This document shows, one piece after another, positions 1-64,000 of a stretch of DNA of 64,000 nt; the first letter of the stretch is position 1, and each line of letters starts with the position of its first letter. The translations under genes were made by a program, and so were the position numbers. The notes under the pieces are model-generated. The model was not told the DNA's origin and did no database searches. It saw only the letters and a list, made by a program, of their open reading frames with translations. The stretch is from Gnetum montanum. Taxonomy: Eukaryota; Plantae; Gnetophyta. Where the stretch lies: positions 61,629 through 125,628 of the forward strand of contig MNCI01001219.1 of NCBI GenBank assembly GCA_015680685.1. Reading direction: 5' to 3'.

Positions 1-1692
1 ATTCCCAAAAAATTAAAAATGGAAATATAAGAAATTACAAAGAAAAAAAAGCATCATAAAGAGAAGAAAAAAAATACAAGATAACTTGTCAACTTAACAT
101 ATCATAAATAGCTTTAGGTATTTGGCATGAGGATCTTGGAACTTAAAAATACAATCATATTAAAATCATAAATAAAGTACATTAACATATCTCATTAATA
201 ACACAAAACTTTAATAACAATAAAAAATGAAAAGCCCTAATAGTTTTGAGAATGCCTTTATGAGTTTTCATCATTATAACCAATCCTAAAGAACCTTTGC
301 TTTGGGGTAGGAAAAGTATGAGATTTTAGTCTTGTTTAGAAGCATCTTTGCAGGTTTTTACTTCTTACTAAAAACTTCATTATTAACATCTAGAAAGAGT
401 AAAACAAAGATACAAGAGTAACAATAGAGAGCAATGACAATTCTTAAGCATAAGCTAAGAAAAATCTCTAGCAACATTGCTAGTCCAAGGTTTCATTAGC
501 TACAGAGGATTATTAACCTTTAGTAAAGAAATGCTACCTTAAGACTTAACTTGAAAAATAACAAGTTAAAAAACATTAATTTTTTGGAGCATCATAACTC
601 ATCATGGATAATTGCATAATTGTGAAAAATATTATATCTATTTTTATAAATAGCATGCAAAATGCAAGGACACAAGCACTTCCAAATAGAAAGTAACTCC
701 TTAGAAAGGGGAGGAGCATCTCCAAAAAAGGATTCTTTCTAATGAGGAAAGAAGTAATTAATAGCAAGAGGGACCTAATTCCAAGCATACATGGAAAAAA
801 TAAAATCATAAAAGGAATGAACAAACTTATTAGTTGAATTGCATATCATATATTTAGGTTTTGACACACTCAAATATATGAGACATTATCCTATAGGAAG
901 ATCTTGCTAAAGAAAATACTATGTGAAATATTTAATTCTAGGAAGATAATGAAGCTTCCAAATTCTTCTAAATTTGGCATGCCATTACCTTTTTAAATTA
1001 TCAAGTGACCAAAAGCCATTATATCTAATAGCAATGGAAACTCTTGAGTTTAGAGAAGAGTATGCTTTGTGAGTGCTATGAGAAGAGAAAGAGGAATCAT
1101 TTATATATTAAAGACTAGAAAAAATAGATTCAAAGGTGATTGAAAAAGCAATAGAATCTTTGAATTACTAAATGATACTAAAGAACGTATTTCTCATAAA
1201 CATTATAAATAACTTTAAATTCAAACCAATCCATCCACTAATTCTATGATCGTAGAGAGGACATAGAAATAATATCTTGTTAAAACCAAAAATAAGCAAA
1301 TCAAGGCCTTGTAATAGTAAGATATGAATAGGAAACCATTAGGAAGAGGTATCATTCATAACACTGAAGAAAATTATGATTTTGTTGAAATACCAAAACT
1401 TACTAATATGTCAAGCTCTCTAGATTTTCTTAGTGACAAAGGAACATTTTGGTAAAACAAAAGTATGACATTAAAATAATTATGAATTGAGGTGCCTTTT
1501 CAACTAGATTTTTTAAGGAAAAAATTGATGAAGTTTCCTAAAAAATTAATATCTCATACACTACTATGATCAAAAGAGTTAACAAACCATTTAGCAACCA
1601 AAGCTACACCTTCATGATAAGTGTTAAAAAGATCCAATCCTCCTTTCTTTTTTGGTCAACTATAAAAATGTCAAGTAGCCTTGAAAATATTT
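1..1692 (-). mobile_element. Degenerate L1-like LINE, 3' part of ORF2 (post-RT region and zf-RVT)
   Basis: Minus-strand remnants PKKKGGLDLF..ALVAKW (~1590-1660) and IWKLHYLPRIKYF...ICNS..FVHSF (zf-RVT-like, ~780-960); many stops. Confidence 0.75.
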
Positions 1693-2742
1693 AGAAAATG
1701 AGATCTACTCCAAGATTAGATCTTGAAGACAATGACAATGATGTAAACTATGTAAAATTATTGTAAAATCAATGTAAGTAAGGTGGAATGAATTAAAGAA
1801 TTTGGGAAATGTACGATCCCGAGATCGGGGATTTATCTTATAGACAAAATATGATAAATACAATAGGATTTGTAAGAGGATTCTGGTTTGGACGAAGCAT
1901 CCGCCACCAACAAGAATCTATTTAGATATTAAACAAGCAAGGGCCAATATACCTTGTTCACTAGCCAATCTAGGTGCAAGGGAGTTGAGCTTGAAGCAAA
2001 ATGCTCGCTCACTTGAAATCTCTAACCAAAAGCTTCTCTTTGTCCCCATCGATGCTCTTTTGTTGCCAACTCTTTCTTATCTTCTCGCCAATATTTTTGC
2101 CAAAAATTGCCAACCCCTTGAGCATTGTCCATTGGGGTATTTATAAGATTAGGGTTAGGAGGAAAACGTGGTTTAGATGACGTGTGTCCTAGGCCCACAG
2201 AATGTTGTTGACCTGATGTGTTGTAGCTGAGGCTTCTGATGTTACGTTGTGCTATGCTCTGAAGTATAATATAGCGTAACCATCCTTGTCTTTAGCATTG
2301 AATGATTTCTAGATCTTTAGTAGCAAGGTAATCCCGCAGCTACGTTATGATATGCTGGGAAGCATATCGTGGCATAATGACTGCTACTGCTTGAATTTCG
2401 TTGTCCTTGTTATTGTGGCTAAATCAATTGTGTTGCCTGCATTACGCTACATTACGTTGCATAGCATAACGTGGCATAATATTCCAAAAGTTAGGATTTT
2501 TAGCATATGGCTAACTTGCAAAGTTGAAGTGTTGTCATTGTGCATCCCTTGTTTTGTTCTATCCTCCTGAAGTCTGCTATGCTGAGCTGTGTAACGTAGC
2601 GTAGCGGGCCCTTAGCTGAAAAAGAAAACTTGTTGAGATGTGCCCATCATTCGGATGTTTTGACACTATACTTGTGATGATCCTTGCCCAAACTTCAAGA
2701 CCTTGCTGAATCACCGAGGTCTCGAAATTTCACAGTGTTTCA
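1693..2742 (-). repeat. 3' LTR of Tat element, outer ~220 bp missing
   Basis: Aligns to 17315-18363; ends ..gtgtttCA at 2742. Confidence 0.9.
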
Positions 2743-2757
2743 ATGGCCCCTCTTTGT
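2743..2757 (-). promoter_or_regulatory. Polypurine tract of Tat element
   Basis: Minus strand ACAAAGAGGGGCCAT directly before the LTR; same motif at 62547-62561 in a related element. Confidence 0.8.
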
Positions 2758-3973
2758 TGATGTTTGGAGGGCTTGCCCAAGTGATGTTGACAAATAATAT
2801 GAAACACCAAAGAGGTAAAGACGCCAGCACCATTTGTCGATTTCTTCTCGGATGTTGCTCTGTCAAACCTGGGAGTGTGAAGGTGGAGGGCGGAAGGGGC
2901 GGAAGAGGGACTTTACAAGTGTGAGTGATAGGGAGGCTCAAGAAAGACTCAAGCATGAACAGGATATTTGGTGAATATGTTATTAGGTAACTCCTCACAG
3001 GTATTTTTGCAAGAGGCTACTCTGCTGCACTATATATGGGGAACTTGCCTGGGCGAGTTGTGTTAAACCCGTATGGCCTGGACATGTTGTGTTTCGTCCA
3101 TTTTGCCTGGCTTTTCCACCTTTTTTTTGGAGCTACGTCACGTCTACATAGGGTTTTAACCCATATATAGATGTATTCCATGAGGCGAGTTGTGTTATGC
3201 CATTTCATGGTTGTGACGGTTATCATGTATGAAAGACTTTTTTTTGTACGTTTACATTCTGTACAAATGGGAGGAGAAAGTAAGGGTAGGTACAAGGATA
3301 AGAGAGGGAAGAAAGTAAGGTAAGGTGTCTGGAGGGGAAAAGCAGGGTCTGCACTTCCAAGTAGTCAGGCTAGTCTAGGCAGCCACCTTAGAATGCTGTG
3401 ACACCTCACCCTCCTAGTGAATGCATCTTTGAACAACGCTGTTGTAGCGAGTAACCTGTAAATCGTAACAAAGAACAAAAGTAACTGTTCTAACCACTGG
3501 GAAGGCTATTGAAACAAGTGCCATCCGAAGAGAAAAGGGGAGCACAGGCCATGGAGAAGGGACCGTATAAAAAATGCAAGGGTCCCTTTGTTGATACCGC
3601 AGCTTAGGAATTCACCATCGATAGCTAGATTCATCATATCCATCTGACTAGGCAAGGAGCCAGTCATATGAATATGAAAAGCCAGACCCTGGTGGCAGTG
3701 GCAGCTGGAGGTAGGTAAGGCTATGGGTGACCATAGTTTCCTTAGGGTTCCAATTGGCGATGTTGACCCCAGGAGATGCAATTGCTGAGCGGCCGTTGTA
3801 GCAGCATCTCTGAGGGATCAGTAGTATGCCTTTCGGCATATCCGAGGAATTAATAGAATATCGGGGGATAGTGGCGTTTCTTCTGTTCCAACGTCCTACC
3901 CATTCTATCTGATGGGGATGTCATGCAAGAATGATCAGGTCTGCCTATTTCATGGATGGTTTGTTGGCAGATC

Positions 3974-4365
3974 CCAGTTTTAGGTCCTGGTAGACTGTCA
4001 TTACTAGTTTTAAGTCCTAGAAAACCATGGTCCCAGTTTAAAGTCTAAGCAGACTGAAGTGTGCTAGTTTTACGTCATAGCGGATGGTGGAAGAGCTAGT
4101 TTATGGTCCAAGCAGACTGTGCCATGGGTGTCAGTTTTGTGTCATGACCCAGGGACAAGTCTGTGCTGGTTTAGCATCTTAGTAGAAGAAGGCTTACTTT
4201 GCTAGTTTTGCGTCGTGGCATACGGTCGAAAGCTCTGCCAGTTTAGCATTGTGGCAGACGCATGCAAGAAATGCCAGTTTTACATCGTAGCAGACATGTA
4301 CAACACTGCCAGTTTTACGTCATAGCAGATATTTAGTATAGTACCATTTTTACGTCGTAGCGAAC
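3974..4365. repeat. Array of 12 degenerate ~22-bp repeats (YCAGTTTTACGTCGTAGCAGAC-like) with variable ~7-14 bp spacers, in the Tat 3' UTR
   Basis: Units start near 3974, 4004, 4033, 4064, 4096, 4131, 4166, 4202, 4238, 4274, 4309 and 4344. Confidence 0.85.
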
Positions 4366-4399
4366 GAGTGTTACCTTGCATTAAGCCGAGTTGACGTCT

Positions 4400-7300
4400 A
4401 AATGTGGTACTGCTTCAAGTACACATGATTCACCTGATTTGGAAGTTCGTTGTCATTGATGTCCACTAGCCTAAATGCTCCGTTGCCATACACATTGATG
4501 ACTAGGAAAGGGCCCTCCCAGCTTGCAGAGAATTTGCACACTGGCTCAAGAATGGCTTTAAGGACCAAGTCTCCTTTCCTAACTGGTCGTTAATGCAGGT
4601 TGCGATGATGCTTCTCGATGCTATCGAGTGTCTGGATGCACTTCTTCTCTATTGAGTCTAAATCCATGATCTTGGACTCGTCGTGTTCAGTCTCATTTAT
4701 AACCGTGGAGAGGACCATCCACAGTGAGGGAACCTATAGTTCAAGGGGTAACACTGCTTCGGATCCATAGACTAGGCTGTAGGGCATCCTACCTGTAGCC
4801 GTTCTGCATGTCGTACAGTAGGCCCATAGCATGTAGAGGATTTTCTCATGCCATCGTTTCTTATTGCTACTAAGAATCTTATTCAGTAAATTGATAACCA
4901 TCTTGTTTGTTGCTTCTACTTGACCATTTGCTTGTGGGTAATATGGTGAGGAGAAAGATTGCTTAATACCAAGGTTATTGCAGAAAGATTTGGTTTTGGT
5001 ACTACTAAATTATGGCCCATTATCGGTCATAATAGTCATGGGAAGCCCAAACCTTGTTACTATGTTATCCAAGATAAAATGGAAAACCTGTTGAGATGTA
5101 GTCTTTCGTAGGGGAATAGCTTCGACCCACTTTGTGAAGTACTCAATGGCGATGATAATAACACTATGTCCTGCAGAAGACTTAGGCGTGATGGGAGCTA
5201 TGATGTCTAGTCCCAATCGTTGGAATAGCCAAGTGATCTGTGTGGTACGCAATTTAGTCGATGGCACGTGTATTAGATTTGCGTAACATTGGCACGTGTC
5301 ACATGTCTTAACTTTGGTAGGGCATTCTCATTCCATGTAGGGCCAATAATACCCTAAGCATATGATTTTAGCAGCCATGGCTCAAGGGGCTATGTGTCCT
5401 CCACATAGTCCTTCATGGACTTCGCTAACTATCCTTTGTGCTTGGTCATTGTTAACGCAGGTTAGCAATACCCCATCAAAGAAGCGCCTACATAGGGTGC
5501 TATCTCTGATGATGACGTATTGCCTAGCATGCTTGCGGATTGCATCCTTTTGTGCAGATGTTAACTCGTGCGGTGGTTTGCCATGTAGAAGGTAGGCTTT
5601 AATGTTGTCGTACCATTCTAGCATTCCTTTCTCACTTAGAGAAGAGATTTGCATTGCTTGGGTGACAGGATCTGTACATTTTATCATTAGAGTAGGCCAG
5701 GTGGCAAACAAATGCAGTGCAACGTTTAAAGCTAACATAGCTAGTGCATTAGCTATAGTGTTCTCACTACACAGCATGTGTTGGACATCAGTCATTGTAA
5801 ATTGTTTTAGAAGATCTTTAGCCATATTGCAATAGGGTTGCAAATGCACGGCTTTGCAAGTGTAGACTTCTATGATCTGATTGACAATGAGCATTGAATC
5901 ACCTTGAATCGCCAAGTGTTGAACATTTAGTTCTCTGGCTGCTAATAGTCCCCTAAGGAGCCCCTCGTATTCTACCACATTGTTCGTATAGGAAAACGCT
6001 AGGCGGTAAGCCAATGGACAAAAGGAGGAGAGCATGATGACGGCAATGGCACTACCGCCTCTAGTAGTCGAAGCTCCATCAAAGTGTAATTTCCCTTCGA
6101 GGCCTGTTGATGCAGGGCTTAAACTATGTACATGTTCATTAGGAAACTCAGGTTCTATCATGGCTTGGTCATTAATCGGTGATGTTACAAGATGGTTGAC
6201 TATCGCTTGGCCTTTCGTGGAAGATTGGTCAATGTAGTGCAAGTCAAATTTTGCTATGATGGCTTTCCATCGGGCTATTTTACTGTTCTCATATAAATTG
6301 TTTGTAATGGCCCGTAGGATGTTGTTCTTGCAAATTATGTTAACTTGGTTACAAAAAATATAGTGTCTACATTTCTTGAGCACAAAAACCAATGCCAAAT
6401 AGTTACACTCTACTTCATTGTACCTTGTTTCATATGCAAATAGAGTGTGACTTAGATAATAGATAGGGATTTTCGACCCGTCATCCCTCTTTTGACACAA
6501 CGATATGGCTATGGACACATCTGAACTTGCCAAGTAGATATAGAAAGGCTGATCCCTTTGTGGTGGGAAAACCATTGGCAAGTGTAGTAGTTCCTTCTTT
6601 AAGTCGTCAAAAAAACGTTGGCAGTCTTCGGTCCATTCGAAGTTAACGCCCTTCTTGAGCAAATGTTGCATAGGGTGTAATTTGTCTGTTAGCTTCGAGA
6701 TCAACCTCCTAATAAACTATAACCTACCTTGCAACCCACGTAGTTCTTTGAGGTTTGTAGGCGGTGCCAGGTTAACGATGGCCTTAACCTTGTCAGGGTC
6801 AACTCGTATGCGAACCTCGGACACCAAAAATTCCAACATGCGTCCAGTCTTGACTCTGAACACACATTTTCTTAGGTTGAGTCGTAGGTCATGTTTGAGA
6901 CATCGTTTAAGGATTAACTCTAAATCCTCTAGGTGATCTGCCGACTTCCTAGACTTGACAGCTATGTCGTCTACGTAGTCATTCAATCTATTTAAGAGGT
7001 AATCGCTAAATATATACGTCATGGCACGTTGATAAGTTACTCCAGTGTTTTTCAACTCGAAGGGCATCATGGTATAACAAAAATTTCCCCAGGGGGTCAT
7101 GAAAGTTGTAGTTAGTTGATGTTCTAGGTTGATACGGATTTGACTATATCCCAAAAACCCATCCATAAAGGATAGTAAAGTGTGTCTGGCTGTTGTATCG
7201 ATAAGTTGGTCAATACTTGGTAATGGGAAATTGTCTTTAATCATTGCCTTTTTTAGATCGCAAAATTCTATACAAATGTGTATTCCTCCCATTTTCTTAG

Positions 7301-7847
7301 ACACAACAACAATGTTCGATACCCAATCTAAGTAATCCACCACACGGATGAAACCAGCTTGATATAGCTTAGTGATTTCATCACGCACTGCCAATGCATT
7401 TTCAAGCTTAATCTTCTATGCTTTCTGTCTAATTGCTTTGATACGCGAGTCTAACATGATGTTGTGCTATATTAATCGTGGGTCTAAAGCCGACATGTCT
7501 TCGTACGACCATGTGAATGCCACAATGTGGTTTTGGAGAACTCAAGATATGTCGCTCTGCATTTGTTGGTCAAGAAGGAAACTAACCTTCAAATATTTTC
7601 TTTCTCCTTTGTGCATAACGACAGAGACCTCAGTGAGGGAATCCTCAGTCACATCACCAGCCTCCAGGTCTAGGGTTCAGGCCAAATGTTCTGGCTAGTC
7701 TTGGGATAATTTCGAGGCTGTTATGGTTATGTCACAGGAGGAGGCGTCGATGCCTATCATTGCAAGATTAGGCTGTCTAAAAGTTTCCCCGTATAGGCCT
7801 GTTAGGGCCAGGGGTGTAAGTAAATCTTCTTCCATTTGCAAACTAAC
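4400..7847 (-). pseudogene. Tat pol: RT, RH, aRH and integrase (disrupted)
   Basis: ORF 6717-7394 (RT: FMDGF.GYSQI, YVDDI); ORF 5382-6704 (RH, aRH, HEGLCGGH); ORF 5010-5267 (integrase core: LDII, YFTKWVEA, TDNG). Confidence 0.95.
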
Positions 7848-9095
7848 CTGCAAAACTACCAAGAATGGAGACAGTTATATTGCTTTTGTCAACCAAGTGA
7901 AATAATACAAGGCTTTTAGAGGTACGTATCTAAAAGGCGGCCAGTTTAAGCTCTTAGTGGACCATCACAATATGTAGAGTTTGTAATACAACACCAAGTA
8001 AGGTTTCCTAGGTGTGATTAACGTGGCAAAACAACTAATTTAGAATTTTTTGCAAACCGTAGTTAATGTAACCAAATTACGAGACGATAAGTTGTGCGTT
8101 AGTTTAGGGTATTTTCGGACCATCATTAATGCGATATCTACGAGGTTAATGATGCGATCTTTATGCTTCATGTCAAATTGACATGTCTGTGTTTCAGGAA
8201 AGTTCCACGTTGATCGGTCATGAAAACTACAAGTTTTCACCATCACGCTTATAAGTAGATATTTCGGGCTCAAAGTGGATTGTGAACGTAGCGAGGTTGA
8301 GTTAGGCTAAAGCAAAAGAAAAGCATAAATTAACAATTTCATAGAGGTTACTAAGGCGAAACAATGGCATCGAAGACTGAACGCAAATATGCCAAGTTGG
8401 CCAGGATTGATAAAGTACATGAAAGTCTAGGGCGAATTTCAAAAGTGCAAGTCGAAACTCGGGAGGCTACTCTGCTCGCCTGGTAAGTCATTCTTCACCT
8501 TCCTTGTGTGATATATGCGTTGGGTCATTTTCACTGTCATTGTACTATAATTTGTATTTATTTCGCAAATGTGCACCATGTTGGGTGTCGATACCTACCT
8601 ATGCTAGTTACACTATGGGAGTTTGTAATGTTACCCTTATCGCCATTGTCATGGATAGACCTCGCACCATCGCAAGGGTTTTGGGTGATCATGGGTAATA
8701 TCGTACAAACACACCACGTAACTGGTGAGGAGTCTAGGTGTTGTATCCTTGCGCAGTGTAAAAATGGGTTCCGTTGCCTTGCTCGTAATGGTCACGTGTT
8801 ATGCTAGGGTAAGATGCCACATCACCTTTATCGCTGTTATCATAGACAGACCTTGCACTATTGCAAGGGTTTTGGCAATTTTGGTAGTGCGTTTCTAGCG
8901 TAACATGCAATTTTCTGAGTCAAAGCAATGAGAACCTCAGTGTTGCGTGACGGATTCTTGTGAGCTTTTTCGATTTGTTTTGACATTGTTAAGATGCCTA
9001 AACAGTTTTCTAATGGTCATGTGTTCCATTGTAAAGGGTTACGCTAAAGCCTATCCTAATCGTTCTGAACATTGTGGTCGTTTTATGTTGTCTAC

Positions 9096-12000
9096 ATGCC
9101 CCCGTGGCCAACGCTCCTCCTCCTCATGCTCGTGCAGGGGAAGAGGTGGTTTGGTTTCAAAAAGGGGCTCAAGAGATCCTGTAGTTTTTGTTGTGTAACT
9201 TTAACATAATTATTTGGTTGCATCTATCGACCGAAACAACCGCCCCCATTCTGGAAACATTGTTGGTTGGGTCAACACAGAGCATTTTAACATTTCTAGT
9301 GGACGGCTCAATCGAGGCCATGGGGGGAAGAGATCGCGAACAGCATGCCAAGGGTTTGAGTTGCTTATCTTGGATTTGGGAGATGCCCAGGTTTAACTGT
9401 TATCACACCTATAACATGCTATTTGTGGCTTGTCATCTCACGACCTATTTTTAGAACCCACCTGGCATCATGTATTATGCCAGAGGGTAAGTTCTATCAA
9501 GGTATTGTGATATGTTAACTGCTATTTGATTTTGCATTAGATATGAACAGTCTTCTGTACTCTATGGCATAGATTTTTTATCAATGCAGGTGGTCTCCAA
9601 GGTGATACGGACATGTTATCTATGGTCAAAATAGCCATAAAGGAATTCACTTCCATCAGCAATGTGCGTGCTGGTGTCCTGTGACAACTAAGATTTGAAA
9701 TCCAACACTACCCTATCCAGTATGCCAAATTCTTTGTCAAGTGTAGAGACTCTAGATGGCTAGATAACGAGTGGACTTTGGATTGTCCCATCACCATTGA
9801 TGACGTACAAGAGGAAATCCCAATGTTTCCTTTGCTCTTTGGACGCAGTAAGTTACGCTACGCTGATCAACTGCGTGACCCTACAAAATGAGAATAGTGT
9901 ATGAGATTTTACTATTTTTTTGTTTTGTCTAACCTATTTTTTTTAATGTTTATAGCTAAAGAATCGTGGGAGCTCACGGTGACAACCTCTGGGTGTGACA
10001 CAGCCACCATCTTCTTCTGCTATGGTAACTTGAATGAAGCACAACGTTGGCTTTGCCACGGAGCGGCCCTAGCTGTCATAACCAATAATCTCCAAGAAGC
10101 TGGACTGATGGAGTTATTTCTAGCCATAACCCCCGATGTCACAGTAGCTGAAATGTTGGCCCTAGTCAACTCCTTTAGCGAACAAGCTGAGCATCTTCAC
10201 ACGTGTGTGCATAATGTGCATATGAGTTTTGATATTAATGCTCAACTGTTCATCAACTTTTTTGGCGTTCCTTCTAATGGTCTCCTAGTGGAAGAAAGAT
10301 CAAAAAAGAGTTCTAAACATCAGAAGGACATAGAGGAGTGGCTAGGGGTTATAAAAGAACCAAAAGGCATCTACGCTGATAAGATTAAGCTAGAGGCGGC
10401 TAATATCATTTACCCCCTCTTCTGAGCTCATGCTTTCCCCAAGCTACTCTCCCAAGGAAAAATCCTTGGCATAGAGTAGGCCTAGATCATGCGGGAGGTT
10501 ATAGAGGAGGGGACATGATATAATTGGGCCAAGCACCTTGCTGAAGGCCTACAGGCTGAAATGGTCAAGCTTCGCAAGAAGCTTGAGTCTCGTTTCAACG
10601 TGCATTTTACCTTCTTTGTAGCTTGTTTGCGGTGTTTTGTCGAATTCCTAGCGGTTCGCAGGGATGGGGTCTGGGTGCAGTAGGATCGTAACCAAATATC
10701 CAAACCATGGATTTCCCAGGTCTTCCGCACTGCCCAATCCCAAGATCCTCCTGAAGGTATCAAGGAGCCATTTTCACTAACAACTAGGTATCGGGTGGTG
10801 CCTCCCGTCTGAGGCTAAGACAGCATGGGTGGGGCGCCTCCTTCTTACACCGGTAGTGTGTCAAGGGGAAAGTGCCTGGCAACAAAAATAGTAGCTTCAT
10901 CGGTTCAGTAGAAAAAACGTTGTCTGATTGTAGAGTCTCCCAGCCCGACTGGTGAAGAGGGAAGGAAACTACAGATTAAGTTTCATAGGAGCCATCCCCC
11001 AGCTGGTAAGTAGAGAAATGTGTAATTAGTTTATGTATGTTATGCTATGTATAAACATTGTTGCGTCACGTAGCACTCATGAAAAGTGAATAAAATTGTT
11101 GTTTTTGTTAACTGTGATGCATTTTACAGGAAAAGAAAAAGATGTAGAGGGACTGACCCCTAAAAAAGGGGCCATAGTCCTGCGGCATGGAGAAGGGACC
11201 CTAGTTTTGGAAAAGGAGGCCCCTGTTGACAATGTGGGCAGTACGCAGGCTCCTATGCCTAAGAGGAAGACAAGCGTAGAAGATGCTACGGCCATTTTGG
11301 ATAGGCTGGAAAGGGAAAAGTAGCTCATTGCTAGTGAGTTTGGCCACTTACCTTTGTCTCAAATTTTTCCTTTGTCTACTGTGTTATGTTTAACTTGTTT
11401 TGTTTGCGTAGTAGGCACTTATGATAATAGTGGCGTACCTTCATCAGCAACCCCTACTCATCATTGGGCTGAGGCTTCTAACAAATTTGCTTTCATGGAG
11501 GGAATTGTGAACGATATGATTGGTTGCTTGGAGCGAATTGATCCAGAGATTGGTATGTCACTATTGCTACGCAGAAATTATTGAAATTGTCACATTGTGT
11601 TTCCTATCATGTCTAATTGACATCTTCATGTCAGAGCATCTCGCCTCAAATGGGATCCTAAAGAGCTTATTGACGTGGATGCTACTCCTGAGCCCTCACC
11701 AGAGGTGACCAAAGTGCCACGCCGCATTTATGATGAGATGCATAAATGTGTGTTACGCTTGACCCTTTCTCTATGGGAGAGTCAGAACGTCAATGAAGAC
11801 CACTAGAAGAGGCTGCAGAAAGCAGAAAAAGAGAAAACGGCCCTAACTACTAGGGTTGAGGACCTTGAATCTAGGAATGAATTTATACAAGCTTGAGATA
11901 CCAATGACGAGAATTGGCAGACAGTTGTGATTGACTACGCCTGCTATTGGATGGTCGTCAGGAACAACATCCAAGCCAACTATGAGTTCATCGAACAACA

Positions 12001-12695
12001 GATGCAAATGGATCTCCTAGCCTAGAAGAACCAAGACTGGAAGGATTTCAGTGCTAGGGTCTAGGAATGGGGACAGACACAGAAAAATCATAAACACATA
12101 TATAAACAGGAATGTGCTGCCTACTATCGACATTATAGAGATTCCACGATTGAGGCACGGTCCCTACGGCTGTTCCTCGATGTCATTGATGCTTCTGGAG
12201 CGTATGAAATGTTTCAGGAATAAGTGATAGTGAGTGCCTCCCCTGAGAGAGAGATGACCCTCCTCAGCAGGGAGACTACTGTCCCTTCCTTTTTTCCTTA
12301 ACCGCCTTGGTGGACTCCTATGGAAAAGGAGAAGGTAAAGGCTGGAATTGATCTAAGGGATGGCATTTGGGCAAAGCTCATTGAGGACAAGATTATGCAA
12401 TGTCCGTTAGTCAGCCTAGAGCAAATTCCTTTCGCGACCAACGTAGGACCATCACAGGTAAGCTACACGACTGTTGTATTATTTTTACGTGTGATTTTGA
12501 CGACGACGCTAACGTTTGCTTCATGTCATTTTGTAGGATTAACACAAAGAAGATCCCCATGAGGAGGAACCTCACAGAGATGATCACGCCCATGAAGAGA
12601 ATCCACTCGAAGGAGATCCTCATGAGGAAGACTCTCATGAGGCAGATGTGGAGTTGGATGATTCAGATGGAGGTGGCAAGAAAGGGAATGTATAG
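9096..12695 (+). pseudogene. Multi-exon antisense accessory gene inside the Tat element (~940 codons; plant-transposon-protein-like domain, coiled coil, acidic tail), with premature stops
   Basis: Phase-consistent GT..AG introns at 9391-9454, 9487-9572, 9899-9955, 11006-11129, 11334-11414, 11553-~11636 and 12458-12536. They join ORF pieces 9214+, 9901+, 11096+, 11354+ and 12320+. First exon/start uncertain. Confidence 0.75.
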
Positions 12696-13149
12696 AATAG
12701 CGATATTTGTCAAACATTTTGTTGTAATGAAAGGGAATAAAGGATAACTTTTGTGGTTTTTTAAGTTGATTAATGGCGATTGTAAAAGAAATTTTTTTTT
12801 GTTTATGAAAAGGAAAAATGTGTTGTCAAAAAGGTTACACGTTTTAGGCCACTACAGACCTACGATAGTTTAAGGCCATTTCGGGTCAGGCCAGCGCGCA
12901 TGAAAAAGAATAAATAGAATCTCCAGTTTTAGGCCATAGTGGGTCATAAATAGTTTAAGGCCATTTCGGGCCAAGATGCGTATAAAACAACGTAACGGTA
13001 ACGATGCGACGAGAAAGAATGTAAATTGTGTAACAATAAAGAATGTGGACTGATACGATATGTCACACTAACGTGTTTATTTACTAGCTCCACAGCTACT
13101 TCTTGATTATTTTTAGGTTTGGCAATGCGTATGGACAAGGAGGCTTATT

Positions 13150-16100
13150 ACAGCATTCCTCTATGCTACCATCTCCTTCCTAGAAGGGTAGTTCAACCCA
13201 AGTCAAGCTTTCATTGGCCACTGTGTCAGCCTGTTCAACTGTTGGGACAGGAGTTTGGTCTTCAAGGATTTCATTCCTCTATGCTACCATCTCTACGTTG
13301 TTGACAGCTTGAGGGGTCATCTTATCACCATGGATGATCACTTCCCCTCCTGCATAGGGCAAGTGGATTTTTTAGTGAATGGGTGATGAGACGACCCTTA
13401 GTTGAGCCAACCAAGACCTCCCTAAGATTAGGTTGAAGCCAGGAATCTCCTCGATGACAATGAACACTGTGTTTGTGGGGAATTGATCCCCTGCTACGAA
13501 GTTGATCTGCATTGTTCCCTTAACTTGCACTCATGTCCCGTTAAATGACTTTAAAAATGACGTTATCATGGGATTGATCTGATTGATCAAACCCAGTTTC
13601 TCCACTATGGGAAATGGAATGACATTGGCAGTGGCCCCGTCATCTACGTGTACTCTTCAAATCCTATATTGGCTGACTCGGATAGTGATGAACATGGGCA
13701 CCGTTGTCACCTGACCCTTTTCTGGGTCATCCTTAATGGACTCGGCATGGAATGTCAGTTGGGAAGACCATGGTCTTTTAGCAACAGGGGGAAGCATGAT
13801 CGAATGGATTTCTTCTTCATCCACTAGCAAGCTTTCGTCCACGAGTATGGACATTAGCATACAAACCATAGCTTCACGATGCCTTTGGAATGTCATCAAC
13901 AAGTCATACAGGCTCAGTGTCATATTTTTCTGTTTAAGATCCTGCTTGACTTGCATAAAAGAGCTAAGGAGATTATGCCCACGGTCTGGTTGTTTGTTGC
14001 CCTTCTCTTCTTCCATTCGTCCCAGGAGACGAATCTCTCGGGGAGGAATGATTTCTGGTTGAGGACTGTGTTTTCTTGGGCAGGGAGAAGATGGCCGCAT
14101 CTATGTAACGTCGTCCTTTTCAGGGGGAGGAGAAGCCAAGGGTGCTGAGGCGAGAGGCGTAGGCTTAGGAAACCCCAACGTAAGGTGGTCCTTGGCTACT
14201 TTGTCTATCGTACTCCCTTCTCCTCTTGTTGTAGGTTGAGGTTGGGGCATTGACTTAGATGTTTTCCCCCACGTAGTAAAAGTAGCTAACGAATTTGGCA
14301 CTCTGATGACAAAGGATGCCTTAGGTGTGGGCGCAGGCTGGGCCATGGCTTTAACAACACTTGGCTGTGGGATAGACGTCTGAGGTGGGACTCGGAGGAC
14401 AAAAGGCTATTGCAGCGCCATGCCCATCAATGTTAATGGGTTTGCTGTTTGAGGTGGGCGAGGAGGCACATCAGCATGAAGGGTTGCTTCAGCTGTGCTG
14501 GGCTATTGCCATCCATACCCACCACATTGATAGTGTACCCTGCATTATTTACATTTAATGAGTCTTGGTACACATGCATAGACTGGTTTTCTGGACGAAC
14601 CAGACTACTGCTGTCTAAGATCAGCTTACCTTGATCAATCATGCATTGAATGTCATCTTTCAACGCCCAACAGTAGTCCATGTCATGTCCACACAACTGG
14701 TGGTAGTCACAGAAATGGTTCATTTAGCAAGGCCAAGGAGGGATTCTTGAGTAGCTCACAATGCTGTCTGTGGCCTTGCTAAATGAACCATTTCCTCGGA
14801 CACCTTCTTATGTTGAATGTGACCAGTTCCTAAAAGTTTCTGCAGAAGCTCTGAAGGCTTTATAGGTAGAGCCGTATATTTTGAGCAATCTTTACGCTCA
14901 AAATTAGGCTTCGGCTGGGTCAATGTCATAGGAGTTGATGTTGCTTGCTGATCGACATTGTTTGAGCTAGTCATAGCCTCAGTAGGAGCCATGGTTGTTC
15001 TCTTGTTGTTATTTTTCTTTTTGGCTTCTTTAGCTACGGTTGCCACTATTGTTGCGACCTTATCCTTATCTTTACTTTTGTTGTGGGTATTTTTATAGAC
15101 CACATACGCTGGGTCTTTGCTAGCCTCTGTTGCGTCCTGGATGCTCTTAGTCTGAGTGAAGGCTTGGATGAGGGAGCGGGGAGTGAGGTAATACAATTTA
15201 TACTTAATGAAGTCGTTGACTGCCCCCTTGAAGATTGCTAGCAAATGGGCCTCTGCGATGGGTTCACGGATTTCATTCAAGGTAATGCTTCACCCTTGTA
15301 TAAACTTTTGGACTAGCTTGAGTGGATCTTGTTTAACTCCCATTAGCAGATCCAGTGTAACCTCTGGCTTTAGGTTATATCTTAAAAAAGTTACAAATTA
15401 AGTCAGTAGCTCTTCCAAGGTGGAGATGGAAGAACGTGGAAGTGCTCAATACCAATCTAAAGATTTACCCATTAGGAACATAGCAAAGGCACGGATGATG
15501 ACATGCGGCCATTGTTGCAGCAATAGTGACTCTAACTTGAAAGTAACTAGATGAGCATTGGGATTGCCTTTCCCATTATATTTCGTAAAATGGGGAAGTA
15601 ACATCCTAGGAGGTAGTGACAAGATGGGTACTGTCGGACTGATAGGATCGTCATGGTAGAAATCCATGACCTATATTATGTCAAAACCGGCAGCCTTGAG
15701 GCATTTAACCTCCTCGGTAAGGCTTTGAATAATCTGGAAGGCTTGATCCAAACCCAAGGGTGAAGAGGTTGATTATGGAATAGCAGGGGAAGCCACAATT
15801 AGTGGCGGGATGGAGGCAATGGCATGACTTGTGAGTGATGTGGTCGGAATTGTCCCTACAGGTGGTACCGCCTGTGTCATCCACCACTCGGTAGGTGGTG
15901 CGGGCGAGGCAATAATTATTGATTGTGCCATGGGGTATGCTATTTACATAGCCGGGGGCACAAACAATGACGTTGTAGTTGGATTTACTGCCTGCAAGGC
16001 TTGATGTTGATGATGAACGAGATGCGACATCTGCGTAGGTTGTGCTACCAGGGATGACGTACTTGGAGCCCACCATGCGGTAGTGGCAAGTCCTGCTGTT

Positions 16101-16850
16101 GATTGTAGTGGTATGGGAGAAAAAGCTGGGATGAATGTAGGAGCTGTGTGTAGTTGCCAAGTGGGTACTGCATGCACATATGGTAACATAGGTGTAGGCA
16201 TGTGATGCAATGGGTTCGCTAACTACGGCTACGAAGGAATGGTCTGTGAAGGGACGACATTCGGAAAAGGGGCCGGAGAGAAGAAATGCTGATGTGACGC
16301 TTGCACCACACGGTCGGTAGTAGACAATGATAAAGGTGTAGTGACCATAACAAATGGATCTGTAGGGGATGTTGTGGAGGGAGGAGCCATAACAAAGCTA
16401 ACGTGACTACCCCCCTCGGAGTGGGCATCTAAGTCTTCTTGCCCATCGTGGAGCGCTTCATCACGGAACATCACATCTCATTGTTCCATTGACACCCTGG
16501 CCATTAACAGTTGATCCAACATCCACTACTGCTGGTCCTTCAGGGGTATAGAAGCGTTAAGTGAAGGAACAAATTTTTTCCTGTTACAGTAAATGAACTT
16601 GTATTCGCGTTTCTCTTTGATTTCATGTGGGTACATGGGCAAATTCGCCATAAATTTGGCACAGAGGAAGTTGTAATGTTGCGTTTGTCGAGCGTGCCCT
16701 TTAGGATCTTTATTGTGAATCCTAAGGGACCGACGCAGCTGCATCGGGCTGGTTTGTGGCTCGACAGTAGCAGGCATAGCCTACGTCGTCAAGGGGGTTT
16801 CGAGACTAGCGGTGGGAATGACAGTAGTTATCGCAACCATTCTCTACGTA
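13150..16850 (-). pseudogene. Tat gag and protease (disrupted)
   Basis: Gag-like KYNGKGNPNAHL..F (15446-15667); CDYHQLCGHDMDYCWALK Zn motif (14433-14723); protease VDDGATANVI (~13620-13650) and FNLILGRSWL. Confidence 0.85.
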
Positions 16851-17062
16851 GCTAGAAGACAATGATGATGAGGATAAGGATCACAAAGGAAAAAGGGGGC
16901 TAAAGGAAAACGTGGGCTTTTTGTCCTACTGGATTCCAAAGGAATCGTCGGAGCGACCGATCTGTACCACATGATCATGTAAACAACCACATAGGTATCA
17001 CGTTTGCATTAGTTAATAATGAGTACAGACAGCTTACAGGACTACCTGTGAAATGCAGATCA

Positions 17063-17089
17063 GAGGTTCAGTCCCTCCTTCTAGCACCA
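17063..17089 (-). promoter_or_regulatory. Primer-binding site, tRNA-Asn type
   Basis: Minus strand TGGTGCTAGAAGGAGGGACTGAACCTC, complementary to the plant tRNA-Asn(GUU) 3' end as recalled (..GAGGTTCGACCCCTCCTTCTAGCGCCA). Confidence 0.75.
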
Positions 17090-17095
17090 GAAAAC

Positions 17096-18363
17096 TATAA
17101 CAACAGAAAACGTCGGTTGCTGGAAACACTGATAGTTTTTTCGTGTACACAGTTCCAACCTCGGATCCGTACGAGGGCCGTGCTAAAGAGAACGGATTTG
17201 AGGTGCCCTGAATGATCTTGCCGATTAGATAGGGACTTATTTAATCAGTAAACTTGTCACCGATCATATAACGAGGAGACAATTTAATGTAAAAAAAATA
17301 ATGTCGATTTGACGAGAAAACAAGATCTGCTTCAAGATCAGATCTTGAAGACAATGACAACAATGTAAACTATGTAAAATGACTATAAAATCAATGTAAG
17401 TAAGGTGCAATGGATTAAAGAATTTTGGAAATGTACAATCCCGAGATCGGGGATTTATCTTATAGACAAAATATGATAAATACAACAGGATTTGTAAGTG
17501 GATTCCAGTTTGGACGAAGTGTCTGCCACTAATAAGAAGCTATTTAGAGATTAAACAAGCAAGGGCCAATCTACCTTGTTCACAGCCAATCTGGGTGCAA
17601 GGGAGTCGAGCTTGAAGCAAAATGCTCGCTCACTTGAAATCTCTAACCAAAAGCTTCTCTTTGTCCCCGTCAATGCTCTTTTGTTGCCAACTCTTTCTTG
17701 TCTTCTTGCTAATCTTTTTGCCAAAAATTGCTAACCCCTTGAGCATTGCCCATTGGGGTATTTATAAGATTAGGGTTAGGAGAAAAATGTGATTTAGATG
17801 ACGCATGTCTTAGGCCCATAGAATGTCGTTGACCTGATGTGCTGTAGCTGAGGCTTGTGACGTTATGCTATGCTACGCTCTGAAGCGTAATATAGCGTAA
17901 CCACCCTTGTCTTTAGTGTTGACGGATTTCCAGATCTTCGGTAGCAAGGTAATCCCGCAACTACACTGTGATACGTTGGGAAGCGTATCGTGGCGTAATG
18001 ACTGCTACTGCTTGAATTTTGTTGTCCTTATTGTTCTGGCTAAATCAACTGTGCTGCCTGCGTTACGCTGCATTATGCTGCATAGCGTAACATAGCATAA
18101 TATGCCAAAAGTTAGGATTTTTGACATATGGATAACTTGCAAAGTTGAAGTGTTGTCATTGTGCATCCCTTGTTCTATTTTATCCTCTTGAAGTTTGCTA
18201 CGTTGAGCTGCGTAGTGTAGCGTAGTAGGCCCTTAGCCAAAAGAGAAAACTTGCTGAGATGTGCCCATTGCCCAGATGTTTTGACGCTGTACTTGTGACG
18301 ATCCTTGCCCAAACTTCGAGACCTTGCTAAATCACCGAGGTCTTGAAATTTCACGGTGTTTCA
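17096..18363 (-). repeat. 5' LTR of Tat element (~1.27 kb)
   Basis: Starts TGAAACACC on minus strand at 18363 and ends 6 bp from the PBS; homologous to 1693-2742. Confidence 0.9.
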
Positions 18364-18592
18364 AAACATTTTTATTGTACTTTGCATATGCTAATTAAAA
18401 CTACTAGACAAATAAAATTGTCCATTCTATTGAGAATTCTAGACTCACCTTCTTGATAATTATTCCAAGTGAGTGATTGAGAAAGACTGAAATTATATCC
18501 AAAATAAAAACATCTATCAAACAAAACTATTCTTTAAAATGATTTTATATAATTTTTTTTTTTGAAAAAGATAGGTGAAATCTTTGACCTGT
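18364..18592 (-). mobile_element. Old LINE fragment, C-terminal part of APE endonuclease
   Basis: Minus strand LIDVF...TWNNYQEGESRILNRMDNF, matching the L1 endonuclease TWxN...RIxxRLDRF motif. Confidence 0.75.
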
Positions 18593-21500
18593 TAATGAGC
18601 AACGGGTACTCCCTACACCTAACCATATGAATCATTAACATGTACATGTGATTTGGTTGAATTCAATGGACTCTATTCACCTACGTGACCAATATTATTA
18701 GATGGTGAAAGATGTGATTTGTTAATCATTGTCTTCTCAATTAACACTTGTGTTAATCTGTTGGTATCCTTAAGTATGATTAAGCTGTAGGATATGCATT
18801 TTTATAATTTTTATTATTTTCTATATCTACCAAATGACTAAATAAATAAACGCTTAATATTTAACTTAACTAATTAATTAACTAAACTAGCCTAATGTGG
18901 AGCATCTGTTCCCACTTTCCATACACATCCTGAATGTATATTAACACTACTAGGTTACCAAGTATCTATTGCTATGATTACCAAGCCTTAATATATTATG
19001 TTGAAGTGCTTGTACTCATTCAATTATGAATTATAATATTAAATTTTTAATAACAAGAAAGTAAATTACTTTTAAAGTAAATTATTGGAAAGTAAAGTTA
19101 AACTAATCTAAGTGTTGCAATGAATACAAGAAATCCCAATTTTATTATCATTCATGCAATTATGTCTAGGTACATGTTGCACTTGAATAAAATGTCATAT
19201 AATCATTTTGATCCACACTATAGGCACTCAGAGGAAAAAGCTTACTAACTTCTACAAAAAGAAACTACAAGAATTTGGATAAGAGAACAACCAAATGGTG
19301 CCATAAATATGATGGGTATATGCATTTATATAGGTAATGGCTACATCAATGTTGATGCAAATGTGTCAACACATCCCAAGTTGCATTGATGGGACTATGT
19401 CGATGTAATTATCTTATTTACATTTCATCACCACCACGACTAGCTAAAAACTTATACTCAAGTGAACAAAAATAGAATCAAGTTTCTTATAAAACTTGGA
19501 AAATTATGAAATTTTATTAATTGAATAATTGACTGGCTGACTGTAAGTGTCACATGTACAAAAGAGATTGTATAATATACGAAATAAATGTTGGACTTAT
19601 TATTACAAAAATTGGTAGGCACCTACTCGAATGATAGGTGAGATGAAGTCTTCATACTATGCCTAGAGGTGAAGGCTTCTATGACATAGAGGATCCTTCA
19701 TCATGTTTAAGCCCTATTAGTGGTTGGTGTTATGTTGCTACCAAAAATTGGAAGGCATCCAAGAGTGCCTTCATTTTGTTCTCTTTTCCACATGGGTCAT
19801 GAATGGTTCAAGCTAATTTGCCTAGATGTGTGATGTTGGAACATTTAATGGGCATGGTAGTAATGGAAACATTCCCTTCATATTTACAAACTATGTTACA
19901 AATTATTTATGTACAAAGCTGGACATACAAATGAGGTTTTACAGCTCTTAGTGGTTACTCATTCTTCTAGCCAAGTTCTCAGCAACATATCGTTGATTCA
20001 TGAATTTTCTCTTGAGAACCTTAAGCTTTGCATTAGTCACCTCTGACTTTTGCTTCGTCTCCTTATAGAGCTTGACCTCTACCTCGTAAAGAAGGTAAGA
20101 GCTAGTCACATGCTTCTTCAATTCAATCATGTGCCTTCCTACAGTAAGCATTGCTAAGTTTACATAGTGGATGTTGATAAGCAATATATATTTAGTCATA
20201 TCCTTAATTTGCAACTCCTTTAGGAAAATCTCTACTTGATTGTATGTGTTGAGTCTATCAAAGATAGGCTACCACACATCACCTCTTTATTGGAGTTACT
20301 AGATATCCTCATTTATCTTTGCCTTAGTAAACTTGATTTCTTTCTCATTGACCTCTTTAAGAATTTTAACTTGGTCCTTGTAGTGATTTTTCACTCTTTG
20401 GAACTTTAGAGCTTCATTCTTTTAGGTAGCAATCTCAATAGTAGTCTTTTGGAAAAGGGTATGAATCTCTTTCATTAAGAAATTTCTATTTTCTATAGCT
20501 AACCTCCTTAAATCCAAGTTCACCTTGGCAAGTTCTTTATGCTACTGGAAAATATATACTACATTTAATCCTTTTACTACTAACCATTCCAAAAACTAGT
20601 GGTTATCACAAGTTAGCATCAAGTTCTTTTTGCAAACTTGTAAGAGGTCATGATTAGTGTTATTAGCCATTACTTCTGATACTAATATCTCAAAGAAGTT
20701 CATCTCCTTGGCATTGTCATCCTCCTGGTATTTCTATTGAAGTTGTTGAAAAGCTTCATCTCTTCTCAATGTGGGCTTGATAATGGGACAATCATAGAGA
20801 CAGTCCCTCAATTTTGCAACCTTGGTGACCAACCATTGATTGTTGGCAATGGCCTCCTCGAGTTATGCATTGACAATTAGTAACTTTCCTATCAACTCTA
20901 GTAGTTACAACTGGGTTGTTAATATGTATTTTGGAAAATAAAAGGTCTTCGGAAAGGGTTTCCTGGCTTCCACCAATCATTCCAACACTTCCTCGTATTG
21001 GGAAACACTCATTCTTCCTCTCCCTACTCATACTAATGCATTTATATCTTCCATAACAAAAATGTTAGGAATAGATGCAACAAAAGAATTCAAAGCTTCT
21101 CCAAGATGATCTGTCACCACCTCTATTGTTGTCTCTTAGCCCTTGTGTAGCACGAATAGGATTGTACCTCCTTCACCTTTTTCCAACATCACATAGAAGG
21201 CTACTATATTCCTACAATTTTTAGGGAATTCTTGTCCTAGAACGAACATAGTTACTTCTCTGGTGTTAGGATTTGAGTGAGTAGGTATCTAGTTTCTCTA
21301 TACTGAGAATAATGGCAACATCTTAATGTCCAACAAGCTAATGGTCCTTATGATCTTTTTCAAATGACTTATGATTGTACAATACATTGAGGGTTCACCA
21401 ACACATCCAGAGGCTTGTTGTTGCTACAATTGTTGCTTCCTAAGTTTCTTGAAATATTCAACAGTTGCAAGAATCTTTGTTGTTGTCTTTGTTGCTACAA

Positions 21501-24500
21501 GTGATGGTGTTGGTGGTAGTTCCTCTTCTTGAAGCTTGGCAATGGAATTATCTTTCATCATCTCCTACCATGATGTAGCAAAAGCACAACCAATTACATC
21601 ATCAAAATAGCAAGCTACTCCTATCCTCTTACATAGTTTTCTAATCAAGCATGGAAAGCGAAGTGTCTTCCTACCATTCTCATTCTCCTTGTAACATATT
21701 TCTATCTTAAGGAAGATGATTTTTAGTAGATTAAGTAGGAATTTCCTACTTAGATTTTCACATGCCTTGGCAAAGAAGGATGTGACATTGCTTGGCCTCA
21801 CCATTGGATTAAGGTGATAGCCCATAATTTTGAAGTCTTTTCACCCTACTTTGGTTAGGGCATCATATTCCTTATGGTATATACCATAGCAATGCTAGGT
21901 CCATTCTTTCTTAGCCTCTAGGTCCACCTACATGGAGATTTTTACTAGCTGAGCTCCAATGTTAGGCAAACCGAGAGCTTCCACAATGGTCTCAATTGAG
22001 TAGGAAATAGTGATTTATTTAATTTAATACTAGCATAGCCTTGTCAATTATTCTTAAAAAGGTAGGTCTCTTTCATGTACCATTCCTCATTGGTTTAGAG
22101 AATGAGCTATGGAGGAGACCCTTGCAACTGTGTTTGGATCTCTTTTGGTGTTAATTCTAGGAATGACTCAAATTTCAACTTCTTTAGGATGGAACTCTAG
22201 ATCCTATTAGTCTAAATGTTTTCCTAGCAAGCTTATGTAATGTGACCTCTAAATTAGGTCTTGATCTTAGGGCCTCATCCTACCTAGATTAGCTTGTCTT
22301 TGCAGTAGGAATTTGCTTGATAGATTCCACCTCAAGCTTCTCTTGTAGAAGTCTAGTAGCATGTGTAGCTTATACTACTTGCTTCTTTGGTGGTTTTTGT
22401 TACTACTATTGTTTTTTTTTTTGACCTCTTATTAGGGCTACATCTCCCTGGGCTACAATGGCCCTCTTGCCTACCTTCCTCTCTTAGGTGTCATCTACAA
22501 TCATAAACATAACCTAGGATTAGCTCTTTAGCATAACCTTTGTTTCCTTTGGATATCTTTCTTTATTTGATCGAGTCATGTTCTATTGGTTAGATGTTGA
22601 AATTTTATTATTGTCTTTGTTTGGTTGATAATATTATTTTATTCATGTTATAATGAAGTTTAATTATTGATATTATCTTGTATGATCATTAACTTAATAT
22701 TATTTTAATATCTTATTTATGAGAAGTTAGAAAAAATTTTGAAAAATTTTCTATGAAATGCTATTTTTTTATGCTCCCACGACATAAAGCATACCTTCGG
22801 TATATCAAGGATCAAAGAACAAGTGAATTCGGGTAAGTGGTATGAAAGTTAGAGCTCTTGGAAGTTCATGGGCTCTAAAAAATGGTGAAAAATCCTCTAG
22901 CATTTAAAAGAAATGATGAAAATGAGCTAAGTGTCATGCATAGACATACGCTTTTTATATTGTGTCAATAGGGATATGGTGAAGGGGCTACATCGACTCA
23001 TCCCATTGTATTGATGGAGATGAATCACTGTAGCTTTTTGTAGCTATATTTTACACTTGAAAATGAAGGAATTTCGGGTGAGTTTGAAGTCAAAATAAGA
23101 GCCAAATGCAAGCAAAAAAGATGTAGAATTATAGCAAAAACATGAAAGAGGATATGTTTCATCAACCAAAAGTAATTAGAATGCATGATATGAGTTTTTC
23201 AAAAATCTTTTGATGCCAAAATAGAGCAAAAATAGGATGTTTTAAGGCTATTGACATGATCAAGTGTACAATTAGTTGATGTTTAGGGAATTTAACTTAA
23301 GGTAAATCCAAAGAGAAGCAAGTGGATCCTCCCCAAAGCATGCATACCCCAAATATACCCTTGCATCATCTTATCTCAAGGAGTCCAAAGGCACCTAAGA
23401 TGATGAATGGCTATTTGAAGTTAAGTTTCATACCCATCAGTGGAATTATCTTAGGATTATGCCTTCTAGAAAATGAAATTATCAATTTACCATGGTATAA
23501 GGTAGTGAGGTGATACACAGTGGAGTGAGTAAATGGTAGATAGAAAAAAATTGATAGGTTATATGCATCCTATTTATAAAAAAATTGTTAGTGAATTACG
23601 TGATTAAGATGATCTGATACTAGTCTATTTCAAGTTTAAACTAAGTTCATTCTAATTATAGTGACATTTGACATATTCCTCCTCTTCTACCATTAAGAGC
23701 CCATGAGAAACACATAGAACAATAATTACTCCAAGGAAAGAAGAAAAGAGAAGAAGGAAGTAGGTAGGATCTTAGTTAGAGGAATGCTTTCATGCATGGG
23801 TAGCATGTCTTTGTATCCCCGTAACCAGTCCTTGTAGCCCATGAAAGTATCTAAGGAGTGTGCTTTGAATTCCCACTATTGTTTTTTCCACAAGAACCAC
23901 ACCATGCAAAGACATGCTTCCTTTTATTATCAATAGTAGGAGTGATGATATACCAATGAGAAATCATAGAATTTAAGGAGGAAGTTGAGAAATAACACAA
24001 TAAATCCCCTTAAGGTTACATCATTTTCCCATTTCCACTTGTTCCTTTTCCAATTCATTGGGTAACAATATCACATGTTACTTTTTAGTTTTAATGTGAA
24101 AGAACCTTTATGGTCCTATGATACAAACTTCCCATGAAAGAAATGGAATGGGTGGATACCATGAACTTACTATCTGATACCATTAGAAAACTAATAGACT
24201 ATTAGTAGAGAGAACATAATCCAAGGAAAAAATTGGCTTCTTATTAATCAATCATAATTTTGATAGCTATGTTTAAACATTTCCAAAACTTTGCAATAGT
24301 GATGAAAAAAAATCTAGTATTTCAAATAAAACTAATTAAAATTAACAAGAAAAGAATAAAGAAAAAGAAAAGATATAAAATAATCAATAAAAAATTCAAG
24401 AAAATGAAAACATAGAAAGAAAATTGTAAAACAAAAAGAAGAAAAATCCTTGATCCTTATCAAGATTTATGGTAGAGAGATATCTCTCCCATGACTAAGT

Positions 24501-27500
24501 TGGAAGGAGGAGATTCAAAAAATGGAGCATGCTTATTCTAGATTAGAGGTGCTAGTGTTGTTACTGGTTACTTGGAATTCCATGAATGGTTTAAGTTGTT
24601 GGATGTTGACTAACATGTGCTTTTGAGGGCTTATTAGATGGTAAATTATTAGAGCCCCAAAAGAAAATTTTGAGTGGATTATGTAAGAGACTTCTCATAA
24701 TGTCTAGAACTTAGTTTGTTAAGGCACATGTATGGGATTCCAATAAAGAACTTTTCCACTTGGTTTGAATGTAACTTTCCTTATTCATGCATCATGAGGT
24801 TTTTTATTATGGGCCTTGTCCACTTCATTTATCATTAGGATTACTCTTTAGTCTTTATCTAGCACATTGAGTGTCATGAGTAATTCCTTTTATTCTAAGT
24901 TAATGTTTATGTCAATTTTATAGGTCATTGTAAGTGTACAAAGTTCAATTTGAGTTGGAAGTTTTGGCAATTTTCTATACTCCAACTCATAGGGAGAGTA
25001 GTCTATAAAAAGTTTCCATATTGAGCAATATGCTCAAAGGGCATCGTTAAACTTGGTATTCCAATATTTCCTATATCTAATGAAGGTTTATGTTAATATT
25101 TTTTTAACTTCTCTATTGGTGGCCTTTATTTGATTGTTGGCTTAGGGGTGATAAGGTGTTATTAGTTTATGTTACACCCCCAAGCATTACATTAAGTTGT
25201 GAAAAATAAAAACTATGAAATGTGTTTCATTATTCAAAATTAGTGCCTTGGGTACACCAAACTTGTTTACCACTTATTGTTGAAAAAATTAAGCTGCAGT
25301 GATAAATGTACAATCATATATGATTGTAGCTTTAACCCACTTACTATAGTAGTCAACAACAAATATAATGTAGGCCTTTCCATTGGACATGGGACCAATG
25401 GGTCCCATAAAGTCAATATCTCAAAGGTCGAAAGACTCTAGTGGTTAGATCCACTATTGGGGCCTTTCCATTCGAATGGTCATTCCTCCATCTCTTTGAT
25501 ACATTTCACATGAACAAGAGAAATGTTAAACATCCCTGAAGATTATTGGCCAAAAGAATTATGTAATAAAAATCTTTATGGTTGTCCTTCTTCCTGCATA
25601 ATGGTTCCCACAAGAACCTTTGTGACCATCCTAGAGGACTTGGAACTAATTCATGTCTAGTGTACACCATCATACTAGGCTATCAATATAAACTTTATAG
25701 AGGTTGCCTTCAGTTTCCATGTAGTGTTTGACTTGGTGAAGAAACTAATGTTTCTTCCTATAATCTCATTTTGTAGAAGTCTTCTATGTAAGTAGTTATG
25801 AGACAAAATTGTCATACCATGAAGTAATCCTTGATGCTTATACATCAATGAGCTTATCAAAGAAGAGTTCATTTGAAAATTGATCAAATAATGATTCTTA
25901 AGTCTCATTGATATCCCATCACAACTAAGATAAATTATCTACAACTACATTCTCAAACCATTTTTTATCTACCATGGTAAGATCAATTTTCTATAAGATC
26001 ACCAATCACCATATAACATGAGGACTTACTGTCGGTTTGCTCATCAAGAAATGGATTACACTTTGATCTGTGTGGATAAAAAATTGGATATTCAAGCACA
26101 TGGTGTCTAAATTTTTCTAAGGCATACACCACTACAATGAGTTTTTTTTAGTGGTGGTATAGTTAAGTTGCACATCCATAATGCTCTAGTTGGCATAATG
26201 TTTATAATACAATTTTGATCATCCATTTGTGTAAGCACCATTTCCAAGGCATAATTAAATGTATCTATCATAATATGAAATGGCTTGGACCAATCTAGGA
26301 TGCATAGAATTGGGGTTTCTACGAGCTTTTACTTTAAGTGCTAGAATGATTATTCACATTCCTTAGTCCATTCAAAGATTGCATCTTTCTTAGATAGTTC
26401 TATCAATGGTTTGGTAGTTTTAGAAAAATTTTTGATGAAGCACTTGTAGTAACTTGTATGACCAAGGAATGACCTTACATCTTTGATAGTTTGAGGTTTT
26501 CTAGTTATTCCTTGAATGACCCTTGCCTTCTCAAGGCCTGCCTCTATTCCTTTTCTTGAACCTTGTGCCTAAAGACAATGTCATCTTTGATCATGAAAGT
26601 GGCTTTTTTACTAGTTAAGCTACACATTTGTTTCTACACATCATTTAAGTACCTACTCAGGATGGTCCAATGCTTATTCAAAGTCAATATTATAGGTGGA
26701 GAAGTCATCCATGAAGACTTCCACACTACTACCAATTTACTACTAAAAGATGCTTAGGACTAAGCAGTAGAAAGTCATAACAACATTACAAAGACCAAAG
26801 GGCATCTCCTTATATGAAAAAAACTCCCTGGGAGTTGTGAAGGTTATATTAACCTAGTCTTATGATGCAATTTAGATTTGATTATACCTACTATATCCAT
26901 TCAAAAAATTGTAGGAATGGTGTCCTGTAATTATATCTAATACTTGGTTTACAAATGGAAATGGAAATGGAAAATGATGTTTGAATGTGATCATGTTCAA
27001 TAGCCTAAATTTTATACATACCCTCCACTATCCATCTTTCTTTGGCATGATAATGAGTGAACTTATCCACTCACTTTCTACCATAGGATAGATGAATCTT
27101 TCTTTAAGAAAAATTTCAACTTCGCCTTTGCTAACTTGTTTCAACTTGAGATTCAACCTTCTCTATAGTTGCCTCTTTGGTTTGGTTTTTTTAGATCCAA
27201 TGCTAGCATATGCATGAATCTATTATAGTCAATTCATCATAACACTAGGAAAAAGTTGTTGGCCATTTGTTCACAACTTTCATCAGCTTTCCTTTTTGTT
27301 CTTTAGTGAGATTGGCATTGATGATTCATGATTTACCATTATCAAGAAATAAATATTCCAAAGTTATTAGTAAAGATTTAATTCGAGGGGTTCCTATTTA
27401 AAATTTTTAGATATTTCCACCTCTTCCTAATCTATTTCTACTTTTTATGGAAGAGTTGCTTCTGAATTCACTCCATTTCATCCATCTTATCTATATAAGC

Positions 27501-30500
27501 TCTTGTGAGAAGCTTAACTAGTTTCATGCATATTTTTGAATTAGAGCTATCATTAGTAATTAATCACTAGGTACCTTCCTATTTGGTAGCTGTTGTGTAT
27601 AAGAACCTTTGAACATCTGATGTTTTAGCACACTTCTTGCATGTTGTGATAAAGATGCTTTCCATAGCCCATATTTTCTTTATGCATTGACACCCTATGT
27701 TACTATACATGATGCATGAAATCCTCTTCTTCTCTACTTTTTCAAAATCATTTTTCTTAAAGATCTCTAAGGAAATATCTCTATTTCATAGCTTGGCATC
27801 AATTGTATTAAGCCAAGTCCTTCCCATGATAATATGGAAGTCCCGCTTATAGTTGTCTACAAGGATTACCATGAAATCCATTGGATAGGATCATTTATAA
27901 ATGGTGGTCATAAGATCTTGTATCAATCCTAAGGGAATAATGATGGATTGATTTGTGAACTCTAACCTTATATTACATTTCTTTAGTGGAGCTAGGTTCT
28001 AAGTTTTCTACATCTCTTGGGAGATTAAGTTTATCCCATAGATTGAGTCTAGTAGAGCTTTACATGAATCATTTCCTAAAATATGTAAGTAGATTAGGAA
28101 ACTTCCAGGATTAGATCTTTTCCTTGGAAGATGCCATACCTTAATCTAGTGGGTAACTACATCTATTAACATGACAATATGAACATTTTGGAATCTTTAG
28201 CTTGAAGGTGGTATATCAGTAATTTCTAAAGCAGTTTATGTAGGATGAGTAGCCTCAAATACCTATGAGGGTTTAGGTGGACTATTGGATTTGAAAAAAT
28301 TTTGTTTCTTAGGCTTATGTTTAAAACCACTTAAATCGTAATCTAGTTATAAGTTCATAGCCCTTGTGACATTATGTTGTTAAGGCAGTGGTGGGATTTC
28401 TCTTTGCATAGGTGATGCAAGTGGCAAGGGTGTGAAAGTGAAAGGTGCAAGATAAGATTTTGAATAATGAGAAGAATAAGTGAAAGGAGATTTAGCTCAC
28501 AGAGTAGGCATTCTATGATATTTAGGGGGATATTAGTAGTGGAAGAAAGAAGTGTGGCTTGAAGAGCCATAAGAAGATAGAGGTTGTTGGATAATATAAT
28601 CATATAGATCTTGTCAACAATAAGGGTATTACTACCTTGGTGTTGGAATCCCCCACAACTATGGGTTCTCTTAGGTGGTTTCCTTTTTCCAAACTTTGGA
28701 TTTAAAGCATACACCCTAGATTCTTGTAAGTGTACTAATACAGGACAACATGCTTTAGGATGTTCATATTAGCATATGTCATATCCTTCATCTGTTTTAC
28801 AATCTACAACCTCATTAACCACTTTAACCTTACATTTCTAATGATAATAGTCTCTGATTGTATCTTTTTTCCTCCTTATATTACTATCTTGGTTCCTTAT
28901 CTTCATTTCCTCCTCCATAATCTTTAGAGTAGTTTGGAACTTCTCATCTAAGGAGTCTCACATTTTATCCACTTTGGCTAATATTTCCATAATAGATTTT
29001 TGGATCGGCAGAGTTTTTCTTTGTACCACTTCATCCAATGATGCTTCCTCTTCAAGATCATAGAAATGCACCTCTCTTTTGTGAATGGAGAGGCCTTTGT
29101 TATACTCTGTTGCATTCTCTCTCTTTTTAAGTTCTATCTCTTATTTGATCACTTGATTAAGAAACTTTTGAATCCGATGGTCCTTCATTTCTAATAATCT
29201 CCCTTAGGCATAAATCCCAAGGGTTTCTCTTATTTTATTTCAAAGTTCATCTATCATGTGGTGAAGTTGTTTCCTTTTATAAAAATCATGGCCTGAGCAT
29301 TGATGCAAAAGAAAATAAGACTTGCCCAAGGTTGCATCAAGGGATTCATGATTGCCTTATTTTCAACATTGAATTTATTTTCTTAAGTTAGACATCATGG
29401 AGTATGTCTGATACTTATCGTTAAATAGCTCTAGCATTATACTCCACCTACAAATAGATTCTAGGTCCAAGGATTAGTATCAACTTTCCACTTCTTTAAT
29501 GAGTATTATAGGAACAATTTAAGTTTCTGCCACTTATTTTCAATGTTCTGTAAGCCATAGGCATTATGAAAGGCTTACAATGATGTTGTGGTTCAACATT
29601 ATACCCTCCTTTAAATTTAGGGATGTTATTCATATCAAAATGTTTAATTTGTATATCCCTTTGATGCTTGGTAGGAATATAAACTACTTTTAAAATATTG
29701 ATCATACTTCTTATAGCTAGTAGTCATTCATCATAGTCACTATATTCATGACTGCCCCTATCATGGCTATGTCTTCTATGATGTGACATGTTATGCCTTC
29801 TTTCTTGATGATGCTTTCCCTTCCTTTTGTTGTTGACTATGCTTACTTCTCCCATTCCTACAATGGAACTTGTGGTCATCTCCATCTCGATCTTGATCAT
29901 TTATCCTTCGGTTTCGGTCACGGTCCCTCCTATTAGAGTTTGACAATGAGAAGTATGATGAAGGTGAAGGACTAGGAGAGTTTTGTCAACGTGTCCTTCT
30001 CTTTTGGTTCCGTGGTTGTTCTTTTGATGGATGGTTTGAATATCTTGGTCTCAAGATTCTTCTAGTTTTGGAATCTATTTTCTCGTTACCTTGGTTACCC
30101 ACCAAGTTTGATTGTAACCATTGGTGATTTGTATCTTTCTCATCAAAAGGAGAAGGACCTTGTTGTTGAGATTACCTTGGTAGAAATTATGGGGCCTCCT
30201 TCTATGATTGTAAAAATAGTGAGATCAAGTATAATTAAATGGACTTTATTTACCTAATTGGCTAATATAATTAAATGGTAAAAGGTTTGCTTTGCTAATT
30301 TTTGTCTTCCTAATCAGCACTTATGTTAATTTGTTGGTATGGTTAAGTGTGACTAAGGTGTAGGATATGCATTTTTATAATTTTTGTTATTTTCCTAAAT
30401 GATTAAATAAATGAAGGTTAATATTTAAATTAACTAAACTAGCCTAAATGTCAAGCATCTGTTCCCACTTTTTGTACACATCCTGAATGTATATTAACAC

Positions 30501-31013
30501 AACTGGGTTATCAAGTATCCACTATTGGGATTACCAAGCATTAATATATTATGCTTGAAGTGGTTGTACTTACATTAATTATGTATTATAATATTAAATA
30601 TTTAATAATGAGAAAGTAAATTGCATTCAAAGTAAATTGCTAGAAAGTAAAGTTAAACTAATCCAAGTGCTACAATGAATGAAAGAAATCTTGATTTTAT
30701 TACTGTTTATGCAATTGTATCTAGGTACATGTTGCACTCAAATAAAATGTCGTATAATCACTTCAATCTATGCTATGGGTACTTAGAGGGAAAAGTTTGC
30801 TAACTTCTATGGAGAGAAATTGTAAGAGTTCGGCTAAGGGAATGATCAAATGGTATCATAAATATGATGAGTGTGTGCATTTATATAGGCAGTGACTACA
30901 TTAGTGTTAATGCACATATGCCAACGTATCTTGAGATGCGGTGACAAGGATATGTTAAAGGGGTTGCATCGATAGCTATGCATTGGCGTAGTTGTCTTAT
31001 TTACATTTCATCA
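18593..31013 (-). mobile_element. Athila-like Ty3/gypsy element, heavily decayed, with extra 3' ORF
   Basis: LTRs 18593-19430 and ~30238-31013 (inner end and PBS deleted). Gag 30200-28300 is homologous to the gag of element 52518-59269; PR ~28060, RT ~27200-26500, RH ~26300, INT ~25700-24600. Confidence 0.88.
19600..22494 (-). pseudogene. Athila-type extra ('env-like') ORF: plant-transposon-protein-like domain plus coiled coil, disrupted
   Basis: ttgtag|ATG ACA CCT AAG AGA GGA start at 22494; ISYSIETIVEALGLPNIG (~21960-22010); ORF 21565-21825 (LNPMVRPSNVT..NLLKIIF..LRFPCLIRKLCKRIGV); K/E/L-rich tail 20760-19950. Confidence 0.7.
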
Positions 31014-32430
31014 TCTCTAATACAATCAATTACAAATTCAATCATATTAAAATATCTACCAATGAACTTTGGGAAAAGTATTTAAAATTTCATGCTATAA
31101 TTCAATTCTAGCTACATAATTATTAGGAGCATAAATGCTAAATAACTTGAAAGGGTTGCTAGGTTCATTAAAAAATGGCCCCAATAGCTATGTTAGCATT
31201 TTCACATCCTTGTTAAATCATCTTACTAATCCAAGATAATGAATGATAATAGAAGTACCAACTTTCCAAAAAAACATTTGTTGTAGAAATGTAGTTGCTA
31301 TTCAATAATATATCATTAGTAATATGAGTAATGGTAGCATTGGAAATTTTGATATCTTATAATAAAATAAAATCATTATTAAATGGTTGTCATAAAAAAT
31401 TTCTAACATAAACACATTGAATTATGTCAATTAGACTTCAAACATTTTAAGAAAAATAATCATGGTTATAGTGGATGAGAATGCCCCCATCCTATTTGAT
31501 GTGTGGAGACCTATATTGTCTTTAATATCGTATTTGAAGATAACGAGGATGATTGGCCAACTTTTCTCTAATCCCAAACTTGTCATTGACTGCCTCAATA
31601 CTAACTAGTTGTTGCCTATCTATGTGAATATTTCACACCTAAGATAACTATTTCATGGGCTTTGTTTCTTGATCATACCACATTAGTGACTTTTTTTTCT
31701 GTAATGGACTTAAAGTCTTGCTTACTCTACATAAAACTTTTTCAATTTTTATAATCTTATTTTTATGTTAATATAATATGAGTTTGGGTTGAAAAAAATA
31801 CTAACTAACAATTGTTAGGAAAATCTATTTATGTACTTAAGACTTGACTTCAATAAATATGATGTTAAGAATTTGATAGATTCACTTGTTTGGAAGTGTT
31901 GAGTGCGAAAAGAAAAAATATATAATCCAATGAGTTTGAAATTTGATCCCCTCACAAGTTTTAATGAAATATTGTTCCACCAACTTCCTTTACCTATTCT
32001 TGAATAAGAGCACTCTATTTAGAAAGAAGAGTAGTGTTCTCCAACTTGCAACTCCATACCATTTGTAACAACAGAAGCTGAAAAAGTTGCCTGGTATCCT
32101 TAGCAAAAAGATGGATCCAAGCTCCTTGATTGCTTCCATCTTCTAGACAAGATAGAGTTGCAAATCATTCAATCAATAGATTTTTGTATAGCCTTAGGTG
32201 GGGATGTAATCCTAACAAAATAGCAGGTCATGGCAACATAGAAAGACTTAGCCAATAGTGCTTTGGCCTTGCTAGAAAGAGAAATATTTGACCAAATGGA
32301 ATTTTCTATGAATCTTCTTGGTCAAACAGTATCAGGTTTTGAAGCTGTTGTAGTTGTGGTGGTTTTGCATAGGGATTCTAGTGTAAAAATTAGTCTCATT
32401 TCCTAATATAACATACAGTTAGGAAGAAAG
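31014..32430 (-). mobile_element. Old LINE fragment (end of ORF1, start of ORF2 endonuclease), duplication copy 1
   Basis: Degenerate GDFN motif (GRYFNMIEF..D) at ~31020-31060; near-collinear with 41450-42830. Confidence 0.65.
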
Positions 32431-32630
32431 TGTGAAGATAATGCAAACATTAAATATATGGCATATGACAAAGTAAGAGGGTGATGATATTAACATGTAC
32501 CTATTCAAGGTACATATGAGAGAAATCCTATAAATAATAATGATGTATATGAGAGATGATAAGGAAGAATCTCTAAAATCAAGGGATTTGTCAAAAGCTA
32601 ATTTGGGAATACTGTTACATCACTTCATGT

Positions 32631-35600
32631 GCACCTAGGCAATGACCAAATCAAAGCAAGGCTACTATGGGTCGCCGCACACCCCCACTTCTGGGAGGAG
32701 GGCCCTTCCCAGGGAGGTTTGTCATCGCCATCGATCATGGACTGGATAAACACCAGTCGAGGTTCGGTGCAACCTAGTTCCCCTCCCGAGGGGACGAGGC
32801 CAATACGCAAACAGGGGATGGTGGTATCCCTACCAGCAGCCAAGGTTGGATGACCAGACAACAACACCCACCATCACAAGGCTACGTAGCTATTCGTTGA
32901 TTTGGGAGTGCAGCCCACACTCCAGGAAGTTTACCACCGACACATGTCTCCATGAAGGTCCTCTCATGGAACTGCAGGGGCCAGGGTACCCCATACAAAC
33001 GGCATACCCTGCAATGTATGGTGCAAGACGAGAGGTGCGATATTGTGTGTTTACAAGAAACGAAACTTCAACAGATGGAAGCCCATGTGCTACAATGGTT
33101 GGGGTGGCACAGCCATCTAGCGACCAGCAGGGGGCACGCGAGAGGCCTTGCGATCCTCACCAAGATGGACTCGTATGCCCTGGACACTTCTGATCGGTGC
33201 ATCACGGTGCACCTGCCGGGGCCGAATGTGTGGGTAACCAATGTTTACAGCCCTCAGGGATGGCAAGGCCACCTTCAGGAGCTTTCACGGGTCATGGGGC
33301 TTATCCCCAACAATGCCAGATAGTTATTGATTGGAGACTTCAACCAAAGGCTCTACAACTGGGAGAAGACAGGAGACAGCATGGCGGAGCCCCCAGGGGT
33401 GCTCAAATTTCTCACGCTATTACAGCATAAGGATCTCTCCGACATCGAAATCGCAGGGTGCAAGTACACCTAGAGCAATCACAGACAAGGTACAACGCGA
33501 GTTCAATCCCAGATTGATCGGGTGTGGGTCAATAAAGCGCTACTAACCAATTGGGAAATCCATGCCTACGGTGGTGCTTGAATGGCCTCTGATCACCAGC
33601 CCATCCTCTGCCAGCTGGAGCCCAACGTGCATCAGAGCCCCTGCCCATTCTGGTTTGAATGTACCTGGCTATGCAAGTCGTGGCTGGGTGAGCTAGTTCA
33701 GAACATTTGGCAGGGATATCCGACCTCGGTGGACCCACGCAATTTTTTAAAAAATTGGTTAAAGACCCTCAAAAGTCAAATTAAAAATATCGGAACGGCA
33801 GAAAAATATAGTTTCAAAGGATACCGAACTCAAATCCAGGCCAAGCTACAAGTAATTCAGAAGCAACAGGAGCAAGGGGCCGACCACACCTACAAGGAGC
33901 TTGCCCTCCAAGCCGAGCTACAACTGCTGCACCAAGAAGAGGAAGAATATTGGTGCCAACGGGCCCACATGCAGTGGTTGAGGGCAGGGGATCAGCACAC
34001 GAAATTCTTTTTTACAGTGGCGAAGGCACACCGTGGAACTCTCCAATGATTACTGCAGTGTTTTATGCAAGGAGAACCAACGCACCCACACTCTGGCACG
34101 AACAGACTGCTACAATACTGGCAGCAAGTCTGGAATTGGCAGCCAACGGACCCGATTTCAGTGCTAGTGCATAAAATTTTAAATCTGGCTGATAATTCAC
34201 AGCTTCTACAACCTTTCTCGCTCTAGGAGCTCCAAAGCGCACTGCAGGATATGCCGGCAGATAAGGCCCTGGGGCCAAACAGGTGGCCCATTGAATTCTT
34301 CCGTGACTTCAAAGACATCTTGGGGGCGAACCTGCTTAATGCTTTTAACTACATGCTAGCGTGGCGTCAAGTTCATAAAGAAATCAATTGCTCACATGGT
34401 CCTACTGCCAAAGATGGAGAAGCCCACATCCCCAGGACATTTTTGCCCCATCAAAGTCTGCAACTCGCTGCTGCGTTTATTTTCTCGCATGCTTGTTGCC
34501 AAGCTGCGGCCCCTCATGCCATGCCTGGTGAGGAAAAACTAGGCTACTTTTATGAAGGATCATCATCTTCAAGACCAAGTCCTGCTGCTACAGGAAATTC
34601 GGCACTCTCTTCGGGTCGCTAAATTACCGGGCCTCTGCATCAAACTTGACATAACCAAGGCTTACAATTCCGTGAGTTGGGCAACACTGAGGACTGTGCT
34701 GCACGCGAAAGGCTTCGACAAGGCTTTCGTGGAGCTCTGCCTGCAGATTCAATGGGGAGGGCGGTACTTGCTGGACATTGATGGACACGTGTGGGGCTTT
34801 CACGGGACCGGACGCGGGCTTCGTCAAGGCGACCCCCTCTCTCCACTCCTTTTCCTGATGATGATGGACCTCTTGCAAACATATTGTGCTGAAGAAGGGG
34901 TCCAGGGGCTAAATATGCATGGCATCCCATGCCTCACCGCCCATTACGCGGATGACACCATGATCTTCACCAGGGCCACCATGCCGCAGGTTGGGGTGTT
35001 AACAAGGGCGCTGAATCGACTTCAGCGGGAAGTGGGCCTGGCACCCAACCCAGGGAAATATGCGTTATATTTCACACACACCCACCCTTTGGTATGCAAC
35101 AAGGTCATTCAAATCCTGGGGATCTTACTGGGAGAGGCGGACGACAAATATCTAAGCATCCCCATCCACAACTAGCACCGATTGCAAACGTGGTAGGCCC
35201 TTATTATGAGAATTCAAAAACGCACGATGCACTGGACGAATAGCTTCCTGTCTGGTAAAGGGAAAATCATGCTAGCATCTACGGTGTTGGGGGCCATGGT
35301 AAGGTTTGCAACCTCGATGGCCTCTTTGCCCTCTGGAGTCGCCACAAAAATTGATGCAATTATCCACGATTTTGTGTGGTTGGGCAGCAAGGGGGGGAAA
35401 AAGATGCACTTGGTGGCTTGGGCCAAAACCGTGCAGCCTCGCATTGCGTGGGGGGGGGGGGGGAGGGGGGGTTGGAATCCTCCCTTTCACGGTTGAAGTA
35501 GCCTTAGGAAGACAAAGACTTCTTCGGCGACTTTCTGCAACGAATGAAGACCCCTCCCTCTGGGCGCAAATCCTACGGCAGAAATATAGCCCCTAGGCGA

Positions 35601-37327
35601 TGTCGAGCTCCGATTCTCATGTTTGGAGGCAGTTATGCACACATGTAAGGTTGCTGGGCCACGATGATGAGATCTCCCTGCATCCTTGACAACTCCTCCA
35701 GAAACAGTTCATGATCAATCCACATTGGATGCGGCTCTGAAAGGGCATTCTCCCGGAGAAAATCAAAATGTTTGTGTGGCTGATCCTTCACCATGCCCTC
35801 CCCATGTGGGCCTTACTGCAGACATGTGGCCTGGCAATCAGTAACCATTGCCCACTATGTAATCAACACACAGAAACGTTACAGCACTTCATGCATGAGT
35901 GTCACGTGACCAGGCAATTCTAGCGTACAGCAGGTCTTCATTCCCCAGATTTCTCTAGCAATTCGTCGATGCTGGTGACACTCTGGATCCTATGGAGGGC
36001 CAGGAATGACTACATCTTTAAAGGGGCAGCCCTCCCGCCTTCGGCAGTGCTATCTGGTAGGATCCGAAAACTCTGGCAAGATATTACCATTGCAATGGAT
36101 CTGCATGTCCACCTCGAGCCACCTGTGACTGCCCTCCAACGTCGCCTGGATCTTTGGCGCTGGGTCTCGCGCATGAGGTGGATGCAAATTCTGCCCAAAA
36201 TGGTGGCTGACTCGGAGATGGACACCCATTCCTTCTACACAAATTGGGGCGAGGAGGCTACTGTGTTTAGGGGGCATCAGATCCTTATCACAGTTGATTC
36301 AGTCGCAGCCGTGATCGGAGCGCCCATCAGAGGTGCACACATCCCCCCAATCGCTGGTTCCCATGCGGCGGCTATTGATTTCTTCTCGGGCCCCATCCCC
36401 AAGACGGCTAGTGGACACATCAAGGGGACGGCCCTCTCACCCGACTGGAAGGCGGCGGCGGAGTTGGTCGAGCGTTGTTTCATCCATTCTAGTTTGCACC
36501 ATAAACTGAACGGGGTGCACTTCAGGTTCCTTCAGTGCATGTGTGACGAAACTCCCATCAACCTCCCATTGTTCCTTTGGGAGTCCCTGTGGAGGCGTCG
36601 TCCTGGCAAACATCCGGGGGTGATTCGGGCCCTATGGTTGGCCAGTATTCCCAACCTGCCGCTTCAACCAACGAATCATCTAGAGCCGAGGCAGCAGCAC
36701 AAGCAAAAGAGGCGGGTGTCTAGTGCGGGGGTCACTATGGCCGAAAATAGAGCCGTGGTCACCCCCCTTGACGCTATCCAAGAACGGGACCCGCCGAGAC
36801 CAACCTTGGAGGAGGAGATGCCAATGATAAAATATGATACCTCTGGCAACACAGGGGGGCAACACCCGACATCCCCTACTCAGTTGTCAATCCAGACGCT
36901 GCTTTGGATTGAAGACGGCCTCAAGGACCATATGATAGGCATTGGCTAGATAATTGAGGAAAACCAACGCTACATAGCGGCCGGGCCAGGGCAGCCAGGC
37001 CCTTGCACGCACCTCGTCAAAGAGAACCAACAGTCCAGACACAATTCTCCCGGAAGGTAGTCGACGGGGAGGGGGTGGCGCCTCAGGGGAGGGGGGTGCG
37101 TAATTGGTAATTCGTAATTCGGGAATGTGCACGAGCTAACGACCAGGGCGGGAAAGGCCGTCTACCTGTGGGGATGCCTGTGGCGGGGCGGGCCTTGGGG
37201 ATTTCTGGGTGATTATTCTTGGCCGGTGTGGGGCCAGCGGCCCTGGCCTGTGCTGTACAGCGGTATAGCTCCGTTTTTTTGGAATATAAATTCACTCGAT
37301 CTTTTCCGGAAAAAAAAAGAGAAAAAA
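32631..37327 (+). mobile_element. 5'-truncated L1-like LINE, ORF2 (EN-RT-zf-RVT) with extra C-terminal domain; A-rich tail
   Basis: MKVLSWNCRG/CLQETK (32952), IGDFN, ASDHQP, LRQGDPLSPLLF, YADD, CPLC..ETLQHFMHEC, LWILWRARNDYIF; tail gaaaaaaaaagagaaaaaa 37309-37327. Confidence 0.95.
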
Positions 37328-37373
37328 TATGCCATCATCCCTATTTTATTTCCAAAAGGCTGACGCGGAAAAT

Positions 37374-37580
37374 TCAAAATCCACGGCAACAATGGTGCTG
37401 CACAACTGCATATTCAACCGACACTTTTCTTGACAAATATAACAACCAAGACTTCGGCAGAGGATCTCGTAGCTTACGGGGTATGCTTGTTTGCTTCGTA
37501 ATTATAGTTAGCGAGTAGCAGCAATGAAAAAATATGGCTACACTGGCAAAGAGAACCAACAGAGTGGCAGCGTCAACCAT
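37374..37580 (-). CDS. Possible small secreted peptide (68 aa)
   Basis: Signal-peptide-like N-terminus MVDAATLLVLFASVAIFFHCCYS, then RKL; (TA)n tract ~200 bp upstream; no recognisable family. Confidence 0.25.
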   Translation of the reverse strand: MVDAATLLVLFASVAIFFHCCYSLTIITKQTSIPRKLRDPLPKSWLLYLSRKVSVEYAVVQHHCCRGF

Positions 37581-38804
37581 ATTAACTATAGTGCCGTTAA
37601 TTTAAACAAAAAGGTTCGCATGCCATATCGTGAAGAAAGCAGGAACATAGGAGACTAAGATATTCTTAGGCAAGTATTTTTACCATTTGATTTATTTAAT
37701 ATTTGTTTAAAAAACTTCCCATTGAGGGGGGGAAGAAATTCAAATCAATGGCACGATTATTATATTATCACCCCATATATATATATATAATAAACCATGG
37801 GAGTGGCCATCCTATATTTGTATTTAGGTGATATGGAATTGAAGAAGGCACCTAAGTTGTAGTTCTTTTACCCTTCAAAATTAGGAGGCATGTATTTTTG
37901 ATATTTATCCCAAAAAGAAGAACAAGAGGGAAGAAAAAAGGCCCAGGCGATAACCAAAGCAAGTTGAAGATATGACCTCAAGACTACAACAAGTGTGACC
38001 TAACATATGGCAAGGCACACTATACTTGAATGCAATTTCAATTTAGATGGCAAGATCAATTCTCAAGAAGATGCATCATCGAGAAGAATGACCTTAAAGA
38101 TTATGCAATAGAGCTCATGCACAATAAGGTCATACTCTTGCTAACAAACATAAATGAGGAGTAACCAAAAGACAAATCAAGTCTTCAACACCATGCAACA
38201 AGATCAAGGAGAGACCTAGCATGGTGATGCCATCAACAAACAAGGAGATCTCCACCAATGCTTCATTTAAAAGATAACATAGAAGCTAAGTAGCTTCACA
38301 ACCAAGTTGGTAAATATAGTTGCATAATCCTTATGTAAATGCATGACATGAAATAGAATAGTGTATGCATCATGGAGGTTTATTAAATGACAAGTATTAT
38401 GTTGTCATTAAGGGGGTGATTGTGAGGATAATGCCAACATTAAATATATGGCATATGACAAAGTAAGAGGATGATAATATTAACATGTAGCTATTCAAGG
38501 TACATATGAGAGAAATCCTATAAATAATATGATGTATATGAGAGATGATGAGGAAGAATCTCTAAATTCAAGGGATTAGTCAAAAGCTAATTTGGAAATA
38601 TTGTTACATGACTTCTTGTGTAAATATGAACTAATGTGAATGGAAATGCAGTGCCTCATTGCTTATCTTGGTTTGGTTTGGGGTGTGGACCAACTCCTCA
38701 TTTCTATGCATTCTATATGTTCTGTCATAGAGTTTGATGTTTGGTTATTTTGATTCTTTCTCATTTCTCAATTTTTCTTTGTCTCAATGCTCTCAATCCT
38801 TTCA

Positions 38805-39720
38805 AAAAGGGTGAGAATAGTGTAGGAAAATCTACTTGGAGAAAAGCTCCAAAGCTTAATAGTGAGGATCATAGTATCTTCCTATAGTAGGCAATGCATG
38901 AGTTAATAAACATAACTCCTAAGCCCATGATACACTCTTGGATCAAAGAGGTCTTTATTATATCAACAATGATGAAGAATAAATAAGTGGCATCCCCTTG
39001 TGGAATGGCAAGAAGTTACAAGCTTCTCATTATTTGAGGGAGCAAAAAATGAGCTGAGCTTTAAAATTAGAAGTGAAGCCTTTGGCACTTGGTAGTAAGG
39101 ATACAAGATAAGGCTTCTCAATTCAGTAAGTCATATGCCTTGCAACATTTAAACTTAACAAAAAAATATTAAAATTGAAATTCTATTGTCTATAGATCCT
39201 TTAAATCTATAATGTTATAATTCAAAAGGAAGAGGATCCAGTATGAAGAAAACCTACCCAATTAAGAGCCACATTCATTGGAATTAAAGAGATTTAATTT
39301 AATAAACATCACAAGGAATTAAAATTGCTTACATAAATAAATTACCTCATAATTCAACTTTCTTTACAAATATGTTGAGGCTTTATAACTATCCAACAAA
39401 ACCTTTGTGATTTCCTAGATATAATAAAACTTTCCATTTTCTAGTTTCCATAATTCATAAACACGTAATCTTGGATATATCTTTCAACAAGAAAACCTAC
39501 ATGGTTAGGAGCCATAATCATAAGAAGCAAGGGGTGACAACAATGATAATATTAATTAACCATATAGATAGGATATTGTAAATGTGAGTAAGCTTATAAT
39601 ATAGAGGTAGCAATACAAGCTCCTATCTTTCTTTAGAATGAAGACAATTCTATGGATATTAATATGAATGCAAGCTCCCATCTTTCTTTGAAATGCAAAG
39701 ACATTTCTATAGTTATTTGA
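38805..39720 (-). mobile_element. Old LINE ORF1 region, duplication copy 1
   Basis: Continues 31014-32430 across the LTR insertion; collinear with 42830-43715; degenerate FKC Zn-knuckle remnant ~39140-39155. Confidence 0.55.
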
Positions 39721-40503
39721 TACTAGGAGTGTTTTTTTTTTTTTTTTTCCATAAATTTAAAGTTTCCATCATACATCAATATTTGTATCCATAAAACTAG
39801 AGCTTGTATATGTTAGGAATTCAACCCTTTACCAACCAGCCAACAAGCCACAAGCCTAGCAGCGCTGCCTTGGTATATCCTTTTAGTGTGAAATCTCATT
39901 TTCTTCTCTTGCAATTTTGTTTAATCCTTTATGCCGTTGTTCGTTCTCTTGCTGTTTTCTTTGTGCTTTTGAGCTTTACTTATACTTTTGAGGAATTGCA
40001 TTAATAGGTTTGGTAGGTACCTTCCAGCCGTTACACCGATAAGTAGGCACTTACTACATTCGTTAATAGGGAATGTGTGAAATTGATTAAGCTGGGTAAC
40101 CGTTGTCCGTTTGACGTACAATATTAAGTATCAAACACAGAAGAATCAAAGGTGACAATGCTTACGCTGCAAGCCGTTTGACGTACAATATTAAGTATCA
40201 AACACAGAAGAATCAAAGGTGACAATGCTTACGCTGCAAGCTCCATCGAGACGGTACGTGAGAGAGTAACCGCGTTTAAGCCCTGCATCGTTGTTTTTCT
40301 TAAGGGCAACGCAAGCCAGCCCAAACAACTGAAATTCAAGATAGGATAAGCGCCCGCTCTGGCTAATCCTGAACCAACCTATATGAATGATGAAATTAGC
40401 CATGTGTATGAATGGTACTATTGAATATTGGAATGCAATGACGCAGTCCAGGTAGCTCAACGGCCTTTGCGTTTCTGTTCTACGGCTGCCCAGGCATAGC
40501 TTG

Positions 40504-41090
40504 TAAGACTAAATGACCCACTTTTTATAGATTGGTTAATTGCATATTCGTGTTATTTCATAATAGTCATCGTTACGGTTAATTAAAGTTTTGTTATTTC
40601 TTAACAGTCATCCGCACCGTTACAGCAGTTTAAACACCAGTCGGAGCATTAATGCTTCTTCGGTGGAGGGAAGCACCACTCCATTCAAGATTATTGGATT
40701 CCTTGCCTAGCCTATAAAATGTGATTTGCCTATGCCATCAAGGCAATCATGCAAATAAGATCCAATTTAGTTATAGCAATAGAAATAGGCAAGACAATCT
40801 TCAATAAAGGTCACTCTCTACATAGTTCAACCTGTGAGGGCTATTTAACTGTATTTTGTGTTTACAAAGTGCTGCGCTATTTTCTTTTACCATCCATAAA
40901 AATCATAATTGTAAATTTTTATCAATAGATGAAAATATTTTATTTTTATGAAATTTTTTGTCCATTCGTAACATTATATTTTGTTTTATTTATTGTTAAT
41001 GGGCTGAATCTTTGAATATCTGAGCAATATAGAAATCTCTATTACTTTGGCTTACCTCTGATTAGAAAGATCATGGAATAAATTTTTTAA
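40504..41090. mobile_element. 587-bp non-coding insertion with 9-bp TSD
   Basis: CATAGCTTG at 40495-40503 and 41091-41099; single copy at the paralogous empty site ~44156-44164. Confidence 0.75.
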
Positions 41091-41248
41091 CATAGCTTGC
41101 TTAGTAAAGCCGCATCGGCACTTCTCTAGATATATATATCCGATGTAAAGGAATGTTAAATGAACGGCAACGAACACTCGCACAAGCACAAGCACAGCAG
41201 CAGAGCACAGAGCAACGCAGCCGTCGAAGAACAAAAAACAAAAGTAAG

Positions 41249-41393
41249 ATGATGACGAAGAGGATAAGCAGCAAGAGCATGGGAATGAGGCCCAGAATGC
41301 TTTCTGCAGGGATGGTGATTGCGTTCTTTAGCTGGGACTGGTGCATGGGATTGGCGCATTTCCATGCACAACCAGCGGCGGCAGCGACGTTCA
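41249..41393 (+). pseudogene. Truncated 5' duplicate of the polygalacturonase gene
   Basis: MMTKRISSKSMGMR..AHFHAQPAAAATF matches 44302-44446, then breaks into LTR/LINE sequence. Confidence 0.9.
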
Positions 41394-41409
41394 TCATCTC
41401 TAATACAAT

Positions 41410-44400
41410 TATTGTGTTGGCGCATTGTCTTATTTACATTTCATCTTCTTTAATACAATCAATTGGAAATTCTATCATATTAAAGTCTCTATCGAAAAAT
41501 ATTTAAAATTTCATGCTATAATTCAATTATAGCTACACAATTATTAGGAGCATAAATGCTACATACCTTGAAAAGAGTGCTAGGATCGCTAAAAATGGCC
41601 TTAATAGCTATGTTAGCATTATCACATCCTCATTGAACCATCTTACTAATCCAATGATAATGAATGATAATAGAATCACCAACTTTCTAAAAAACATGTT
41701 TTTTAGAAATACAGCTACTATTCAATAATATATCATTAGTAATATGAGTAACGGTAACATTGGAAATTCTGTTATCTTACAATAAAATTCAATCATTATT
41801 AAATGGTTTTCAGAAAAAATTTCTAACATAAACATGTTGAAGTATGTCAATCAAACTTTAGACATTTTAAGAAAAATAATCATGGTTAAGTGGGGGAGAA
41901 TGCCCCCATCCTATTTGATGTGTCGAGACCTATATTGTCTTTAATAATCATAATCTTAGACTTACCATCTCCTATCTCAACATTAACTACTTGTTGCATG
42001 TCCATGTGAACATGTCACACCTAAGGTATTTGTTTGATGGGATTTTTGCTTGATCCTACCACATCATTGGCTTTTTCTTTTTTTGTAATGGACTTTAAGG
42101 CTTGCTTACTCTACATAAGATTTTTTCAATTTTGTAATATTATTTTTACGTTAATATAATATGAGTTTGAGTTGAAAATAAAAACACTAACAACTAACAA
42201 TTTGTTATGAAAATCTATTTATGTACTCAAGACTCCACTTCAGTAAATATGATGGTAAGAATCTGATAGATTCACTTGTTTAGAAGTGTTGAGTGCAGAA
42301 AGAAAAAAATAGAACCTCGTGAGTTTGAAAATTGATCCCCTCATAGGTTTTAATGAAACATTGTTCAACCAACTTCCTCTACCTATTCTTATATCAAAGC
42401 ACTTCATTCAGGAGGAAGAGTAGCATTCTCCAATCCACAATGATCTATATTCCACACCATCTCCAACAACGAAAGTTGAAAAAAATTGGGTAGCATCCTC
42501 AGCAAAAAAGATGAATCTAAGTGCCTCGATTGCTCCCATCTTCTAAATGAGACAAAGTTGCAAATCATTCAATCAATAGCTTTCTGGGTAGCCTTAGGTG
42601 GGGATGTAATCCTAACAAAATAGTGGATCATGGCAACACAGATAGACTTAGCCAATAGTGCTTTGCCCTTGCGAGAGTGAGAAATATTTAACTAAATGGA
42701 ATTTTCTATGAATCTTCTTAGTCAAATGTTATTAGGTTTCACAGTTATCATAGTTGTGGTAGTTTTGCACAAGGATTCTAGCATAAACATCGGTCTCATT
42801 TCCTAATGTAACATAAAGTTGGGAAGAAATGGTGGCAACAATGTAGGCTAAGCTACTTGGAGAAAAGCTCCAAAGGTGATCACAATGTAACAATAGCAAA
42901 GGTCATGTTATCTTCCTATAGTGGGCAATGCATAAGTTAACAAACATAACTCCTAAGTCAGTGATACACTCCTAGATCAAAGAGGTCTTTATCATATCAA
43001 CAATGATGAAGAATAAATAAGTGAAATCCCTTTGTGGAATGGGAAGAACTTACAAGCTTCTTATTATTTGAGGGAGCAAACAATGAGCTGAGCTTTAAAA
43101 TTAGAAGTAAAGCCCTTGACACTTGGCAATAAGGATCCAAGACAAAGCTTCTTAATTTAGTAAGTCATATGCCTTAGCAACATTTAAACTTAACTAAAAA
43201 ATATCAAAATTAAACAAATAAAAATTGAAATTTTATTATGTCTATAGACCCTTTGAATCTATTATGTTATAATTGAAAAGAAAGATGATCTACCACCAAG
43301 AAAACCTACCTAGTTAAGAGCCACATTCATTCGATATAAAAAGATTTAACTTAATACACATAATAAGGAACTAGAATTGCTCACATAAACGAACTAGCTT
43401 ATAATTCAACTTTCTTCATACATATGTTAAGGCTTTGTAACTTTCCAACAAATCTTTTGTGATTCTTGGATATAATAAAAATTTCTAGTTTCTAGTTTCC
43501 ATAATTCAAAAAAATGTGATCTTGGATATATGTTTCAACAACAAAACCTACATGTTTAGGAACCACAATCATAAGAAGTAAAGGTGACAACAACAATAAT
43601 CTTAATCAACCATCTGTATAGAATATTGCAAATGCTAAAATATTGCAAGCCTATAAAGTAGAGGTAACAATGCCTAAGCTACTATATTTCTTTAGAACGA
43701 AGACAATTCTATGGTTATTTGATAACAATGCCATCACTATTTGATGTATAGTGAATATGCGAAATTACTTAAGCTGAGTAAGCGTTGTCCGTTAGTATCA
43801 AACACAGCAGAACCAAAGGTAACAATGCTTACCATGCAAGCTACATCGAGACGGTACGTCAGAGAGAGAGAGAAACCGCGTTTGGACCCTGCATCATTGT
43901 TTTTCTTTAGTGCAACGCAAGCCGGCCCAAACAACTCAAATTCAAGATAGGATAAGCGCCCGTGTGTTTTGCCGTTTTTGTTAACGCTCTGGCTAACCCT
44001 GAACCAACCTATATGAATTATGAAATTAGCCATGGCGTATGAATGCATCCACTGCATGGACACAGTACTACTGAATATTGGCATTCAATGACACAGTCCG
44101 CGCAGCTCCGTTGATCGACAATGGCCTTGGCGTTTCTGTTATACCGCTGCGCAGGCATAGCTTGCTTGGTAAAGCCGCATCGGCACGTCTCTCTCTATAA
44201 AGGAATGTTAAATGAACAGCAACGAACACTGAACACAAGCACAAGCATAACAGCAGAGCACAGAGCAACGCAACAGGAAAAGAACCAAAAACAAGAGTAA
44301 GATGACGACGAAGACGATAAGCAGCAAGAGCATGGGAATGAGGCGCAGCGTGGTTTCTGCAGGGATGGTGATTGCGTTCGTGTGCTGGGACTGGTGCACG

Positions 44401-44446
44401 GGATTGGCGCATTTCCATGCGCAAGCGGCGGCGGCAGCGACGTTCA
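41410..44446 (+). repeat. Copy 2 of tandem duplication (LTR tip + old LINE 5' part + PG promoter + PG 5' end); copy 1 is ~30977-41393 with later insertions
   Basis: Long collinear similarity, e.g. 31080~41499, 32200~42600, 39050~43085, 40210~43810. Confidence 0.9.
43770..44201 (+). promoter_or_regulatory. Polygalacturonase proximal promoter, TATAAA at 44196-44201
   Basis: Blocks ATGCTTAC.ATGCAAGCTAC, TACGTCA, CCCTGCAT, GGATAAGC and TCGGCAC are shared with the paralogous region 50445-50790 and mostly with 40070-41140. Confidence 0.65.
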
Positions 44447-45552
44447 ACGTGAGGAGCTACGGAGCCAAAGGTGACGGCACCAGCGACGACACGCGAGCCT
44501 TCACGGCAGCGTGGGCGGCTGCTTGCCAGTGCTCGCCGTTGGTGTCAGACCCTACGGAGATGCTCATTCCAAAGGGAAGGTACCTGGTGGGCCCCGTCAC
44601 GTTTTCGGGTCCCTGCCGGAGCCACGTACGGGTGCACCTGCTGGGTACCATAGTGGCCCCCACCGACGCAACGCTCTTCAATTGCGGGGACCACTGGCTG
44701 CAGTTTGCCAGCGTGGACGGCCTCACGGTGGAGGGCCCCGGTGCCGTGGACGGACGTGGCCGTTCGTGGTGGTCCCAGCGGCCGAAGGCATGCGCTCAAG
44801 GCCCAACCTCGTTGCGCTTCACGGCCACCAACAACACCCTGCTCCGTCGCGTGACGTCCATAAACAGCAAGCAGTTCCACGTCGATTTCAACGCCTGCCA
44901 CGGAGTGCGGGCCCACTACATTACCATAAGGGCTCCCGCCGACAGCCCAAACACCGACGGCATCCACGTCGGTGAATCCTCCGACGTCCGCATTTTCGAC
45001 GTCAACGTGGCAACCGGAGACGACTGCGTGTCGTTGGGTCCCGGCACACGCGATGTGAAGGTGAGGCGCGTGCGCTGCGGTCCCGGGCACGGCATCAGCA
45101 TCGGCAGTCTGGGCATGTTCTCGTCCTTCGATGTGGTCACCAATGTGACCGTGAGCGACGCCACTCTGCGCGGCACCACCAACGGCGTCCGCATCAAGAC
45201 GTGGCAGGGTGGACGCGGCATGGCCCGCGACATCGTGTTCCAGAACCTTCGCATGGAAACGGTGAGCAACCCCATCGTTATTGACCAGCACTACTGTCCC
45301 ACCGGAAATGACTGCACCGCCGGCAACTACGCCGGCGTCCGCGTCACCAATGTGGTCTACAAAAACATCACGGGTGTCTCAGCAACCTCTGCGGCGGTGG
45401 CGTTTTCGTGCAGCAGCTCGTCTCCCTGCACCGGCATCCGTCTTGAAGATGTGGACCTGTCGTCTGCCACCCCCAACGTTACCGCTTCGTCTCTCTGCAA
45501 CTTTGTCACGGGCTCTGCTGTCGGCGTCGTCAATCCCAGACCGTGTTTCTGA
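44302..45552 (+). CDS. Polygalacturonase (glycoside hydrolase family 28), intronless, probably secreted
   Basis: 416-aa ORF with FNVRSYGAKGDG and the four PG motifs SPNTDG, GDDC, CGPGHGISIGSLG and RIKT; hydrophobic N-terminus (true start could be a downstream Met, e.g. 44332). Confidence 0.96.
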   Translation: MTTKTISSKSMGMRRSVVSAGMVIAFVCWDWCTGLAHFHAQAAAAATFNVRSYGAKGDGTSDDTRAFTAAWAAACQCSPLVSDPTEMLIPKGRYLVGPVTFSGPCRSHVRVHLLGTIVAPTDATLFNCGDHWLQFASVDGLTVEGPGAVDGRGRSWWSQRPKACAQGPTSLRFTATNNTLLRRVTSINSKQFHVDFNACHGVRAHYITIRAPADSPNTDGIHVGESSDVRIFDVNVATGDDCVSLGPGTRDVKVRRVRCGPGHGISIGSLGMFSSFDVVTNVTVSDATLRGTTNGVRIKTWQGGRGMARDIVFQNLRMETVSNPIVIDQHYCPTGNDCTAGNYAGVRVTNVVYKNITGVSATSAAVAFSCSSSSPCTGIRLEDVDLSSATPNVTASSLCNFVTGSAVGVVNPRPCF

Positions 45553-47593
45553 TTCTCACTGATTCTTTCCGTGAATTGCTTGTATTATTAAGCTTATTCC
45601 TTCGTTGCCATATTCATTGCTCACCTGGAAACGATTACTTTTTTATACGTTCTGACTTAAAAGTTAAAAAATAACCTTGGGTGCTTTTTGGTCTGTGAGC
45701 CTTGGTCCTACCTAAGTGGTCCGTACCTAAGCCTTTCATGGTTATTTTGCCATTGCCCATTACTAAGTAACTGTGATCATTCTGTATCCACATACCGATG
45801 GGGGCTTTTGTTCAACTGTTCAACATTTCAAATTTAAATTTAATATGGCCAGTAGCAGGCGCTTCCTTACTGGGGAGTAGATGCAAATATCATATTAAAC
45901 AAGCATTTAATCTTTGGCAATTTCAAATTTAGTATAGAAAACTCCATTATGTTTCAGAAATGTGTCTAGAACCATCAAAATTTCAAAATTTTGAAAGCCT
46001 GGAGAGAAATTAGTAGTTTACGGTGTATGTATTAATGCATCGGGGTTTTGAAAACAAATTTATATCACTGTGACAGTGAAAACACATCATACACAAAAAT
46101 ACAAAATTGCAAGAAACTACGTGAAAGAGGTTACCTTCATTCTATATTAAACTTTGTAATCAAAATTTGTAATTACATTTTTTCAAAATCGCTTATATCA
46201 TTAATCTCTTTCTCTTCATCAACTCTAAAAGTAACATCATGCACAAGTTAGGATTCTTAGTTTTTTCAAAGAAATTTTAATTGTTTATTAGAAAATTCAA
46301 ACTATAATCAATTCATGCAAAAGAAACAATTCCATGTCTAAACTAGCCTAATTCAGGGTTAGTATCATAATTTAGTTAAATATCTATAACATGACCTTTT
46401 TCATTGCTTGTTAGTCCTTAGTTTTTCAAGGGTCAACTTAGAGTTGGCTACATCTTCCTTTCACACATGATTTTTTATAACCACAATAAATTAATTAATT
46501 TTTTCAGTTTTGACAACCCCTATCCAAAAGGGAAAAAAAGCAAAATAAAATAAAACAAAAGAAAAAAAAAGATACCCAAAACCACAATTAATTAGCATTT
46601 AGCTTGGATATTTATTTATTGAAATTAAAGTTTTATTACATCTCAAGACGCATAAGATCTATTAGACAAATATTACATTTTCATAAAAAGTAAAGATGGA
46701 CTTTACAAATTGACCAAACACCATTTGGAACAACAACAAAAAATCATGCAATTTTTTTGTTGTAACATTATAACACTATCTCAAATAGGTAGTCATAGCA
46801 CAAGAAACACATGTAACATAAAATATGATGCTCAAATACATGATTAATAAATCATAATAATAACCCATTAATCACACCATTGTGTTAATTAAATAATCAT
46901 GTAATCACATAAGGAGATGACTCTTCACCAAGTAGGACTAGCCATACCCTTTATATGAAGGCACATATATCATAATCACAAGTGATGAAGCATCATACAT
47001 CATATGTTAAAGAGCTTAAAGTTGGTATAAGCACTTAACTAAGGATTAATGAAAATTGCATTAGTCAATTGTGATATCATATCGACTATATTGTATGTGC
47101 AATATTATAGGCTGGAATTCTATATCATAGACATGATGTTGTAACTACAATAAATAAAAGAACAAAAGAATTTATTGAATATTTAAGAAAAATAATACAA
47201 TAACAATTTTTGAATATTTTGATGGTAGAAAACTTGTACTATCATGGTTAGTTTAGTTTTCATAAAAGATTCTAAGCTATTGTTCAATCTAAAGCTTTTT
47301 TATTCTCTGTTCTTTTTAATAAAATCAACATGATATATCATTGTGAAATGTGCAAATGTAGCTTTTACTATGGTATGTGTACTCTCCCATGATAGCATGG
47401 AGCCATGATTAATAATTTTAAATCCCATGACAATTACGAATCCTATACGTTTAAACCCATGGAGATTATTTTGATCAAAAGTAGAGTAAGCTCAACAAAT
47501 TTTAAAAAAAGAATCTTAAAAAACCAAAAGCCCTACCAACTAGGTTGATTTTTCAAGTGGTTTAATTTAAAAAAAGGTGGGGAACGTAATGTG

Positions 47594-47779
47594 CCATCTC
47601 TACCCTTTATTCCAAAAGTGACATAAGGTCTAGTTTCCCATTAGATAAAATCCAACGTTGCTTAGGATTGAAGGTTATAGCATTCCATCTCTACCCTTTA
47701 TTCCAAAAGTGACATAAGGTCTAGTTTCCCATTAGATAAAATCCAACGTTGCTTAGGATTGAAGGTTATAGCATTCCAT
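47594..47779. repeat. Exact 91-bp tandem duplication
   Basis: Units start at 47594 and 47685. Confidence 0.9.
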
Positions 47780-48052
47780 TTTATTTGGTAATCCACTCAG
47801 ATTGTTATATTTCTTTTTTCCGTTATATTTACAAAGAGAATCTGCAAATGAGCTGGTACGTAGAAGTGCATGAAATTTACCGTGAACGTTAATTGGTACG
47901 TAGAAGTGCATGAAATTTACTGTCAGAGACTGCTAAACTCGTAATTCTAGATCTCTGACCGATCTCAATGAGCAAATCGGTTACACCGTGAAAACTTTCT
48001 TTATGTTTTATTGCCATAATAAGGAATTTGCAGAGCATCTTTATCCTGCCCT

Positions 48053-48592
48053 CTATGTTTCCGACGGAACAAGCAGCATGCATCTCTCCGTCTCCATTTC
48101 ATGCTTCAACGGATGAAACCGCCATTGTCTGGTGCAGCCACCCCTGCAAATTCGGAGCACAAACCTCAATGCTGCTGCTCCAGCAGTGTTCACTGACAGT
48201 TCTGCACAGAAGTTTCTGCAACAACAATAATGAAAAAATCCCTTCCTTAAAAGCAAAGTTTTGGGTGTTTCTGCAACAATAACAACAACAATCCTGTGCA
48301 CTGTGGTGTTGAGTGCCCACTGAGCATGGCGGCAGTTGAAGGTGGTAACAGCATCTGCTGTGGGGTGCCCATGGAGGCGTGGCCCATGTTCGTTGTGCGG
48401 ATGATGAATGTGATGGCCATGGTTGAGCGATATGGAGTGGCGCTGCGCATGCGCATTGGCAGCGATGGATGGATTCGTAATCAATGAGTAATTCCAGTGC
48501 GACGTGCAATCATTTTGAGAGCGAGAGCTCAAGAAGTGGCTCCTGGAGTTATGTTCCTCACCCAGGGCATCCACGTGGAGCCCCGCTGCCAT
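48053..48592 (-). CDS. Hypothetical His-rich 179-aa protein
   Basis: GC-richer, CpG-retaining island; aacATGG start context; TATAAAA on minus strand at 48797-48803; no recognisable domain. Confidence 0.25.
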   Translation of the reverse strand: MAAGLHVDALGEEHNSRSHFLSSRSQNDCTSHWNYSLITNPSIAANAHAQRHSISLNHGHHIHHPHNEHGPRLHGHPTADAVTTFNCRHAQWALNTTVHRIVVVIVAETPKTLLLRKGFFHYCCCRNFCAELSVNTAGAAALRFVLRICRGGCTRQWRFHPLKHEMETERCMLLVPSET

Positions 48593-50444
48593 GTTGGCAC
48601 CGTATCTGCCGGTTTTGCAGCTGCGTGTTTCTTGGTTTCGTTGGGTGCCGGTCGCTGCTGTTTTCTGTGTGGGTGGTGGCCACTGCCGTTTGCTGCACTT
48701 TGCATTGATGAAAACTGCCGTTTTCTACACACAGTGGTGGTAGCAACCGTTACCGGTTAACCCACGCAGCCTGACCCCCCGATGCGTTCCCTGCCGTTTT
48801 ATAACCGCTCACCATGCAGCTGCACTTGTCCAGCTGGTGGCCCTAGGCGCTGGCTTTACTCTCCCTGTTTCTGCTGTCCGCACTGCATGGGTGGTTGTCA
48901 TGGACGTTATGCATGGATGGTGGGAGATCTGGCCGTTGGTGAAGAGACAGAGGTTAAGAGGCCAGACAAGCCCTTATAAATCCTTGGGGTTAGGGACAAA
49001 GTGAGGGGAGATTTCCAAGGCTAGGCTATAGTGGAGTGGATTTGCCCAAGGTATGGTGGAAATCTCATGGTTCTCTCTTACTTTAATTATCTGTTCGGTG
49101 GTGGCTTTCCAAGAGGCAGTTTAAGGTAGTGCAGTAGGAAGATTCAACAGGCAAAGGTTGCAGGCTTGTTAGAAGAGGTGTGCTTTTTGCAATCATGGTA
49201 AACAAGGCTGCACCAAAAGTTGTTCCATTTGTGCTCATTTTTGAACAAAGCCATTGTTTCATTTTGTTATTTTAAATTTGTGCAACTTATCTGTGGTCTC
49301 TGTGGAGTAGATTAAACACAGGGCCTTGTTTTCTTCAGTAATCTTGTTCAAGTTAACTATTTCATGCTTTTATTTTTAATACTCAAGTGTCCTTGCTCAG
49401 ATTTTAAAGGGCATAGCTAATTCCATGCTGAATTGTTTTGGTTTTCTATTTTTGATTCCTATTAAAATCATTTAATTTACTACCATATTATTCTTAAAAT
49501 TTCAAAACGAATAGTTACTTCTGTCAAAGCCGTCATGAATTTCCTTTATATTTTTCCCTTAAAGTTATTTAACCATTAAATGTCACTTCTAGTTGAGACT
49601 ATTCCCAGGTTTCATACCCATATGAGAGAGGCACCCTAGGCAATAGTTTTTTTAATCAAGTTTTATGGGTGTTGATGTGTCCAAATTTACACATCCAGTT
49701 TTATGGGTGTTGATGTGTCCAAGTTCATGAATTAGAAGAATCAGAAAAATTGGTGACTTGTATAATTTGAAATAACTTGACCATAATTTCTAGAGTAAAG
49801 ATATATTATAAACCATTTAACATATTCTTCTTTGAGAATGTATCTTTTGGCATATAATGAATGTTTTCAAGATACTTTAAGATAAGTTCTAACCCTAATG
49901 TAAAGGTAGAGCTTCAATCAACAATACTATTACATATAGGAAATAAAGGTGTTATAAAACTTCAAAATAAAGAAGCTAAGCACAATATCCAAAATTATTA
50001 ATAGATTTATATGTTTTATTAATTGATTCTCCTATTTTAAAATTTATTATATTTTTTAATAAAATACTCAAACCAAATTAACAACTCCTCTAGGAATTAA
50101 AGATGAATCAGCGAGTAATTTCCATAACAGTGATTTACCGCCTTGTTATAAATCATTGATCCGTGCACAGAATGTCGTCGTGAATGGGCGCTCGCATGAT
50201 TAAGTTTTAAAAGAGATGCTGAACCCCTCATTTGCACTTTTTGCAGGTCTACGGTTGACGTGCAACCAAGAAAATGAAGGTGAAGGTAATTGAGCCAGTT
50301 GAATATGAAAGTAAGCGAACCCGGCTGGCGGCTACAAGAAGTACACAATCACTGTATAAAGCTCCGCCTGCGGCATACTGGTTAGACCCTGGCCTGGGTG
50401 TTTGATAGAACCAAATTCATTGCACGCACGCAGCAAAGTCGCCA

Positions 50445-50790
50445 ATGACCATGCTTACTATGCAAGCTACGCGCTACGTCAAAGACTGCAAATGGAGACA
50501 AAGAACGCCAAAGCCCTGCATTGTAATCATTGGTTTATCCAGTTATCTTGAGCGCGAAGCCAGCCAACCCCAACAACCCTAATCCAGGATAAGCTGGGGG
50601 CACCCATGCCGCCGTAGGACCTCTATCAATAGAAAATGCTTTTGAAATTTGAATCTATGCGTTGCATGAGTATGTCATTTAAGAATGTGATCCCTATCCA
50701 TTCTGCCGTTGGCAGTTCTGCCTTAGTGCCCTGGAGGCATATGTTGCTTGCGTAGGCCTCGTCGGCACCTCCATAGTCTATATATTATAC
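50445..50790 (+). promoter_or_regulatory. Third, diverged paralogue of the PG promoter, ending at a TATA box
   Basis: Same motif blocks in the same order as 43825-44201; TATATATTAT at 50779-50788. Confidence 0.7.
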
Positions 50791-50795
50791 CAACA

Positions 50796-53700
50796 TGTAA
50801 GGGTGGATGAAGGCAAATCTACTTTGATTTTCTCTAGATATTTCTTCTTTGCCTTGTTATATTTTTATTCATGTCAATGTTATGTTTGATTTCGTACCTA
50901 TACCAAAATAAACTACCTTATTTCTTTGGGTTTATCTTGTAACCCAAGCAATATATAAGGAGATCAAAGGGAACATCCAACAGGCCACATTCTTTTGAAG
51001 CATAAACTTGAGAGTCATCTCCCCACCTTTGTAAAATCTCCTTGAGCTTTAATCCTTTGAAGCTATGCTATTGCTAATGGTCCAAGAACCAATTTTTTTC
51101 TAGGATTTTTCACCATGAAGAGTGATTGGGAGCAACAATTAGTATTGAAGCCAGGTTCCATGCACCACTATTATTTTGTCAATTAATTGCAGGGGGAAAA
51201 TCATGACCAACTCTCTGTTCGAAATTGAAATTGAAAAGTTCAATGGGTCCAACTATGAATTATGGAAGATCAAGATGGAGGCTCTTCTTGTTAAAAAGGA
51301 CTAGCATAGTGTAATTTTGGGAGTTAAGCCTAATAAAATGTTCGATGAAGAGTAGGAAAAGTTGAACATGAAGGCAGATAAGTACAATTGATTTATGTCT
51401 TTTAGATTCAGTATTACTTAATGTTTCTATTGTTTCTTTCGCTAAAGATTTATGGGATAAACTACAAACTTTGTATCAAACAAAGTCCTTAACCAATAAG
51501 TTGTTGAAAAAAATGATTGTATGATTGTAAAATGGTTGAAGGTACTACCATTACAAAACACCTGAATATCTTTAATACACTCGTCCATCAATTATAATCT
51601 ATGGGGATAAAAATGGATGAGGAAGATTAGTGCATCACACTTCTTAGGACACTTCTAGATTCATGGAAGACATTTGTGATGGCTATAAGTAATACATCTA
51701 CCAACTTTATTTTTGATAATTTTGTTGGTGAATTATTGTCTAAGGAAGCAAGAAGGAAAACTTCTACTCTTCAAAATGATGTAAAGCCAAGTTTCTTAAG
51801 AGGCTTCAATTTAAGAATAAGTCTTAAAAATTTGTAAAGAGGCCACCTAAATGTTGGAATTGTGGTAAAGTTGGTCATATAAAGAAAGATTGTAAAGCCC
51901 CTCCAAAATAAGGCAAAGAGAGTATTATATCAAAAAGTGATCAAGCGCCTTTGGTTCAAGAGGAAGATTTGTATGTTGTGTCATCTTCTAATAATGCTGA
52001 TACATATTCATGGTATGTGGACTCGGGTACATGTCATCACTACACTTCACATGTTGATTGGTTTAGTGAGTATACATCATCTGATCTTGGAATGGTAAGA
52101 TTGGGTAATGATAATTTATGCAAAGTTATTGGTTATGGAAAAGTAAAGATTTAGTTTAAAAATGTAGCAATTAAATTGATTCCCAATGTATGTCATGTTC
52201 CAACACTTACTAGAAATCTATTGTTTGTAAGTGAATTGGATGATGGATGACTAATTGTTATCTTTGAAAGTGGAAAATGTTCAGTACTGCATGGTTCATC
52301 TATTTCTGCTTCTGAAATTAAAACAAGCAAGTTGTATAAATTAGAACCTAAGACATTAAAGTACAAATTAAGTGCATTAATAATTATTGATTTAAATTCA
52401 AGTATTAATTTGTGGCATAAAAGAATGGGACATCTTGGTGAAAAAGGACTTAAGGAAGTTTACAAGCAAGGTAAACTTAAGCTTTCAAAAGATTCCTTGG
52501 ATTTTTGTCATCATTATTAATGGGACGCGATATTGCATCTGCCGCGATATCGCAATGTGCCGCCAAATCTATAAATAAGAGGCAGCTCTCCCTTGTTTCT
52601 CAGTTTAGGCCTAGATCATAGCGAAACTTTGGCAGTTTTATCTCTCCAGAGATAGAATAATTTCCATGTGCCTGCAGTAGGAGCTCCAAAGTGAACGGAT
52701 CTTTATTCGAGCAAATATTGTACCTGAACACAAGTTTGTGTACGGAAATAAAGATGAACTTCTTGGATAAAGATTGCAGTGCATGGACTAAGCTAGATAG
52801 GACTTTATTTATTGTTAATATTTAAATTCTTTATTAGTTAATTAAATCTCTCTCTCAACCCTTCTCCCATAGTTAAGTGCATTTAGTACTACCGCTTCGA
52901 GCACGTGCGTTACACTTGGTGATCCCTGTAACGAATAGCGTTTGGTAACCAAGGTTGCATTGGTTCAAGGTGTGAACGGTAAGTGGGAATGGATACTAAT
53001 ACTAGGTTAATTAAGGCTTAGCTTGTGAGTTAAAGTTAGTTAATTAGTCTCTTCACCCTTCACCTCATTAGCATAGGAGATAAAACAGAAAAGACATAAA
53101 AATCATATACCTCAGACTTACTTAACCATACAATCGTGACAAATACAAGTAAGTTTGGGAAGACAACAAACGATTAACCTTAAGTGTTCCATGAGGTGTG
53201 TAGGCACTTAGTTTGTGGAGTTCGATCGGATCGCGCGTGTAATGCTCATATTCGTATGGTTGGGTGTAGGGTTACCTTGCCACTCATCATTGGCACCATT
53301 ACCGAGGACTAAGTTGTTTGTGCGCTAAGTAGAACATAGGAAATTATCCACATCGTTGGGAGCTTAAACGAACCTTTAGGGTTAATTAAATGAAAAATTA
53401 TATAATGGTTAATCAGCACATCGAATAAGACACAATGTCTTCTTCTTCAAACAAGAGCGCTTCACCGCCTAGGGATCACACTAGAGATAGTCGGCGGCAC
53501 CAAACACATAACCAAAAATCATCAGTTCCTCAACAGTATCAGGTAGTATATACTCATCACGATGAGTATCTACCCTATTTCACTTTTATCCTCCATCAGG
53601 ATGAACAACTGCATTGGCGAGATTTGCAAGGTAACATAGTGTTACCCTTGGATCGTGCAGTCCCTAACATGCTCCTTCGTGCTCTTGCATAGATAGGCAT

Positions 53701-56700
53701 GACACAGCTATACGCTGAATACATTGTAGGTGATTTCGACACAAGGGATTATCATCCCACAGAAGTGCAATGTCAATGGAACTCACGACAGGAGAGCCAC
53801 CATGCATTGTTGAAGGGCAAAGGGGTCTTGCACGTCCTAAGCGAAATTGGAGATGGTGAACCAATTATAACAAGTTCTCCATCAAATGATGTTCCCCCTC
53901 CTAAAAATAGTGAGGAGGTGGGGTATCAGAACCTACACTACACAATACACAATCTTGGTTTTGATCCCCATGAACACCAAGTGTTCACTGAGGGAACACA
54001 GACACATGGCAAGGGTGAGCATTTTGATTGTCATCACGATCAAGGCAGGGATCACCAAAGAGAAGGTAAGAAACATCATCATGGCAATGGTTCCTCTTCT
54101 TCTTTACCTTCATCACATCATTCCCCCTCTCCTTCCACATCAGGACATAGTCATAAGGAGCACAATGGTGAGGATAAGGGTAAGAAAAATGAGAGACCTC
54201 GACAAGAGAGTCAAGAGAGAGGATGAGGGCACTTAAAAGAATCAAGGCATGGTAGAAGGGAAAGTAGGAAACCACGTAGGCATCATAGATGTCATGAGAG
54301 AGATGATCATGACGAACCCCTACTTGCCACCTAAAGTATGCTAGATATTATGGAGGTAGTTAGAATACCTACAAGGCATCAAAAAGATAGCTGGATCAAG
54401 AGATTAGATATGAATAATATCCCATGATTCAAAGGGGGATACAACACTAATCCGCAAAACCATTTATAGGCATTCCACGATGCCTATGCCTTGCAGAACA
54501 TTGAAAATGAATGGCAGAAGTTAAAGTTGTTTTCTAAGACACTCATAAAAGAAGCAGAGAGTTGGTATCGGTCCTTAGAACCGGAAACCATTAGGAGGTG
54601 GAGTACGATGTTAGAACTCTTCAACGATAAATACCAAACGTACTCCAAAGTGTCCAACTTGCATAAGTAGATCCAAGGATGGAAGCAGGGTAATCACGAA
54701 CCCTTGGATGATGCCATGGGTCGATATTATGCATTGCTACATCGTTGCCTGAGCCATGGTTACACACAACGGGATCAACTCCACCACCTCGTAGATGGGC
54801 TAAGACATGAAACTAGGAGAACCCTTGGGACATATTCCCAAGGGAGATTATTTGAACTTAGATCCCATGAAGTTCATCAATTGTTGGAGAAAGTAGCTAA
54901 AGAAGAAGGGGAGATATGGAAAAAAGAAAGTGTGGAAGAATATAACCACGATCCTTCCCTTCGAAAGAAGGGAGTGAGATTCTGTGATGCAGAGGATGAG
55001 TCACCACTCGAAGAGTTGGTGAATAGAAAAACCTTGTCACTTTAGAAATTAACAACATAAGTGGCAGCTAAGGTAGATTAGATACCAGACTCCTTAGATA
55101 GTAGACTTGAACTTGTCTTGAAAATCATAGAGGAGTCTAAGGAGGAATGAAGTAGTGACCATGACAAGAAAAGTGGTGAAATGCGCGTGACAAAGGTAAG
55201 GGAAAAATGACTATTGCCGATGAGGTTGTGGATTTGGATACAAAAAATGATGGTGGATGTGATCTGCCAATATGACCATCCTAAGGGATGTTACCCAATA
55301 ATCTCACATCTATAAGAGTCTGGGGTGTATGCACTCAACCCAAGACTTAACAGACGGCAGGTACCCCGAAGGTTACCTTATCCCCAAGGTAACCCAAGGT
55401 AGTTCCACCAACCATTAACGTATTATCCAAGTGGAACTTTACCACAACCTATCAGGCAACACTAGTAGTGGCAACACCCATAGTCATGGGGGATGCCACC
55501 GCCTAGGCAGCAATACCCTTATCGACAACCAGACCCATATGGCTACTATGTGCAGCAGCTAGTTTCTCCAAGTGACTCTATGGGTCACGCAACCCCACAA
55601 TGTCACTACCAAGTTCGAGAGTATTTTAGGACTCCTTCTCCTCCGGGAGACACACCATAGACATAACATCCTCCGAATCCATCCGTTGCTCTTACGCTTG
55701 TAGTTCCACTACCTCCCACTCCAACAATGCAAGGGGAGCTCCCTACTCAACCGCAACAACGTAATGCTACGAGAGCTGTAAACCTTCAACCCGCTGCTAG
55801 TTTTAACAATCAAAAGAAGAGAAGACCTTTCTTCAGAACCAGAATCCCAAAAAAGCTCTCACAACCACAAGCGTTTGAGTCTATGACCACTCCTCGAACA
55901 ATTAAGGCTTTGAAGCTCCCTTATAACCAACAATAGAGCTCAATGCATACGATTATGTTAACACATACCGTTACCGACTGGATCAAGGTAGGCCACCTTC
56001 CCAGGAAACTCTCTGACCCTGGAAGTCCCTTAATCTACCTCCAAGTTGCTAGGAATGAACCTCATAAGGCTCTTCTTGACTCAAGTTCTAGAGTCAACTT
56101 AATCTCATGAGAAATGTATCAAGCCTAGAACCTGCCTCCACTTAAGAAGAGCAATATTCAACTAGAGCTGGCTAACTAGTCCATCACCATTCCCTTGGGA
56201 TTGGTGGAGGACATCATTACCACTCTGTGTCGTTGGTCATACCCAACTGATTTCCTGGTGATAGAAGTCAACAGCAACAAAGGGAACTTCCCAATTATAA
56301 TGGGAAGGGCATGGCTAAGTACAATAGATGCATGCCTAGGAATCCGTGATTTTCCTTGGAAATATCTAAGGTGAACATTTATGGAAAGATTGAGAAGAAG
56401 AAAGTTCCATGCATCACATACAGTGACTTAGAGGGTGATGACATGGAGGAATGCTCAGCACCTCCTACATGTAACTGGTGTGCACAAGAAAATTAGATAC
56501 AAAGGTGCCTGTATGTAGCAACCACCTATGCTGATCATTCAGAGGCCCTCAGTTCTTTTAAGTTTTTGTTTTACACATTTTTGTTTTGCAAATTTCTTTA
56601 ACTTTTTTTGTTTTTGTTTTACAACATCATTCATACTCTTCCATTTCTTATGTGTGTTATCCATCTTGTAAGTTTGTCACTAAATAAGTGTTCTTAATTA

Positions 56701-59700
56701 TGGTATGAACTGTTTTTATATTGATTGCTAATGTTTGGTTTTTACCTTTAAGTCATGATGTTGATACTAAGGTATGGTTCTTTTGATATAGCAGGTAATG
56801 AGTCCCCTTCATCCATACATCCGAAATTTTCTATGGTCTCTCTCAGCTTGGAAATGTATAGTTCCTTTCTAAATANTTCTATGGTCTCTCTCAGCTTGGA
56901 AATGTATAGTTCCTTTCTAAATAAGAACTATAATGAATCGGTAATTGAGAATTTCTCAAACTAACGAAGGACTCAAGGATTGAAAAGGGTGTGGCTTCAA
57001 GGGAACTTGATGCATTTGTGTTGGTCATTCTCTTGGGTGCTTGGATGTGTTCTTCTTGAGTTTTCTTACCGTTTCGATGTCACCCAATTATTGGAAAGCT
57101 GAGAAAATAAAAATAAAAAAGTCTTTGCATGGTGTGGTTCTCATGCATAAACACATAAAACAAAAAGAAAGAAAGAAAGAGAAAAGTGAGAATTCAAAGC
57201 ACACCCCTTAGACGAAATAATCATTTGGGTTACAATCACTGGTTATGGAACTAAAATAAAAATGTTCCCTCTAACTAAGGCCCTTATTGCTCCCCATTCT
57301 CTCCTCCATTTCGTCGGAATGGTGGTGGCTCTTTAGGGAAGGCATTCTTGTTACTTCAAGGGGATGGATTCGTCGAATGCATTAACGCGAAGTCACTGGA
57401 TGTGGTTTTTTTGAGGCTGGACTTAGAATGGGATCTGCTAAGTCACATTAACCATGAACTACACAAGGGGCTGTACACCACCTTGTTCTTGGGATTCCAT
57501 TCCATTCTCTTCTCTCCATCCTTCTCTCCATTGTTCACCTCATTTTCGGTTGTATCATTAGTCTATATTTTGGTTGATGCATTGTTTTCTTTTTGGTAAA
57601 TTCTTGCGGTTATGACTTTAAATCTTATTCCAAATGAAATTCCCAGAGCCTACGGACTCTTTGAATGTGGGTTTGTTAGGGAATTAAGGGCATGAGCCTA
57701 CTTTGGGGAGGATCCACTGACATTCCTATTTGGTGCACCAATTAAATTCTTTCCCTTAACATTTTTGCAATCAACTTTATTTTGTTAATTTCCATCTTGA
57801 CATCCATTTCACGGACGTTATAGTTGTCTCTTTTTCTCCATATTTCTTATTTTTTTTCTTTCTCCATTCTATCGCTACTGAAGGTTCACTCTTAGTAATG
57901 GGGGTCTAGACCTAAATTTTTTTGATTTTCTCCTAACCCCTACACCTTCAGTAGTCACCACTATGATATTTCCAGATCCATATCAGGCATACCACAACTC
58001 AGCCAATGGACCTTTCACCGAAGCAAGGTATCAATTGCATTATGATTCATTTACCCTTACTAATATAAAGACTATGTTGTGTGTGTAGATGGCAATCATG
58101 CAACAAAGAATTGGATCTGGAAGGAACACTTGGAATGGAGCGGTGCTGAAGCAGCTATGCAAGGAGCAAGATCGATGGCACGCTTACAGATAGATAACGG
58201 AAGGTGCAATCTTGGCGTTGGCAGCAACAAAAATTCTTTCTCTCTCTTTCTCTTTCTCAGCTGCCAAATAAGGCATGATGTCAAATGTATAAAGTGTTCA
58301 CTCTTGTTTTCATGAACACCAGTTTTATCTTGTTATGTAATGATGATCCATTCACATGTCATCCCATTCACCATTAGTTCCATTCAAGTCAATAATCTCA
58401 TTCCTTTCCAATATTTTGTAAGGAACTCAAGGACGAGTTTTTATTTAATCATGGGGGTATGATGGGATGCGATATCGCATGGGCTACGATATTGCATCCC
58501 CCACGATATCATGTCTTCCCCTACAATATCGCGTACGTGATATCGCTGCACTGCCAAATCTATAAGAGGCGACTCTCCCTTGTTTCTCAATTTAGGCCTA
58601 GATCGTAGTGAAACTCTGGCAGTTTTACCTCTCCAGAGATAGAATAATTTCCATGTGCCCACAGTAGGAGCTCCAAAGTGAACGGATCTTTATTCGAGCA
58701 AATATTGTACCTGAACACAAGTTTGTGTACAGAAATAAAGACGAACTTCTTGGATAAAGCTTGTAGTGCATGGACTAACCTAGATAGGACTTTATTTATT
58801 GCTAATATTTAAATGCTTTATTAGTTAATTAAATCTCTCTCAACCCTTCTCCCATAGTTAAGTGCATTCAGTACGACCACTTCGAGCACGTGCATTACGC
58901 TTGGTGATCCCAGTAACGAATAGTGTTTGGTAACCAAGGTTGCATTGGTTTAGGGTGTGAACGGTAAGTGGGAACGAATACTGATGCTAGGTTAATTAAG
59001 GCTTAGCTAGTTAGTTAAAGTTAGTTAATTAGTCTCTTCACCTTCACCTCATTAGCATAGAAGATAAAACAGAAAAGACATAAAAATCATATACCTCAGA
59101 CTTAACCATACAATCGTGAAAAATACAAGTAAGTTTGGGAAGACAACGAACGATTAACCTTAAGTTTTCCATGAGGCGTGTAGGCACTTAGTCTATGGAG
59201 TTCAACCGGATCATGCGTGTAACGCTCGTATTTGTATGGTTGAGTGTAGGGGTACCTCGCCACTCATCAATTATCTACATGGTAAATAGAGGTGTCAAAG
59301 TTTTCAAAGAAGTAATGTTAAACCTCTTCAAGTATTAGAACTGATACATAGTGATGTATATGAACCAATTAAAGATATTAAAACAAGTTCTCTTGGAGGT
59401 GCTATGTATTATGTTCTTTTATTGATGATTATTCTAGAAAGAGCTGGATTTATTTATTAAAACATACATTTAAAGTATTTGGAAAATTCATAGAATTCAA
59501 AGCTCTAGTTGAGAATTATTCAAGAAAGAAAATCAATATTTTATGAACTAATAATGGTGGTGAGTTTTTCTCAAATGAATTTAATGCTTTTTATAAAGAA
59601 CATGACATTCAAAGACAAAAGACTATTCCTAGGACTCTTGAACAAAATGGAGTAGTAGAGAAATTCAATCAAACATTGATGGAACATGCTAGATGTATGC

Positions 59701-61059
59701 TCAGTGAATCTAATCTTGACAAGCATTTCTAGGATGTAGTAATGATTGCATGTTATCTTATCTATAGATATCCTTCATTAGCTCTTGATGAAAAAGTTCC
59801 AGAGTAAGTTTAGAGTGGTAGGTTCATTAATTTGAATTATTTGAAGATTTTTAGTTGTGAAGCCTATCTACATGTTCCAAGATCTGATAGATCCAAATTA
59901 GACTCTAAGTTTGTTAAATATATTTTTCTTGGCTATGGACATGGTGTCAAAGCTTATAAGTTGCATAACTCACAAACTAAAAGGATTATTTATAGTCGAG
60001 ATGTTATCTTTAGATAAAAATGTGGTTCTATGAAGGAGGAATCTTCAAATACTAAAACTCCTTCGAATGATGTAACTCCTATTTATGTGCCTATTGAAAT
60101 TAAGAATGAAATTTCTAAGGGTCATCCTCCCTTGGTTGGGGATATTACCCCTAGTGAACAAGATGGTGATAACATGTAGATGAAGATACAACACATGAAG
60201 GGGGAGAATATAGTTTAAGTGAACAACAAAGTGAATAGGATCATTTAAGATGTTCAACATGTATACAACGATTACCTTCACATTTAGAAGAATATGTCTT
60301 GTTTACTAAAAATAATGAACCATCAACATACGATGAGGAATGTTCATCTAATGCAAAATTCAAAGTGGAAATAGGCAATGGATGCTAAAATGCCATTAAT
60401 TTACAAAAATAAAACTTGGAAATTAACTGAGCTTCCATCAGAGAGAAAACCCATTGGAAATAAATGGATGTATAGAATAAAATCTGGGAATCAATACAAA
60501 GCACAACTTGTAGCCAAAGGATTTTCTTAGAGAAAGGAGATTGATTATGATGAAATATTGTCTCTAGTAGTAAAATTAACATCCATAAGATCATTTTTGA
60601 CTATCACAGTTGTTTATGATCTTGAACTTGAACAAATGGATGTGAAAACAACATTCCTCAATGGTGATTTTGAGGAAGAAATATATATGCTTCAACTTGA
60701 AGGATATGAAATTAAAGGAAAATAGCATATGGTGTGTTGATTATTAATATCACTATATGGGCTCAAAAAAGCACCAAGGATGTGGAATAAAAAGTTTAAT
60801 GACCACATGATAAATCTTGGCTTCATTAGAAGTGTAGAAGAATCCTGTATGTATATTAAAAATACAAGTGAAAAATATGTTATCTTGCTACTATATGTTA
60901 TAACATGTTAATAACAAGGAATAACATACATGATATCCAAGAGTTAAAACTTCATCTATAGTCTCAATTTGAGATGAAGGACCTTGGTGTTGTACAAAAA
61001 ATTTTGGGCATGGAAATTAAAAGGGACAAGGCTAATAAAAGGCTTTGTCTTGGACAGTT
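50796..61059 (+). mobile_element. Ty1/copia element (Tnt1/Tork-like), decayed, interrupted twice; 3' end beyond the window
   Basis: LTR 50796-51137 (TG..CA); degenerate iMet PBS 51140-51157; gag KFNGSNYELWKIKM (51203); CWNCGKVGHIKKDC; WYVDSG; LWHKRMGH; ELIHSDV; QMDVKTTFLNG; FEMKDLG. Confidence 0.93.
52518..59269 (+). mobile_element. Athila-like gypsy element with gag and protease only, nested in the Copia
   Basis: LTRs 52518-53289 and 58460-59269; perfect TSD ATTAT (52513-52517, 59270-59274); tRNA-Asp-type PBS 53291-53308; gag 53435-55050; PR ALLDSSSRVNLI ~56070; no RT/RH/INT seen. Confidence 0.92.
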
Positions 61060-63771
61060 TGCATAAGGGTTTACACAGTGTTTGCAACATTTGCGATGCC
61101 TATGGAGGTGAGCGTAGTTAGAGTTTCTAGTGCAAAACGAAGGTGCAAACATGCAAATATATGCAAAAATAATAAAAAAATGAGAGTAGAATGATAAATG
61201 CAAGAGAAAATGCTAAAAATGTGCAAGATGTGAGTGAGAGAGAAAGCAGCACCACCCCAAATGGGGGGTGCATAGTTAACTGCAACAAAAGGTGAGGAGG
61301 TACATGATGTACAAATAGGCATAGTAGGTAGTGTAGTAATAGTCTTAGGATGTTTGGGCTATGAAAATTAATGTTCACCATGAAGTATGAGCTTGCTGAT
61401 TGGGTTGCTATGGTGTCCTACAGGTTGTGGTGGGCTAGGCAGTGTACAATGGTGCCGTGGTGTCCCACAGTTCATCAAAATGCCAAGTTCACTTAGGTGT
61501 CAAAGGCTAAAATGCTAGTTGAATTTTCAACCAAATGCTTTGAATGCTAACCCCTAAAATGTGAAGCATTCGAGTATTTATAGGCCTAGGGTTAGTGTGA
61601 GTTGCAGATCAAGTGCCATGTGGTAGAGGGGTAGTTGGGACTATGCTAACCCCAACTACACTCTCACTAAAGCCAATGGTGTTTTGCTAGTATGCTCCAA
61701 TGGACCCTATGAAACTACTAAACTATGACTATGCTACTAAGGCTGCATGTGTGCATGCCAGAAAAACCACAATGTACCTAAAAATAATGCAAAATCATGC
61801 ATTTTTGAAGACTATGCTCCAAGACTATGTTGTTCACTCCCTCGAGTGGTGTCAAGTGTAGGTACAATTTTGGGGCAAATGGGGGATGCAAATGGAATGC
61901 AAATTGCTAATCTTGCTTGTTGAAGGAATGTTGGAGCTGAGATGCCAATCGGTGCTAAGTTCTAGAGGCTTCTGTAGGCAATTTTGCATGACTACGCTTT
62001 AAAGCATAGTCCAACAAAGATAGACTTTGCAAAAAATGTTTTAGTGCAGACTACGCTAACTATGCTTTAGAGTGTAGTCTTGGAAGGGAGAGTGTAGCCT
62101 TGACATTAGAAAAATCTAGCAAAAACTATGTCTTCCTGCATACTATGCTAGCTATGCTCTGGAGCGTAGTAGAAGGCATAGCCTCAAAAGTTAAAAAATT
62201 TGCTAAACTATTTCTTCCATGCCAACCCATCTTGATAGCTTCTAGCTTGACACTTAGGTGAACTTGAAAAATTGGTCATTTTTGTGCTGGCTATGCTAAC
62301 TACACTCTAGAGCATAGCCCTGATAGGGAGAGCGTAGTCAAGACACTTAGAAATTTTGCTGCTATTCTTGATACTTAGAGAAATTTGCAAATCTAGATGG
62401 TTTGTGTAGACTACACTGACTACACTTTAGCATGTAGTTCTAGCAGTGGGGAGCATAGTCCCAACACTTAGAGAAACTTTTCCAAGTTTTGACACTTAGA
62501 CAAATATGCAATTGAGACCTGAGAGCCCAAATTTGGTGGTGTTTCATTGGCCCCTCTTTGTTGATGTCTAGAGGAGTGGCTCAAGAGACATCAACAAAGA
62601 ACATAAAACACTATAGTAGGCCCACCACCAACACCACTCATCAGTACTTGATAGGATGTTACTTCACCATGCTCAGGAGTGCTAAGGGTAATGGTATGTT
62701 GGAGATAAAGGGTGTAGGGAATGCATTAGGGGATAATAAGAGGAATGAAATGCAAATGTTGTAATCCTATAAGATGCGACACCAAGGTGTCTTGTTGCCA
62801 AAATAGTGACCTCTTGTCAGAATGCTTATGAGAGAGTCATTGTCCATCGCACCAGAATAGTCTACCCCTAAAATTATGACCTCTCATTGGAGTGCTTATG
62901 AGAAGGTTAATGCAAATTCATGGTTGGAGTAGTTACAAAATTAGAGCTCTGCTAAATTTTTCTTGGGGATATGTTTTGCCTTGTTTGCCTTGTTTGCTTT
63001 TTTTTTCTTCTTTTTGACTAGGTGGGGAACCTACTTTGGATTCTACACATTGTGAGATGCTAGATGTAGGATGCTTTTTGTTAGGTGGGTTATGTGCCAC
63101 CTAACGGGCTTTGCTCTAGTGCAATCATGTTGCATCTATAGGATAGGTGTTTTCTCTCTGGGATGATTTGTGTTACATTAGCTTGGGCTTTGACTAGCTC
63201 ACAGAGGCTCCCCATTGGATGAGTTGCATTACAACCACTATGGGTTCTGTAGTTGATGTAAAGAGGGTGCCATGTGCATTGGAGGGGTTGCAAGCTTAGT
63301 GATGTAGTGGAAGGTAAGGAAAGGCAAACTATAGCTAGGAATGTGCACTTTGGAGTGGCTTGGATAGTCCAATAATGCACATCAGAGTAATGTGATGACT
63401 TGCTGCTATAATGAGATGCATCTCTACATGACTGCCTTTGGGGATTTTTCTTGCAAACACAACTTAGAGAGAATAAGAAAACAACCACACAACATGAGAT
63501 GAGAGTAAATTGTTAAATGCAAGTGTGTTGTAAATGTTGCAATAGTTGGACTAGTTGCAAGAGCTTGAAGAGCTAGTGTAGGAAAACTAGTGTAAGTGCC
63601 GAAGTGAGAAGGCTGTAAAAGCTTCAATGGCCACATTGTTAGAAAGTGCTCAAGCAATGGCAAGAGTCCAAAAGAGTTGATGGGATGATGGAAACCTTAG
63701 TGCTACCATTGCTCCAAAGGGTTGTGCTGATGATGAGAGCTCCAAGCAATAATGAAATGCCCAAGGCTAGT
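61060..63771 (-). mobile_element. Second Tat-like element: 3' LTR (61060-62546) and 3' internal region, nested in Copia RT
   Basis: LTR end/PPT gtgtttca-ttggcccctctttgttgatg is nearly identical to 2735-2762; Copia RT frame stops at ~61059. Confidence 0.75.
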
Positions 63772-64000
63772 TGATGAGTGGCAAGGTATCCCTACACTCA
63801 ACCATACGAAATGAGCGTCGCACGTGCGATCCGGTCGAACTCTATAGATGGACTAGTTGTGGCACCTAGATATTTAGCCTTAGGTTGTAGTTCGCTATCT
63901 TCCCACCTAGACTAGTTTTGCATATGTCACGTATGGTTTAATCTAGATGAGGTGTATGATGTGTTCTAATTCTAACGCTACTCTTGATGGCAGTGGAAAA
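63772..64000 (-). mobile_element. LTR of another Athila-like copy, running off the window
   Basis: tgatgagtggcaaggtatccctacactcaaccatacg is the reverse complement of the LTR ends at 53289/59269. Confidence 0.85.

Follow-up and report, generated by a model that had tools for sequence, protein, structure and literature searches.

The window analysed here, a stretch of 64,000 nucleotides from Gnetum montanum (Gnetophyta), carries on its forward strand a copy of an L1-type LINE in which the second open reading frame (ORF2) continues, downstream of the zf-RVT zinc finger, into a further domain that appears to be distantly related to an extra ORF of Athila LTR retrotransposons. The features of this copy are the following, L001 being a second LINE locus described below.

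32632..37327, forward strand: L1-type LINE copy; left edge placed where the 32431-32631 repeat ends and the contigs of the family begin (32632/32644)
32952..33620, forward strand: AP endonuclease (APE) domain of ORF2 (PF03372, E 2.1e-7; 36% identity to the L001 APE)
34363..35175, forward strand: reverse transcriptase (RT) domain (PF00078, E 2.1e-17; 36% identity to the L001 RT)
35750..35920, forward strand: zf-RVT (CCHC), in the same frame as the extension (PF13966, E 2.7e-13)
35969..36160, forward strand: post-zf-RVT motif LWxLWxxRNxxIF and a linker of ~60 residues (from the sequence, the motif-domain spacing and bridging contigs)
36161..36660, forward strand: putative PF20167 (Transposase_32)/Athila-type accessory domain, in frame with ORF2 (from PF20167, HHalign and identity to L001)
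36701..36715, forward strand: basic KQKRR patch that may be a nuclear localisation signal (from the sequence)
36716..37060, forward strand: low-complexity tail leading into a short heptad-like helix (heptad pattern by eye)
37061..37327, forward strand: 3' UTR and A-rich tail (37310-37327); other copies leave the element at 37317

The order of the Pfam domains, APE, RT and zf-RVT, is that of ORF2 in the plant L1 clade, and the A-rich stretch at 37310-37327 agrees both with the 3' tail of this clade and with the A-tail that a first-pass annotation, made from the letters alone, had placed after the frame. Judging from its sequence, the copy is likely 5'-truncated, and a Pfam scan of its 5' frames gave no ORF1 with DUF4283. 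Upstream of the extension there are 11 stops (five in the 483 codons of the APE part, three in the 366 of the RT part and three in the 123 of the zinc-finger part) together with about two frameshifts, one of them near 34360-34400, ahead of the RT domain; the window copy is thus dead. Around this old and decayed copy, no target-site duplication of 10-20 bp was found at 80% identity. A 200-base repeat, 93.5% identical between its two occurrences, lies directly 5' of the LINE (32431-32631) and again 1.1 kb 3' of it (38421-38620).

Elsewhere in the window, a Tat-type Gypsy LTR element occupies 1693-18364 on the reverse strand, with 1.05-kb LTRs that are 89% identical and the pol order RT-RH-aRH-INT, which the accessible text of PMC6317226 links with the angiosperm elements Ogre and Retand. 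The long 5' region of this element (9944-17314) has no Pfam match, and the element was discarded as a candidate donor of the LINE domain, no such domain being visible there. At 44251-45549, on the forward strand, an intron-free and GC-rich polygalacturonase gene (GH28, E 1.5e-94) stands amid AT-rich repeats; its exact protein was absent from the protein collection under the four starts tried.

The interval 35969-36949 is open over 326 codons and contains, in order, all the motifs quoted in the first-pass annotation. Not one of 20,000 base shuffles of this interval was free of stops (mean 12.5), and its remaining five frames hold 7-22 stops each. Since the zf-RVT is found in this same frame, cut off only by a single TAG at 35921-35923, the ATG at 35969 probably encodes a methionine within the protein, and the frame is the C-terminal end of ORF2, not a separate ORF. 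Both the uninterrupted frame and its fusion to a LINE ORF2, as originally claimed, are therefore borne out. The domain would be translated on ORF2p as one protein with APE and RT, and its codon-position GC (0.57/0.47/0.66) tracks that of the RT (0.54/0.40/0.63). The stop at 36947 is a sense codon in at least 35 contigs, which represent 87% of the depth in public DNA run X3, and with it the frame continues to the next stop, at 37058; the 36947 stop is thus not family-wide, and the ORF of the family likely ends near 37060. At 35738, too, where the stop looks family-wide, other copies have a sense codon. In a simple hydropathy scan, the best 19-residue Kyte-Doolittle mean was 1.56, in the domain core, so that no clear transmembrane segment, as would be expected of an env-like membrane protein, was seen.

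Regarding the nature of the domain, residues ~65-230 of the frame have PF20167 (Transposase_32) as their sole Pfam match, with E values of 0.0012-0.008. This match runs over model positions 21-170 of 177 with few gaps, but its 16.5-19.2 bits fall below the gathering threshold of 45 bits. A search with phmmer against 1.84 billion proteins yielded four matches, two of them in the domain: P0003, 40% identical to it over 68 residues, and P0005 (E 2.3e-4, 22% identity over 138 residues), which is itself PF20167-like (E 1.5e-5). The other two, P0002 and P0004, were dropped as relatives of the domain, being repeat or motif-only matches. An alignment-based search gave 36 matches, of which 35 make up the stand-alone family of P0005, pulled in through the P0005 row, and the last, P0024, was rejected as an independent case because it repeats the zf-RVT region of L001. 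Members of the stand-alone family are 59-89% identical to the first alignment row; several start at their own methionine ~35-45 residues before the domain, LINE motifs occur in none, and their contigs measure at most ~1.2 kb, a length within which the LTR setting of the family is not visible. Word-indexed protein searches with the window protein gave no relative at near or longer lengths, scans of the viral_contigs and genome_contigs collections gave no relative of the domain, and neither a full-length intact ORF2 with the domain nor a host gene with it turned up in the protein searches.

An HMM of 31 stand-alone proteins, built without LINE rows, assigns 28.0 bits to the window domain, against at most 2.7 among 1000 shuffles, a test that is partly circular, as P0005 was found with the window domain; with the same HMM, the L001 domain reaches 16.5 bits (best of 1000 shuffles, 8.1). 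HHalign of the window domain against the stand-alone family returns 97.6% (E 3e-12) over 155 columns. PF20167 is matched by 17 of the 31 stand-alone rows and by 18 of the 33 rows of alignment A2, which match no other family, and an H-x-G-[LV]-I motif lying beyond the Pfam stretch is also common to the window domain and the stand-alone family. On this profile evidence, the domain appears to fall in the PF20167/Athila group by distant homology and is not a member by the Pfam threshold; the pattern recognised in the first-pass annotation is upheld as a profile relationship, and the assignment at family level is not. As for activity, the 14 residues invariant in alignment A1 are mostly hydrophobic or structural, without a DDE-like set, so that the name 'transposase' says nothing about what the domain does.

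The concordance of Pfam, phmmer and HHalign, together with the motif just mentioned, the extent of the PF20167 match (~150 of 177 positions, few gaps) and the fact that this family had been named ahead of any search, makes it quite improbable that the extension is a native, fast-evolving C-terminus of the LINE whose likeness to PF20167 arose by chance or convergence. Such an explanation would draw on the sub-threshold score and on the behaviour of the L001 domain, which alone has no Pfam match at E<=1. It would also draw on the ESM Atlas matches, which point to PF20167/PF03078 with scores of 0.81-0.89, a range often reached by shuffled proteins, and on the comparison of folds. The structure model attained a pLDDT of 43 without an alignment and 55 with 33 rows, and this poor model gave no Foldseek match at E<=0.001 in PDB and BFVD; the best VIA-align Z was 4.5, and PDB sequence searches returned nothing under E 0.3.

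P0003 sits in locus L001, a 13.9-kb contig with a long LINE in which Pfam identifies a DUF4283 ORF1 (PF14111, E 2.3e-21), APE, RT and zf-RVT, followed, in the frame of the zf-RVT, by a PF20167-like domain. Taking into account that L001 was found by the domain region and not by its RT, the LINE setting of this second domain is an independent result. The post-zf-RVT motif is separated from the first Trp of the domain by 62 residues in the window and by 65 in L001, and the later motifs keep step. Identity between the two elements amounts to 36% in the APE, 26% in the linker between APE and RT, 36% in the RT, 31% in the zf-RVT and 32% in the domain (160 columns compared), and in none of these parts did any of 2000 shuffles reach the observed score. 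The C-terminal tails show no relationship, their score being reached by 234 of 2000 shuffles, and the KQKRR patch is not found at the same place in L001; the last ~130 nt of the window LINE resemble the L001 3' end in a local alignment made without a control. The L001 copy has stops at the post-zf-RVT motif and within the domain, and its frame changes near 5890-5910, just after the domain, continuing for ~640 codons with 10 stops, as compared with 36 and 73 in the other frames. This last part corresponds to the following feature.

L001, 5944-7866: acidic, charged linker leading to a DnaJ J-domain at about 7555-7750 (PF00226, E 7.8e-9)

The A-tail of L001 follows near 8010, just after the J-domain, which in this copy has a damaged HPD motif. 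No LINE bearing a J-domain came up in the open literature searched. After the zf-RVT, Pfam gave no match to RVT_3/RNase H in either the window LINE or L001, and these two lineages, the window family and L001, are the only ones from which the fusion is known.

The presence of the domain throughout the window family is evident from contigs of four public DNA runs, one for each of four organisms, which cover 30 of 30 bins of the element at a likeness of at least 80%. Among the 32 contig pieces listed, four include both the post-zf-RVT motif and the beginning of the domain, and they come from three of the four organisms (runs X1, X5 and X6). Three of them are ungapped (X1 rec 5, X5 rec 13 and X6 rec 21), their 390-412 bases differing at 48-53 sites (~12% divergence), and two of the three also extend across 35921; the fourth contains 16 gap letters. 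Four contigs of run X5 exit the element at 37317, after the domain, into other flanks. Other copies thus do not end before the domain but carry it in register ahead of the 3' end, and the domain is an established component of this multicopy LINE family. A one-off nested insertion or a 3' transduction, leaving an LTR fragment behind a single LINE copy in frame by chance, is refuted by L001 and the bridging contigs and retains a negligible probability. The window is indeed a pile of repeats, and 3' transduction is generally known to be common in LINEs, but the domain is present in many copies, in four organisms and, with the same spacing, in a LINE that is only 26-36% identical, and its codon-position GC follows that of the RT.

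A few contigs skip the domain. In two contigs of X5 and one of X6, position 36136 is joined to 36665, removing 528 nt in frame and almost exactly the domain, and in X1 another such joint links 36126 to 36695. These joints have a depth of 8-13, against several hundred around them; the 528-base skip represents either a deletion copy or a domain-less sister form.

A difference at 36387, present in at least 35 contigs (84% of the depth in X3) and in six of seven RNA reads, would on its own give an in-frame stop at residue 140, and if no neighbouring base differs, most recent copies would be without the C-terminal half of the domain. A second difference in the same codon is judged likelier, because the best-conserved half lies downstream (the 40% identity to P0003) and because two RNA loose ends 3' of residue 140 keep the frame, with five synonymous and four replaced codons among 19, as aligned by eye. 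These same observations speak against the proposal, improbable overall, that the domain was once useful and is now dispensable in recent copies, or split off from ORF2p by the stop near residue 140 or as an ORF3 translated by reinitiation. This proposal could further invoke the TAG at 35921 in the window copy, the stops of L001 at the motif and in the domain, and the rare domain-less joints. However, a fixed stop would require its re-loss in the window copy, and two differences per codon are common at 12% divergence; the stops of both copies probably result from decay, as they stand where Trp or Gln would be expected, and the seemingly family-wide stop at 35738 is, as noted above, sense in other copies.

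RNA reads on the element are few (9, 64 and 37), nearly all of them (6, 63 and 35) are less than 90% alike, and they lie on both strands; they are thus attributed to low-level transcripts of relatives and not to the window copy. None of these 9, 64 and 37 reads crosses the junction.

Taken as a whole, the locus can with good confidence be regarded as an L1-type LINE ORF2 with an in-frame C-terminal domain of PF20167/Athila type, which likely derives from one old fusion and is likely a non-catalytic nuclear helper. The same domain, at equal spacing and with an identity near that of APE and RT, in L001 argues for one old fusion kept by selection; purifying selection on the domain is probable, as it is about as conserved as APE and RT. 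What emerges, in two distant lineages, is a plant L1 LINE bearing an accessory domain that LTR elements also carry. The plant L1 LINEs described so far have an ORF1 with DUF4283 and an ORF2 composed of APE, RT and zf-RVT, to which some add a C-terminal archaeal-type RNase H (Smyshlyaev et al. 2013, as reported in the accessible parts of PMC4686597 and PMC5203782). The window and L001 elements resemble them in this domain order, in the A-rich tail and in the addition of a module at the C-terminus of ORF2, the likeness in the DUF4283 ORF1 resting on L001; they differ from the RNase H-bearing forms in that the added module is PF20167-like.

As to reports of the PF20167 family, sunflower Athila 14 ORF(+) is given as an extra ORF with PF20167 Transposase_32/PF03078 ATHILA in the available text of PMC11728184, where section 2.5 mentions a predicted nuclear signal for the PF20167 ORF, and the Athila ORF-1 domain is recorded in 16% of Athila elements in that of PMC6317226. 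The window domain is like these ORFs in its distant sequence match over most of the domain, its basic patch and its helical tail. They differ in that the Athila extra ORF stands alone in an LTR element, whereas the window domain forms part of a non-LTR ORF2 and falls short of the family threshold; self-comparison of the window revealed no LTR pair around it. Searches of the open literature brought up no report of a LINE with a PF20167- or Athila-type domain. Plant LINE subclades were reportedly surveyed by Heitkam et al. in 2014. In the open literature, as far as the texts are accessible, the term PF20167 leads to sunflower LTR elements and to bacterial gene clusters.

With regard to origin, transfer of the domain from an extra ORF of an LTR element to the LINE, by recombination or template switching, is favoured by a modest degree. 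The carriers of PF20167/PF03078 described in the accessible text of PMC11728184 and PMC6317226 are Athila elements only, the stand-alone relatives have their own methionine ~35-45 residues ahead of the domain and show no LINE motifs, and no host gene with the domain turned up in the protein searches. These data weigh against the alternative of a genuine, old fusion whose domain has a source other than an LTR element, each kind of element having taken it from a host gene or another transposon, possibly a DNA transposon, or the LINE lineage itself having been the donor. This alternative is rather unlikely, even if a precedent can be argued from the archaeal-type RNase H, which plant L1 and Tat elements have in common and which the latter gained several times according to the text available of PMC6317226. 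It also takes in the lack of a visible PF20167-like domain in the Gypsy element of the window, and the pattern of identities, with 30% between the two LINE domains and 18-25% between these and the stand-alone family, fits any direction of transfer.

L1 ORF2p binds its own RNA and acts at the target DNA, so that a fused domain would act on the particle in the nucleus. It is tentatively proposed that the domain would enter the nucleus together with the RNA-protein particle of the LINE and there bind chromatin or host proteins, thereby steering insertion or blunting silencing. The part after the domain would be exchangeable, with a short helical tail in the window and an acidic linker plus J-domain in L001. 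A chromatin or host-protein role is favoured by the predicted nuclear signal of the Athila homologue and by its predicted host contacts, AlphaFold screens in Arabidopsis having predicted that Athila-domain proteins contact many host proteins (PMC13547354, accessible part). The same part of this source reports a coiled-coil pentamer as the predicted assembly of VANC and of the Athila domain alike, as well as a structural link between the plant mobile domain (PF10536) of MAIN/MAIL1 and the VANC anti-silencing proteins of MuDR. The window domain would be comparable to plant mobile domain and VANC proteins in being a transposon-borne accessory domain acting on chromatin. An I-T-x-D-x-V-x-x-x-x-G-x-P-x-x-G stretch within it may resemble the plant mobile domain (PMD), although PF10536 had no match in the window domain at E<=10, nor was there a structural match with the weak model (pLDDT 55).

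A further precedent is found in insect R1 LINEs, in which a C-terminal tobamovirus-like SF1 helicase has a proposed anti-silencing role (PMC4686597, in its accessible text). As in the window LINE, a foreign domain has there been fixed at the C-terminus of ORF2; they differ in that R1 belongs to another clade and host and carries a viral enzyme domain, while the window domain looks non-catalytic and is shared with LTR elements. Extending the proposed nuclear role, an unreported old clade of plant L1 elements might employ the Athila-type domain of ORF2p as a chromatin-targeting or anti-silencing module of the PMD/VANC kind with a swappable tail, which is unlikely as it stands. If this were true, the swappable tail would be a coiled coil in one lineage and an Hsp70-recruiting J-domain in the other, an accessory role in an envelope or capsid would be excluded for the domain, as LINEs form no virus-like particles, and a module would have been exchanged between two classes of retrotransposons.

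Plant LTR elements vary widely in their extra ORFs, whose roles are called unknown or speculative in the accessible text of PMC7264820 and PMC6317226, with envelope-like functions under debate. The finding of a related domain on the ORF2 of a LINE, which copies itself at the target DNA without particles, conserved about as well as APE and RT, narrows the field to a role internal to the cell, and suggests that the domain likely works there as a helper and not as a virus-like envelope. The LINE fusion, in which it is one domain of one protein, offers a simple test system, and it adds a new module, and in L001 also a J-domain, to the short list of gains at the C-terminus of LINE ORF2.

Two observations on the coverage of the element can be added. 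The stretch 32843-33023 of the window has a summed contig depth ~10 times that of most other bins in all four DNA runs (14,635 in X1). The excess may come from a short, non-autonomous derivative or from sequence that a larger LINE family has in common with this one near the start of ORF2. In the 3' UTR, ~20 poly(A) RNA reads stemming from a diverged relative accumulate over 37180-37300 in run X12, and six of the X12 reads on this stretch show a 45-base back-step, which is likely a tandem duplication.
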